Origin: TPA_inf: Saccharomyces
Lineage: Eukaryota
Direction: 5' to 3'
Assembly: GCA_000146045.2 (NCBI GenBank)
Contig: BK006941.2
Location: forward strand, 256,001 to 320,000
DNA: 64,000 nt
The number at the start of each line of letters is the position of its first letter. Within the stretch, counting starts at the first letter, position 1. Position numbers and translations under genes: made by a program. Below, one piece after another: positions 1 to 64,000 of this stretch. The notes under the pieces were generated by a model. It had not been told where the DNA came from, did no database searches, and was given only the letters and a program-made list of their open reading frames with translations.

Positions 1-1
1 G

Positions 2-964
2 GTGGGGCTATTGAATGGAGGGAAAGGATTATATAGTTCCATGGGTGATGATTCGAGCGCGTGTATTAATGGCACTAATTTTAGCTCAACGTCCAATTTT
101 GAACTAAGTGATGATGAGCTAGAGGATACCACGGGTTGCACAAGTTCTATTTTTGATAAAGATCTTTTCCATCAACAAAACGGGCTAAGCATACCTCGCC
201 GTAGATCACCACTCTTCAAATCTCCAACTGCCAGTTTCGAAATTGGCGATGCTACGGATGTGGAGGAGCAAGATATTGATGACTCCATTTTTTCTGAATG
301 TAGCAGCATTACAAGCTTTGATATGGGAGGGTTGCATATCAGTCTACCACACGATGAAGAAGAAGATCAAGAAAAAACTAAGTCCGAAAGTGAAAACCCG
401 TTGCTACATGGCATACCGGTTGATGTAGAAGTGCCCCACATATCGGTTGATGAAGCTCTGGCGAATTTCAAGGAAACCATAGAACTACTACTAAAACTTA
501 GTGGCAATAGAAAGTGTACCGGTTTCAATACTAGAGTGGAGAAAAAAGAATACTCGAATTTCTACATGAAAAGTAAACCCACCTTATCATCAGCAGATTT
601 TCTCAAGAGAATCCAAGACAAATGTGAGTACCAGCCAACTGTTTACCTTGTGGCAACATTTTTAATTGACACGTTGTTTTTAACAAGGGATGGCAATAAC
701 ATTTTGCAGTTGAAGTTAAACTTACAGGAAAAGGAGGTCCATCGAATGATAATAGCAGCGGTTAGATTGAGCACGAAATTATTGGAAGATTTCGTTCACT
801 CACATGAATATTTTAGTAAAGTATGCGGTATTTCGAAACGGCTTTTGACTAAATTAGAAGTCAGTCTATTGATCTGTGTGTGCAATACTAAATTAATGGT
901 CAGTAACAGGAAATTAGCCGCCTCCAAATTACTTTTGAATGAACTACGGTCCTTCTGTGTATAG
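2..964 (+). CDS. PCL10: Pho85-family cyclin Pcl10, C-terminal about 320 aa; the N-terminus lies upstream of the window
   Basis: The ORF runs off the left window edge. A cyclin-box-like region is recognisable (KCEYQPTVYLVATFLIDTLF...HRMIIAAVRLSTKLLEDF). Its position immediately upstream of ITC1 matches the YGL134W-YGL133W order. Confidence 0.75.
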   Translation: MGLLNGGKGLYSSMGDDSSACINGTNFSSTSNFELSDDELEDTTGCTSSIFDKDLFHQQNGLSIPRRRSPLFKSPTASFEIGDATDVEEQDIDDSIFSECSSITSFDMGGLHISLPHDEEEDQEKTKSESENPLLHGIPVDVEVPHISVDEALANFKETIELLLKLSGNRKCTGFNTRVEKKEYSNFYMKSKPTLSSADFLKRIQDKCEYQPTVYLVATFLIDTLFLTRDGNNILQLKLNLQEKEVHRMIIAAVRLSTKLLEDFVHSHEYFSKVCGISKRLLTKLEVSLLICVCNTKLMVSNRKLAASKLLLNELRSFCV

Positions 965-1706
965 TTGATACAAGTATTTTAGATAATTATTTTAACGAAC
1001 GTAACGAATGCTTTCCAGTCAATAGCGGCACTGGTAATATGATACAAACAATTTCTCAATAAAACAACGACAAACTTAGTCTGTTTATATTTCCGTGCAA
1101 TGGTGGAAACCTGTACTCGATATTGGAGAAAACTTCAGAGCTTCCCAACAGTTATCCCGGATTCTTAATTGATGCTCTCGAAACGCACATAAAAATGTGA
1201 TTTTTTTACTCGCATTAAATTACTGTTGAATCTATGGTTCAAACAAATGTATATTTGCCTACACATCTTTCTCTGTCCCTTCTGTATTGTCTAACCTTAA
1301 AATAGAAATATTTCATGGTTTTATTTCTTTTAAGTTTATTATCCATTTTTAACGTGGTGAGAAAACCCGAAATGAAAAATAATAAAGGAAAATTATAGAG
1401 GAAAAAAAGTGTAGAAATAGAAAAAAAATAAAAAGGATAATACCGATCAGAAAAATCCTCTTTCTTGCTCTTCTTCTTTTCTTTGTATTTCTCCTGAAAA
1501 AATTCAGAAAAACATATATTGGGTTAAATACATAACTATTTAAAAGGCTGTAAACAATTCAACTGACATTAGATACATCACACTCAATTACTGTTGGAAA
1601 TAGGCAGATATATCCAGATTTTTACAATTACTATAGCACTTCCATTGAAGATATATAAAAAAAGAAAATAACAATAGGAGGAAGTAAAGAAAGCCGTTAA
1701 TAAACA

Positions 1707-4700
1707 ATGGTGTTATATAAAAGGAAACCTATATTACTTCCTGATCCAAAACCTTTACCATTGGATTTGAATGTACAAGTATGGCATATTGAAGAGACTG
1801 GAGAATGGTTTTCTAGTTACGAAGAATTTTTAGAAAGGTTTGATTTCTACACACGCCACCATTTTACATGCGAAATCACTGGTACTTCTTGCCTGACTTT
1901 TTTCCAAGCTCTGGATAGTGAGGAGACACAATTCAAATACGTCGAAGACAGATTCCCATTAAAGTTGAGAGAACCAGTTGCAAGATTTTTACATTTTAAC
2001 GGAATAAGAAGGTTAGATGCATTGGTGGAGAAAGTTTACGCAAGATTTAAAAATGACTTTTTCCCAGGAGAAGTTGTTTATCTACGTAAACAGAAAGACT
2101 CTTCTACCACAAGCTCTAATTCCCAACAAAGTACTCCTCAACCTGATGATATGGTCGAAATCAACAGTGTTGGTAATCCTGGCTTACCGCAGTACCAATA
2201 CCAAAGACGTTATGTTATCAAAGAAAAGGTCCAATTTAACGCAACGATAAATCCAGAGAGCAGGGAAATTGTGATGCCCGCTCATACTAAATACATGCTG
2301 ATAGAAGAAGCAGCTTCCAGTAATAAATCCTTCATTGTTGATCAAGGACAAATTTACAGGGACCGTTCCACTTTCACTAAGCACTTAATCAAATGTTTTT
2401 TCAAGATTACTTTACAGAGGGCATCTTCGAAAATGGGTGCACCTTGGTGTGTCAAACCGGAATATTTAGCGATGTATGGTTTAACGATGGAATGGCCAAA
2501 AGATATGTTAAAATATAAAGAAGATGAACCTGTCGTAGCAAGACGTTCCAACAGTGCCAATGTTTCATCCCCAGAAAGTGAAAAGAATAAACGTCAAAGT
2601 AAATCATCGGGTAAAAGTAACACCTCAAACGATGCTTCTAACAAAAAAGAAACCAAGAAAAAAAGAAAGCCAACCGAAGTAAATGATTCTGAGAATAATT
2701 CTTCGGAAGAAGACAAGAAGAAGGGTCAAAATGTCACATCAGAAACACATTCTAAAAAAAGGAAAAAGGAAGCCAATGAGGAACCGAACACGGAAAACGT
2801 CGAAAGCGTTCCTACACCAGCTAATGCGGAGCCTCAGGCTGTAACAATAACGAGCATAATGGATGACCTAGCTTTGCCATATCAACATCCACCGAACATC
2901 TTTCCAAACTTAACGTATTATAATGAAAAATTAGAATGTATTTCATTAGGTTCTACAAAACTTTCCAGACCTTTTGATTCTTTTGGAAAGCTATTACAAG
3001 CCTATCAGTTTCTGAATACGTTTGGTTCGAAAATTTGTCTCTCTCATTTTAGCCTTGACCAATTCATTACTTCTTTGAAATGTACAGACCCATATGAGTT
3101 AAAGGGCGAAGTTGTTTTAGTGAACATAAGAACGCAAACGTCTAAAGAACAAGAAATTGAAAATAACGGCCTGCCGATGAAAAACAAAGCAGAGACTACT
3201 ACTGAGGAAGACTCTGAAAACCCAAGTGACTGGCAAAGAAATTCATTTATTCGTGATATGATAATGAAAAGAAATTCCGACAAGGTTGAGTACAAGATTG
3301 TTCACGATGACCCAGCATCCGATGATATACTTGATAATATCAATCATAATGGGTCTGCTCTTCTCATTGAAGTTTTTACTGCGCTCTTACGTTTGTTCAT
3401 CAACGAAGAAGGCGATTGGAGTTGCATCGTCGTTGAAAACTGGATAATAGACGACAAGGGAGTCCTTATGGAGAGAAAAGATGAAAGAGGGGAGGGGGAG
3501 GCGAAGCAAAAACGAAATGCTCACGGATACTTTTTACAAGATAAGGAAAAGATCGACAACCTAAAGGACACATTAAAGGAAAACGCAACAGAAGTTCAAA
3601 AAGAATCAGACGCTAAAAACGAAACAAATTCAGAATCTGATTCTAAATCTGATTCTGACAGTGAAGAACGAGATCCTAAATTAGAAAAGTGTTTGAACTA
3701 CCGCAATGTTAACTGGATAGAACGCTTGACGAAAAGGCAATTTAATAACAGTTACTGGCTAATAATTTTACTGGGAGTCTTAGAAGATTGTAGACATCTT
3801 CCCATGTATACAGAGTTTATTGATTCTTTCATAGAAAAGATCATACCCAAAGATATATCAGCTACTCAATTGCCCAAACAGCTTTGGAGAAATTTCTGTC
3901 GAAAGCTGTCGTTCAGTGACAAAGTCAATGCGCTGTGGATACTTGTAGATCTCGTATCGCATTTTTCTCCAGATATCAAAGCTGCTGTAGATGATTCCAT
4001 GGAACTATGTGGTCAAATTCGTAGCGAAAGATTCAAAGTTGCGAGAGAGTTGAAAACGGAGGCAGCCGTCTTAAGTAATCTTCAAGGCGACCTGCAGGCA
4101 ATTCAAGAGAAGTTAAATAAAACAGATGAAAACACACCATCAGCCGATGGTGCCGATAAAAAAGATGATTCCGAATCAAATAGTGAACCAATTGATCTTA
4201 TTATCATTGAGAAAAAGCAAAAGTTAATTGAAGAGCAGGATAAAAAGGTACAAGCTTTACAATCAGATAAAAATTTCCTCGATAATTGTCTATTTGAAAA
4301 CGATCTACAAAGATTAAAGCCGTTGGGATTGGATCGATACGGGAACAGGTATTTTTGGCTGGATCACAATGGTGTTCCATTTCCTCAATATCCTGCTGGT
4401 ATGAATGAGACGCCGAAAAGTAACAATAGTTTGAGTTATCACTCCGGTCGTTTATTAATTCAGGGACCTAAAGCATCATCGGCGAAATTCTTTTTGAACG
4501 TCAGTGATGAGCAATTGAGCAATTGGCAAAAAATCAGAAATTCCGAAGGAATATCCGAGGCAACTAGGGAAGTATTTGGTATCTCCAAAACTAGTTCCGG
4601 ATCTTATAATTACGTAGAAAATGGAATAGAGGTCGAACTATTGGACAGTAATGATCGCGTAAACCCACTTATAGAGCTGACACCTATTCAAAAGAAAATT

Positions 4701-5501
4701 ATGGATGAAACACCTTCAAGGTTGCTACTATCACCAGATCAATGGTATTGCATTGACAAGTTAGAGGACTTGTCAAGAATAATGGACTGGTTAGATAATT
4801 GGGGTCGCAAAGAGCATGATCTCTTGAGGCAAATCAGACCCATAATGGAACGAATTAAAAGTTCCCTTAGCTTGCGCGACCATGCGCTGTCACTGACAGC
4901 ATTCACCAAAAATGAAGAAAAGTTGCTAAAGGAGTTAGAAAATAATGAATTTACCGAAAACGAATTGAACGTTGATAGTATGGATGTTGATGATAAAAAT
5001 AGCGGTGTTAAAAGTGAGGTTGATGTACAGGTTGATGCCGAAGAGAAGAGAGAAGCTGTGATAGACGAAAAGTTGGAGGTGATTGCAGACGAACTCATGA
5101 AGCTAGATGATAGCTCGAAAACACGCAATGTTCTTAATAGAATACAAGAATTAGAAGATCAGAGAGATGAACTCTTGGAACAGAAAAAATCCATAATAAA
5201 TTCGCAGAGGCCAGGCGCGAGGATTTTAGCCCGTTCAGAAAGGAAAAGAACCAAAATCTCCCGTGGTAATAAGGTGAATAAGCAGATTGAAATATTGACT
5301 GACTTAGTCAATTATAGACATTTTAAAGCTATGGAAGATGTGATAGCTTGGAAAAACGTTTTAGCAAATTCGATATGGGGTTCCTCACTTCGCAAAAATG
5401 CATCTGGTAATAAAAGGAGTGGTGTCATTGAAACAGTAGACGATAAATTAAAAGATATAGTGGGCCAAACCTCAAGAACAGTAACACCTGCCCCAAATTA
5501 A
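1707..5501 (+). CDS. ITC1: Isw2 chromatin-remodelling complex subunit Itc1
   Basis: A single 1264-aa ORF whose length and sequence I recognise as Itc1 (YGL133W). It has a conserved N-terminal region and long acidic/Ser/Lys-rich low-complexity linkers. Confidence 0.9.
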   Translation: MVLYKRKPILLPDPKPLPLDLNVQVWHIEETGEWFSSYEEFLERFDFYTRHHFTCEITGTSCLTFFQALDSEETQFKYVEDRFPLKLREPVARFLHFNGIRRLDALVEKVYARFKNDFFPGEVVYLRKQKDSSTTSSNSQQSTPQPDDMVEINSVGNPGLPQYQYQRRYVIKEKVQFNATINPESREIVMPAHTKYMLIEEAASSNKSFIVDQGQIYRDRSTFTKHLIKCFFKITLQRASSKMGAPWCVKPEYLAMYGLTMEWPKDMLKYKEDEPVVARRSNSANVSSPESEKNKRQSKSSGKSNTSNDASNKKETKKKRKPTEVNDSENNSSEEDKKKGQNVTSETHSKKRKKEANEEPNTENVESVPTPANAEPQAVTITSIMDDLALPYQHPPNIFPNLTYYNEKLECISLGSTKLSRPFDSFGKLLQAYQFLNTFGSKICLSHFSLDQFITSLKCTDPYELKGEVVLVNIRTQTSKEQEIENNGLPMKNKAETTTEEDSENPSDWQRNSFIRDMIMKRNSDKVEYKIVHDDPASDDILDNINHNGSALLIEVFTALLRLFINEEGDWSCIVVENWIIDDKGVLMERKDERGEGEAKQKRNAHGYFLQDKEKIDNLKDTLKENATEVQKESDAKNETNSESDSKSDSDSEERDPKLEKCLNYRNVNWIERLTKRQFNNSYWLIILLGVLEDCRHLPMYTEFIDSFIEKIIPKDISATQLPKQLWRNFCRKLSFSDKVNALWILVDLVSHFSPDIKAAVDDSMELCGQIRSERFKVARELKTEAAVLSNLQGDLQAIQEKLNKTDENTPSADGADKKDDSESNSEPIDLIIIEKKQKLIEEQDKKVQALQSDKNFLDNCLFENDLQRLKPLGLDRYGNRYFWLDHNGVPFPQYPAGMNETPKSNNSLSYHSGRLLIQGPKASSAKFFLNVSDEQLSNWQKIRNSEGISEATREVFGISKTSSGSYNYVENGIEVELLDSNDRVNPLIELTPIQKKIMDETPSRLLLSPDQWYCIDKLEDLSRIMDWLDNWGRKEHDLLRQIRPIMERIKSSLSLRDHALSLTAFTKNEEKLLKELENNEFTENELNVDSMDVDDKNSGVKSEVDVQVDAEEKREAVIDEKLEVIADELMKLDDSSKTRNVLNRIQELEDQRDELLEQKKSIINSQRPGARILARSERKRTKISRGNKVNKQIEILTDLVNYRHFKAMEDVIAWKNVLANSIWGSSLRKNASGNKRSGVIETVDDKLKDIVGQTSRTVTPAPN

Positions 5502-5647
5502 TATATAAAAAACTTCCTTTGTAACTGATGGTAAATTGTAGTATTCATAAATAGGATAAGATTATTCATTGTAAGCATAATGGAAAAAAATAACACAACA
5601 AAGCCGCGCAAGATTGGACCATACTTTCTATCTAAGGTAACTATCAC

Positions 5648-8600
5648 TTACTGGCTTGATGGATGCGTATTTTTGTCGGTACCAGCTTCTGAAATATCGA
5701 TATCAAACATAGCTGGCTCAATTCCTTCCATCAATTGCTGGGTAATTTCGACTGGTAAACCGTTATCGTTAGAGATATTAGCAGATGCGCTATCAAAATC
5801 GAGTTCTTGGGCACCTGATCTCAAATTGCAAGAATGGCAAATAATATCTTCATACCAGTATAAACTTTTGTTTGTACCACAATGTGGGCAAGTCCTTTCG
5901 AAAGGAAGTACGTAAATTTTGGGTTTAATAGCAGAGTCGTGTGAGTTTCCTGGCATTTCGCCGTGTCGCAGTCTAAGCTGTTCAAAATATCTCAACTCCA
6001 CTAGACTATGGTCAGATTCGCACTTATAATATCTGCAGTATTGTTCTATGTATGACAGAGTATGTTGAGGCTTGTACGATAATGGATAAAGTTCGTTTCC
6101 TTCTAAGCTGATATCGTGTCTATCGCATATTAGTATAGGTCTCAAAGTGTATGTATCGTTAAGCTTGACATCCTTTATGCACGGTAGAGTGGTGTCTACA
6201 GACATATTTTTCTTTTCAAACATAAGCTTAAAATTGGAGCTGTTCTGTGCACATGTAATATGATACCTATATTGGCATTTGTTACACTTCACTAACCCAC
6301 CTCCATTTATCCTGCACACACCACATGTAAATCTACTATGTTTAATAAGCACAGCAGTGGTATTAAGGGCAGGTTGCATTGATTGTCCGTTTCCATATTT
6401 GATATCTTCATTGAAAAGTGAGCAAACCAAATGCACCCATGTCCCTAAGCTCGTGCATTTCAATGCGTCTGGACATATTTTAAATGATTGGCTCCTATAT
6501 CTATCATAGTCATAGTCCTTCGTAGGACACATACTACATTGGTAGGTCGTTGATATTATAGGATTGAGGTCATTTGAACAAGGGTCACATAACCATTTAA
6601 ATGTCTTAAGGTTAGTGTTTTTCTTCATATCTTTCGGCAGTTTAATAGCATAACAGAAGTAGTGTACTGTAAGTCCACAATTACCACATACTACCTCATA
6701 GTTGTCATTGTCGTTAAATTTTTCTTTGCAGACACTACAAAAAGTCCTTGCGCTATTATTTGCCCATGCTGTATCAGGATTTTTTGGTTTATTCTTAGTG
6801 TGTTTCAAAATCATGTCTTTCTCTAACATTTTGCTCGGTTTATTACCATCATGGTATTTTTCAAGGGCGACAGAAGTTTCCTTAGAATGTGAAATAACTG
6901 TATAATTGTACGATGCCCCGTTTGGTTCGTTTAACGGATTACTTAACGCTATGTCATTGATCATTTTGATCTTCTTCGTTGAAGGTTCATTATATTTTGG
7001 CAGCTTATTATTCACTAACTTTAAGCTATTCCGTAATCGCTGAAATGTTTTGTTATCAAATTTGACAAATTTAAAACCTTTATCTACAGACACTGAACCA
7101 GAAGAACTGCCGCCTGTTTTAATTGAAATTTCTATCAAATCATTCGAAGCATTAGTGATTTTAGGAATATTGTTATTACTAGCCTTCTCGATAAATACAT
7201 CGTTGCACTTGCGATTTCGGCTTGTATCACTTGTTTTGATAGTACCAGGTGATTGTCGAATTATGTTCACGGGAAATTCGTCCTTTGTGTTTTTCGCTCT
7301 TTCTGGCTTTTGTTCAGGGATGGCTTTTCTTACCTCTTTGTTGTCCTCTATAAATAGCTCAAGATCTCGTTGCATCGTCTCCGGGTGAAACTCATTCTTT
7401 CGATATGATCTCACAGCCATTTTGTAGAGTTGCGTGTGGAATGTCATGGAATACCGCTTCATTTTCACAAATGAATTTGGGTTCTTGTAAACTTTCATTC
7501 TTTGCCTGATAATTAGCTCTGAATCCTGAACAAGTTCCCATTCTAGTAGTTTATTATGAGCTTGAAAGGGAGATAACGTAAACTTGTTTGTGTTATTCTC
7601 CTCTATAATCCCTTCTATCGCTGAATAAAAACTATTCTGACAGGTTCCCGTTATTTTTCTCAATGTTTCAAGCGGTGGTACCCACTTAATTGCGTATCTT
7701 CGCCACATACGAGCACAACGAATGCAAAGAGCGCCAAGTTTTTCATTCTTTTTGCTATGGGCAGGCGATTTCTCTGAAATTTCTGTTTTTTCGTTGACTC
7801 CTGTCTGCATTCTTATCTTGATCTTTTCATCATCTGAACCTCCAGTAACTCTATACCACATCGGGGAGTAATCTGTTTTACAAAACATGCATTGGAAGGA
7901 GGATTCTGCTAAAGAGAGTTTCTCAGTATCAAAAGAAGAATCATCTATATACTTTGTCTCTACGTCATTTTCATGATTAGCGATTTCTTTTTTTCTTTTA
8001 TTCTTTGATAACTTACTCAATTTCCCTCTCACGGTAAGGCCTCTTTCAGTCTTTTTCCAATTGTAATAAAATCTAACAATCATCGACATAGGTTGAGTGC
8101 CCACATACTCACACACTGGGCGTAATTCACTCCCAAATTTCTCGACAGCTTCCTCAAACTTTCGGATCTCCACGGCGGTAAAACTTGGCTCTTTCAAAAA
8201 TTTTCTGGAAAGCTCCCTTTTACATTTTTTAAATGCCTCTGCTGTATCATAATTTGTAAATAATAAATTCTTTAGGACTACATCAATGAAATTACAAGTC
8301 TCACCTCTCACATTGAGAATAGGGCATATTTCGCTTTTGCATTGTTCAATATATTCACTCAATTTTCGAGTAGTAATTTTTGATGCATCAAGTACCCATG
8401 CTAGTTCCGAAGTTTTCGTTGAGCCTCGCTCTTCTTCTGAATTTGCACTTATATACGAGTTCCGCCTCCAGGGCACATTATGATTACATCCGTTCCATTG
8501 ATACTTCACTCCTACCCTAGAGGGTTTGAAAGGATATGGAAAAAACATAGAATCATTTAATGCGTCACCAATATGAGAAATGGAATATATTCCTAAGTAT

Positions 8601-9859
8601 TGAAACCAGCAATTTTCGGTATTATAACCAACATTCTCTTTGATAGCTTTGCTAGAAATTTCTTCAATTTTTTGTCTTACAGAGCGAATAAAATCCAGTT
8701 CCAGTGCTTGTTCTTCTAGAAACCTAACATGCGAGTCCTTAGTACCTTGTTGTTTCTGTAAGCAACTGAAGCAGGTCCAAACGACGTCTTTGTTCGGCTT
8801 CCTGTCAAGTGGCGGATCCATACAGTATAGATGTGCACAAACGCCGCATTCATCACATGAAAGGCTCTCCTTTTGGATACACCATTCTTTACAGAACTGA
8901 CATCTTTTATCCCATTGGTAGTCTGCAGGACTTAATTCGTTTACCTCTAGTTCATGGAAAACGTATTTCTTCAAAACGTTCTCCAATGGATACTTCGGTT
9001 CTGTATAGATATAACGAAATCTCCTATTCAAAACATAAAGAAATGGCGACTTACTGTTCCATTTATTTAATATTTTATCCGTGCTGTAAACTTTGTAATA
9101 TTTCAAAGTATATCTGTCAAAAAGTTCATCAAAGTAAAAGATATTGGGTCGTATAATGCATTCCTTCTCATTAGGAAGAACATCAAAAACTTCGTCTTTA
9201 TGAAATATACTACATTTTCCCCTGTATGATGAAATAGGACATATGTCCTGGTGTAATGATGCATACACCAACCTTGGGTTAAAAGTATTTACGTGCTCTT
9301 GAATATCCCTAGGACGATAAAACCAATTCATTCTAACTTGAAAAAATTTAGCAGGGAAGACCGATGTTGTCTTTATAGCTTCATGAATAGTGTTAGAAAA
9401 TTCTGGTTTACTAACAAAATTTACAACTCTGCCAACATAATAAGGCTCGCCAGCAGGCTCTGATATCATATAAATAGTGTCGTTCGCAGATAAAAGGACA
9501 GATTCTGTATTGAAAAGAGACATCTTTTTCAAGTCAATCATGGCATCATCTAGATCAAGTATGTTAGAGAATCTGCTATTCTTTCTGAACGAAGGGGGTA
9601 ATGTAGGGATAAAGTTCCAGCAAGTATTCTTATCATGAAGGAATTTTTGGTACTTGAATTTCTCGTTTCTACTAGCTGGATTGCTTGTCCTTTTACAATT
9701 CCTGGGAGTTTGGCTATTGCTACCCTTGGTCTTAGCACCACTTTTTTCCGCTATTTGTATTTGTTGAACTAATTTAGTATCTATTTCCATTTCATTATAA
9801 TTCACGTTTTTAGCAGCCTCTCTTCTTCTAGGTAATTGGAAATCTTCTTCTTTAGGCAT
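5648..9859 (-). CDS. SNT2: Snt2, a BAH/PHD/SANT-domain E3 ligase and chromatin protein
   Basis: A 1403-aa ORF with several Cys/His-rich PHD/RING-type fingers (CDECGVCAHLYCMDPP..WTCFSCL; CSVCKEKFNDNDNYEVVCGNCGLTVHYFCY; CGVCRINGGGLVKCNKCQYRYHITC). Length and sequence match Snt2 (YGL131C). Confidence 0.9.
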   Translation of the reverse strand: MPKEEDFQLPRRREAAKNVNYNEMEIDTKLVQQIQIAEKSGAKTKGSNSQTPRNCKRTSNPASRNEKFKYQKFLHDKNTCWNFIPTLPPSFRKNSRFSNILDLDDAMIDLKKMSLFNTESVLLSANDTIYMISEPAGEPYYVGRVVNFVSKPEFSNTIHEAIKTTSVFPAKFFQVRMNWFYRPRDIQEHVNTFNPRLVYASLHQDICPISSYRGKCSIFHKDEVFDVLPNEKECIIRPNIFYFDELFDRYTLKYYKVYSTDKILNKWNSKSPFLYVLNRRFRYIYTEPKYPLENVLKKYVFHELEVNELSPADYQWDKRCQFCKEWCIQKESLSCDECGVCAHLYCMDPPLDRKPNKDVVWTCFSCLQKQQGTKDSHVRFLEEQALELDFIRSVRQKIEEISSKAIKENVGYNTENCWFQYLGIYSISHIGDALNDSMFFPYPFKPSRVGVKYQWNGCNHNVPWRRNSYISANSEEERGSTKTSELAWVLDASKITTRKLSEYIEQCKSEICPILNVRGETCNFIDVVLKNLLFTNYDTAEAFKKCKRELSRKFLKEPSFTAVEIRKFEEAVEKFGSELRPVCEYVGTQPMSMIVRFYYNWKKTERGLTVRGKLSKLSKNKRKKEIANHENDVETKYIDDSSFDTEKLSLAESSFQCMFCKTDYSPMWYRVTGGSDDEKIKIRMQTGVNEKTEISEKSPAHSKKNEKLGALCIRCARMWRRYAIKWVPPLETLRKITGTCQNSFYSAIEGIIEENNTNKFTLSPFQAHNKLLEWELVQDSELIIRQRMKVYKNPNSFVKMKRYSMTFHTQLYKMAVRSYRKNEFHPETMQRDLELFIEDNKEVRKAIPEQKPERAKNTKDEFPVNIIRQSPGTIKTSDTSRNRKCNDVFIEKASNNNIPKITNASNDLIEISIKTGGSSSGSVSVDKGFKFVKFDNKTFQRLRNSLKLVNNKLPKYNEPSTKKIKMINDIALSNPLNEPNGASYNYTVISHSKETSVALEKYHDGNKPSKMLEKDMILKHTKNKPKNPDTAWANNSARTFCSVCKEKFNDNDNYEVVCGNCGLTVHYFCYAIKLPKDMKKNTNLKTFKWLCDPCSNDLNPIISTTYQCSMCPTKDYDYDRYRSQSFKICPDALKCTSLGTWVHLVCSLFNEDIKYGNGQSMQPALNTTAVLIKHSRFTCGVCRINGGGLVKCNKCQYRYHITCAQNSSNFKLMFEKKNMSVDTTLPCIKDVKLNDTYTLRPILICDRHDISLEGNELYPLSYKPQHTLSYIEQYCRYYKCESDHSLVELRYFEQLRLRHGEMPGNSHDSAIKPKIYVLPFERTCPHCGTNKSLYWYEDIICHSCNLRSGAQELDFDSASANISNDNGLPVEITQQLMEGIEPAMFDIDISEAGTDKNTHPSSQ

Positions 9860-10144
9860 AGCGTGACCAGCTGAAAGGCAGATGATCTCAATATGTCCCG
9901 ATAGGCCAATTTTGCCACCAGATAGTTCGATGGCATTTTATTTTTAGTCCTTTTGAAAGCAATATCATAAAATATATATAGTTCTCCATGATGTTCGGGT
10001 CAGTCGCTCCGAAGCGTAACCTAGTATAATAAATAGTTCATTGCAGAAAATAACGAAAGAAATGGTGGAATACGATCTGTTATATCTAAACTAAAGCTAA
10101 CTAACGGAATAAGCAAATACGAATCGACCGCTAATTTAACAAAT

Positions 10145-11524
10145 ATGGTTTTAGCAATGGAAAGTAGAGTGGCACCGGAAATTCCTGGGCTCATTCAACC
10201 TGGGAATGTCACGCAAGACTTGAAGATGATGGTCTGTAAATTATTGAATTCCCCAAAACCTACGAAAACATTCCCTGGTTCCCAGCCTGTGTCCTTTCAG
10301 CATTCTGATGTGGAAGAGAAGCTGCTTGCGCATGATTACTACGTTTGTGAGAAAACAGATGGTCTGCGGGTGTTGATGTTTATAGTGATAAATCCTGTGA
10401 CGGGTGAGCAAGGATGCTTTATGATTGATAGGGAAAATAACTATTATCTGGTTAATGGATTTAGGTTTCCCAGATTACCCCAAAAGAAGAAAGAAGAGCT
10501 GCTAGAGACTCTTCAAGATGGCACCTTATTAGATGGTGAACTTGTCATACAAACTAACCCAATGACAAAATTACAAGAGTTGCGTTATTTAATGTTCGAT
10601 TGTCTTGCTATCAATGGTAGATGTCTCACACAATCACCAACAAGTTCTAGACTAGCCCACCTTGGAAAAGAATTTTTTAAACCATACTTCGATTTAAGAG
10701 CAGCGTACCCTAATCGTTGTACTACTTTTCCGTTCAAAATTTCCATGAAACATATGGATTTCAGTTACCAATTAGTAAAAGTTGCTAAAAGTTTAGATAA
10801 ACTACCACATCTTTCTGATGGTCTGATATTTACTCCTGTGAAGGCACCTTACACTGCCGGCGGAAAAGATTCATTGTTATTAAAATGGAAGCCAGAACAA
10901 GAAAACACCGTGGACTTCAAATTGATTTTAGATATCCCAATGGTGGAGGATCCTTCTTTGCCTAAAGATGATCGGAACAGGTGGTATTACAATTATGACG
11001 TTAAGCCAGTTTTCAGCTTATATGTCTGGCAAGGCGGAGCTGATGTCAATTCACGTTTAAAACATTTCGACCAGCCTTTCGATAGGAAGGAATTTGAAAT
11101 ATTAGAAAGAACATACAGAAAATTTGCAGAGTTGAGCGTTTCAGATGAGGAATGGCAAAATTTGAAGAACCTAGAACAGCCATTAAATGGTAGAATAGTA
11201 GAGTGCGCAAAAAACCAAGAGACTGGGGCGTGGGAAATGTTAAGATTCAGGGATGATAAGTTAAATGGTAATCATACATCGGTGGTCCAGAAAGTTTTGG
11301 AGAGTATCAACGATTCAGTTTCATTGGAGGACCTCGAGGAAATTGTTGGTGATATTAAAAGGTGCTGGGACGAGAGAAGAGCAAATATGGCTGGTGGTAG
11401 TGGGAGACCACTACCGTCTCAAAGTCAAAATGCGACATTATCTACCTCTAAGCCAGTCCATTCACAGCCCCCAAGTAATGATAAGGAGCCAAAATATGTA
11501 GACGAGGATGATTGGTCGGATTAG
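10145..11524 (+). CDS. CEG1: mRNA guanylyltransferase (capping enzyme alpha subunit)
   Basis: 459 aa, carrying the covalent nucleotidyltransferase motif I KTDGLR and the downstream LLDGELV / DGLIF / LLKWK motifs typical of capping enzymes and ligases. Confidence 0.92.
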   Translation: MVLAMESRVAPEIPGLIQPGNVTQDLKMMVCKLLNSPKPTKTFPGSQPVSFQHSDVEEKLLAHDYYVCEKTDGLRVLMFIVINPVTGEQGCFMIDRENNYYLVNGFRFPRLPQKKKEELLETLQDGTLLDGELVIQTNPMTKLQELRYLMFDCLAINGRCLTQSPTSSRLAHLGKEFFKPYFDLRAAYPNRCTTFPFKISMKHMDFSYQLVKVAKSLDKLPHLSDGLIFTPVKAPYTAGGKDSLLLKWKPEQENTVDFKLILDIPMVEDPSLPKDDRNRWYYNYDVKPVFSLYVWQGGADVNSRLKHFDQPFDRKEFEILERTYRKFAELSVSDEEWQNLKNLEQPLNGRIVECAKNQETGAWEMLRFRDDKLNGNHTSVVQKVLESINDSVSLEDLEEIVGDIKRCWDERRANMAGGSGRPLPSQSQNATLSTSKPVHSQPPSNDKEPKYVDEDDWSD

Positions 11525-11722
11525 GCTAAGAAGTGTTCGTATCGACATATATCGGTGTAAGAATTTTGTGTATGAATAAGATAGAAAAGCAAAAGCAATT
11601 GCTTTTGCTAAATTAATTCAGTTAGTTATCTATTTATATGTACATGAGAAATGGGAGAATTTTGAGAAGCGAGGGTGAAAGTGTTATATACGCATATACA
11701 TGTATATATATGCGCATGCTTA

Positions 11723-13117
<1,395 letters not shown>

Positions 13118-13292
13118 TTAATGTTTTCCCTCGAAGTATAGAAGTTGATGTATATATACAATATACATATATATATATTCTTGTACATAGTACTTGCTGA
13201 GTTTCCTTTTCTTTTTCTTCCGTTTTGTAAGAAAGCCCCGGAAAATATAGTGTTCCATAGGATAAAGAAAAACAGGCATACATATGTGCAAG

Positions 13293-14144
13293 CTAGTCGA
13301 GTAGGATAGGTTCATTAGAGACCAGTCTTGCAATATCGTCATTCAGTTCCGTCTCCAAATTAAAATCAGAGTAGTAATGTAGCGGGATCAAGGGCGAAAT
13401 ATCCTTGACCGTGGGTATGAGGTTCCCACTTGACCAGTTTCGGAATACGTGCTGCGCTGTGATGGGAGTATCGAATACAGTATATATGATGATTGAATCA
13501 TCCTTCGAGTAGTTGTTTCTTTCAGAGAAGTAGATGTCGTAGATTTCATTAGCACTTAGCGTGATGAATACTTGATTGCGCAAATGAGATAAGCAGTTTG
13601 ATTTATTATTTGATTGCAGGAAGTTGTCAAGGACAATTCTCAAAGTAGAGCAATCGTAATACGGATGTTGCGAAGCATTTTCTTGGTCTTGTGTGTTGAG
13701 ATGTTTCCAGTCACCATAGGGCAAGTTGAAATGTTTTAGTTTCCTGAGTAGCTCGCCGTGGCGTTGGATTTGCAATAAATCAGGATGTGGTGTGGTGGTG
13801 GGTATCGTACTCGATTCAGATTCTTCCAGCTTTTGTATAAGTTTATTTCTTTCAATGTCGTTTGTTTTCCGTAGGAACTCAATTAACCAGCGGTCGTAAT
13901 GGGGTCTCACGTCTGCATTGGTGAGGATATTAGTTGCGGTCGATAATAAGTGGAATTTGTGTATAATTGATGGATTGTCCGGGTGTTTGTCAGGATGATA
14001 CTTCAGGGCAAGGGTCCTGTATTTGCGTTTAATTTGGGGCAAATCATCGTAGATGGTATGGACGTCCAGGGGGGTCGGTAATTCTAATACATCATATAGG
14101 TTCAAACGTTGATTTATTACGTCTTCCAATTCGTGTCCTGGCAT
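13293..14144 (-). CDS. CWC23: Spliceosome-associated J-domain protein Cwc23
   Basis: J domain with the HPD motif (YRTLALKYHPDKHPDNP). The 283-aa protein begins at the internal Met MPGHELED. The track ORF (to 14336) adds 64 codons read through a (TA)n/(TG)n microsatellite (MNIYTHTHIYISHIYIYICIYI...), which I regard as non-coding. Confidence 0.8.
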   Translation of the reverse strand: MPGHELEDVINQRLNLYDVLELPTPLDVHTIYDDLPQIKRKYRTLALKYHPDKHPDNPSIIHKFHLLSTATNILTNADVRPHYDRWLIEFLRKTNDIERNKLIQKLEESESSTIPTTTPHPDLLQIQRHGELLRKLKHFNLPYGDWKHLNTQDQENASQHPYYDCSTLRIVLDNFLQSNNKSNCLSHLRNQVFITLSANEIYDIYFSERNNYSKDDSIIIYTVFDTPITAQHVFRNWSSGNLIPTVKDISPLIPLHYYSDFNLETELNDDIARLVSNEPILLD

Positions 14145-14268
14145 AGTCGTGGCGAGGCTTGTAGTACGGCGATGGACTTGCTTTTTGATTTTGCTTTCAT
14201 CTTCTAATGTCTTGCGAGATAATATGCAAGGAAAACAAAGGAAAGAAAATACAAAGTAATGCGGCTTG

Positions 14269-14332
14269 CATATATATATACATATATATATGTATATATG
14301 TGATATATATATGTGTGTGTGTGTATATATAT
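14269..14332. repeat. (TA)n/(TG)n compound microsatellite at the CWC23 5' end
   Basis: tatatatatacatatatatatgtatatatgtgatatatatatgtgtgtgtgtgtatatatat. Confidence 0.9.
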
Positions 14333-14391
14333 TCATGAGTGTATAAAATAGATATATGAATGCGTGCGAATGTAGTTATAATTAGGTGTGT

Positions 14392-14775
14392 TCAGTTGGC
14401 CCATCTTTCTACCATTTCATTCATCCATTGCGGGCCTTGTAATTGAATGATCTTGGGCAGCTCGTCTAGCCCTTCCAGCAGGCCATCTTCATTAACGATC
14501 GCCGACTCCATGAACCCGTTCAACAGCTTTAAAATGAAGAGACAGTTTGGATACACAATGCATTGCGAATAAGGGGGGTTGCACCAGTACTCCAGGTATT
14601 TCAAGTAGTTTTTGAAGTTAGGAGACTTCCAGATCTGCTGTTGAGTGAGTAAGTACGTTACGTATTGGATGTTTGCCAGTGACTGGATAAATTCGAGCTC
14701 CACTTCGAACCTCGTGGGGAGAGGATTTTGATCCGAGGAAGGTGTCGCTGGTGCGTTTCCATTAGTGCTTGACAT
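14392..14775 (-). CDS. SOH1: Mediator middle-module subunit Med31 (Soh1)
   Basis: 127 aa with the conserved Med31 core (RFEVELEFIQSLANIQYVTYLL...YWCNPPY). Confidence 0.85.
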   Translation of the reverse strand: MSSTNGNAPATPSSDQNPLPTRFEVELEFIQSLANIQYVTYLLTQQQIWKSPNFKNYLKYLEYWCNPPYSQCIVYPNCLFILKLLNGFMESAIVNEDGLLEGLDELPKIIQLQGPQWMNEMVERWAN

Positions 14776-14996
14776 CCTGGGTGGAGCTTGGGGGAACTTT
14801 GCCGTCTTATGAGTGCTATAAGTTTTGGCTTACTTTGCCTCATTTTTCCTGCATTTCTTTTTCTTTTTCATCCTTTAAGAACACGTTAGCGGGAAAACCG
14901 TGAAATAAAATACAAAACGAACTGTTCGAAAAAAGCCAAAGGGGAAACGCCTAAAACTCCACTGAAACCAGCTATAAAGCACGGCATATTACAACA

Positions 14997-16139
14997 ATGT
15001 CTAGCAAATGGTTTAATGCTATACACCTACTGGTGTGCCCGTTGACGGTACTGGTAGGATATCTCATGAACGCGTATGGCTACGGTGCGGCGCTGCAAGC
15101 AACCCTGAATAAGGATGGTCTGGTAAATGCTATGTTGGTAAAGAAAGGGTGGTTTTGGACTTCCTTGGTCGGATGGTGGTGTATTATACGCTACCGTGCG
15201 GTGCCGGGGGCAACCGGCAGAGACCGAAGACACATTGTCCAGTCATTCAAAAGGTATGCCATACTGACAGTGTGGTGGTACGTATTCACGCAAGGTATAT
15301 GGTTTGGCGTAGGCCCCATCATGGACTTGGTATTCGTATATACGGGTGGCCATTGTCACTATGACGTCTTCGATGATGCAGGTCACGTGAACGAAGACTT
15401 CCAGGGTTCTGTCACCCGGACTAATCGCGCGTTGGCGCTCATTCACAATGTCCTCACTTTGCACGGACACCACCAAGAACACCGTCAGCAACAACTCTGG
15501 GACCGCTCCATAGGGTCGATCCAGGGCGCCCTGCAGGCGACGCAACCGAAAACCCCAAAAAACGTAACGGCCAGCGCTGCCGCTGCCATCAATACTTTTA
15601 TTCATGACCAGATGCACAGGTGGCAAGGTCCGTTAACCACCTCGGCACAGTGCAGACGTTTTGGAGGCCATTGGGCTGGAGGACACGATCCATCCGGGCA
15701 CGTGTTCTTGGCCACCTTGATGTGCATGTTTCTTCTAGGTGAGCTACGTGTGTTTGGGCGTCGTGCACTGGCTCACTTGTACGCGCAGAAATGGCAGCTT
15801 GTACGATTGGTGACCCGCCTTTTCGACACTGGACCGCTATGGACGTGGCGGCGGTGTGGCGGCGGCTCAATGACCTGTGGCGCCCGTTTGTGGCGTGCGA
15901 TAGTCGAGCCGCCTGTCACGTGCGCGGCCGCCCTGCTCCGTTTGACGCGATGCATAGCATGCGACCACCCAGTAATCATACTGCTGACGCTATTGGTCAC
16001 GTGGTTATGGCAGCTGCTGTTGACTGCGGTGGCGTCCCGTTTCCACACCGTACGTGAGCACATGTCTGGATTGCTAGCTGCGTACATAGTGACAGGCCTT
16101 GTCTACGCTCGCGACGCAGCCGCGCTACGTCCAGTATGA
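14997..16139 (+). CDS. SCS3: ER membrane protein Scs3 (FIT family, lipid homeostasis)
   Basis: 380 aa, a multi-pass hydrophobic protein rich in W/R/A, recognised as Scs3 (YGL126W). The gene is strikingly GC-rich, which generates spurious overlapping ORFs in every frame. Confidence 0.85.
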   Translation: MSSKWFNAIHLLVCPLTVLVGYLMNAYGYGAALQATLNKDGLVNAMLVKKGWFWTSLVGWWCIIRYRAVPGATGRDRRHIVQSFKRYAILTVWWYVFTQGIWFGVGPIMDLVFVYTGGHCHYDVFDDAGHVNEDFQGSVTRTNRALALIHNVLTLHGHHQEHRQQQLWDRSIGSIQGALQATQPKTPKNVTASAAAAINTFIHDQMHRWQGPLTTSAQCRRFGGHWAGGHDPSGHVFLATLMCMFLLGELRVFGRRALAHLYAQKWQLVRLVTRLFDTGPLWTWRRCGGGSMTCGARLWRAIVEPPVTCAAALLRLTRCIACDHPVIILLTLLVTWLWQLLLTAVASRFHTVREHMSGLLAAYIVTGLVYARDAAALRPV

Positions 16140-16292
16140 CTCAGGAAAAGTTGGCGATAGACCACGAGCGACTGAAAAAATAACAGCGACTTTTCTCCCG
16201 GTAGCGGGCCGTCGTTTAGTCATTCTATCCCTCGGATTATAGACTGTGAATATTGCATATGCAACTTTGACTCAAATTTTTCCAAAATTTGA

Positions 16293-16356
16293 TATATATA
16301 TATATATATATATGTTTGTATGTATATATATATATACGTATATATATCATATATAC
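16293..16356. repeat. (TA)n compound microsatellite in the SCS3-MET13 intergenic region
   Basis: atatatatatatatatatatgtttgtatgtatatatatatatacgtatatatatcatatatac. Confidence 0.9.
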
Positions 16357-16403
16357 GAAAAGTAGAAAAAAAAAGGTGATATTTCGCTCGTGGAAAAGCT
16401 AAT

Positions 16404-16413
16404 GCCACAGCTT
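16404..16413 (-). promoter_or_regulatory. Possible Met31/Met32 site upstream of MET13
   Basis: The reverse complement AAGCTGTGGC is a 9/10 match to AAACTGTGGC and lies about 110 bp upstream of the MET13 ATG. No CACGTG (Cbf1) site was seen nearby. Confidence 0.25.
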
Positions 16414-16519
16414 GTGTTTCGTGTAGTTTGCCTTGCTCCCCTTGATTGAAATAGTCTCCCTAAACTAAAGTTATCAGCAAACAGAACCACCACAGTTACT
16501 ACTACAACCACATCGCAAT

Positions 16520-18322
16520 ATGAAGATCACAGAAAAATTAGAGCAACATAGACAGACCTCTGGCAAGCCCACTTACTCATTCGAGTACTTCGTCCCGAAG
16601 ACTACACAAGGTGTACAGAACCTGTATGACCGGATGGACCGGATGTACGAGGCTTCTTTGCCCCAATTTATTGACATCACCTGGAATGCAGGCGGTGGAC
16701 GGTTGTCACATCTGTCCACGGACTTGGTTGCGACAGCGCAGTCTGTGCTTGGTTTGGAAACGTGCATGCACCTTACCTGCACCAATATGCCCATTTCGAT
16801 GATTGACGACGCTTTAGAAAACGCTTATCACTCCGGTTGCCAGAACATCCTAGCGCTGAGAGGAGATCCTCCTAGGGACGCAGAAAACTGGACTCCCGTT
16901 GAAGGTGGCTTCCAGTATGCCAAGGACTTGATTAAGTATATCAAGTCCAAGTACGGTGACCATTTCGCTATCGGCGTTGCCGGCTACCCGGAGTGCCATC
17001 CGGAGTTGCCTAACAAAGACGTGAAGCTTGATCTCGAGTATTTGAAGCAGAAGATCGACGCCGGCGGCGACTTCATCATCACTCAGATGTTTTACGATGT
17101 TGATAATTTCATCAACTGGTGTTCCCAAGTTAGAGCTGCGGGCATGGACGTGCCCATTATTCCCGGGATCATGCCGATCACTACCTACGCGGCCTTCTTG
17201 AGAAGGGCCCAATGGGGCCAAATCTCCATCCCTCAACATTTCTCGTCCCGATTGGATCCTATCAAGGACGATGACGAGTTGGTCCGTGATATCGGAACTA
17301 ACTTGATCGTGGAAATGTGTCAAAAATTGCTCGACAGTGGTTACGTTTCTCACTTGCACATCTACACCATGAACTTGGAAAAAGCGCCTCTCATGATTCT
17401 GGAAAGATTGAACATTCTACCTACGGAATCAGAGTTCAATGCACATCCATTGGCCGTGTTGCCATGGAGAAAATCTTTGAATCCAAAGCGTAAAAACGAG
17501 GAAGTCAGACCTATCTTCTGGAAGAGAAGACCTTACTCCTATGTCGCAAGAACCTCTCAATGGGCCGTGGACGAATTCCCCAACGGTAGATTCGGTGATT
17601 CGTCTTCTCCTGCGTTCGGTGACTTGGATCTGTGTGGTTCAGACTTGATCAGGCAATCAGCGAACAAATGTCTCGAATTATGGTCCACCCCTACTTCCAT
17701 CAACGACGTCGCCTTCTTGGTCATCAACTACTTGAATGGAAACTTGAAGTGTTTACCTTGGAGTGATATCCCCATCAATGATGAAATAAATCCAATCAAA
17801 GCACACTTGATTGAGCTGAACCAGCATTCTATCATCACTATAAACTCTCAACCTCAAGTCAACGGCATTAGGTCCAATGACAAAATTCATGGTTGGGGAC
17901 CCAAGGATGGTTACGTTTACCAGAAGCAATATTTGGAATTTATGTTGCCCAAGACTAAGTTGCCCAAGTTGATTGACACCTTGAAAAACAATGAGTTCTT
18001 GACCTACTTCGCCATCGACTCTCAAGGTGACCTGCTAAGTAATCATCCAGACAACTCCAAGTCCAACGCTGTGACTTGGGGTATTTTCCCCGGCAGAGAA
18101 ATTCTTCAACCTACCATTGTCGAGAAAATTTCGTTCTTAGCGTGGAAGGAGGAGTTCTATCATATCTTGAATGAATGGAAACTAAACATGAATAAATACG
18201 ATAAACCGCATAGTGCCCAATTCATTCAGTCCTTGATTGACGATTACTGCTTGGTCAATATTGTTGACAATGACTACATTTCTCCAGATGATCAAATCCA
18301 TTCCATCCTACTAAGCCTATAA
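16520..18322 (+). CDS. MET13: Methylenetetrahydrofolate reductase (major isozyme)
   Basis: 600 aa with an MTHFR catalytic TIM-barrel region (DITWNAGG, GYPECHPE) followed by a eukaryotic regulatory C-terminal domain. Confidence 0.92.
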   Translation: MKITEKLEQHRQTSGKPTYSFEYFVPKTTQGVQNLYDRMDRMYEASLPQFIDITWNAGGGRLSHLSTDLVATAQSVLGLETCMHLTCTNMPISMIDDALENAYHSGCQNILALRGDPPRDAENWTPVEGGFQYAKDLIKYIKSKYGDHFAIGVAGYPECHPELPNKDVKLDLEYLKQKIDAGGDFIITQMFYDVDNFINWCSQVRAAGMDVPIIPGIMPITTYAAFLRRAQWGQISIPQHFSSRLDPIKDDDELVRDIGTNLIVEMCQKLLDSGYVSHLHIYTMNLEKAPLMILERLNILPTESEFNAHPLAVLPWRKSLNPKRKNEEVRPIFWKRRPYSYVARTSQWAVDEFPNGRFGDSSSPAFGDLDLCGSDLIRQSANKCLELWSTPTSINDVAFLVINYLNGNLKCLPWSDIPINDEINPIKAHLIELNQHSIITINSQPQVNGIRSNDKIHGWGPKDGYVYQKQYLEFMLPKTKLPKLIDTLKNNEFLTYFAIDSQGDLLSNHPDNSKSNAVTWGIFPGREILQPTIVEKISFLAWKEEFYHILNEWKLNMNKYDKPHSAQFIQSLIDDYCLVNIVDNDYISPDDQIHSILLSL

Positions 18323-18779
18323 TAACACAGACAACGATAACAGTTCTTTAACAGAATTGTCAACCCCCCCTCTTTGCATTACATTCAACATTACATTGCA
18401 TTTTTTTTTTTTTATTCACTATTATTATGGTTCTTCTTTTTTACCAGATTTTGCTCCTTCCTTTTCCATTGTTTTACCATTCTTTTTTAACTAGCATTTC
18501 AACATGTGTTTGGTTAACACCCCTTCTTTTTTTTCAGGAAAATCCTTTCATTTCTTCTCATACTTTCAACAAAGTTTTTTAAAGGTACTTTAAAATAGTT
18601 CAACACCCTCTTCCTTCATTTATTTATTCTCTTCATATTCAACATACTCGAAAAGGAAGAACACTAAAAGTACTTACATTTTCACATGTATGTATACCTA
18701 TATATATATATATATATACTCTTATAGATATATTTACAAATTAAAGGAAAAAATAATAAAATAACCTCCCTGTCACAAG

Positions 18780-20714
18780 TTAAAACACGGCCCCATCACT
18801 TATAAATAGTCTCGACTCGTGTTTTTGACACCAATTAGCTACTTTTCTCGCACTCTTGAATAAAACCCTTTTGTCAACAATCCCATTATTTCCAATCAGA
18901 TACAATTCAAAAGTGGGCGTCACCCACGCCATTCCTACCATATTAACCGATTCTTGTTTGAATGATGAATTTCCAATAATGTACTCATCCAATTCAGAAA
19001 AATCCATTTGTGTTTCGTCCATCGCCAAGTCCTCATTGTCTTTGGAACTCCATCTAACAAAATTTAACATAGACCTACTTAACAAATTGCCATTATCTCT
19101 CACTACCGTGCCATGTAACTGTTGGTAGTATGTCTTCAATTTCAATTCATATTCTAGCCCCTGTGAAGAATCCAGTGCGATGTTACTGTTGACTTCGAAG
19201 TGCGGCATAACATATTGAACGTTTTGCTTCGATTTATATATGAAATGATGAACCATTGGTGCTGGTATATCGCTAAGCTTGAACCCTTTTGAAGTATTTA
19301 TCTTTTTCAATAGCTTCTCTTCTTCGAGTTTAATAATCAACTCGTCACTAAACGACTTCAATGAAAAGAATGCATCCTTTTGTGCACTTATTAATACTAG
19401 TGCCGATTTCTCATTGCTGTGAGTATCATTAGGTAGAAACTTAATATAACAATAAAGAAAACCACTCGAATTGAACTTGGGAAAACAAATGGGTACCCAA
19501 AGTTCCTGAGTTTCGTCTAAATTTTGAAATTGATGAGATATTAGGCAAAATAGAAGATGTAAATCTGTAGTGTGTAAAGTATGGCCTCTGGGTCGAAGAA
19601 CACAGCACAATTTATTCTGAGGCGCAATTATCAAGCCGTACAGTAAGGTCCCCCTGGGAATGTCCTGCCTTTTCTCCAGTTGCTGTAAAACCACATTCTG
19701 CAACTTTAATCTTGAAGAATGGTTAAATGGTAAGCATTGTAAAGAGTTCAATAGTAAATCCGGGAACATTCTGTTACAGATTAGTGAACATATTTCGTCT
19801 AAATTTTCAAAATCTGTGCTTTCTAGATAATTTCTCAGGTCGAAATTTTCTCTTTTGGAAAATAACCTAAGTAATTGGCGTTCACTTAAAGACGAAAGAA
19901 TATACGAATATAAAAAATCCAACTGATTCAACAATTCGTTCGAGGACTCGCCTCTTTCGGATTGAGCCATTAGTAATATAGGTGATTTATCCAAAAAAGT
20001 AAGCCTTTTACCAGAAGTTAAAGTGGATATAGTTTTCAATTCCGATGGTCCATTGACTTGGAAGTAGCTTATTACCGTATTAACGAGCCCTGTATATGAC
20101 ATGATCTGTTCATCTTTGCCGTGCATGCAATAGATCGGTTTACCCGCTGACGTGAATATGAAGAAATTTTTGTCACAGAGAGTCTGGCTCTCATTTAACT
20201 TGCAGTTACTATTGAACTTCGAAAACTTGAATACATTAGGAATTTCGTTACTTACGTACGGCCGTCTCTGTAGTTCCGATCCTCTTATAGATGTTTCCAT
20301 AGAATATATGCTTTCGGCCAAGCGACTCCTGATGTCATTCTCGCTGTCCAAATAAGGACCGAAATCCTTTTTTGGACTGTTTAGTGCTCTCGTTGTATCA
20401 TCATTGCTCTTTGCCAAATCTGCTGACAATAAATTATTTTTAGCTTGCAATTTTTTTGTTTGCAAAGGAGATCTTCTGGATGCCAAAGATGTTGTATTCA
20501 AAGAATTTACAGAGGTAGATTTACTAACAGAATGATCATCGCATATTGGCATTGCTATAGGCGCCTTCTTGAAGAATGTTTCATCTAGATTAACCGATGT
20601 CGTTGGTTCTGAAGTCGTTGCCACGATTGGAATACCCTCAAAATTCCCACTTTTACTATGCTTCAATTGACCCTTCGGTATCTCAGCATCTAGGTAGCTT
20701 TCATTGAGATTCAT
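18780..20714 (-). CDS. MON1: Mon1, a subunit of the Mon1-Ccz1 Rab7/Ypt7 GEF
   Basis: 644 aa; sequence recognised as Mon1 (YGL124C), including the longin-like region. Confidence 0.88.
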   Translation of the reverse strand: MNLNESYLDAEIPKGQLKHSKSGNFEGIPIVATTSEPTTSVNLDETFFKKAPIAMPICDDHSVSKSTSVNSLNTTSLASRRSPLQTKKLQAKNNLLSADLAKSNDDTTRALNSPKKDFGPYLDSENDIRSRLAESIYSMETSIRGSELQRRPYVSNEIPNVFKFSKFNSNCKLNESQTLCDKNFFIFTSAGKPIYCMHGKDEQIMSYTGLVNTVISYFQVNGPSELKTISTLTSGKRLTFLDKSPILLMAQSERGESSNELLNQLDFLYSYILSSLSERQLLRLFSKRENFDLRNYLESTDFENLDEICSLICNRMFPDLLLNSLQCLPFNHSSRLKLQNVVLQQLEKRQDIPRGTLLYGLIIAPQNKLCCVLRPRGHTLHTTDLHLLFCLISHQFQNLDETQELWVPICFPKFNSSGFLYCYIKFLPNDTHSNEKSALVLISAQKDAFFSLKSFSDELIIKLEEEKLLKKINTSKGFKLSDIPAPMVHHFIYKSKQNVQYVMPHFEVNSNIALDSSQGLEYELKLKTYYQQLHGTVVRDNGNLLSRSMLNFVRWSSKDNEDLAMDETQMDFSELDEYIIGNSSFKQESVNMVGMAWVTPTFELYLIGNNGIVDKRVLFKSARKVANWCQKHESRLFISDGAVF

Positions 20715-21210
20715 AGTTCCGATGTACTGATTCTACGTTTGTGTACTTTGATAGACTTTTTTATTCAATTCGTATTCACTACTATCTTTGTCTCGTACCG
20801 CGGTTTTTATCCTTTATTTCAGCCCTACGAGATAGAACGATGGAGCCTAGTAATACCATTTTATGTAAGCAAAATAAGAAGAAAGACTAAAAGAATTAGG
20901 ATATGTTGTTAATCAGGGATAAAGGTACGCATACTAGCCTTACTACGTAAATATAAGGTTACGGTTTACGATCACTATTGCAAGATACTATTGTTTAGCA
21001 TTGGCAAAGACTTGACGGGAAATCTTTGATTGGGCCCAACCATATTCATTAAAGATCCGGGATGTGAGCTTGAACTGCTTTTCGACGCGAAGAAGGTTTA
21101 CACGTATTTTAGTAATTGGCTTATTCACTAAGGATTCTTAAGGTTTTCTTAATAGTTTTCTACGTCGGCATGCGATTGTTTGGTTTAGAAGACTGCTTTC
21201 TAAATATGGT

Positions 21211-21240
21211 TGGGTGTATTTAAGCTAGACCCATACACCC
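21211..21240. promoter_or_regulatory. Pair of Rap1-like sites in the RPS2 promoter
   Basis: tTGGGTGTATTtaagctagACCCATACACCC: two opposed matches to the Rap1 RP-promoter motif (ACACCCATACATT / its complement), about 380-400 bp upstream of the RPS2 ATG. Confidence 0.45.
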
Positions 21241-21616
21241 GCTCTATGGGATTATTTACTTGTTTGAATTTTAAGATTTGTGATAATGGAACTGGACGCA
21301 AACATTTGATGGAAAACGCATGTCATCATTAACGAGGTAACGTAGGTATCTGTCCTGCCTTAGTATTGCACGCAGCTTCCCAGGACGCCTAGCTATTTTT
21401 TCATCTATTCCCCTCTGTAGTAACGTAAGAGTTTTCAAGTTTTTAATTCAGACTTTCTCTTCCTTTGTTTCCAATTTCCTTCCTTACTGCTTGATACCTT
21501 TTCAATCCCAAAGAAACCGTGTTCTTTATATATTGTCGATTGAAAGTTACCTACATCAACTTTCCGTGTTCCATTCCGACTATAACAAACAACCAATAAG
21601 CTCAACTAATTAAGTA

Positions 21617-22381
21617 ATGTCTGCTCCAGAAGCTCAACAACAAAAGAGAGGTGGTTTCGGTGGCCGTAACAGAGGCCGTCCAAACAGAAGAGGACCAAGA
21701 AACACTGAAGAAAAGGGATGGGTTCCAGTTACCAAACTAGGTAGATTAGTCAAGGCTGGTAAGATTACCACCATTGAAGAAATCTTCTTGCACTCTTTGC
21801 CAGTCAAGGAATTCCAAATCATTGACACTTTGTTGCCAGGTTTGCAAGACGAAGTCATGAACATCAAGCCAGTTCAAAAGCAAACCAGAGCCGGTCAAAG
21901 AACCAGATTTAAGGCTGTTGTCGTTGTTGGTGACTCTAACGGTCACGTTGGTTTGGGTATCAAGACCGCCAAGGAAGTTGCTGGTGCCATCAGAGCTGGT
22001 ATCATTATTGCCAAGTTGTCCGTTATCCCAATCAGAAGAGGTTACTGGGGTACCAACTTGGGTCAACCACATTCTTTGGCCACCAAGACCACTGGTAAGT
22101 GTGGTTCCGTCACTGTTAGATTGATCCCAGCCCCAAGAGGTTCTGGTATCGTCGCTTCTCCAGCTGTCAAAAAGTTGTTGCAATTGGCTGGTGTTGAAGA
22201 TGTCTACACCCAATCTAACGGTAAGACTAGAACTTTGGAAAACACCTTGAAGGCTGCTTTCGTTGCTATTGGTAACACATACGGTTTCTTGACTCCAAAC
22301 TTGTGGGCCGAACAACCATTGCCAGTTTCTCCATTGGACATCTACTCCGATGAAGCTTCTGCTCAAAAGAAGAGATTCTAA
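21617..22381 (+). CDS. RPS2: 40S ribosomal protein S2 (uS5)
   Basis: 254 aa with an N-terminal RGG-rich tail ([17 protein letters not shown]), the uS5 core, and strongly biased codon usage typical of a highly expressed gene. Confidence 0.95.
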
Positions 22382-22778
22382 GCTTGTTGTCTACAAATTA
22401 TAAAATAGTTTTTTATAATCAACCATTAAATAATTTTGTACACTTATAATAACACTTTATTTCTCGTTCCAATTATGCGATGCATGTGCCTTCCGTTTAG
22501 AGTGAGCATTATCAAATATAAAGTCAAATCCTTTTGGCATTTATTTTGATTGAAACCCAGTCTGTCCTTAACTCTTTTGCCTATCAAACGCTGTAGGTCA
22601 CTCTTGGTACGGTACAGCGGATAGCGCTATTTATTCAGCAAGAGAAGCAAGATTAGGCGACTACAATAGATCAAAATTTTACAAGTAAAACAAGTAGGAA
22701 CAATCACTTATGCAAATGATTAATGCTGATATGTTTATTTACATCACAGTGCCCTTATGATCAGGAACTGTTTAAAAA

Positions 22779-22779
<1 letters not shown>

Positions 22780-22805
<26 letters not shown>
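22780..22805. repeat. Homopolymeric T26 tract (poly dA:dT) in the convergent RPS2/NAB2 3' intergenic region
   Basis: Directly visible at 22780-22805. Confidence 0.95.
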
Positions 22806-22810
<5 letters not shown>

Positions 22811-22945
22811 CTAAATATGTTGCTTGAATTATAAATACAATAACGGGAAAACATATGATGTGTCATGTTCAAAAAGCTTTGAATAGGTGTCTTCCATCAA
22901 AAGGGTCACAGGAACATGAATTTCGTTCCGTGATTTTAATAGTAA

Positions 22946-24523
22946 TCAGTTCATTTCCGTATCTTGTTCTTGGTGCGTAAAACTGGTTTGCGGAGGAGCA
23001 TTTTCAATTATTGCGTTTTCTGGCAATGCAAATGGCCTTTCATTGGTAGGAACGTTTGAATTGGGTGCAGCGCCTTTCTTTTCCGGAAGTACTCTGCCTG
23101 GAGGATGTCTGAATAGACAGTAAATATTCTTACAATTGACACCAAATCTACAATCTTCATTAATTGGATGGCCAAATAAACAATCAATTCTAGTACAGTT
23201 TGCTCCTTCACGGCACATAATATGAGAACGAGCATGTCTATATTTGCAACGTTTATTGGTGCAGTGCGTACCGAACTTACATTGTTCTAAGGACTTTTCA
23301 ACCGGAGGTGGAGCTGCTTTCTTCTGGCTTATTGGTTTTACTTCCTTGATCTTCGACAATGAAGAGTGGGCCTTTCTACACTCAGGATTATCACATGTCA
23401 AATTCTTGTCACACCACATTAGATCAATGACTTTCGCATCTTCATTTGCTGGTGTTGGATGACCAAATGGGCATGATGGATTGGAACACAGAGCCCCAAA
23501 TTTACACAGAACGATACCAGTTTGTACCGGTTTCCTTTTTGCCGCCAATAAATCAGCTTTTCTTTTTTGAAATTCTTCACGAGTTCTTTCCATTTCCTTC
23601 ATCAACTCTTCATCTTCATTTGGATGTAAAAACTCACAAGTTCCGGGAGGCTTTGGACAATTTGGATATTCATTACATACCTTAGTTGGGTGTGCATGTG
23701 GGCATGATCTACCAAGAGGACAGTGAGGAAACAATCTGCAACGCCCCTCTTTCTTGGTTGGAGTGAAGTTCATATTACTCTCACCCGCCATTCCAAGTGC
23801 TTTTGCTAACGGATTAAAACGTGTGGAATTATTGTTGCGTCCTCCACGGTTCCCACCGCGACCACCTCTACGATTCTTTCCAACGGCGCCTCCGCCACGT
23901 TGAGTGAACCTTTGGCTGTTATCTACAGGCGCAAACTGAGGGGGAGCTGCAGCGTTAACAACGCCGGAAAAGGCTGATATGGGGGATGGAGTTGCAGGAG
24001 CATCTGTCTGCATTGCATTCTGGGTCCCTAGTTGTGGCTGAAGTGGTTGAAGTTGAGGTTGCTGTTGAGGTTGCTGTTGAGGTTGCTGTTGAGGTTGCTG
24101 TTGAGGTTGCTGTTGAGGTTGCTGTTGAGGTTGCTGTTGAGGTTGCTGTTGAGGTTGCTGTTGCGCGATGTCTGGTTGCTGTTGTTGTTGTTGCTGTTGT
24201 TGCTGTTGTGCGATATCCGATTGTCCCAAGCTTTGCGCATTCATCATTCTAATTTTGGAAACAATATTTTCAGCACTTTCTCCCTGTTGCAGAGCTTCTA
24301 ATGCGAAAAAGGCTGTTTGAACAACATTTGCAAGCGTATCTCTCGAAACACTATCAAACAAACTAGCCAGCTCGTCTACGACAGATTCAACAGTACCACC
24401 GTTAACGATCAATAAGACAATATACTCCGCAACATACTTGATATCTTCGTTAAAGTTTGGTATACCAGCCAGTTTTTCGGCAACGATAACCTTCAAGTTT
24501 TCTGTGTACTGTTCTTGAGACAT
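22946..24523 (-). CDS. NAB2: Nuclear poly(A)+ RNA-binding protein Nab2
   Basis: 525 aa with a QQQP repeat domain plus polyQ, an RGG region, and seven tandem CCCH zinc fingers (C-x5-C-x4-6-C-x3-H). Confidence 0.92.
   Translation of the reverse strand: MSQEQYTENLKVIVAEKLAGIPNFNEDIKYVAEYIVLLIVNGGTVESVVDELASLFDSVSRDTLANVVQTAFFALEALQQGESAENIVSKIRMMNAQSLGQSDIAQQQQQQQQQQQPDIAQQQPQQQPQQQPQQQPQQQPQQQPQQQPQQQPQQQPQLQPLQPQLGTQNAMQTDAPATPSPISAFSGVVNAAAPPQFAPVDNSQRFTQRGGGAVGKNRRGGRGGNRGGRNNNSTRFNPLAKALGMAGESNMNFTPTKKEGRCRLFPHCPLGRSCPHAHPTKVCNEYPNCPKPPGTCEFLHPNEDEELMKEMERTREEFQKRKADLLAAKRKPVQTGIVLCKFGALCSNPSCPFGHPTPANEDAKVIDLMWCDKNLTCDNPECRKAHSSLSKIKEVKPISQKKAAPPPVEKSLEQCKFGTHCTNKRCKYRHARSHIMCREGANCTRIDCLFGHPINEDCRFGVNCKNIYCLFRHPPGRVLPEKKGAAPNSNVPTNERPFALPENAIIENAPPQTSFTHQEQDTEMN
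24040..24215 (-). repeat. In-frame 12-bp tandem repeat (TTGAGGTTGCTG)x9 plus a (TTG/CTG)n tract, coding QQQP repeats and polyQ in NAB2
   Basis: Perfect 12-mer units run from about 24053 to 24160, followed by gttgttgttgttgctgttgttgctgttg. On the coding (minus) strand this gives ...QQPQQQPQQQP... and Q9. Confidence 0.9.
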
Positions 24524-24776
24524 TTCTGATGTACTTCCACTTCCTTATGATCAGAGATAATTAGAAACCACTATATTTAGATGTTTTATGGAAGTATTTG
24601 GAAGAAAGATGTGTAAAATTTTGTATTTTTCCCATTTGCCACCAGCGAAGCGAATATCACTATTTCCCCGCTTCGTATTTTGTGTAACGATGTACGAGAA
24701 TACAACAATGTTTATATAATTGTATATGAATGTTCTCTTCACATTAAACTCTGTGTATAAGGTCGCGTTGAGCAAG

Positions 24777-25157
24777 CTAGTGATAGAACCTTCTCCTAGG
24801 ATACATAGAAAGAGTGTCATCAGTTCTTGTTAGCTCTTCTTGTAACTGTGTGAACAAATCGTCGATGTCCCAGTCCAGTTCTGACATTTTCATTGAAAGC
24901 ACATCCCTATATAAACGTCTCGCCTGGTTCCTTTTTTCTAGCAAAAGTGCTAACAAAGATGGCAGTGTTGTGGCAGTAACTTCCCTTGATTCAGGCTCAA
25001 TTTTGTAATGAACCACACGATCGGTAAGTGTGTGCAACTCTCCGACAACGGTGACGAGGTTTTCTTGAGTATTGGAGAATAACAAAACTTCCCAGAAATT
25101 ATAAGTTGGTTCAGCCCCAGCCGAGGCTTCTTCCTCGATGTCACTTAGATAAAACAT
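24777..25157 (-). CDS. GPG1: Gpa2-associated G-protein gamma-like subunit
   Basis: 126-aa ORF recognised as Gpg1 (YGL121C); position between NAB2 and PRP43. Confidence 0.75.
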   Translation of the reverse strand: MFYLSDIEEEASAGAEPTYNFWEVLLFSNTQENLVTVVGELHTLTDRVVHYKIEPESREVTATTLPSLLALLLEKRNQARRLYRDVLSMKMSELDWDIDDLFTQLQEELTRTDDTLSMYPRRRFYH

Positions 25158-25633
25158 GATTGCTACTTAAAAGATTTCTTATCTTCTCTGTAGTTCAAAT
25201 TAGATAGTGGAAAATAAGTTTTCTTAATATACAGATATATGCGGTTTACCCCAAAACTACTTTGATGGGAAGCCAACATCCTCGTTGAAATTGAGTGATT
25301 AATTTCGTTGCAAGAGTAAGATGCTCGTTTTAAGCATCGTTAAAGGAGTAATTTACCTTTACGGTAATCTTTGCCATTTTTAAGGGAACTTCCTCACACC
25401 GCGGTTTGTTTCTTTATTTGTTCTTGTAAAAACACCTCGAAGGGAATATAGGATGTGCTCTATATAGACATACCCAACAAAAGAAAAAAGCTTCTTTTTG
25501 ATACAGGGCGCTATGATTTTAGTACAAGCAGCTTTAGGTTACGTGTACCTATTTCTAGTTGAATTTTCTCTCTATGAAATAGTCCTATAAATTTATATAA
25601 ATCTATTTTTTTTTTTTTTTCGACACAAAATGT

Positions 25634-27985
<2,352 letters not shown>

Positions 27986-28441
27986 CTATCGTTACTCAAT
28001 CGCATCCCCGTAAACGTGTTAAATATTACAATTGAATAAGTTTCTTTTCACCTCATCTCGCATTTGAAAATTTTTCAGAGGCACCGAAAAAAAAGAAAAA
28101 GAAATAAAAAAGGACTTGTGTATAAGATCGCTAGATCAATAAAAAGCAATCTGGTAGATTTATGGGACTCCGAAATGATACTGTCAGTTGAAACAGCAAA
28201 CGAATACAGAGCGTAAAACTAAACGACCTTAGTTTGGAAAATGATGAAATTTGTCCATAACTATATACTATCAGTCAGCAAACTATGATCCGGGTAATAT
28301 TCATTTGTAAAGCTTTAGATCTGTAATAGTACCCAGTACTTTTTTAGATGATCTTAATTAGTTAAGATCTTTCTGGTACTGTACTCAGTACGCTTCCTTG
28401 GCATCCTTATTGGGACCTGTTCGGCTAAGATATCGTTCGAT

Positions 28442-29947
28442 ATGGTTACAAATATGGTGAAATTGAGGAATTTAAGGAGATTGTATTGTTCATCCCGTCT
28501 CTTAAGAACTATACAGAACGGGAGAATTTCTTCTGTTTCTTCAATATCGTTGAGTAAGAAATATACTACAAAATCTGCCAAAGAAGGTGAAGAAAACGTA
28601 GAAAGGAAGCATGAGGAGGAAAAAAAGGATACATTAAAAAGTTCCAGTGTACCAACTTCACGAATATCGAGATTGTTCCATTATGGCTCACTGGCAGCAG
28701 GGGTGGGCATGAATGCCGCAGCAAAAGGCATATCGGAAGTTGCAAAGGGCAATTCTCCCACTTGGAAATCTTTGATTCTATCAGATTCGAATATTGACAG
28801 AATTACCAATAAATTTTCTAAAATGAGAGGTGTTGCCCTTAAAATAGGGCAACTATTGTCTTTTCAGGATGAGAAAGTGTTGCCAAAGGAATTATACGAA
28901 ATTTTATCAAGGGTACAGAATAGTGCAAATCATATGCCTCAAAGGCAATTGGAAAAGGTTATGGCCAAGGAATTAGGTGCTAATTGGAAGACAAAGTTTT
29001 CCAAATTTGACAAGATACCTATGGCAGCTGCTAGTATCGGACAGGTACATGCGGCAGAGTTGCCCAGTGGTCAAAGAGTGGTTGTCAAAATTCAATATCC
29101 TGGGGTTAAAGAATCCATTGATTCGGATTTGAATAGTTTACTAATGTTACTTACAGCCTCAAGTTTATTACCGAAGGGATTATTTTTGGATAAGACAATT
29201 GCCAACGCTAGAACTGAGTTAAAATGGGAATGTGATTACAACAGAGAGGCTAGAGCTCTACAAAAGTTTGAGGCGTTGCTAAAGGATGACCCAGCGTTTG
29301 AGGTTCCTCATGTGTTTCCTGAATATACAACCGATAATATTATAACTATGACACGTATGGAGGGAACTGAAATAATGAAATTGCCCAAGGCATCACAAGA
29401 AACCAAAAATTTTATTTCGGAGAATATCATGAGACTATGTCTGGAAGAAATTGCCACTTTCAAGTATATGCAAACGGATCCTAATTGGGCAAATTTCCTC
29501 TATAACGGTAGGACAAAGAAAATTGAATTATTGGATTTCGGTGCCTCCAGACCTTTTGCAGAAGATTTTATTCTAAAATATAGAAAACTTTTAACTTACG
29601 CCACATTGAGAGATAGGAAAGGGGCGTACGAAATGTCTGTACAACTGGGCTATCTCACAGGCTTAGAATCGCAGTCCATGAAAGACGCGCACGTCGATAG
29701 TGTACTTACACTTGGTGAACCTTTTAGGGGTGATGTAGATAAATCTTTCGATTTCAAGGATCAAACAGTCTCAGACAGGATTAGAGGTAATATCGGGTTA
29801 ATGTTGAATGAAAGACTATGTCCGCCACCAGAGGAAACATACTCGTTACATAGAAAATTTAGTGGCATTTTTCTTTTGTGTGCAAGAATGGGTGCGTCTG
29901 TTCATTGTGCAAAGCTTTTTAAAGAGATTTTTGCCTATAAAGTTTAA
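28442..29947 (+). CDS. COQ8: Mitochondrial atypical kinase of the ABC1/UbiB family required for CoQ biosynthesis
   Basis: 501 aa with an N-terminal mitochondrial presequence and the ABC1 motifs KxGQ, AAASIGQVH, VVKIQYPG and LDFGA. Confidence 0.9.
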   Translation: MVTNMVKLRNLRRLYCSSRLLRTIQNGRISSVSSISLSKKYTTKSAKEGEENVERKHEEEKKDTLKSSSVPTSRISRLFHYGSLAAGVGMNAAAKGISEVAKGNSPTWKSLILSDSNIDRITNKFSKMRGVALKIGQLLSFQDEKVLPKELYEILSRVQNSANHMPQRQLEKVMAKELGANWKTKFSKFDKIPMAAASIGQVHAAELPSGQRVVVKIQYPGVKESIDSDLNSLLMLLTASSLLPKGLFLDKTIANARTELKWECDYNREARALQKFEALLKDDPAFEVPHVFPEYTTDNIITMTRMEGTEIMKLPKASQETKNFISENIMRLCLEEIATFKYMQTDPNWANFLYNGRTKKIELLDFGASRPFAEDFILKYRKLLTYATLRDRKGAYEMSVQLGYLTGLESQSMKDAHVDSVLTLGEPFRGDVDKSFDFKDQTVSDRIRGNIGLMLNERLCPPPEETYSLHRKFSGIFLLCARMGASVHCAKLFKEIFAYKV

Positions 29948-30879
29948 AATACTTCCCCGCTATTTGTATATATGCATATCTTTATATTATGAAAGATATT
30001 TTTTTATTTACTTTTAGTCCGTATACTTTTATTTTGTTTTGTTAGACAATCTCGAAGAACAAAAAAAAAAGATAAAACAGAAAGATAAATGTGCACTCTT
30101 TTGTACCTCGTTCTGCTATAGTACTTCCAACCAGATCGACTGAAAGATTACTAGTATATACGTCATGTTTTTAAATAGTAGTTCCCATTCTGCTTCAGTG
30201 AATTAGATATTTTTTTCCAATCATTCTCTTTAAACCCTCTGCGATAGTGATCCAACATTTTCTTAGCAACGCTAATCCTTCTGCCAATAGCTTCTCAAAA
30301 TATACACCATTAACTTTACAACATTACATAATATGACATTCCACAGAACCTCTCTATTCCATTTTACCCCATTTCAAATTACTTTTTAGTCTTTGAATTG
30401 GGTCGCTTCCTAATTATAGAATTATTTTTCTCTGTAAAGTCCCAGCCTTGTTACAATACAATTGTACATCATTCATGAGAGATGAATATAATCTGCATTT
30501 CTTGTTCTAAATTGAATATGTATCTTTGAAAATACTCTGTATGCAGGCAACTTCTTTACCAATATTTACTTTATGAAACACGCCAGCTTTAAGACAATAC
30601 CTTCGGGTCAGAAATATAGTTTAGTTTGTTAACTACAGCAGTTTCTTACAGAAAATTTTGAACTTCGACATTAGTGCATTTATCTCAGGATATAATGATC
30701 CCGTTATCCAATCGATATAGCTTCCTCAGGTTTCCATTCAGTCATAAATGTTAAATTAACGTTGTGCCTAGGGGGCAGATAAGCCTATGACATTGTTTCG
30801 TGCTCATCAAAACACTAATGTAATGGATGGCAACTGTTGCACCTATTCAGGCTGCAAAAAAAGAAGTATCATTTAAATC

Positions 30880-31060
30880 AAAAGGAATATGAACTGATAT
30901 AAAAAGAACATATTCATACGGGCGAATTTGGCTAGTAACCATTACGAGATAGGATAGAATATACGTATGAGATTAGAATAATTAACATAAAATATGATAA
31001 TATCGCTTTGCATTGCAATTAGCATACGTAACCTCACACAAATTTTATACTAATTGTCTA
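30880..31060. mobile_element. Possible degenerate Ty1/Ty4-type solo-LTR fragment
   Basis: A short stretch (..gataggatagaatatacgtatgagattagaataattaacataaaatatgataatat..gcattgcaat) resembles the internal part of the delta/tau LTR consensus. It sits in an ORF-free, tRNA-adjacent region. The call is weak and made by eye only. Confidence 0.25.
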
Positions 31061-31349
31061 GGCATTTCATACAAGAATAACATTAGCGATCATTAGATCA
31101 GCTAAAGTTCTACATAAATGCTGCTGAACATAATAACATAGGTCCGCTTAGCAATATCAAGACATTATTACCGCTGTCAACATTTCTTGTCCGTCAGTGG
31201 ACTTACAAGAATTGAACCGAAAAAAAAAAGAATAGAAAAGGTACAATAAAAAGCAATCGGTAAACGCGACAGCAGAGACGCCCCTGCACATTTAGTACAC
31301 CGTTTCCTTCATTTAACCATCCTTAAATTATCACTTGCAGTATAAAAAA

Positions 31350-31455
31350 TGAAACGGACAGGAATTGAACCTGCAACCCTTCGATTGCAATCTTATTCCG
31401 TGGAATTTCCAAGATTTAATTGGAGTCGAAAGCTCTACCATTGAGCCACCGCTTC
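31350..31455 (-). tRNA. tW(CCA): tRNA-Trp (CCA) with a 34-nt intron
   Basis: The reverse complement reads GAAGCGGTGGCTCAATGGTAGAGCTTTCGACTCCAA[TTAAATCTTGGAAATTCCACGGAATAAGATTGCA]ATCGAAGGGTTGCAGGTTCAATTCCTGTCCGTTTCA. Exons are 31420-31455 and 31350-31385, the intron is 31386-31419, and the B-box GGTTCAATTCC is present. Confidence 0.9.
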
Positions 31456-32511
31456 ATCTTGAAATATCCAAGAATTAAATTCTTACTTGTCTCCCCGAAA
31501 GCTGTATCTTTAAAACGGCTCCTAGTTATCGTCAGTTTTGATAATTAGTAACTAGAATATAGTATCACCAAGAACAGGCCAGGTAATATACTAGAAGTTG
31601 TGTATAACTACTAATATTTTTATACATATAGATGCCAAGTCAAGGTCCAATTAGTAGATTTTTCACTCTACCTTGCATTATTACCTGAAAGATCGTTTGT
31701 GTTTCCTTAAATTCGCCAGAGGTGCAAACGAATGTAAATATCTACATCAATTTACGGTTTCACGCCCGTTTCGTTTCTAATGGCAACTCATGTAAACTGT
31801 GATAAACCCGTTATTTCAGTTTTATTTTCTGCTAGTATAAAGGATGATAGTAGCCATTTCGCTGGAATATGTATCGGGTTTAAAAGATGGCATAGTTCGA
31901 AACATTTTCGCACAAGATTCTAACTGTCTTCGAACGTCGTAGAAACCGCAACGCAAGAAATGACAGCGCAATAAAATTTATTTTACTAACTGATAGAACA
32001 AATGTAAAAAATTTCATAATATCAAGTAGAATTCTTTATTCTCTTTGTGAATTCCTAAACCCATGAAAGGGACTTGTAGTATAAGCTGGATACCTATTTT
32101 CATTGGCTTCGTTTCCAAATGACACAAAACCATCACAAAAGGAAATAGTCCTTCCATAGTTACCCAATCATTCTGTTGCATATTAAATGAACAGCTCCTT
32201 GTTGATAATGCCAGTGTGGCATATTCACCGCTGCAGTTATTTCTTTTCATATATAATGAGTCATTTGTTTCTGTCATCACTTTTCTATACTTTCTCTTCC
32301 CCGCGTGTTTTCCGTACACCAACAATATATGCCATAATACACGTAACATTTTTTTATAAAAAGAAAAGGTAAGTGATATATATAAAATAGCGCCATGAGT
32401 AGGAAACTTTTCTGTTACTGCAGATATGTGCCAGACTGGCTCAGGTGGCATAAACACAGATTAATAGTATTGGCGTTGCTGAAATAAGAAGATCTGTAAC
32501 AATATCTTACA

Positions 32512-33309
32512 ATGCAGCCAATTTCAATAAAAGATGTGGAAAGCGATCAAGGGAAAGTTTACATTGTTAATGCCTTAAAAGATCTCGTATGCAAGTGCCT
32601 TTTAGAATTCGTGGACATTCAAATTGAAAGTTTTATGTATCCGGACGATCCAAAGTGTTTTACAAGGATATTTAAAGGGAACAAGATAGTCAACGAAGCA
32701 TCAGATAAAGATTCGAAAGTGAGAAGTTACCCATCTTCATTGGGTGTTGGACACTCTGCTTTGTTTCCTTTGATATACATAAGACAAAAAACCAACTCCT
32801 TGCGGTTTTTGAATGATCCAAAGCAATTACCAACACCACTGGTCGATGATATGAACGCAAAATTCAAAGGCATCATTAAAGTTTATGAAAATCTCATTCA
32901 CTTGTACCATTCATATCAGACGGTGGATTGCAATAACATGAATCAGCAAAAGCTTTTGGGTGATCTGGTCAGTCGGGGTAATTTCATGCTTGATATCCTC
33001 CACGGGTATGTTACTATTGCATCAACAATAGTACGGGACAGTAAGGATGCCAATATCTTGATAGACACTGTTAATCGGTTCATCCACGATACCATATTAT
33101 TCCACAAGCGCATAATACATAATTCCAACGCTTACACAGAGTACCATGTAATGAAACGTGGCATGCAAAGAAACCAGAGTGAGGAAACGTTAGTTGAACT
33201 TGAATTCCGAATACTGGATGTTTCTGATGTTAATCTGGACAATGAATTTGATGACTTTTTACAGCATAGAAAAACGTCTCTTAAAATAACTCATAGAAGG
33301 GTTATATGA
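32512..33309 (+). CDS. Uncharacterised 265-aa protein (YGL117W)
   Basis: Clean 265-aa ORF in the position of YGL117W; I recognise no domain from the sequence. Confidence 0.6.
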   Translation: MQPISIKDVESDQGKVYIVNALKDLVCKCLLEFVDIQIESFMYPDDPKCFTRIFKGNKIVNEASDKDSKVRSYPSSLGVGHSALFPLIYIRQKTNSLRFLNDPKQLPTPLVDDMNAKFKGIIKVYENLIHLYHSYQTVDCNNMNQQKLLGDLVSRGNFMLDILHGYVTIASTIVRDSKDANILIDTVNRFIHDTILFHKRIIHNSNAYTEYHVMKRGMQRNQSEETLVELEFRILDVSDVNLDNEFDDFLQHRKTSLKITHRRVI

Positions 33310-33808
33310 TAATTTGACATTCATAATATTGGTAAAAAGTACCCTACATACTACATATTTCTAGAATATCCACAAAGAATGTGTCGTTCTTTTTCTGCGG
33401 TTCTTTGTTAGCTTTCCTTCACTTCCTTTATGTCCTCTTTCATGAAAGTGAAAAATGTGAAGTGCATGCGATTTTTGCGTTAGCAATTTGATTGCCGAAA
33501 GAGGCAAAACGTAAATAGGGTTGGTTTCAAATAATTAGAAGGAGCATCGGAAAAATGCAACGAGCAAAACCTCTAGCAGGCAAAGAATTTATCACCTTTA
33601 AAATAGACTGGAATTTGTCATATTAGTTCCTAATTCAGCCAATTAATAGTTTAAATCAGACTAAACCAGAGATCAGTCATCAAGCTTAGGACTAATCTGC
33701 TTTGCGACTTTGATTTTTGTGTCCAATTGGAAAGAAACCCAAAAATATAGAAATCGTCCATTCATTTAGTGCAGAAATATCAAAAGACAAGTATTACAAA
33801 GAAGACTA

Positions 33809-35641
33809 ATGCCAGAAAGCTCTAGAGATAAGGGAAATGCAGCAATTAGCGGTAACCGTTCTGTACTTTCTATTGCGTCCCCAACAAAGCTAAACATACT
33901 ATCTTCCGATTGGTCCAGAAACCAAGGTAAAGTTTCTAAAAATTCGCTAAAGAGATCAAGTTCACTGAACATTAGAAACTCCAAACGTCCCAGTTTACAA
34001 GCCTCTGCCAATTCTATTTATTCAAGACCTAAGATTACAATTGGGGCACCACCGTTAATAAGACGAGATTCTTCATTTTTCAAAGATGAATTTGACGCTA
34101 AAAAAGACAAAGCAACGTTTTCGGCATACTCTTCTCGTTCATATCCAACAATTGGATCTGAGAGCGTAGTTTCCCAAACATCTTTATCGCAACCGACAAC
34201 ATCTAGAGAAGTTGATGAGCAATTTACAGTAGCTGCGGATAGATATATTCCAATTCTACAGGGAGCTTCGCAAAACAAGGTCGATCCTGAAACCTTACAC
34301 GAGGCATTACCTCCGCCAAACGCGTCGCCAATTTCACACTTAAGGGCCCAGACTAAGATTGTCTTCAAACAAAATGTAGCTGAAGCGTGTGGGTTAGATA
34401 TGAATAAAAGAATACTACAATACATGCCGGAACCACCAAAATGCTCTTCCTTGAGACAAAAAAGCTATATCATGAAGAAAAGAACACATTATAGTTATCA
34501 GCAGGAACAAAAAATTCCTGATTTAATTAAATTAAGGAAAATCAATACCAATCCGGAAAGAATTCTTGATGCACCTGGTTTCCAAGACGACTTTTATTTA
34601 AACTTGTTAAGTTGGTCCAAAAAAAATGTCTTAGCTATAGCACTAGACACTGCATTATATCTGTGGAATGCCACCACTGGGGATGTTTCCCTGTTAACGG
34701 ATTTCGAAAACACCACAATATGCAGCGTTACGTGGTCTGATGATGATTGTCATATCTCTATCGGTAAAGAGGATGGGAACACCGAAATTTGGGACGTTGA
34801 GACCATGTCATTAATTAGAACTATGAGATCAGGCTTAGGTGTCCGTATCGGTTCATTGTCTTGGTTAGATACTTTGATAGCTACAGGCAGTCGTAGTGGA
34901 GAAATTCAAATCAATGATGTCAGGATCAAACAGCATATTGTATCTACATGGGCAGAGCACACAGGCGAAGTCTGCGGTTTGAGCTATAAAAGTGACGGAT
35001 TGCAACTTGCATCTGGTGGTAATGATAACACTGTAATGATTTGGGATACCAGAACGTCCTTGCCTCAATTTTCCAAGAAGACGCATACTGCTGCTGTAAA
35101 AGCACTAAGCTGGTGTCCATATTCGCCAAATATTCTAGCCTCTGGAGGCGGACAAACAGATAAACACATCCATTTTTGGAACAGTATCACAGGTGCACGA
35201 GTTGGCTCAATCAATACCGGATCCCAGGTGAGCTCTTTACATTGGGGCCAAAGTCATACGTCAACCAATGGTGGTATGATGAATAAAGAGATTGTTGCCA
35301 CAGGAGGTAATCCAGAGAATGCAATCTCTGTTTATAATTATGAAACAAAATTCAAAGTTGCAGAAGTAGTTCATGCTCATGAAGCAAGAATATGCTGTTC
35401 TCAATTGTCCCCTGACGGAACCACATTGGCCACAGTGGGAGGAGATGAAAACTTAAAATTTTATAAGATATTTGATCCAAGATGTACAGGAAGATCGAGA
35501 GAAGACGGATTGATGGATGGTATGCTAGGACTTATTGGCAAGGAAGGTTGTCGAACAAATGATAAGGAGAATCGTTCCAAAAATTCGAGTGAGATTCATA
35601 CAAGGAGGCCCTCTAGTACCAGCCAATATTTGATCAGGTGA
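33809..35641 (+). CDS. CDC20: APC/C activator Cdc20
   Basis: 610 aa with a Ser-rich N-terminal region followed by a seven-bladed WD40 propeller and a C-terminal IR tail (..YLIR). Confidence 0.92.
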   Translation: MPESSRDKGNAAISGNRSVLSIASPTKLNILSSDWSRNQGKVSKNSLKRSSSLNIRNSKRPSLQASANSIYSRPKITIGAPPLIRRDSSFFKDEFDAKKDKATFSAYSSRSYPTIGSESVVSQTSLSQPTTSREVDEQFTVAADRYIPILQGASQNKVDPETLHEALPPPNASPISHLRAQTKIVFKQNVAEACGLDMNKRILQYMPEPPKCSSLRQKSYIMKKRTHYSYQQEQKIPDLIKLRKINTNPERILDAPGFQDDFYLNLLSWSKKNVLAIALDTALYLWNATTGDVSLLTDFENTTICSVTWSDDDCHISIGKEDGNTEIWDVETMSLIRTMRSGLGVRIGSLSWLDTLIATGSRSGEIQINDVRIKQHIVSTWAEHTGEVCGLSYKSDGLQLASGGNDNTVMIWDTRTSLPQFSKKTHTAAVKALSWCPYSPNILASGGGQTDKHIHFWNSITGARVGSINTGSQVSSLHWGQSHTSTNGGMMNKEIVATGGNPENAISVYNYETKFKVAEVVHAHEARICCSQLSPDGTTLATVGGDENLKFYKIFDPRCTGRSREDGLMDGMLGLIGKEGCRTNDKENRSKNSSEIHTRRPSSTSQYLIR

Positions 35642-36032
35642 TAAAATAAAAAAAATAAAAGTTCATGTCAAGGCATATAATGAAATTTCCATACACGCAT
35701 ACATAATGTATAAACATAAATGTATTCAAGAAGCTTAAGAAATAAAAGTAATGAACCTTGAGAATACATCAAGATATAACTCATCACATGTTAAAGAACC
35801 CACACACCACACGCGCGAGAACTGGGAGGGAGAGAAATTTAGCAAATAACAAAATTTAGGCCTTGGAAGAAACCATAGCAATGCAATAATCGTTATTAAC
35901 ATAATATCTACATTGAGAACTTCTTGGGCTAGTGGTTTTGCTGCAAACTGGAAAATTGTATCAATCTTTTAACGTTAGCTAAACATCTTCTGCTGTGTTA
36001 GCATTAGGAGGAAGCGAAAAGGAAAATACATA

Positions 36033-37001
36033 ATGAAACCGACACAGGATTCACAAGAAAAGGTTTCTATTGAACAGCAGTTAGCTGTAGAATCGATAAG
36101 GAAGTTTTTGAACTCGAAAACATCTTATGACGTGTTGCCTGTTTCTTACCGTTTAATTGTCTTGGACACCTCGTTGTTAGTGAAGAAATCACTGAATGTT
36201 CTTTTGCAAAATAGCATTGTCTCTGCGCCATTATGGGACTCCAAGACTTCCAGGTTCGCTGGACTTCTAACTACTACAGATTTTATTAATGTCATCCAGT
36301 ATTACTTCTCCAATCCAGATAAGTTCGAATTAGTAGACAAATTACAGTTAGATGGATTAAAAGATATAGAGCGTGCTCTCGGTGTTGATCAACTAGATAC
36401 AGCTTCAATTCATCCTTCTAGACCCTTATTTGAGGCGTGTCTTAAGATGTTAGAATCAAGAAGTGGTAGAATACCACTGATCGATCAAGATGAAGAGACA
36501 CATAGAGAAATTGTCGTTAGTGTTCTTACGCAATATAGAATTCTGAAGTTCGTTGCTTTAAATTGCAGGGAAACACATTTTCTAAAGATTCCAATTGGGG
36601 ACTTGAACATTATTACGCAAGATAACATGAAAAGCTGTCAAATGACCACTCCGGTCATAGACGTCATTCAGATGCTTACCCAAGGTCGGGTTTCTTCCGT
36701 CCCTATTATTGACGAAAACGGCTACTTAATCAACGTATATGAAGCATACGATGTCCTAGGCTTGATAAAAGGAGGCATCTACAACGACCTGTCATTGAGC
36801 GTCGGAGAAGCCCTTATGAGGAGAAGTGATGATTTTGAGGGTGTTTATACATGCACTAAGAATGATAAATTATCTACTATTATGGATAACATCAGAAAAG
36901 CAAGGGTGCATAGATTCTTTGTAGTTGATGACGTCGGACGGTTGGTTGGTGTCTTGACGTTAAGCGATATTCTCAAATATATCCTTCTAGGTAGCAACTG
37001 A
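36033..37001 (+). CDS. SNF4: AMPK/Snf1 kinase gamma subunit
   Basis: 322 aa with four CBS repeats (two Bateman domains). Confidence 0.92.
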   Translation: MKPTQDSQEKVSIEQQLAVESIRKFLNSKTSYDVLPVSYRLIVLDTSLLVKKSLNVLLQNSIVSAPLWDSKTSRFAGLLTTTDFINVIQYYFSNPDKFELVDKLQLDGLKDIERALGVDQLDTASIHPSRPLFEACLKMLESRSGRIPLIDQDEETHREIVVSVLTQYRILKFVALNCRETHFLKIPIGDLNIITQDNMKSCQMTTPVIDVIQMLTQGRVSSVPIIDENGYLINVYEAYDVLGLIKGGIYNDLSLSVGEALMRRSDDFEGVYTCTKNDKLSTIMDNIRKARVHRFFVVDDVGRLVGVLTLSDILKYILLGSN

Positions 37002-37459
37002 AACGAGCCGATGAGATTTTTGTGTACATACTATAAATAAATGCAACTAATAAAGTCATGATTAATCAGTCATGCATACTTCATCTGACCAATATATTTT
37101 CATCTTGCTTATTTTGGGTATAATTCGGCGGAAATTCGGTTATAAAGCGAAGTGAAAAATCGATTAGTAATGATACTGATGCGATCTCTGGGAGGGGGGA
37201 ATGCTGCATATAAGGGTGAAGGAAGATAATGCAAAGCCTTTTGTAGTATTGTCTGTTGATACCAAAATAAATTAGTTCATCAAAAAGGTACAGGCAGCTA
37301 AAGAAAAGCTGTAAATTTAACGCCGTAGAAGGTATTTTTCGTGAGATCTATCTCAAGGCATCATTTTTTTTATTTTCGCACCAAGATAGGAAGAAAAAGA
37401 GTCACAGTATAGAGGACTAACCGTTAAAGATTCTAAATCGGTACTGTAAATACTTTGAA

Positions 37460-39637
37460 ATGCCTCAATCTACTCCAAGTCAAGAAGTACAGCGTGTACC
37501 ATGGGATAATAAACCTGCTTTGAAGCAGATAACACTCCGAGCAACCATAGCAGGTATCGCTATAGGGTCTCTGGTGCTAACATCAAATTTTCAATTTGGC
37601 CTGCAAACCGGTTGGGTTTCCATGATGTCCCTGCCATCGGCATTGTTAGCTTGTGCTTTCTTTAAAAATATCTGGCCATTAATATTTCCGAACGACAGGC
37701 CTTTCAGTGACGTTGAAAATGTATACGTACAAAGTATGGCAGTAGCTGTCGGAACAGGCCCATTAGCCTTTGGGTTTGTCGGCGTCATACCTGCCATCGA
37801 GAAGTTCCTTACTAACGACGAAAGTGGTGGATTAAGGGAACAAGGACAGTCCTTCACTTTTAGAGAATTGTTAATATGGTCCACAGCCCTAGCATTCTTC
37901 GGTATTTTTTTTGCAGTTCCTCTAAGAAAGCAAGTAATTGTTAGAGAGAAACTTCCCTTCCCCAGTGGTAGCGCCACGGCCACTTTAATTTCAGTGCTAA
38001 ATGGAACTGAGATTTTACAAGAGGTTTCTAAGTCAGAGTTATTGGAAATGAGGCAGAGGAGATTGAATGAATGCCCTGAAGTGCTACAACCCAACAGAGA
38101 TCCAGAGGAGGCGGATTATTTAATGAACTCTTCTCATAGCGAACTTGGTGATTATACGGCAACTAGCCAAGATGGAAGTTCTATCCTTTCTACTGGCTCT
38201 GAGAACTACAGAGCGAATATTATTATTTTATTGAAAACTTTTGTTGTTTCTTCGCTTTACACCATGGTGTCATATTTTGTACCGGTAATACGGTCTATTC
38301 CAGTCTTCGGAAAATACCTCTCGAACAATTATCTCTGGAATTTTCAGCCGTCGCCTGCGTATATAGGCCAAGGGATAATAATGGGTCTTCCAACAGTATC
38401 GTATATGCTTATCGGGTGCTTCTTAGGCTGGGGTGTGTTAGCACCATTGGCGAGATACAAAAGATGGGTACCACCAGATGCTGATGTCCACGACTGGGAG
38501 GAGGGAGTGCAAGGATGGATTCTTTGGTCGTCGCTTTCAATAATGGTTGCTGACAGTGTAGTCGCTTTTATTGTTGTGACAGTGAAGTCCATTGTGAAAT
38601 TTATTCTTATAGATGACAAAGCTGCTTTACTGAACAACATAATCGATGATACATTTCAATCTATGTTACTGGAGGAGGAACGCGCCATTAATAGCAGCAG
38701 AAGAAATACATATGTTGATGGAAGGCAGGACACCGTAAGATTAGTGAGTAGAGATAACGAAATAGAAGTAGATTCGAAGCATTTGGTTCGCTATACCACC
38801 GTTATCAGTGGATGTCTAGTCTCCTCGATAATATGCATTGTTTCCATAATATATTTGTTTGGGATACAAGTAATTCCCCTATATGCTATTATCACTGCTT
38901 TGATACTTGCGTTGTTTCTATCTATTCTCGGTATTCGAGCACTTGGAGAGACCGATCTGAATCCTGTGAGCGGCATTGGTAAGATCTCTCAATTGATTTT
39001 TGCCTTTATCATACCAAGGGATAGACCTGGATCAGTGTTAATGAACGTGGTATCGGGAGGTATTGCAGAAGCCTCTGCCCAACAGGCGGGCGATTTAATG
39101 CAGGATTTGAAAACGGGGCACCTCCTCGGCGCCTCCCCAAGAGCTCAGTTCTGTGCCCAATTGATAGGGGCCTGTTGGTCAATTATTTTGTCTAGCTTCA
39201 TGTATTTGTGCTACAATAAAGTTTATTCAATTCCGAGTGAGCAATTCAGGATACCGACAGCAGTAGTGTGGATAGATTGTGCAAGACTAGTAACTGGTAA
39301 AGGGCTCCCTGATAAGGCCTTGGAGTGCTCCATGATTCTCGGAGTCATATTTGCCGTTTTATCATTAATCAGAAACACTTATAGAGATTACGGATACGGG
39401 TGGATATTATATATTCCGTCTGGTGTAGCAGTCGGTGTTGGTATATTTAATTCTCCCAGTTTTACAATTGCAAGATTCATCGGCGGGTGGGCTTCGCATT
39501 TTTGGTTGAAGAATCATAGGGGTGACTTAAATGCGAAAACAAAAATGATTGTATTCAGTTCGGGGTTGGTCTTAGGTGAAGGTATCTTTAGCGTAATAAA
39601 CATGCTCTTCATCTGCTTAAATGTCCCTCACTATTAG
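37460..39637 (+). CDS. Putative OPT-family oligopeptide transporter (YGL114W)
   Basis: 725 aa, polytopic, with OPT-family conserved segments (e.g. NPVSGIGKISQLIFAFI). Confidence 0.85.
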   Translation: MPQSTPSQEVQRVPWDNKPALKQITLRATIAGIAIGSLVLTSNFQFGLQTGWVSMMSLPSALLACAFFKNIWPLIFPNDRPFSDVENVYVQSMAVAVGTGPLAFGFVGVIPAIEKFLTNDESGGLREQGQSFTFRELLIWSTALAFFGIFFAVPLRKQVIVREKLPFPSGSATATLISVLNGTEILQEVSKSELLEMRQRRLNECPEVLQPNRDPEEADYLMNSSHSELGDYTATSQDGSSILSTGSENYRANIIILLKTFVVSSLYTMVSYFVPVIRSIPVFGKYLSNNYLWNFQPSPAYIGQGIIMGLPTVSYMLIGCFLGWGVLAPLARYKRWVPPDADVHDWEEGVQGWILWSSLSIMVADSVVAFIVVTVKSIVKFILIDDKAALLNNIIDDTFQSMLLEEERAINSSRRNTYVDGRQDTVRLVSRDNEIEVDSKHLVRYTTVISGCLVSSIICIVSIIYLFGIQVIPLYAIITALILALFLSILGIRALGETDLNPVSGIGKISQLIFAFIIPRDRPGSVLMNVVSGGIAEASAQQAGDLMQDLKTGHLLGASPRAQFCAQLIGACWSIILSSFMYLCYNKVYSIPSEQFRIPTAVVWIDCARLVTGKGLPDKALECSMILGVIFAVLSLIRNTYRDYGYGWILYIPSGVAVGVGIFNSPSFTIARFIGGWASHFWLKNHRGDLNAKTKMIVFSSGLVLGEGIFSVINMLFICLNVPHY

Positions 39638-39931
39638 GTATATAATATTTTACTAATAAAGAATTTACAAAGTTTACAAATTTTAAATTATTTACTCATC
39701 ACATAATTCGATGTCTTAGATTTCCCTGTATATATATTTCTAGGTGACAAAAATCCTAGGCAAAATGTTATATTATACGCGACCTTGAAATATCGGCTAT
39801 CTTGGTGTACAACATGGTCCATTTAAGAAAAATAAAAAAAAGTGATGGGCACTGTTAAAACAGGCAGAAGCCTCATTCATAACTGCTGAAGGGTTAAGAT
39901 CGTATAGGTAGGAACGATCTGACCTCTCATA

Positions 39932-41938
39932 ATGGAAACATGGGAAGTCATAGCATCGGTAAAAGAAGCAACAAAAGGCCTTGACTTGAGCTTAGATCAT
40001 CCACTTATTATTAAATCCGAGGACGTGCCCAGTAACATTCTCCAATTACTGCAACAGAAGAATCGACGTCAATTGAAACACATCTGCATGAAATCAAGAA
40101 AAGAGTATTTTCTACTAGAGGAATATGGGCCAGGATTTTGGGTTAAGTGGCCGTACAATTATTTCAATGGTTACAGCTTACCAGAAAGGCGTACGGAAGT
40201 TGTAACGACAGTTGAAAGAGAAAGAGCTAAGCGTGAAACGTTAAAAACATGGGACGAATTGAAATTTAAAGAGCTTCTTCATTTATGGTCAGAAGAACCC
40301 AAGGGCTCGTGTAAGCTTGAGAAGGACAAAGACCTTAAACTGGATATGAATCCCCCAGATATGAAAGGCGAATCAAAAATTAATGACTACTATTCAGACC
40401 CTAAAGAGTACATAGAAAGTAAGTATTATGATGCTCTTTTTTCCATACATACGCCTCTCGCATATTTCGTCAAGTCAAATTTAGTAAGGCTCAAAAATAC
40501 CTGCCGAACCAAGTACGGAAGTGACAGTTACAAAATAGCCTATCAAGCCATGCTGCAAAAATTTCTTCTCTCAATTGTACAATTCAAAGATAGACATGAT
40601 AACAGGCTTTTATTAGAGCCCTTTTCTAGTCCCATAGCAGATGAAAAAAGGAAGAACTGTCTCACAAAATTTGTTATCCAAGATGAAAACAAAAACAGCT
40701 CAACCATTGCTGATTTATGTGTTGTATTAAAATCCCGCGAAATAAAGCTACAAATATTATTGCTATTAGAGATAATAGGATTGAACGATTTAGATTGGAA
40801 TTTTAGAGATTTTGAGAAAAAGTATAAATTAAAATTGAAGAAAAGATCACTTAATTTGACAAAAAAGGGATTAGTTCGTCGAAGATCGAAGAAAAAAACC
40901 AGCGAAAAAGACAAAGGAATCGAGAGAATAACAACATCTTTGGATTATTGTGAACAGTTAGACTTGTACTTAGATAGAGCATGCATCTTGGACATTCTAC
41001 TATCAAGTGAAACGCCCAACCCAGATGCCATAGAAGCATCAAATGGAACAATACAAGAGCATAAAAAAAATATCCTAGACAAAAGCAAAGAAGCCTCATT
41101 GGTTGGGTTCATAAATTATGTTCTTATTCCATATTTCAACAAAAAGGTACCACACGCCGTTGAATTTATAATTCAAAAGCTCAAGGGACCAAGCATGAGA
41201 CCAAAGAGAGCCCTGAAAAAGGTCAACGATAGCACAAATGTATCGTCACCTAATACTGTAGAAACGTATAACAGGTTATCCACGAGTCAACGTGCCTCTC
41301 GCTCTTCAATCATTAATTCCGTCCCATCTTCACCCGCATTGAGAAGGGTGGACGCTAATTTGTTCAGCAGAAAATCTATAGCTTCGCCCACCCCTGAACT
41401 TTTGAATTCTAGAACGAACTCTAACTTGAATGAATTTCTCGAAAGTGAAACTAGAAGCTTAAAGCGCCCTTCACAATTGGGAAGGACGAAGTCTGATCTA
41501 ACGATGAATCATTTACAAAAACGGCAGTTTTCTGTCTCTGACTTAAGCACAACAAGAGTACCGAATTCATCAACTATCACACTCAAAACGCCTTTCTCGC
41601 ACTCAACTATTAATGCATACAAAACTATGAATAACTCTTTTCGCAGAGTTGGGAAACGTAAAGATATCAATGAAACGATACGCCTACATGAACGTGTAGA
41701 CTCTGAGGAAAACGTACAAGTTCAAGCCACTCCTGCTGTGAAAAAAAGAACTGTGACACCTAATAAAAAGGCGCAACTTCAAAGCATCATTGAATCGCCG
41801 CTAAATTTCAAGGATGATGATACGCATGAAGGCAGAAAAAATACCTCCAATATTACCTCTACTCCCACTAATAAGCCCCCGGAAAATAGCTCAAAAAGGA
41901 GAGTAAGAAGACGTTTATTTGCTCCAGAATCCACATAG
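39932..41938 (+). CDS. SLD3: Replication initiation factor Sld3
   Basis: 668-aa ORF recognised as Sld3 (YGL113W), with a Ser/Thr-rich C-terminal region carrying CDK-site-like S/TP motifs. Confidence 0.85.
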   Translation: METWEVIASVKEATKGLDLSLDHPLIIKSEDVPSNILQLLQQKNRRQLKHICMKSRKEYFLLEEYGPGFWVKWPYNYFNGYSLPERRTEVVTTVERERAKRETLKTWDELKFKELLHLWSEEPKGSCKLEKDKDLKLDMNPPDMKGESKINDYYSDPKEYIESKYYDALFSIHTPLAYFVKSNLVRLKNTCRTKYGSDSYKIAYQAMLQKFLLSIVQFKDRHDNRLLLEPFSSPIADEKRKNCLTKFVIQDENKNSSTIADLCVVLKSREIKLQILLLLEIIGLNDLDWNFRDFEKKYKLKLKKRSLNLTKKGLVRRRSKKKTSEKDKGIERITTSLDYCEQLDLYLDRACILDILLSSETPNPDAIEASNGTIQEHKKNILDKSKEASLVGFINYVLIPYFNKKVPHAVEFIIQKLKGPSMRPKRALKKVNDSTNVSSPNTVETYNRLSTSQRASRSSIINSVPSSPALRRVDANLFSRKSIASPTPELLNSRTNSNLNEFLESETRSLKRPSQLGRTKSDLTMNHLQKRQFSVSDLSTTRVPNSSTITLKTPFSHSTINAYKTMNNSFRRVGKRKDINETIRLHERVDSEENVQVQATPAVKKRTVTPNKKAQLQSIIESPLNFKDDDTHEGRKNTSNITSTPTNKPPENSSKRRVRRRLFAPEST

Positions 41939-42177
41939 AATAAGAAACTGCGAGACCACCTTCGCTGGCAAGTAGTTGACCCAACTCCATCTTTGTAGCT
42001 TTTCTTGGACGAAAAGGGAATAAAATAAAACTAAGCTACAACAATTTCGCACTTCGGGGGCCTTTGAGTATACAATTAAATAACTCATCATGCATATATA
42101 TATATATACATACAATGGCGTATGTAAAAACTGTTATATAACATTACCGTTGTACTATTAGTATAAACCGATTCTCA

Positions 42178-43728
42178 CTATTCGCCAAAAAATATCGCAC
42201 TAATTAATTCTTTTGCGTCGTCTCTTTTCAAAATGTGAAATCCAATAGTGACACCACACCTCTCTAGCAATTTTTCCTTATCCTCATCCGTAACTTTTTC
42301 ACCTTTACCCTCGTACAAATCTGGTAAATCCTTTTTTAGAACTAACAATGCACTAATTACAGTATCAACCAAGATTTGAGTTTCTTCTTTAGTAAATTTG
42401 GTCCTAGTTGGATTGGAGTCATCGTTCAAATGTTCCTCTATATTGTCTAGAGTTATTCCGCTTTCATTGAATACCAAGCGCGCCCAATTATTTAGGTTTC
42501 CTAAGAAGAATCTGATGGATTCACCTTCTAGTACCGATACACCCTTTAAGCACCCATAGTAAGTCCCAAAAACACGGTTTATGTCCAAAAATGTCTTTAG
42601 CAGTGTCCTAGTTACTCTTGGCTTCAGGGATTTGTATGCTTGAGGAAATTTTTTCAATACATAGTCCAACAAAGATGCGGCAAAATCACGTAGTGCATTC
42701 GTTCTTTCTAAAAATTCATGAATTTCTTGCGGCGAATCATCTTTTGGTGATCCACCAAGTTTTTTTGCTAATAGCAAGGTTAAAATGGAAGGCATTAACG
42801 AATGAATATAAGGGTCCAGGAAAATAGAAGTATTGCTTAGTAAAGAGTAAATCATTTCCAAAATTGTTGTTAGCAATTGTAAATCGGAAAGATTTTGTGT
42901 GATTTGTTCGGCAATAAATTGAATAAAATATGGAACCAGTTGGTGCAGGCCACTATCAGTTCGTAGTGAAGTCAAAGCTGCTTGTTTCATATGCTGTGCA
43001 GCTTCATCAGCTTGACTCTTCGCTGTCAAGGTTGAAATGACCTTATTGAAATAAATCTGTAATTCTTTGGATAAAACGTGTTTCACTAAAGGTTTGACTT
43101 CAGTATTCTGTCCTGGTTTAACATTAGACAGGTGTTGAGAGGCGCCTGTATCCGTCACAGAAGCACTTGCTGTCGTCGACGTTACAGGTGTTTGGAGGCT
43201 GTTATCATTCAAAGCAGTGACAATAGCACCTCTAATAAATGGTGGTTGGGATACCCTTATATCATTCAAATTTGGATTTTGGATTATGGCAGGTTGAACC
43301 CCTTCAACTGCTAGCCAATGTGTAGTAAAAGTTGGTAGACGAGGCACTTGCGGTAATGGCTCATTTATTAATCTATCAAAATCTACTTCTTCCTCATCCA
43401 GGTAGTAAACCGACTGTCCTCCACTTGTGTTAACCTTACTAAATGATACAGCTTTATTAACTTCAGAGCCATCATAATATCCATATAAAGGTTCCACATT
43501 CAGAACACGCAGGGCCTTCGATACATCGTCTGTAGTTAAAACATCTCTTTTAGAGTGTCTTTTAAACTTGACTGCCTGTTCAATAATCTCTAGAATACGG
43601 TATTCAACGTCCATAGCAAGTGCTTTCAACACGTCATCGTTGATATTTTCCAACCCAAGCGACTCAGCGACATCTTTAACAGTATCTTGTGGAGACCAAA
43701 TTGTGTAAGATTGCTGCTGTGTAGACAT
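42178..43728 (-). CDS. TAF6: TFIID/SAGA subunit Taf6
   Basis: 516 aa with an N-terminal H4-like histone fold and a C-terminal HEAT-repeat region. Confidence 0.9.
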
Positions 43729-43977
43729 TTTAACAGGCTATCAACTACACTGAGGCGTCCTTTGCTTCCTTTTTAAAGCCAATCTATTGTTTTCGCTCAT
43801 GAACTACTTTTGCTGCTACTTGAATCGGTGTTTGTTATTGATGGTTTCCGGGTATTTTTTTGGTAATAAAATAAAGCTGAAAAATTTTGTAAAGCGATGC
43901 CCAATCTCGAAGCCTCACTTCAATGAACATAATACAGAGAAAATTTAACCATAAATAGGCCCAGCTTCGATCGTAAA

Positions 43978-45369
43978 ATGAGGTTACTAGTCAGCTGTGT
44001 GGATAGTGGATCCATAAAGGAAGTTTTGTGTAACATCGGGACTGACACTTCCGTACAATCAGCACTGCAGCCTTTTCATGTGGCACCTCATCTAGCCGAA
44101 GGATTGAAAGCTTACGTTGACAGGATGTGGGTGATATCCGAAGATGAAGCCATCTTAGCAAGGAATTCAGGGGTCGTCGAACTTGTAAAGATTTCGAAAC
44201 ACCTTAAAGAAAATGAAGCTCTCCAGGTCGATCCCAAAGGAGAAAGCAAAAATGAAAAGAGCCTTTCCGATGATCTACCCAAATTTGACATATCCGAGTT
44301 TGAGATAACCAGCTCAGTTTCAGACCTTTTTGATGATGCCAAATTGGAATCACTTTCAAGTAAATCTGTTAAAAGAACCAAGTTGGTGGATGGTTTTGTC
44401 ACATTATGTCCCATAAAAAAGGATTCGTCGAATAACACATTCGTAGCTGCTACCAAATCGGGATTATTACATATTATAAAAAAAGGAGAAGATAAAAAGT
44501 TAATAAAACTAGCATCCCTTGGACTGAAAGCACCAGTAGAATTTCTTCAGTTATATGATCTAGAAGATACCGATACTGATAAATATATATTTGCATACGG
44601 AGGGGAGGAGAATTTAATAAAATTAGTGGAAATAGATTCGAGTTTCCAATCTTTAAAGCAAATTTGGGAAGCCAAGAATGTTAAAAACGACAGGTTGGAT
44701 ATGAGAGTCCCAGTATGGCCCATGGCCCTAAGATTTTTGGAGCCCTCCCCTGGTAAAACTGAAAAGGGTAAGCTGAACTACCAGTTTGCAGCCATAACCC
44801 GTTGGTCCCACCTCACCAAATACAGCACACAACATGGCAGAAAACCGTTCGCTCAGATAGATTTATTACCTAACCGTGAACCATTATCTCAGATGGAAGT
44901 TTTTGATGCCAAGGGAGAAAATGTTGTCTCTTCGTTGGGGAATTTTCAATCTGAAACCTTTAATGAACTGAATGTGATTACTACTGACTACAAAAAGAAT
45001 GTTTTTAAATTCGATGGTAATGGAAGAATGTTGGGCAAGGTGGGTAGAGATGATATCACTGGTTCGTCAACCTATATTCATGTACATGACGGCAAATATC
45101 TTTTACAAGGTGGTTTAGATAGGTATGTTCGGATCTTCGATATAAAAACTAACAAAATGCTGGTGAAGGTTTATGTTGGGTCCCGTATAAATTTTATTGT
45201 TATGCTGGATGACGTTGAAATCGAGATGCCACTAAGTCCAAGTGCGAAAGCTGCCAAAGGGAAGCAAAAAAGGAAGGTTACAGAACTTGAAGAAGACGCA
45301 GATGAGCTTTGGAATAAATTGGAGGGAAAGGTAGCTGCTTCTAAAGCCAGTAAGAAAAGCAAAATTTAA
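43978..45369 (+). CDS. NSA1: Pre-60S ribosome biogenesis factor Nsa1
   Basis: 463 aa, WD-repeat-like with a Lys-rich C-terminal tail; recognised as Nsa1 (YGL111W). Confidence 0.85.
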   Translation: MRLLVSCVDSGSIKEVLCNIGTDTSVQSALQPFHVAPHLAEGLKAYVDRMWVISEDEAILARNSGVVELVKISKHLKENEALQVDPKGESKNEKSLSDDLPKFDISEFEITSSVSDLFDDAKLESLSSKSVKRTKLVDGFVTLCPIKKDSSNNTFVAATKSGLLHIIKKGEDKKLIKLASLGLKAPVEFLQLYDLEDTDTDKYIFAYGGEENLIKLVEIDSSFQSLKQIWEAKNVKNDRLDMRVPVWPMALRFLEPSPGKTEKGKLNYQFAAITRWSHLTKYSTQHGRKPFAQIDLLPNREPLSQMEVFDAKGENVVSSLGNFQSETFNELNVITTDYKKNVFKFDGNGRMLGKVGRDDITGSSTYIHVHDGKYLLQGGLDRYVRIFDIKTNKMLVKVYVGSRINFIVMLDDVEIEMPLSPSAKAAKGKQKRKVTELEEDADELWNKLEGKVAASKASKKSKI

Positions 45370-45536
45370 TAGTAAAGGACGCTAATTGAAGGCAAAGTTT
45401 TACTAGTCGGCGGGAAAAATTATTAAAAAAAGCACTTCCTGAACGCGACGCTGAATAACTTATAATACGTTACATAATTGTATACCGTCTAGTAAACTTA
45501 CATACGCTTGTCTATCTTGTATGCTGATGCATTTTA

Positions 45537-47411
45537 TCAAATAGCGTTATTTCCCGCACGAGCCAATTTTTTATCGTGCCCCTTCTTACGGTTATGGTTA
45601 GCTCTAGCCCCTTTCCTTTTTTCATTCTTAGCATGCTGTCTTTTCTTCTGTTCAGTAGATTGAGGTTCATGTTTCTTAATATTTTCAGATTTTTTTTGTT
45701 TGGCTTGTTCTTTGACGACATTTCCATCATTTTGGCTATCACGATTATGAACATAAGACGTTTTCCCTGTTTTGCTATTTCCTTTGAACATAAACTTCTT
45801 TTCTAAAAGTCTTGCTCGGGTAGGAGATCTTTCTAACATCCGACACCAACCTTCGATTTTTTCATCCGACCATGAAGTCATTTCTTTCATAGTTTTCCTG
45901 ACTTTTGTACCTCTTTTTGATCTCTCAAATAATTTCGGATCCTCTTTCAATAGATTCCACAAGTAAGCTTCAACAATATGATAGTTATGATCTTGTCGCA
46001 CTTCATTAGAATCATCTTTTGTATCATAGCTTTCTTCGTCTTCTTGAAGTCCAATTCTTTTCGAAGGATCGGACCGGTTCACATCGGCTTCATCATAAGT
46101 GTCATCCCTTTCATCTTCATCAGCCTCGTATAAAAGTTTCAATGCTCTTGTCAAAGTTTTATTTCTTAATTCATCCGGAACACCCTCCGAGATAATCTTT
46201 TTGTCTAGCTCTTTATTTTTTGAGCTATCTCCTCTATCCAATATACTCAGTTCTTCAGTAAAGGATGCATTATCACCATCTGACACCGGCTCTACTTCTT
46301 CCTCCGCAGGTTCTCTGGAGAATGCTTCGATAATGGTAGGATCCTCAAATATTTTATTCGTTACTAATTCAATGTTATTATCATAGGCAAGCAACGTTTG
46401 AGATAATTGATATTTAGAAAACTGGGGGAACAATTCCATCAACGCGGACAGTTGTTCTTCATTAACTTCAGTACCTGATGATGTTGGATAGCTCATATGG
46501 TCTCCTTCGTCCATTGACAACCCCCCTAAATTCAGAAATAGTAACTTGCTCTTCAAATCAGGAAGCCTTTTGTGGACTCCTTCATTTATGAGCATTGTTC
46601 CTAAAAGAGGATATAACGCCAAAGTTTCAAAATTGCTTATGCCTAATTCTTTAGTTATTTTTAGTAAACGATCAGCAGAAACAGAAAATAAACTGATAAT
46701 GATCAATTCTCTAGCCTCTTTATGACCCCGGCCCTGTCCCTTTGCCCATAATGCCTCTAAAATTTCAATCCAATTTGCCGTAAAGAAGTTCTCCGCAAAC
46801 TTATTTGGCTGCATGGATTTGGCAGACAGCAGATCTTCAACGCACCTTAAATCTATTCTTTTAAATTTTCCAGATTCTATTAACTGCTTCAAATGCTGTT
46901 GAACTTGGTACGATTTGTCCAATTGTACACGTTGCGTGTTGATCCGTGGTTTCAATGAGCCATCGATCAAACCACGAATAGAATCTGGATTACGTCTAAC
47001 ATATACTTTGATCAAATTCCACAGGGAGTCACCAAAAATCTGAAGATGTAATAACCCGCATTTCTTGATCAATGAAAATATCCAGCCTTTTAGTAAATAT
47101 AACTGTTCAGACACATCATGGTTGATACCGAGACTTAATAACTTTCCTTCCTCATCAGCAATTTCATGCAAGTAAGTTCTCAAAAATAAACGAAGATGAT
47201 CAAGTGTAGATTCATCTAATAATTCAACGTTAGCACCTTGCATCAAATACTCAAAATACGTTACATAGGTTTCTATTAGATGCAGCCATACTACGGGGTC
47301 CTTTTCAATTAATTGAGCTCTGAGTTTAAACGGTGGAAATTTGACAATGGGCAGAGAAATATCTGCATTACCCCCATTTATTTCAATAACGCGGTTGTAC
47401 CTTGATAACAT
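45537..47411 (-). CDS. CUE3: CUE-domain ubiquitin-binding protein Cue3
   Basis: The CUE domain (EEQLSALMELFPQFSKYQLSQTLLAYDNNIELVTNKIF) is present. The 624-aa protein starts at the internal Met (MLSRYNRVIE). The track ORF begins 14 codons upstream at 47453. Confidence 0.8.
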   Translation of the reverse strand: MLSRYNRVIEINGGNADISLPIVKFPPFKLRAQLIEKDPVVWLHLIETYVTYFEYLMQGANVELLDESTLDHLRLFLRTYLHEIADEEGKLLSLGINHDVSEQLYLLKGWIFSLIKKCGLLHLQIFGDSLWNLIKVYVRRNPDSIRGLIDGSLKPRINTQRVQLDKSYQVQQHLKQLIESGKFKRIDLRCVEDLLSAKSMQPNKFAENFFTANWIEILEALWAKGQGRGHKEARELIIISLFSVSADRLLKITKELGISNFETLALYPLLGTMLINEGVHKRLPDLKSKLLFLNLGGLSMDEGDHMSYPTSSGTEVNEEQLSALMELFPQFSKYQLSQTLLAYDNNIELVTNKIFEDPTIIEAFSREPAEEEVEPVSDGDNASFTEELSILDRGDSSKNKELDKKIISEGVPDELRNKTLTRALKLLYEADEDERDDTYDEADVNRSDPSKRIGLQEDEESYDTKDDSNEVRQDHNYHIVEAYLWNLLKEDPKLFERSKRGTKVRKTMKEMTSWSDEKIEGWCRMLERSPTRARLLEKKFMFKGNSKTGKTSYVHNRDSQNDGNVVKEQAKQKKSENIKKHEPQSTEQKKRQHAKNEKRKGARANHNRKKGHDKKLARAGNNAI

Positions 47412-47648
47412 TATTCTTAGTGATTCTATCCTATAAAAATTTCCAAGATTCAATAGTTAACTCGAATGTCTCTCATTTATGAGAACTAGTGTTTTATATT
47501 TTCATTTTTTCTATGGCCGCGCAAAATCCATTGGCAGATATTCAGGTATATAAACGTTACAAAGCCAAGAGGAGAATGGAAGGCCAACAAAAAAATTCTT
47601 GTACAATTGCATATATTGATTCATTACAATATTACTGCCGTCGTTCTC

Positions 47649-48071
47649 TCAGTCATAAATCATGTTTTCCCTTTCCCTCTCAGCATGCTTTTTCTCGGCC
47701 TCTTCCATTAAGCGAGTCTTATGAGACTTGGCACGCTCTTGAGCTAGCTTTTTGCCTAACTCGCCCTTATTGTACTTTTCATTCGTCTCTTGAAATCTCT
47801 TCTCAGCAGCTAACCTTGCGGCCTCCTTTGGGCTAACTTTATTTTTGCTCGGATCACTTGTATCAGTTAATTTGCTGCCTTCTTTCCTTTGCACAACCGG
47901 GACAGTTGTACTCTTTAGTTGTGTCTTCTTCTTTTTATCTTTCTTCTCTTTATGTCGAAGTTCTTGCTTTGACTTGACTGTATCACGATTAATTGGTTTT
48001 GTTCTTGCTTTAGTTGCCACCGTCGTAGTTTGTGAAGGCATTGGTTGGGTTTTACTTCCGCAAAGCCCCAT
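47649..48071 (-). CDS. Small Lys-rich protein with an N-terminal MGxCGS acylation motif (YGL108C)
   Basis: 140 aa. The N-terminus MGLCGSK is a consensus N-myristoylation site (Gly2) with Cys4 as a potential palmitoylation site. The rest is highly basic. Confidence 0.7.
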   Translation of the reverse strand: MGLCGSKTQPMPSQTTTVATKARTKPINRDTVKSKQELRHKEKKDKKKKTQLKSTTVPVVQRKEGSKLTDTSDPSKNKVSPKEAARLAAEKRFQETNEKYNKGELGKKLAQERAKSHKTRLMEEAEKKHAERERENMIYD

Positions 48072-48332
48072 ACTATGTACTTAAATATTTGTTGTTGTTT
48101 GCTGGTGCAAATTTCCTGGATGATGTTAATGATAATTATAGACCGCTTTTATATAGTCTTATGCCTATCCTTTTCATTTTTATTTTTCTAGAGGGAAAAA
48201 ATCGCTGATTACATGAGGGAAAAAAATATACACATTTCTTGATCATAGAAGATTCGATCTTATATATTATACGTTTAAATGTTTATTTACAAGCATGCAT
48301 AAATTGAGATGGGGAGAATGAATGCGCTAGTA

Positions 48333-50273
48333 CTATTGCTCCTTAGCAATAAAGCTATGTAGTTGAGGAACAGGAATGTCCTCGGCACTCAAGTCAGAAT
48401 AACCGCTCAGATACTCATTTAATATTGGGTATGACTCTGCGCATCCAGTGGTATACCTATATACTTGCTTGGTAGCGCGAAAGTAGGGCGTATATCTTTT
48501 TAATATTTTCAAGTACAGCTCTATTCTGTCTTCTGAATTCGAAGTAGAATCCTCATTTTTCAAATTTTCCAATGGCTTCGGAACTTTTATGTCGTCTTCT
48601 GTGGTCGTAGTCGTTGCTGGTGTTCCTTTAGCTTTTGCAGAAAAGACCTTTTCATCCCTCTTTGATTGTGACCATACGACAGTGGCATCCCTCAAAGCGG
48701 ACAGATCAGCATTGGCTATATATTGTTGGCCCAATTCATTCAGTTTCTTGACCAACTCCAGCCATCTATCCAGAATCTCTTCATTATTCGTGTTGTCTAT
48801 GCTTCCCAATGATTTCAGTAGTATTCTATATGATATAATAGTTCTTGGAATATGGTACAAAGTATAGTTTTTATCGATAAAATCGATTATGCTGCGTTCG
48901 TGCCAGATAGATGCTCTAGTTAACATAACGTTAAAAAATGGTTCATCAATTTTTTTGACCCCACTGTAAAACGTTATGATTTCTTGAAGCTTACGGAAAC
49001 CATTGATATTGTCATTAATATAGTTTTCGAAGAATATTGTGAAAAAAGTGTTGTTTAGTGAGGACAAAATTCCAGGATTAACAGTGTTACCATAAAATTT
49101 TACAGCCTTTTCCCATATTCTATAAACATGATCAAAATCGTTCTGTGCTTTCCATATATTCTGCAAAAAAGAGTTCACTGTAGAGACTTGTAAAATAATC
49201 TTGTATGGCATTTCATCGTTGATAATTTTGTCAAAGAAACTTTCTGCCAACGTTAAATTCTTGGAATCACCAATGAAGCTTAAGTGCGTTTCAATTAAAT
49301 AACCGTAATTCCTCACTTCAGCCTTTTCACATAATTGGCCGAAGAGGGATAATGCCTTTTCGTAGTCTTCCGCCTTGATGAAGACTTTTATCAGTCCGCT
49401 GTAAAGATTGGGATGGATAAATTCTTTGGATTGAATAATTTGGTTATATAGCTCGTTAGGCTCAGTCAGAGAACGCGTTTTTGCATAAAGTAATGGCAGC
49501 ATAAAACCAACCACTTTTGGTTCTTGGAATGCCTGTGAAGTAGTCTCGTCGGACAAATTCTTTGACGCTTCCCAAATTCGAATACAGTCATCGTCAAATG
49601 ACAGCTCTTTAAATGAAGTCAATAGATGAGTAGCTCCATATCCGCTGACAGACACCTTGCCTATCAAAATGTCATCAGATATATCCTTTAATGAATTACA
49701 TAGAAAGTTCATCATTTCCTTGTGAAAAGATTGCGAATCGTAGTCTGGCTTTCTACTTAATTTTACCAATTGGTCTCTCGTCGACCTCAGACCGTTATGC
49801 AGCAGATGAATCAAACGTGACACCCGGTACGCATTGAAATCAGGCGATTCTCTCAAAGAATAGTATAACTCCATTGCTCTGCCCATGGAGTCCCAAAACA
49901 TGGCGAATGATGGATTTTTATTCAATTGGTTGTTTCCTATTCTTTTGTATGTATTTTGCAAAGGCGTGGTAGAGTACTTTAAAGCAGATGATACACACTC
50001 ATCAAACGAAAGAAGCTCGTGGCGCCATGGAGAAGCTGGATCCACATTAAACACATTCTGTTCTGTTTTGCGCTGTTCTCGCCCATTCTTCTTGTCCAAA
50101 ACGCCCTTAGGTACATTTTTATGAAATATCGGACTGGAGTGGTAAGTACGGTCGCTAAGAACTACGTTGGCAAGCTTACCTCTCAGCATTGCTATCGAAC
50201 CGGAGTTAACAACGTTGCTTACGCTTATTTCCATAGTTTTTAACGATCTCACCGCATTTCTTCTAAGCATCAT
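48333..50273 (-). CDS. RMD9: Mitochondrial mRNA 3'-end binding/stability protein Rmd9
   Basis: 646 aa with a helical-repeat (PPR-like) architecture and an N-terminal presequence; recognised as Rmd9 (YGL107C). Confidence 0.85.
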   Translation of the reverse strand: MMLRRNAVRSLKTMEISVSNVVNSGSIAMLRGKLANVVLSDRTYHSSPIFHKNVPKGVLDKKNGREQRKTEQNVFNVDPASPWRHELLSFDECVSSALKYSTTPLQNTYKRIGNNQLNKNPSFAMFWDSMGRAMELYYSLRESPDFNAYRVSRLIHLLHNGLRSTRDQLVKLSRKPDYDSQSFHKEMMNFLCNSLKDISDDILIGKVSVSGYGATHLLTSFKELSFDDDCIRIWEASKNLSDETTSQAFQEPKVVGFMLPLLYAKTRSLTEPNELYNQIIQSKEFIHPNLYSGLIKVFIKAEDYEKALSLFGQLCEKAEVRNYGYLIETHLSFIGDSKNLTLAESFFDKIINDEMPYKIILQVSTVNSFLQNIWKAQNDFDHVYRIWEKAVKFYGNTVNPGILSSLNNTFFTIFFENYINDNINGFRKLQEIITFYSGVKKIDEPFFNVMLTRASIWHERSIIDFIDKNYTLYHIPRTIISYRILLKSLGSIDNTNNEEILDRWLELVKKLNELGQQYIANADLSALRDATVVWSQSKRDEKVFSAKAKGTPATTTTTEDDIKVPKPLENLKNEDSTSNSEDRIELYLKILKRYTPYFRATKQVYRYTTGCAESYPILNEYLSGYSDLSAEDIPVPQLHSFIAKEQ

Positions 50274-50559
50274 TGTCCCTTTTGCAGTATATGGACTCTC
50301 CGAATAGTGTAAGAAAATGACACTGAAACCTCACCTTCTTTTACTTATTGCTTAGACCCTCATTACAATGCCATACTGAATACATTTTTTCGAATCTTGT
50401 TCAGTCAGGAACCTCAACCATATATCATTACACACGAGTAGTAACAAAAGCATTTTGAAGTAAGATTTGAAACAAAATAATACTCAGAGTAGATCGACGT
50501 ATAAGAGTTCCTTCCCCAGCGTATTCCGCCACCACCCATCGCACATACATAGAATAACA

Positions 50560-51009
50560 ATGTCAGCCACCAGAGCCAATAAAGATATTTTCACACTATT
50601 CGACAAGAAGGGTCAAGGCGCCATTGCCAAGGATTCCTTGGGAGATTACCTGAGGGCAATTGGCTACAACCCCACCAACCAGCTCGTACAGGACATCATA
50701 AACGCGGATTCGAGCTTGAGAGACGCCTCTAGCTTGACGCTGGACCAGATTACAGGCCTAATTGAAGTCAACGAAAAGGAATTGGATGCAACTACCAAGG
50801 CAAAGACAGAAGACTTCGTCAAGGCATTCCAGGTCTTCGACAAGGAAAGTACAGGCAAGGTATCCGTTGGTGACTTAAGGTACATGCTAACTGGCTTGGG
50901 TGAAAAGTTAACCGACGCTGAAGTAGACGAGCTGTTGAAGGGTGTTGAAGTGGACAGCAACGGAGAAATTGACTACAAGAAGTTCATCGAAGATGTTTTG
51001 AGACAATGA
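50560..51009 (+). CDS. MLC1: Essential myosin light chain Mlc1 (calmodulin-like EF-hand protein)
   Basis: 149 aa from the internal Met (MSATRANKDIFTLFDKKGQG). The track ORF starts 31 codons upstream at 50467; that extension has no EF-hand features and is presumably 5' UTR. Confidence 0.85.
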   Translation: MSATRANKDIFTLFDKKGQGAIAKDSLGDYLRAIGYNPTNQLVQDIINADSSLRDASSLTLDQITGLIEVNEKELDATTKAKTEDFVKAFQVFDKESTGKVSVGDLRYMLTGLGEKLTDAEVDELLKGVEVDSNGEIDYKKFIEDVLRQ

Positions 51010-51179
51010 GAGTGCGGAACTGCAAATTTAGACATTTATTACTATATAACAGAGTCCTATCGACATAAAAACGAAAAAAGCGCCATTATGCAATGAAAAC
51101 TTGCCAGCGGTTTTTCATTTTTCATACTGGTAATTCAGAGAGCCAAGTCTTTCTTTATAATGCATAGCAATAAATAGTC

Positions 51180-51180
<1 letters not shown>

Positions 51181-51212
<32 letters not shown>

Positions 51213-51232
51213 TATATATGAACATATATATG
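51181..51232. repeat. (TA)n microsatellite downstream of MLC1
   Basis: tatatatatatatatatatatatatatgtacatatatatgaacatatatatg. Confidence 0.9.
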
Positions 51233-51436
51233 AACAAATAAATGATAATGGTATGTGATAGTCATTATTAACGATTAAGCGTTTTTCTTCAGTTTCTGAG
51301 GGATTCTAACCGCTTGGCGATTTTGCAAGAGATAAGAAAATTTTTCAGTCATATGGATAACCTAACACAGCGTGCGACGTATTTTACTTCAGGGCCCAAT
51401 TGAATAAGAAAGTATAATATAGAGTTTCAAGAGTCA

Positions 51437-52567
51437 ATGTCCGATCTCGTTACCAAGTTCGAATCGCTTATTATTTCAAAGTATCCAGTTTCTTTCACTA
51501 AAGAACAATCTGCTCAAGCTGCCCAATGGGAATCGGTTCTAAAATCTGGTCAAATCCAACCACACTTAGATCAATTGAATTTGGTGTTAAGAGACAACAC
51601 CTTCATTGTGTCCACTTTGTACCCAACATCTACCGACGTTCACGTCTTCGAAGTCGCCTTACCATTGATTAAGGATTTAGTGGCAAGCTCCAAGGATGTC
51701 AAGTCAACTTATACCACATACAGACATATTTTGAGATGGATTGATTACATGCAAAACTTGTTGGAAGTGTCGAGCACTGACAAGTTAGAAATAAATCACG
51801 ATTTGGACTTACCTCATGAAGTTATTGAGAAGAAGAAAAAGGCACCTGCGGGTGGCGCTGCTGATGCCGCAGCCAAGGCAGACGAAGATGTTAGTAAGAA
51901 GGCTAAAAAGCAAGATCATCCAAGAGGTAAGCCTGATGAAGAAACCCTTAAGAAATTGAGAGAGGAGGCAAAGGCCAAGAAGGCAGCTAAGAAGGCCGCC
52001 AACGCCAAACAACAACAAGAGCAACAAAATAAGGCCCCAGAAAAGCCAAAGCCATCCGCAATAGATTTCCGTGTTGGTTTTATTCAAAAAGCCATCAAGC
52101 ACCCAGATGCCGACTCCCTATATGTCTCTACAATTGATGTCGGTGATGAAGAAGGCCCAAGAACTGTTTGTTCTGGTTTGGTCAAGCATTTTCCTTTGGA
52201 CGCTATGCAAGAACGTTATGTTGTTGTTGTATGCAACTTGAAACCAGTTAACATGAGAGGTATTAAATCCACTGCTATGGTATTGTGTGGTTCTAACGAC
52301 GACAAAGTTGAATTTGTCGAGCCACCAAAGGACTCTAAGGCCGGTGACAAGGTGTTCTTTGAAGGTTTCGGTGACGAAGCTCCAATGAAGCAATTGAATC
52401 CAAAAAAGAAGATCTGGGAACACTTACAACCTCATTTTACTACAAATGACGGGTTGGAAGTTATCTTCAAAGACGAAGAAGAAAAGGACCATCCTGTAAG
52501 AAAGTTGACCAACGCTAAGGGCGAATCATTCAAGGTTGCTAGTATTGCTAATGCTCAAGTCCGTTAA
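51437..52567 (+). CDS. ARC1: Aminoacyl-tRNA synthetase cofactor Arc1
   Basis: 376 aa with a GST-like N-terminus, a Lys/Ala-rich linker, and a C-terminal EMAP-II/Trbp111-like tRNA-binding OB fold ([25 protein letters not shown]). Confidence 0.9.
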
Positions 52568-52712
52568 AAAGATATAATATCACGAATTTGTTACTAATTT
52601 AACATGCGTAAATACTTATTTCACATATATAATTCAAAGATTTATAAGTAAATGTCTTTGTGCTAATAACACGCCGTCCCGATACGCCTCAATGGTTAGC
52701 CCTTATTTCATT

Positions 52713-54173
52713 TTAGCCGCTCCTCTTGGTCTCCGGAACCTTCTTCCAGATAAAGGCGCTTATTGAGCATGCTATGATAGCAAAAATGATGAAAACATAA
52801 CCTGACAAAACATCATGAATAATAGGGAAAGTATATGCAATGATAAAAGTTCCTACCCAATTGCAAATGGTACCATATCTTTGCGCAAGGACCATATCCT
52901 GTGGTTTTGATACTTCTCTCATTATTATAAATGGCAACGGATTTAACCCCATCGTGAAAACGCCCATATATATAAATGAAAACACAATCAAAAGGTTCAT
53001 TTTATTATGGTTCATTGCTATTCCCATAATGAAGGCGGTAACAGAAACTAAGACGGTGGACGTCATCAGAAGCGGTTTACGTGGCAAACTATGAATTAGC
53101 AGAGAAACTAGTATGGTGACTAATACATTCACCATACTAATGAAAAAGTTTATCCTAATTGCGTGCTGAGGATACAGTTGACTAATTATCTTGGTACCAT
53201 ATAGTACAATGGAGTTTATACCGCAGAATTGTTGGCCAAATAACAATACAGTGATAACATGGCGAGACTTGACATTTGTTCTGTCCCTCAAGTATTTCCA
53301 TAATGAATTAGAACCGCTAATAGAGTTCGTGGTGGTTGGTTCAATCAACGGATCCCCAGATTCTATTTGCAGTTGCCAATCCTGTATCTCTTGTGCGGCT
53401 TCATCAAAAGTCACGCCACGTAGCTTACATAGAGATAACTTAGCATCGGTGACTCTTCCATGTGCTAACAACCATTTTGGAGATTCATCGACTATAAACC
53501 ACATGAAAAAATTCAATACCGCGATAAGGAAGCTACCAAACAAAATCCACCTCCAACGGTATGAATCAGTCAGTGGGAGGGCTATTCCTTGTGTCAACAA
53601 GACCCCTAACCTGATACAGATTTGTGTCATCGAACCCAGTAAACCTTCCCAACCGCTTGGAGCAACTTCCTTAATGAAAAGGGGTATAATCACGATCAAA
53701 GAGCCACACGAAATACCCACTAGAATTCTACCAATGATTAAGCCCCTATAACTATTCGAATTGAAGATTATCAGCGAACCGACGATATTCAATGTGCAGT
53801 TAATTAAACTTGAGAACTTCCTTCCATAAATATTGGCCAGACTGGTGGCAAAATAAGAGCCCAAAATGCCTCCAATGCAAAAAACGGAGGTCACGATTCC
53901 AATCTGTTCATCATTCAATGGTATACATTGCTTATATCCTCTTTTTCCCAGCCATGTTCTGTCATAGGGATAGCCCTCCATGGGAATGTCAAATTCTGAG
54001 CACGAAAGCACCTGCTGAGGTGCATTTAATTCCGACAAGTGGTAACCAAATTGTATTGAACCGATTGAGGCTACTATAATTGCATAACATAACGCCTTTG
54101 TAATTTTATGCTTGTTTTGCCTTGGCATGCTAACATTGGATAGCAACGATGCACTAGATAGAATCCTATTCAT
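52713..54173 (-). CDS. VPS73: MFS sugar-porter-like vacuolar sorting protein Vps73
   Basis: 486 aa with 12 predicted TM segments and sugar-porter signatures (GRK/R motifs after TM2 and TM8). Confidence 0.85.
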   Translation of the reverse strand: MNRILSSASLLSNVSMPRQNKHKITKALCYAIIVASIGSIQFGYHLSELNAPQQVLSCSEFDIPMEGYPYDRTWLGKRGYKQCIPLNDEQIGIVTSVFCIGGILGSYFATSLANIYGRKFSSLINCTLNIVGSLIIFNSNSYRGLIIGRILVGISCGSLIVIIPLFIKEVAPSGWEGLLGSMTQICIRLGVLLTQGIALPLTDSYRWRWILFGSFLIAVLNFFMWFIVDESPKWLLAHGRVTDAKLSLCKLRGVTFDEAAQEIQDWQLQIESGDPLIEPTTTNSISGSNSLWKYLRDRTNVKSRHVITVLLFGQQFCGINSIVLYGTKIISQLYPQHAIRINFFISMVNVLVTILVSLLIHSLPRKPLLMTSTVLVSVTAFIMGIAMNHNKMNLLIVFSFIYMGVFTMGLNPLPFIIMREVSKPQDMVLAQRYGTICNWVGTFIIAYTFPIIHDVLSGYVFIIFAIIACSISAFIWKKVPETKRSG

Positions 54174-54698
54174 ACTATGCTACGTACCTGTTTAACTCTT
54201 CTCATTTTATCCGTTTTCTTTCTTCACCGTTCCTCTTAAGTTCTTTATTTTTTTCATAACAGAATGATCACCCCTTTCACTTTGCCGCCAATATAATATT
54301 AACACACAAGAAATAAGTATGAGGTAGTTTGCTCTCGAAAAAACCAAGTAATAGTTCAAAAAATGAAAAAAAGAAAACAAATACCAAATTATGCCACCGT
54401 TACCTTACGTTTCATGGTTAATCATCGTTTACTGCCGCCTATGAGCGTAAGCTAATGTTATAAAGAAACAAGCTATAATATTGTTAAATATAGTTGATCA
54501 ACAGCATTGTAATGATTACAAGAGACGAGGTGGAATGAACCTTATGAAATGCGTATTATATATAAACTGTAATAAGAGCTAAGTTGAATTGAAATCTACG
54601 ATACTTGATGTTGACATTATAGCACTAGTTCCCAGGAAACCCTTTCGAAAAACACAGCAAAAACAAGAGTACTGTAACCAATGTAACATCTGTACACC

Positions 54699-54716
54699 AG
54701 GGACCCACACATTACC
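54699..54716 (+). promoter_or_regulatory. Rap1-like binding site in the RPL28 promoter
   Basis: gggACCCACACATTacc, about 255 bp upstream of the RPL28 ATG, resembles the ACACCCAYACAYY Rap1 consensus found in ribosomal-protein promoters. Confidence 0.45.
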
Positions 54717-54966
54717 AAAATCAAAATTATTTTTCTAATGCCTGTTATTTTTCCTATTTTTCCTCTGGCGCGTGAATAGCCCGCAGAGACGCAAACAATT
54801 TTCCTCGCAGTTTTTCGCTTGTTTAATGCGTATTTTCCCAGATAGGTTCAAACCTTTCATCTGTATCCCGTATATTTAAGATGGCGTTTGCTTTCTCCGT
54901 TGATTTTTTTCCTTCTTAGTGATTTTTTTGCATTAAATCCCAGAACAATCATCCAACTAATCAAGA

Positions 54967-55927
54967 ATGCCTTCCAGATTCACTAAGACTAGAAAGCACA
55001 GAGGTCACGTCTCAGGTATGTAGTTCCATTTGGAAGAGGGAATGAAAGAACCAAGACGGTGACTTTTTTTTTAGTGTTGTGCAACCAATATGTCGTGTGT
55101 ATATCATGGTACAGGAGAATGTCAATCAGCTAAGTGTACTCAACATATTTCTTTGTGTTTTGATTGCGAACTTTGTATTACCATCTCACTGTTGAGACGG
55201 CTTATTTGAGGTAATAGCTCGAGTAAATGTACTCTTCCATCGCAAACTGAGCAAAAAGAAAGTGTGCATAGCCTTTGTCATACTTCTCCTTTATTATACC
55301 ATGATATTCAGAACAGTCATACTGTCTACTCATTTTACGGCTATAAAAGGTAACTTTCATTTAGATTATGGAAAGCACTAATTATCGCTGTATCAAATGG
55401 TTGTAGAGAGCGCAATTATGAAAAAGAGTTACCACGTTTCTTTTGTTTCGATAAAATGTCCAGTTGAAAACCTGTTTTACTAACGATTTAAAAATTGTAT
55501 TTCATTACAATATTTTTTTTGTACAGCCGGTAAAGGTCGTATCGGTAAGCACAGAAAGCACCCCGGTGGTAGAGGTATGGCCGGTGGTCAACATCACCAC
55601 AGAATTAACATGGATAAATACCATCCAGGTTATTTCGGTAAGGTTGGTATGAGATACTTCCACAAGCAACAAGCTCATTTCTGGAAGCCAGTCTTGAACT
55701 TGGACAAATTGTGGACATTGATCCCAGAAGACAAGAGAGACCAATACTTGAAATCTGCTTCTAAGGAAACTGCTCCAGTTATTGACACTTTGGCAGCCGG
55801 TTACGGTAAGATCTTGGGTAAGGGTAGAATTCCAAATGTTCCAGTTATCGTCAAAGCTAGATTCGTCTCCAAGTTGGCTGAAGAAAAAATCAGAGCTGCT
55901 GGTGGTGTTGTTGAATTGATCGCTTAA
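54967..55927 (+). CDS. RPL28: 60S ribosomal protein L28 (uL15; cycloheximide-resistance locus CYH2), two exons
   Basis: Exon 1 is 54967-55015 ([16 protein letters not shown] + G). The intron is 55016-55526 (5'ss GTATGT, branch TACTAAC at 55477-55483, 3'ss ..gtacAG). Exon 2 is 55527-55927. The spliced product is 149 aa, [61 protein letters not shown].... Confidence 0.92.
55016..55526 (+). other. Spliceosomal intron of RPL28 (511 nt)
   Basis: Canonical yeast signals: GTATGT at 55016, TACTAAC at 55477-55483, and AG at 55525-55526, 43 nt downstream of the branch point. Confidence 0.9.
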
Positions 55928-56192
55928 GCGCATCAACAAAAACTCTATGTATTTTCCAATAAATTATATATCTTCAGTTTAATCTAATTCAACATCTACT
56001 TCTGTATTATTTCTATCACCCATTTTCACCGTTTTTTCGTCTTGTCTATTTTGAAGTTACCAGTGGCAGATCCCAACGCTTTTATCGCTTTTTTAAAAGA
56101 TTTTCAAAATCCATATATAAACATAGGGTCCAAAAAGAAAACAAATAACAAAACAAGAAAACCTATTCGAGGTAAAGACCAGGAAAAACAAA

Positions 56193-56840
56193 ATGACTGC
56201 AGTTAACATCTGGAAGCCAGAAGATAATATACCTAGGGAGATTTTGGCAATTCTTTCGAAACCTCACCCAAATTATCAGTTAGCGTTTTTGAATATTATA
56301 CAACTTTTGAAAACGCAAAGAAGAACTGGTTGGGTTGACCATGGTATTGACCCATGCGAAAGTATATCTGACCATATGTACAGAATGGGTTTAACTACCA
56401 TGCTGATTACGGACAAGAATGTTGATCGTAACAAATGTATCAGAATCGCACTTGTTCACGATTTTGCGGAGTCATTAGTTGGTGATATTACACCTAATGA
56501 CCCAATGACAAAGGAAGAGAAACATCGCAGAGAATTTGAAACTGTCAAGTATCTCTGTGAAAGCATAATAAGGCCCTGCAGTGAAAGCGCATCTAGGGAA
56601 ATTCTTGATGACTGGTTAGCATACGAAAAGCAGACCTGTTTGGAAGGAAGATATGTCAAAGATATTGATAAGTATGAAATGTTGGTTCAATGTTTTGAGT
56701 ACGAACAAAAGTATAATGGCAAGAAGGATTTGAAACAATTTTTGGGAGCCATCAATGATATAAAAACTGATGAAGTTAAAAAATGGACACAATCTTTACT
56801 GGAAGATCGACAAGCCTTTTTCGACAGTTTGAAGGAGTAA
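56193..56840 (+). CDS. HD-domain phosphohydrolase (YGL101W; 5'-deoxynucleotidase YfbR-like)
   Basis: 215 aa with the HD-domain metal ligands H..HD..D (..DHMYRM..LVHDFAESLVGDITPND..). Confidence 0.8.
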   Translation: MTAVNIWKPEDNIPREILAILSKPHPNYQLAFLNIIQLLKTQRRTGWVDHGIDPCESISDHMYRMGLTTMLITDKNVDRNKCIRIALVHDFAESLVGDITPNDPMTKEEKHRREFETVKYLCESIIRPCSESASREILDDWLAYEKQTCLEGRYVKDIDKYEMLVQCFEYEQKYNGKKDLKQFLGAINDIKTDEVKKWTQSLLEDRQAFFDSLKE

Positions 56841-57233
56841 TAATGTGGCCTTTTGAAAGAAAAGTTAGTGCTTTTTTTTCTTTTCTCAAACCTTCACCTG
56901 GTGGTGCGTATCATTTATAATAACATCTTGATGCTTTTCAACGAGATAGTGCCCATTTTATTTTGCATGTATTATACTTCCAGCACCCGGTGTGCATTAT
57001 ATGTAACTTTAGAAATAATCTTTTGTATATTATTCGCGATTGAATGTGCGTGCTGCATTATCAACCAAGTTTTAATATATCTGTTTCTCTTATTTATTGT
57101 TAGTTAAGTCTTCGGCAAAACGATGGAAAAAATCATGAACTGAATAGAGACAAGTAAACCAAATTATAAACAAGGTTTCCCTTCTGAAGAGATACTAAGG
57201 AAGAAGAAGAACGACCCAATAATATTTCTGAAT

Positions 57234-58283
57234 ATGCAACCATTTGATAGTGGGCATGATGATTTAGTTCATGATGTCGTTTATGACTTTTACGGAAGAC
57301 ATGTGGCAACATGCTCTTCTGATCAACATATTAAAGTTTTTAAATTAGACAAGGACACGAGTAATTGGGAACTCAGTGACTCATGGAGAGCTCACGACAG
57401 TAGTATCGTGGCCATTGATTGGGCCAGTCCAGAATATGGGCGCATCATTGCTTCAGCCTCTTACGATAAGACGGTAAAATTATGGGAAGAAGATCCCGAC
57501 CAAGAAGAATGCTCTGGCCGTCGTTGGAACAAGCTGTGTACCCTGAATGATTCCAAAGGATCACTTTATAGTGTAAAATTTGCGCCAGCGCATTTGGGCT
57601 TAAAATTAGCTTGTTTGGGTAACGATGGAATCCTCAGACTTTATGATGCCTTAGAACCTTCTGACCTAAGGTCATGGACACTGACTTCTGAGATGAAAGT
57701 GCTATCTATACCACCAGCAAATCATTTACAGTCTGATTTTTGTCTCTCTTGGTGTCCTTCGAGATTTTCTCCTGAAAAGCTCGCAGTCTCTGCATTGGAA
57801 CAAGCGATTATATACCAAAGGGGTAAAGACGGTAAACTTCACGTTGCAGCAAAACTTCCCGGTCATAAAAGTTTAATAAGAAGTATCAGCTGGGCTCCTT
57901 CCATTGGTAGATGGTATCAACTCATTGCAACAGGTTGCAAAGATGGTAGAATTAGAATTTTCAAAATCACAGAAAAACTAAGTCCCCTGGCCTCAGAGGA
58001 GTCTTTAACTAACTCAAATATGTTTGATAATAGTGCTGATGTTGACATGGATGCACAGGGCAGATCAGACTCAAATACCGAAGAGAAAGCTGAGCTACAA
58101 TCAAACTTGCAAGTTGAACTTCTAAGCGAGCATGATGACCATAATGGCGAAGTTTGGTCCGTGTCTTGGAATTTAACGGGTACAATCTTAAGCAGTGCTG
58201 GGGATGATGGGAAGGTACGTTTATGGAAAGCCACTTATTCAAATGAATTTAAGTGTATGTCAGTAATTACTGCCCAACAATAA
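57234..58283 (+). CDS. SEH1: Nuclear pore / SEA complex WD40 protein Seh1
   Basis: 349 aa, Sec13-like open six-bladed WD40 fold. Confidence 0.9.
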   Translation: MQPFDSGHDDLVHDVVYDFYGRHVATCSSDQHIKVFKLDKDTSNWELSDSWRAHDSSIVAIDWASPEYGRIIASASYDKTVKLWEEDPDQEECSGRRWNKLCTLNDSKGSLYSVKFAPAHLGLKLACLGNDGILRLYDALEPSDLRSWTLTSEMKVLSIPPANHLQSDFCLSWCPSRFSPEKLAVSALEQAIIYQRGKDGKLHVAAKLPGHKSLIRSISWAPSIGRWYQLIATGCKDGRIRIFKITEKLSPLASEESLTNSNMFDNSADVDMDAQGRSDSNTEEKAELQSNLQVELLSEHDDHNGEVWSVSWNLTGTILSSAGDDGKVRLWKATYSNEFKCMSVITAQQ

Positions 58284-58630
58284 ATAAGAATATATGTATA
58301 CATAACATTATATATTGGTACTTTATACGTGTGCATTATTCTGTATAATACGAGGCAACAGATGAATCAAGAAAGATGATGCTTTTAAAAAGCTCTTACA
58401 AATATAATGATATTACATCAAATGATATTATTATTCTTGATATTGGGTATTCTTTCGAATTATATCAAGCTTCCCTTCCCTCGCCTTTTCGCCTGGAAAT
58501 TTTTCAATGCCGAGATTAAAAAATTTGTCAATGAAAATGCATTCTACTACTTAATAAAGAGGTGATGAGCTTATAAGCCAACTTCTTTTAAACACAAAAC
58601 TAAATCTGATATTGAGGACCCCCACCAACT

Positions 58631-60553
58631 ATGCCACCAAAAGAAGCTCCCAAGAAATGGAAGGCGCCAAAAGGGCCAAAACCTACCCACCGTAAAAATA
58701 AAAATAAGCTTGAATTAGGCAGAGCTATTAAATATGCACGTCAAAAAGAAAATGCCATCGAGTATTTACCTGATGGTGAAATGAGGTTCACTACCGATAA
58801 GCATGAGGCCAACTGGGTTAAATTAAGATCTGTAACTCAAGAATCAGCTTTAGATGAATTCTTGAGTACAGCTGCACTGGCAGACAAAGATTTCACGGCC
58901 GATAGACATTCAAATGTTAAAATTATTAGAATGGATAGCGGTAATGATTCTGCGACATCTCAAGGGTTTTCTATGACTAATGAGCAGCGTGGAAATCTTA
59001 ATGCGAAGCAAAGAGCGCTTGCTAAGGATTTGATTGTTCCAAGGAGGCCTGAATGGAACGAGGGCATGTCCAAGTTTCAGCTTGATAGGCAAGAAAAGGA
59101 AGCGTTTTTAGAATGGAGAAGAAAATTGGCACATTTACAAGAAAGCAATGAAGACTTGTTGTTAACACCGTTTGAAAGAAATATCGAAGTTTGGAAACAG
59201 TTATGGAGAGTTGTTGAAAGATCAGATTTAGTTGTTCAAATTGTAGATGCGAGGAATCCGTTGCTGTTTAGATCTGTCGATTTAGAAAGATATGTAAAAG
59301 AGTCAGATGACAGAAAAGCAAACTTACTGCTAGTTAATAAAGCAGATTTATTGACCAAAAAGCAACGTATCGCTTGGGCAAAGTACTTTATCTCCAAGAA
59401 TATTTCGTTCACGTTTTACTCTGCATTGAGAGCTAATCAATTATTGGAGAAACAAAAGGAAATGGGGGAAGATTATAGAGAACAAGATTTCGAGGAAGCT
59501 GATAAAGAAGGGTTCGATGCTGATGAAAAAGTTATGGAAAAAGTTAAAATTCTGTCCATTGACCAACTGGAAGAATTGTTTTTATCAAAAGCTCCAAACG
59601 AGCCTTTATTGCCACCTCTGCCCGGTCAACCTCCACTGATTAATATTGGTTTGGTTGGTTATCCAAATGTAGGTAAATCCTCCACTATTAATTCGCTCGT
59701 GGGTGCCAAGAAAGTTTCTGTTTCATCCACGCCTGGTAAAACAAAACACTTCCAAACTATTAAGTTATCTGATTCTGTCATGCTTTGTGACTGTCCCGGT
59801 CTTGTCTTCCCAAACTTTGCATATAACAAGGGTGAGCTCGTGTGTAATGGTGTTTTACCTATTGATCAATTACGTGATTATATTGGTCCAGCAGGTTTAG
59901 TAGCAGAAAGAATACCAAAGTATTACATTGAAGCGATTTATGGTATCCATATTCAAACCAAATCAAGGGATGAAGGTGGGAATGGGGATATACCAACTGC
60001 TCAAGAATTGTTAGTCGCATACGCCAGAGCTCGTGGTTATATGACTCAAGGTTACGGTTCTGCTGATGAACCAAGAGCAAGTCGTTATATATTGAAAGAT
60101 TACGTCAATGGGAAATTACTGTATGTCAACCCTCCGCCCCATCTAGAGGATGATACACCTTACACTAGAGAAGAGTGTGAAGAATTTAACAAAGATTTAT
60201 ATGTGTTCGACAGATTACCGGACACCAGAAAGGAGCAAGTGCAAAATGCTGCTAAGGCTAAAGGCATTGATATCGTGGATTTAGCTCGTGATTTGAATCA
60301 GCTAACGTTTTCAGCTCACACTGGTGGTGACACACAAAAAGAAGCCAAATCTGTTACGCACGGTGGTAAACAAGCTGCATTGTACAATGCCGCTGAGGAC
60401 TTGGATAGAGACTTCTTCAAGATGAACAACGTCGAAGGTAGATTAAGTACACCATTCCACAAAGTTCAAAATAGTTCAGCTGGTAAGAGACATAACAAAA
60501 AAAACAAAAGTAAAAATGCGAAAAGCAAAGTTTTTAGCATTGAAAATAATTAG
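58631..60553 (+). CDS. LSG1: Cytoplasmic 60S maturation GTPase Lsg1 (circularly permuted GTPase)
   Basis: 640 aa with permuted G-motif order: G4 NKADL precedes G1 GYPNVGKSS and G3 DCPG. Confidence 0.9.
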   Translation: MPPKEAPKKWKAPKGPKPTHRKNKNKLELGRAIKYARQKENAIEYLPDGEMRFTTDKHEANWVKLRSVTQESALDEFLSTAALADKDFTADRHSNVKIIRMDSGNDSATSQGFSMTNEQRGNLNAKQRALAKDLIVPRRPEWNEGMSKFQLDRQEKEAFLEWRRKLAHLQESNEDLLLTPFERNIEVWKQLWRVVERSDLVVQIVDARNPLLFRSVDLERYVKESDDRKANLLLVNKADLLTKKQRIAWAKYFISKNISFTFYSALRANQLLEKQKEMGEDYREQDFEEADKEGFDADEKVMEKVKILSIDQLEELFLSKAPNEPLLPPLPGQPPLINIGLVGYPNVGKSSTINSLVGAKKVSVSSTPGKTKHFQTIKLSDSVMLCDCPGLVFPNFAYNKGELVCNGVLPIDQLRDYIGPAGLVAERIPKYYIEAIYGIHIQTKSRDEGGNGDIPTAQELLVAYARARGYMTQGYGSADEPRASRYILKDYVNGKLLYVNPPPHLEDDTPYTREECEEFNKDLYVFDRLPDTRKEQVQNAAKAKGIDIVDLARDLNQLTFSAHTGGDTQKEAKSVTHGGKQAALYNAAEDLDRDFFKMNNVEGRLSTPFHKVQNSSAGKRHNKKNKSKNAKSKVFSIENN

Positions 60554-60788
60554 CGGTAACTAACATATATCTTCTCAAAAAAACTGTGTACTATTATCTT
60601 TTCATCTCGCCAATTAATGACAGCGTTATTTGAGAATAGACCTAAGATAATAAAACTATGTTCGTTACCCGGACAAATTTTCTTGGAAGAATTTTTGAGT
60701 CCTAGAGATATTATAAAACGGCCCTCTATTAATTTGCTCTTTCTTTCCTCAGTTTAATTCTTCTTTCGAATAAAAAATAAAAATATCA

Positions 60789-61056
60789 TGGCTCTTCAAC
60801 ACATTTCAACATGTTCAAGTAATTTGTGTTAGTGGATGACCATTTAGGGGCTGCTGGCCTGGTTACCGGGAGTTTTTCTTGGATCCAAGCTAGCTTTTCC
60901 GTCTGATTATCCTTAAGCTTCACAAATTACAATTTTTCCCACGCATTAAGAAATAAGCTCAAGATGCCTAAAATAAGTTCTATCCCGCCTTTTTTCGCTA
61001 ACAATGACTGAGTATTCCCACAGTCTATAGTTTGATAGTAGATGGGCGGAAATTTT
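60789..61056. ncRNA. Candidate H/ACA box snoRNA (possibly snR82) in the LSG1-USE1 spacer
   Basis: The intergenic spacer between these tandem genes is about 790 bp, about twice the usual size here, and contains GC-rich stem-capable segments (ggggctgctggcctggttaccgggag; ggatccaagctagcttttcc). I recall an H/ACA snoRNA annotated between LSG1 and USE1. I could not fold it or confirm the H/ACA boxes, and both boundaries and strand are uncertain. Confidence 0.3.
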
Positions 61057-61341
61057 TCTCATATATTTACTTTTTATAGGAGAGTATATTTACGTACGTA
61101 TAGTGATTGCATGTAGTTGCTCCCTATATCTTGTCATATGAGCGTGATACTGACCGATACCTGTTACAGATGTCGGTCTGGATTTGTTCGTTTTTCTTCC
61201 CTAAAGTAGGTCAGTATATATAAAATATGGCCGGAGGAAAGCTTCACCACTTTATCACCACTAAATTTATAAAGTAGAATACAATTTCAACATACACAGA
61301 GAATAAAAAAAGGTTGACAGGACACATAATAGCAAGGCAAG

Positions 61342-62079
61342 ATGGCTGAAACTTCCAACGACCCCTTTCTGTCCTACGTTTTGAGTAGCAAACAATTAAC
61401 TAATTTGAATCGTCTACGAAGGAAAGCAGTTACAAAACAACTGGGATCAAGTGACGACAATAAGGTCTCAGAGGAGTTTTTGAGGTATCAACATACTTAT
61501 CAAAGAGAAGCATTTGAATATCTGCAAACAAAACATGACGCCCACAAAATAATGGAGTCACAGTACGAACAGTACCAAAGCAGTTCAAAAACAAGAAGAT
61601 ATAGTATCGATTTAGATTCTGTAGATGCAGTTGACACGGAATCGCAAACAGAATACCCAAATGAGGAGTTTATTGATAGAAACGAAGATAGCGAAGCTGT
61701 TATGGAGTTGAGAAAGAGATTGTTGGGGAAGGGACAGAATAAGGGTTTAGGATATGAAACTACGAAATCAGTCGATAGGCAAATTGAGGACCAGGACACG
61801 TTGCAACAGGATTTGATTCAGGATATGAGCAAACTTGTGGGCAGTTTGAAGCAAGGAGCTGTGGCATTTCAATCAGCACTTGATGAAGATAAGCAAGTTC
61901 TTGGAGCTGCAGAGATAGGTATTCAAGTTGCTTCTCAAGGTTTAATGGATGTTAGCGGTAAATTAAGGAAATATGACAAGAGTAAATTGAGTTACTTGTT
62001 TTATATTACTGTTTTCATTTTTATGATTCTCGGACTGGTGTTTACATTTATCATAATTCAATTATTCCCGGCCCTATAA
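61342..62079 (+). CDS. USE1: ER tail-anchored Q-SNARE Use1
   Basis: 245 aa with a SNARE coiled coil followed by a C-terminal hydrophobic tail anchor (LSYLFYITVFIFMILGLVFTFIIIQLF). Confidence 0.85.
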   Translation: MAETSNDPFLSYVLSSKQLTNLNRLRRKAVTKQLGSSDDNKVSEEFLRYQHTYQREAFEYLQTKHDAHKIMESQYEQYQSSSKTRRYSIDLDSVDAVDTESQTEYPNEEFIDRNEDSEAVMELRKRLLGKGQNKGLGYETTKSVDRQIEDQDTLQQDLIQDMSKLVGSLKQGAVAFQSALDEDKQVLGAAEIGIQVASQGLMDVSGKLRKYDKSKLSYLFYITVFIFMILGLVFTFIIIQLFPAL

Positions 62080-62771
62080 TGTAATTATAACGATGGAATG
62101 ATGTTTTTTGGAAGAAAAATTCAACTGTTTATTAATATTTACGGCATTTTTTCATGTAGTTGAGATTATTCCTATTGAAAAAAGCAAATTGTGAGAAAAA
62201 AGTATACAATAAAATTTGTATAGGCTGCAGAATTCTCCTTTCCGTATAGTTGCCTACTTCCCGTCTCAAACTGAATCCTGCTATCTGATTGCTTTCTGTG
62301 TTGGTGCGGTGAATCTTTTTATACATATAATATTTGAAAAAGAATAAACATTTGAGAAAACAAAAGTAGCTAAACAAAACGACAAAATCATAACATTTCC
62401 TGATCTGACTGAAAGCTAATAGAACAGCAGTGTTCGATGAGGGTAAAATAAGGAGGGGTCTTCGGTTACGTTATACTAGTAAGTTGATTTTGATTTTAAG
62501 TCATATTATTGAACGCATTATGATGATACTCATAATGGACTAAATTTTTCTCATGTATAAGGTCCATAGTAGCCAAGTGCATTCCATTACAATGTTATTG
62601 ATATTATCTGTGCTCTCAAATTCGGCTGAAGAAAACTACTACAAACACAACACATCAAATAATGTAACACAGCCTTGCTTATTGCCGGTGTAAGGGTCGA
62701 CTATCTTCGATCTACTCATATTCATATTATCAATTTATTATCATATATGGTATAAGAAAATGACATGAACA

Positions 62772-63330
62772 TTGAGAAACAACCAATAGATTAATTGGAA
62801 GCTGAAATGCAAGGATTAATAACTTGATAAATGGAAGTTAAAAGATAGTATTAATGATGACTAAATATGGATTCTGTTATCCTTGTATAAGAGAAGTATA
62901 AAACAAACACCAATTGGTTTATTATTCTCTTTTCTTCAATTATAATCAGTACAATAATGGCTCCAGCAGCTGTCACATATTTTAATGATGATTTGCGCAT
63001 ATATAACAGAGATAGGTTTAAATAATTTAATAATTGTTGGGATTTCACAACTATTGAAGGCTATAATATTATGTATAAAGAATATACCAGGAAGTCAACT
63101 CCCAGACCTTGAAATCCTCAAAATGAAGACGATAGTTTTACATAATAATATTACTTTTTCTTCTTTCCTTCTATATTTCTCCTTCACATTCATATTACGC
63201 TGACAATCTTTGCATTTCAGCTTCCACCAAGCCTGATCACCGTTTACCAATATTTGTGTCATTTTCTTATACCTCAGGTAATAATAAACTAGCAACCTGA
63301 ATAATATCAAATAGACGATATGTTAAAGTT
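62772..63330. mobile_element. Degenerate Ty1/Ty2-type delta LTR remnant(s)
   Basis: tgagaaa..attaattggaagctgaaatgcaaggattaataa aligns by eye with the delta consensus (TGAGAAATAGTCATCTAAATTAGTGGAAGCTGAAACGCAAGGATTGATAA). A second piece around 63100 (ccttgaaatcctcaaaatgaag) matches delta in the opposite orientation. The arrangement is typical of nested LTR debris upstream of a tRNA. Confidence 0.45.
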
Positions 63331-63422
63331 TCATTCTAACAATTACCACCCATTCCAAAATATCTATTGTTAGAGAGGCGTTAATAGAACAACACAACAC
63401 AAAAATACTGAAGGTCAAAGTT

Positions 63423-63762
63423 TGTTGTATTACGGGCTCGAGTAATACCGGAGTGTCTTGACAATCCTAATATAAACGGTCTTAGGGAAGTAACCAGTTG
63501 TCAAAACAGTTTATCAGATTAATTCACGGAATGTTACTTATCTTATATATTATATAAAATATGAATCATATTAAGTGGTGGAAGCGCGGAATCTCGGATC
63601 TAAACTAATTGTTCAGGCATTTATACTTTTGGTAGTTCAGCTAGGGAAGGACGGGTTTTATCTCATGTTGTTCGTTTTGTTATAAGGTTGTTTCATATGT
63701 GTTTTATGAACGTTTAGGATGACGTATTGTCATACTGACATATCTCATTTTGAGATACAACA
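63423..63762 (-). mobile_element. Ty3 sigma solo LTR (340 bp)
   Basis: Near-perfect match to the sigma element in reverse orientation. The plus strand runs TGTTGTATTACGGGCTCGAGTAATACCGGAGTGTCTTGACAATCC...CATACTGACATATCTCATTTTGAGATACAACA, with terminal inverted repeats TGTTGTAT/ATACAACA. It ends 18 bp before tRNA-His. Confidence 0.88.
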
Positions 63763-63780
63763 AAGTTCATAAAGAAATTA

Positions 63781-63852
63781 GCCATCTTAGTATAGTGGTT
63801 AGTACACATCGTTGTGGCCGATGAAACCCTGGTTCGATTCTAGGAGATGGCA
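63781..63852 (+). tRNA. tH(GUG): tRNA-His (GUG)
   Basis: GCCATCTTAGTATAGTGGTTAGTACACATCGTTGTGGCCGATGAAACCCTGGTTCGATTCTAGGAGATGGCA, 72 nt with anticodon GTG, A box TAGTGGTTAG and B box GGTTCGATTCT. A T-rich terminator follows (cattttttcc). Confidence 0.92.
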
Positions 63853-64000
63853 TTTTTTCCGAAATTTCGCCTTCTCGCACAACTTTCCAAACCCGACCAA
63901 GAGAAGGAAGAAATCATTTTTTTTGTTGCGAGTTGTCATAGAACGAGGTCGAGAAACAGAAGAGGAATTGAAAATGAATTGTAAAAGCGTTCGTTCTATG

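Follow-up and report, generated by a model that had tools for sequence, protein, structure and literature searches.

The yeast gene SCS3 lies at the summit of a GC peak of ~5 kb that spans four genes (CWC23-SOH1-SCS3-MET13; coordinates 13293–18322 of the window, a 64,000-nucleotide stretch of contig BK006941.2). The peak is shared, with the same synteny, by six Saccharomyces species and is eroding toward S. cerevisiae. SCS3 itself is an ordinary yeast gene that has been inherited vertically. The best explanation of the peak, and probably the correct one, is GC-biased gene conversion that has acted over the long term on a conserved, recombination-active region, with recombination-linked conversion bias as the most likely driving force.

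SCS3 (14997–16139, plus strand) encodes a 380-residue FIT-family acyl-CoA diphosphatase and is 55.3% GC, compared with 38.2% for the whole window; the values by codon position are 0.58 (GC1), 0.475 (GC2) and 0.604 (GC3). Compared with the other 27 ORFs in the window that reach 150 aa or more, it has z-scores of 6.1 for GC and 4.0 for GC3s (0.58), and the window-wide GC maximum falls in SCS3 at all sliding-window sizes between 60 and 1000 bp. A reading made from the sequence alone (hereafter the sequence-only reading) described a sharp GC-rich island climbing to about 70% GC in its 3′ half. SCS3 is the most GC-rich spot of the window and a 5′ to 3′ gradient is present (50%, 54%, 56.5% and 61% by quarters), but the gene is the summit of a four-gene peak, and the strength was overstated: the 3′ half is 58.8% GC and ~70% is reached only in windows of 60–100 bp (maximum 73%). 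The local maximum (15841–15940; no strand; 73% GC over 100 bp) contains an 11 bp direct duplication (GTGGCGGCGGT x1.9; 15845–15865), and the count of 43/60 G+C reported for 15841–15900 is exact on recount. Codons rare in yeast are frequent, as had been observed (GCG 14, CTG 13, GGC 12, CCG 6 and CGG 3), and AGA provides 3 of the 28 Arg codons. Searches of the literature for SCS3/YGL126W together with GC content found no account of this composition.

The statement that no neighbouring gene resembles SCS3 is wrong at synonymous sites, because MET13, SOH1 and CWC23 share the GC3 rise. SOH1/MED31 (14392–14775, minus strand) is the divergent upstream neighbour, with a GC3 of 0.59 here and 0.85 in S. 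uvarum; MET13 (16520–18322, plus strand; methylenetetrahydrofolate reductase) lies downstream, with values of 0.58 and 0.86. CWC23 (13293–14144, minus strand; a DnaJ-domain protein) lies at the outer end of the peak and is less strongly raised (0.48, and 0.67 in S. uvarum), its start at 14144 being set from orthologues while the mechanical ORF extends to 14336. The other ORFs of the window have GC3 values of 0.32–0.45, and the six genes flanking the peak 0.33–0.43. The rise is regional, extending over four adjacent genes that lie on both strands and have unrelated functions. Raised GC1 and GC2 are seen among the peak genes only in SCS3; GC1 and GC2 of MET13 are almost constant across the Saccharomyces species while its GC3 climbs, which argues that the MET13 protein is constrained.

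The edges of the peak fall between genes, with RSM23 (11723–13075, minus strand) the first gene to the left and MON1 (18780–20714, minus strand) the first to the right; their GC3 values in the six Saccharomyces species are 0.35–0.44 and 0.36–0.41, respectively. The left edge, between RSM23 and CWC23 (~13.1–13.3 kb), is sharp: in S. uvarum the value drops from 0.82 at the 3′ end of CWC23 to 0.38 at the 5′ end of RSM23, ~350 bp away. The right edge, between MET13 and MON1 (~18.3–18.8 kb), is graded over the 3′ end of MET13. AT-type repeats do flank SCS3, at 14270–14342 and 16292–16355, but they are not the abrupt boundaries that they were taken to be: high GC3 persists on the far side of each, which excludes the (TA)n tracts as domain boundaries, and the upstream repeat lies beyond SOH1, ~650 bp from SCS3.

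In the GC-rich species, part of the intergenic DNA within the peak appears to gain GC too. The CWC23-SOH1 spacer, which is not adjacent to SCS3 and contains the upstream imperfect (AT)n/(TG)n tract (14270–14342; no strand), has a GC content that goes from 0.32 in S. cerevisiae to 0.50 in S. uvarum, and a counterpart of its tract is present in S. kudriavzevii, S. eubayanus and S. uvarum. The divergent SOH1-SCS3 promoter region (14776–14996; no strand) has a GC content of 0.41 here and of 0.49–0.50 in the same three species, and is a candidate meiotic break site. The SCS3-MET13 spacer (16140–16519; no strand), which serves as the MET13 promoter and holds the imperfect (AT)n tract at 16292–16355, is mildly enriched (0.34–0.42 across species), with a TA-type tract at the same relative position in all six Saccharomyces species. 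Spacers outside the peak (SNT2-CEG1, CEG1-RSM23, RSM23-CWC23, MET13-MON1, MON1-RPS2 and RPS2-NAB2) range from 0.25 to 0.39 in all species.

The height of the peak differs among the six Saccharomyces species compared (S. paradoxus was left out). GC3 of SCS3 is 0.60 in S. cerevisiae, 0.60 in S. mikatae, 0.78 in S. kudriavzevii, 0.72 in S. arboricola, 0.87 in S. eubayanus and 0.90 in S. uvarum; the corresponding values for MET13 are 0.58, 0.58, 0.74, 0.66, 0.81 and 0.86, and the flanking genes remain at 0.30–0.45 throughout. A peak of the Saccharomyces type was not found in the five other genera examined, where the GC3 values of SCS3 are 0.32 (N. dairenensis), 0.36 (N. glabratus and Z. rouxii), 0.46 (L. 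fermentati) and 0.63 (T. globosa), the last against a background of 0.47–0.56. The common ancestor of Saccharomyces already carried the peak, in a stronger form.

Substitutions were polarised by strict parsimony at sites conserved in the other species, with multiple hits ignored. On the S. cerevisiae terminal branch GC→AT and AT→GC changes number 98:22 in the peak versus 142:215 in the flanks (Fisher p=5e-16). The same contrast is present on the stem of S. cerevisiae and S. mikatae (77:3 versus 85:105) and on the stem that these two share with S. kudriavzevii (36:9 versus 63:54). The ratio for the peak genes on the S. uvarum terminal branch is 11:23. For third positions of the S. uvarum peak, an equilibrium GC of 0.88 follows from the per-site rates and equals the present value, and the per-site ratio of AT→GC to GC→AT rates is ~7.6 versus 1.8 in the flanks. 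These between-species rates in S. uvarum are compatible with a fixation bias toward GC.

A GC-biased gene conversion hotspot local to SCS3 was one of three explanations offered in the sequence-only reading and fits best of the three, with the amendment that the process is regional (four genes), genus-wide, old and decaying in S. cerevisiae. Meiotic breaks would arise in the promoter-containing spacers of the CWC23-MET13 block, and repair of AT/GC mismatches in heteroduplex DNA would slightly favour G and C. Yeast hotspots located at promoters and fixed in place for millions of years would allow such a bias to build up. The GC-ward push may then have weakened in the lineage that gave rise to S. 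cerevisiae and S. mikatae, where AT-biased mutation would now be wearing the peak down, while in S. uvarum the peak is presumably still upheld. Yeast gene conversion is GC-biased with an effect on long-term evolution (Lesecque et al. 2013, PMC3649680), GC3 declines with distance from break sites (Marsolier-Kergoat 2011, PMC3020949), promoter hotspots hold their position and strength across Saccharomyces (Lam & Keeney preprint, 10.1101/023176), and hot intergenic regions have about a twofold excess of long dinucleotide repeats (PMC2267716). A literature search on recombination at YGL125W/SCS3/MET13 found no hotspot data and only classical met13 tetrad data; in wild-type tetrads met13 has a non-2:2 segregation rate of 2.4%, the second highest of 11 markers in the NHY background (PMC2709914).

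Several observations stand against conversion bias. Conversion bias as measured in yeast is small, and yeast rarely outcrosses (PMC3649680), such that a GC3 of 0.9 needs a strong and long-lived local effect. The edge between CWC23 and RSM23 is sharper than conversion tracts of kilobase length would naively give, and the SCS3-MET13 spacer, an expected holder of a hotspot, rises only from 0.36 to 0.42. The causal direction is also disputed, given that a URA3 gene recoded to be GC-rich becomes a meiotic and mitotic hotspot, and its authors argue that GC content creates hotspots and not the reverse (PMC6064992).

The best-placed alternative, which we nevertheless consider unlikely, is a regional GC-ward bias of mutation or repair that acts without transmission bias, with the peak as a mutational equilibrium and with error-prone break-repair synthesis, replication context or transcription-coupled repair as its source. 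It would accommodate an enrichment that is regional, extends to spacer DNA in species with high GC and does not depend on codon optimality. Spontaneous yeast mutations lean toward AT, however, and the rate ratio of ~7.6 versus 1.8 in S. uvarum would demand a very strong and sharply bounded shift. GC-rich DNA does alter the yeast mutation rate and spectrum, but what is reported is a higher mutation rate and not a GC-ward spectrum (PMC6064992).

Slightly less probable again is selection for high GC itself, as a useful hotspot or as a chromatin state (nucleosome occupancy or axis/loop organisation), that has been relaxed in S. cerevisiae and S. mikatae. The hotspot behaviour of GC-rich URA3 (PMC6064992) is in its favour, as is the conservation of hotspot strength between species, considered possibly adaptive by Lam & Keeney (10.1101/023176). 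The segment from RSM23 to MET13 also acts as a unit for reporter expression, an effect that is ascribed by its authors to clustered Met4-regulated genes (PMC5417705). Such selection would need to act on thousands of single synonymous sites despite rare sex, and the drift of Scs3 to Ala, Gly and Arg resembles a passive consequence rather than a target. The proportional genome-wide difference between species (slope 1.59, PMC2997560) further suggests a general process whose strength varies among species.

Selection confined to SCS3, acting on the mRNA structure or translation speed of a polytopic ER membrane protein, had also been proposed in the sequence-only reading and is very improbable. The raised GC1 and GC2 peculiar to SCS3 and its frequent rare codons would be in keeping with it. 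However, the functionally unrelated MET13, SOH1 and CWC23 share the GC3 rise on both strands, the spacers seem to be partly enriched as well, and orthologues in five other genera keep the fold and the motifs without GC enrichment. Codon optimality also declines as GC3 rises: with an optimal-codon list taken from established knowledge, Fop of SCS3 drops from 0.41 in S. cerevisiae to 0.32 in S. uvarum while GC3 rises from 0.58 to 0.90, and translational selection is therefore rejected as the cause of the peak. Fop of MET13 is steady at 0.57–0.61 across species as its GC3s rises from 0.56 to 0.86, and RPS2 has an Fop of 0.94 at a GC3s of 0.42.

All six of the additional ORFs (68–127 aa) reported to overlap SCS3 were found. 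They are present because GC-rich DNA is poor in stop codons, the antisense frame being closed only by the rare sense codons TTA, CTA and TCA (11/380 in SCS3 versus 1/388 in S. uvarum). The alternative frames of SCS3 have one stop per 26 codons, compared with one per 16 elsewhere and one per 53 in S. uvarum SCS3. A functional overlapping or antisense gene is rejected as unnecessary given these counts.

The product of the ORF at 14997–16139 is 100% identical to S. cerevisiae Scs3 and matches PF10261 along its full length (Pfam E=1.1e-59; residues 35–370). The GGHDPSGH and FHT..E motifs are retained in 11 of 11 aligned orthologues from 11 species. Scs3 thus shares with the FIT/FITM family of ER acyl-CoA diphosphatases both the full-length Pfam match and the conserved histidine motifs. 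The traits of this family do not account for the composition of SCS3, as orthologues in other genera are AT-rich. All 44 matches in a homologue search are FIT proteins (PF10261) and all of the named ones belong to Saccharomycetaceae, with identities of 79–100% within Saccharomyces and no more than 44% outside, declining with taxonomic distance. MED31/SOH1 is directly upstream and divergent of SCS3 in all six Saccharomyces species (this window included) and in four of the five other genera; L. fermentati has one further called gene between the two. Identities of MET13 and SOH1 track the species tree (77% for MET13 between S. cerevisiae and N. dairenensis, and 70% between S. cerevisiae and L. 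fermentati). Acquisition of SCS3, or of the whole 5 kb block, from a GC-rich donor by ancient horizontal transfer or introgression, as the sequence-only reading had suggested for SCS3, is the least probable explanation and is rejected, since its genome-atypical composition and codon usage and its sharp left edge are outweighed by the taxonomy of the homologues, the conserved gene order, the composition shared with neighbours, the ordinary MET13 and SOH1 distances, the equidistance of SCS3 from the outgroups, and a substitutional equilibrium in S. uvarum where a single import would decay everywhere. The composition is common to all sensu stricto SCS3 genes with an ordinary phylogeny, the pattern that this reading had itself set against a transfer, and a false lead is removed: the atypical composition seen here in a model genome does not mark foreign DNA.

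Scs3 is the sole protein of the peak whose composition is shifted toward Gly, Ala, Arg and Pro, those of SOH1 and MET13 being unchanged. Its GARP/FYMINK ratio is 1.6–2.1 in Saccharomyces versus 0.46–0.82 in the five other genera, and R/(R+K) is 0.73–0.89 versus 0.42–0.59. It is about 40–47% identical between any two genera and roughly equidistant (37–46%) from every outgroup, and is a fast-evolving, loosely constrained membrane protein. Under long-term conversion bias the constrained MET13 and SOH1 would absorb the GC bias at synonymous sites alone, while Scs3 would absorb it also at codon positions 1 and 2, becoming enriched in Ala, Gly and Arg and depleted of Lys, Asn, Ile and Phe. Non-adaptive amino acid change arising from biased gene conversion was reportedly described for yeasts in general by Harrison and Charlesworth in 2011 (as cited in PMC3649680). 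The mammalian case of conversion-driven amino acid change (PMC12290510) is similar in that weak constraint together with strong GC-ward substitution leads to Gly, Ala, Arg and Pro, and in that the constrained neighbours of SCS3 are altered at silent sites only. It differs in that mammalian episodes are brief as hotspots move, whereas the SCS3 state has lasted through the entire Saccharomyces radiation.

CWC23-MET13 may thus constitute a discrete, long-lived and recombination-driven GC domain of lineage-specific strength, kept at an equilibrium GC3 of about 0.9 in S. uvarum but under erosion in S. cerevisiae and S. mikatae, in which about a tenth of Scs3 has been passively rewritten to Ala, Gly and Arg; this fuller reading is put forward tentatively. 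If true, the locus would be a compact natural experiment on how strong GC-biased conversion is in yeast and how it turns over. It would also allow one to ask whether amino acid changes that conversion imposes on a conserved enzyme do harm, are neutral or are compensated. It could also inform the dispute as to whether recombination makes DNA GC-rich or GC-rich DNA draws recombination. Regional extent, conservation in the genus, strength that differs among species, and the responses of constrained and loose proteins are visible together at SCS3, providing a finely resolved example of a process mostly described by genome-wide averages.

GC-biased conversion peaks are a known genome-wide phenomenon (Lynch et al. 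2010) and this is not a new kind of system. GC3 peaks in Saccharomyces have long been tied to recombination (Sharp & Lloyd 1993, Bradnam 1999 and Birdsell 2002, as cited in PMC2997560). The break-site conversion model (PMC3020949, PMC3649680) resembles the SCS3 peak in that GC3 is high near promoter spacers, is independent of expression, and declines along the 3′ part of MET13 into MON1. Unlike the model, the peak forms a plateau over several genes, such that more than one break site would be needed, and its edge between CWC23 and RSM23 falls off more steeply than expected from an exponential tract model. Lynch, Logue, Butler & Wolfe (2010) reported peaks that are fixed in place and steeper in S. 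bayanus, with a GC3 of ~90% in the top genes of that species versus ~67% in S. cerevisiae (PMC2997560). The SCS3 peak is like these in comprising several adjacent genes with raised GC3 at a location conserved in Saccharomyces, in having the highest amplitude in the S. bayanus/uvarum lineage and the lowest in S. cerevisiae and S. mikatae, and in that species differ most at the peaks and not in the troughs. It differs in that the published peaks are 15-gene moving averages, whereas the SCS3 peak is narrowed down to ~5 kb and four genes, one of its edges being sharp, and in that the GC3s of 0.90 in S. uvarum SCS3 exceeds the ~0.75 that the published regression predicts from the S. cerevisiae value (PMC2997560).

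The 64 kb window comes from S. cerevisiae. Its SCS3 ORF (14997–16139, forward strand) encodes a full-length FIT-family protein of 380 aa (PF10261, E=1e-59) matching S. cerevisiae Scs3 at 100% identity. To its left are SOH1/MED31 (14392–14775), CWC23 (13293–14144), which has a DnaJ domain, and, on the far side of CWC23, RSM23 (11723–13075), all on the reverse strand; to its right are MET13 (16520–18322, forward strand), encoding an MTHFR, and, on the far side of MET13, MON1 (18780–20714, reverse strand). Gene names in the window are taken from orthologue annotations of search matches. Gene calls and mechanical ORFs at SCS3 loci show 5′ over-extension: the S. cerevisiae CWC23 ORF (13293–14336) runs 64 codons 5′ of the homology-supported start, across a (TA)n tract, and S. 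eubayanus SOH1 (9368–9961 of its locus, L003) is called at 197 aa, versus ~128 aa from homology. The sole tRNA detected in the window is a tRNA-His (GTG) at 63781–63852.

With 55.3% GC versus 38.2% for the window, SCS3 contains the GC maximum of all 64 kb whatever the sliding-window size between 60 and 1000 bp; relative to the 27 other window ORFs of at least 150 aa, it has z=6.1 for GC and z=4.0 for GC3s (GC at synonymous third positions). GC1, GC2, and GC3 are 0.58, 0.475, and 0.604. The sequence-only reading had described a sharp GC-rich island rich in codons rare in yeast, and its outline is real, although its details are wrong. Such codons are indeed common (GCG 14, CTG 13, GGC 12, CCG 6, and CGG 3), and 43 of the 60 bases at 15841–15900 are G or C, as claimed. 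GC also rises from 5′ to 3′ (50%, 54%, 56.5%, and 61% by quarters), but the 3′ half has 58.8% rather than the ~70% proposed, a level restricted to stretches of 60–100 bp. Nor is SCS3 isolated among its neighbours, as had been stated: GC3 is 0.58 in MET13, 0.59 in SOH1, and 0.48 in CWC23, and 0.32–0.45 in every other ORF of the window. At the GC maximum, 15845–15865 is an exact 11-bp direct duplication (GTGGCGGCGGT, 1.9 copies) coding for part of WRRCGGGS; slippage between short direct repeats is reported to be favoured in GC-rich DNA (Kiktev et al. 2018, PMC6064992). Further short GC-rich spots outside the peak, defined as the top 0.5% of 60–100 bp windows, are at 23831–23985 (within the NAB2 ORF), 27853–27917, 39042–39178, and 51825–51904.

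Orthologous loci with 10 kb on each side were compared from another five Saccharomyces species and from five Saccharomycetaceae genera beyond Saccharomyces; the GC feature is regional, with S. cerevisiae and S. mikatae showing its weakest form. The order of the ten genes compared is wholly conserved within Saccharomyces, and SOH1/MED31 is immediately upstream of SCS3 and divergent from it in all six Saccharomyces species and four of the five other genera; L. fermentati has an extra called gene between the two. All six Saccharomyces species have a GC3 peak over the same four genes, with values (for S. cerevisiae, S. mikatae, S. kudriavzevii, S. arboricola, S. eubayanus, and S. uvarum, respectively) of 0.48, 0.50, 0.61, 0.53, 0.64, and 0.67 in CWC23, 0.59, 0.63, 0.72, 0.69, 0.84, and 0.85 in SOH1, 0.60, 0.60, 0.78, 0.72, 0.87, and 0.90 in SCS3, and 0.58, 0.58, 0.74, 0.66, 0.81, and 0.86 in MET13. 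The flanking SNT2, CEG1, RSM23, MON1, RPS2, and NAB2 have GC3 of 0.30–0.45 in all six. No peak is seen in the five genera compared outside Saccharomyces (SCS3 GC3 of 0.32 in N. dairenensis, 0.36 in N. glabratus and Z. rouxii, and 0.46 in L. fermentati), and the peak therefore arose on the genus stem. T. globosa SCS3 (10001–11116 of locus L004) has a GC3 of 0.63, mildly above its neighbours' 0.47–0.56, a rise that could reflect noise, or else a weak peak of independent origin.

The ten genes were codon-aligned and directions of substitution counted by strict parsimony, with a change accepted only if the remaining species agree; the counts thus cover sites conserved in the other species and ignore multiple hits. 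On the S. cerevisiae terminal branch, GC-to-AT and AT-to-GC changes number 98 and 22 in the peak versus 142 and 215 in the flanks (Fisher p=5e-16). The corresponding counts are 77:3 versus 85:105 on the stem of S. cerevisiae and S. mikatae, and 36:9 versus 63:54 on the stem that also includes S. kudriavzevii. The S. uvarum terminal branch has 11:23 in the four peak genes, and per-site rates at its third positions give an equilibrium GC of 0.88, equal to the present value. The ancestral peak was therefore stronger; it is still actively maintained in S. uvarum and is being eroded toward S. cerevisiae. As parsimony errors usually push AT-to-GC counts up, the excess of GC-to-AT changes is probably a conservative estimate.

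Only SCS3, and only within Saccharomyces, has raised GC1 (0.57–0.65) and GC2 (0.47–0.50); its orthologues outside the genus have 0.34–0.44 and 0.34–0.42. The protein differs correspondingly, with a (Gly+Ala+Arg+Pro)/(Phe+Tyr+Met+Ile+Asn+Lys) ratio of 1.6–2.1 in the six Saccharomyces species versus 0.46–0.82 in five others, and Arg/(Arg+Lys) of 0.73–0.89 versus 0.42–0.59; SOH1 and MET13 have no comparable amino-acid shift. Scs3 evolves fast everywhere (37–47% identity between any two genera), with the GGHDPSGH and FHT..E catalytic motifs retained. The simplest reading is one regional GC-ward pressure on all four peak genes combined with differing protein constraint, such that strong constraint on MET13 and SOH1 would limit its effects to silent sites and weak constraint on SCS3 would let it reach replacement sites. 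SCS3 of the two most GC-rich species, S. eubayanus (L003 10001–11182) and S. uvarum (10001–11167 of its locus, L010), has an Ala/Pro-rich loop insertion, alanine-rich in S. eubayanus (LQAAATAAAAAAAAPPAA), that looks like a GC-driven low-complexity expansion.

The six ORFs of 68–127 aa reported to overlap SCS3 are present and are a consequence of composition alone. Its five alternative frames have one stop per 26 codons versus one per 16 in other genes, and one per 53 in S. uvarum SCS3. In the antisense frame sharing codon boundaries, stops arise solely from sense TTA, CTA, or TCA, which make up 11 of 380 codons in SCS3, 1 of 388 in S. uvarum SCS3, and 50 of 644 in MON1. MET13 contains a 169-aa antisense ORF (16850–17359, reverse strand), longer than any overlapping SCS3 and, like those, most simply a by-product of raised GC3.

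AT-type repeats are located at 14270–14342 and 16292–16355, but they do not border the compositional domain as had been suggested: the upstream one lies between SOH1 and CWC23, and GC3 is still high past both. Total GC dips there solely because the repeats occupy AT-rich spacers. Seven of the nine TA/TG-type tracts of at least eight dinucleotide units in the 64 kb fall within 11693–18718, spread over five successive intergenic regions that surround the peak (11693, 13162, 14267/14304, 16293/16317, and 18699), and a TA-type tract is present 3′ of SCS3 in all six Saccharomyces species. They could be nucleosome-free elements of promoters and terminators, or else be linked to recombination; hot spacers have about twice the frequency of long dinucleotide repeats (Bagshaw et al. 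2008, PMC2267716). The peak has a very sharp left edge (13076–13292 in the window): the last 50 CWC23 codons of S. uvarum have a GC3 of 0.82 and the first 50 RSM23 codons one of 0.38, a drop across ~350 bp that include a ~200 bp spacer (L010 ~8115–8320). This is sharper than kilobase conversion tracts suggest and is not accounted for by a simple conversion-tract model.

Of the three explanations offered earlier, the data support a conversion hotspot and lead to rejection of the remaining two. We favour long-term GC-biased conversion, in which meiotic breaks in the block's three promoter-containing spacers (candidate sites) would seed conversion, with the GC-ward force having probably weakened in the S. 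cerevisiae/S. mikatae lineage; the preference follows from the Saccharomyces-wide pattern together with the hotspot and conversion literature. Yeast hotspots lie in promoter nucleosome-depleted regions, with place and strength kept genus-wide (Lam & Keeney preprint, 10.1101/023176), GC3 becomes lower farther from break sites (Marsolier-Kergoat 2011, PMC3020949), and conversion has a small GC bias that is proposed to affect evolution in the long run although outcrossing is rare (Lesecque et al. 2013, PMC3649680). In wild-type tetrads of the NHY background, non-2:2 segregation reaches 2.4% at the met13 marker, the second-highest value among 11 markers (HIS4, 2.1%; Zanders & Alani 2009, PMC2709914). 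URA3 recoded to be GC-rich acts as a meiotic hotspot in its own right, and Kiktev et al. (2018, PMC6064992) argue that GC content leads to hotspots and not the reverse; cause and effect may therefore operate in both directions.

A regional mutation bias, or selection for GC content as such, is a possible source of the peak, each with lower probability than conversion. A force specific to coding sequence is unlikely, as two of the peak spacers gain GC as well: from S. cerevisiae to S. uvarum, GC rises from 0.32 to 0.50 between CWC23 and SOH1 and from 0.41 to 0.50 between SOH1 and SCS3, with only mild enrichment between SCS3 and MET13 and 0.25–0.39 in spacers outside the peak. Translational selection fails because the fraction of optimal codons (Fop; codon list from established knowledge) in SCS3 falls from 0.41 in S. 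cerevisiae to 0.32 in S. uvarum while GC3s climbs to 0.90; in MET13 it holds at 0.57–0.61 as GC3s goes from 0.56 to 0.86, and RPS2 has a Fop of 0.94 with a GC3s of 0.42. Horizontal transfer or introgression is dismissed: all 44 SCS3 homologues are FIT proteins and all named ones are from Saccharomycetaceae, identity is 79–100% in the genus and at most 44% beyond, SCS3 lies about equally far from each outgroup (37–46% identity), and the distances of MET13 and SOH1 agree with the species tree.

MET3-promoter reporters are over-expressed in RSM23, CWC23, SOH1, SCS3, and MET13, which is attributed to clustering with Met4-regulated MET13 (Du et al. 2017, PMC5417705), and this block (11723–18322) almost matches the GC peak.

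GC3 peaks occur at conserved places among Saccharomyces species (Lynch, Logue, Butler, and Wolfe 2010, PMC2997560), with GC3 steeper in S. bayanus than in S. cerevisiae (regression slope 1.59; ~90% versus ~67% in the top GC-rich genes), and that study and works cited there name GC-biased gene conversion in recombinationally hot regions as the cause of the peaks. The peak described here is a well-resolved new example of this already known compositional structure, and its value for specialists is modest, chiefly the Scs3 amino-acid shift and the lineage-specific erosion; the CWC23–MET13 pattern is the local form of the genome-wide GC3 peaks of Lynch et al. (2010).
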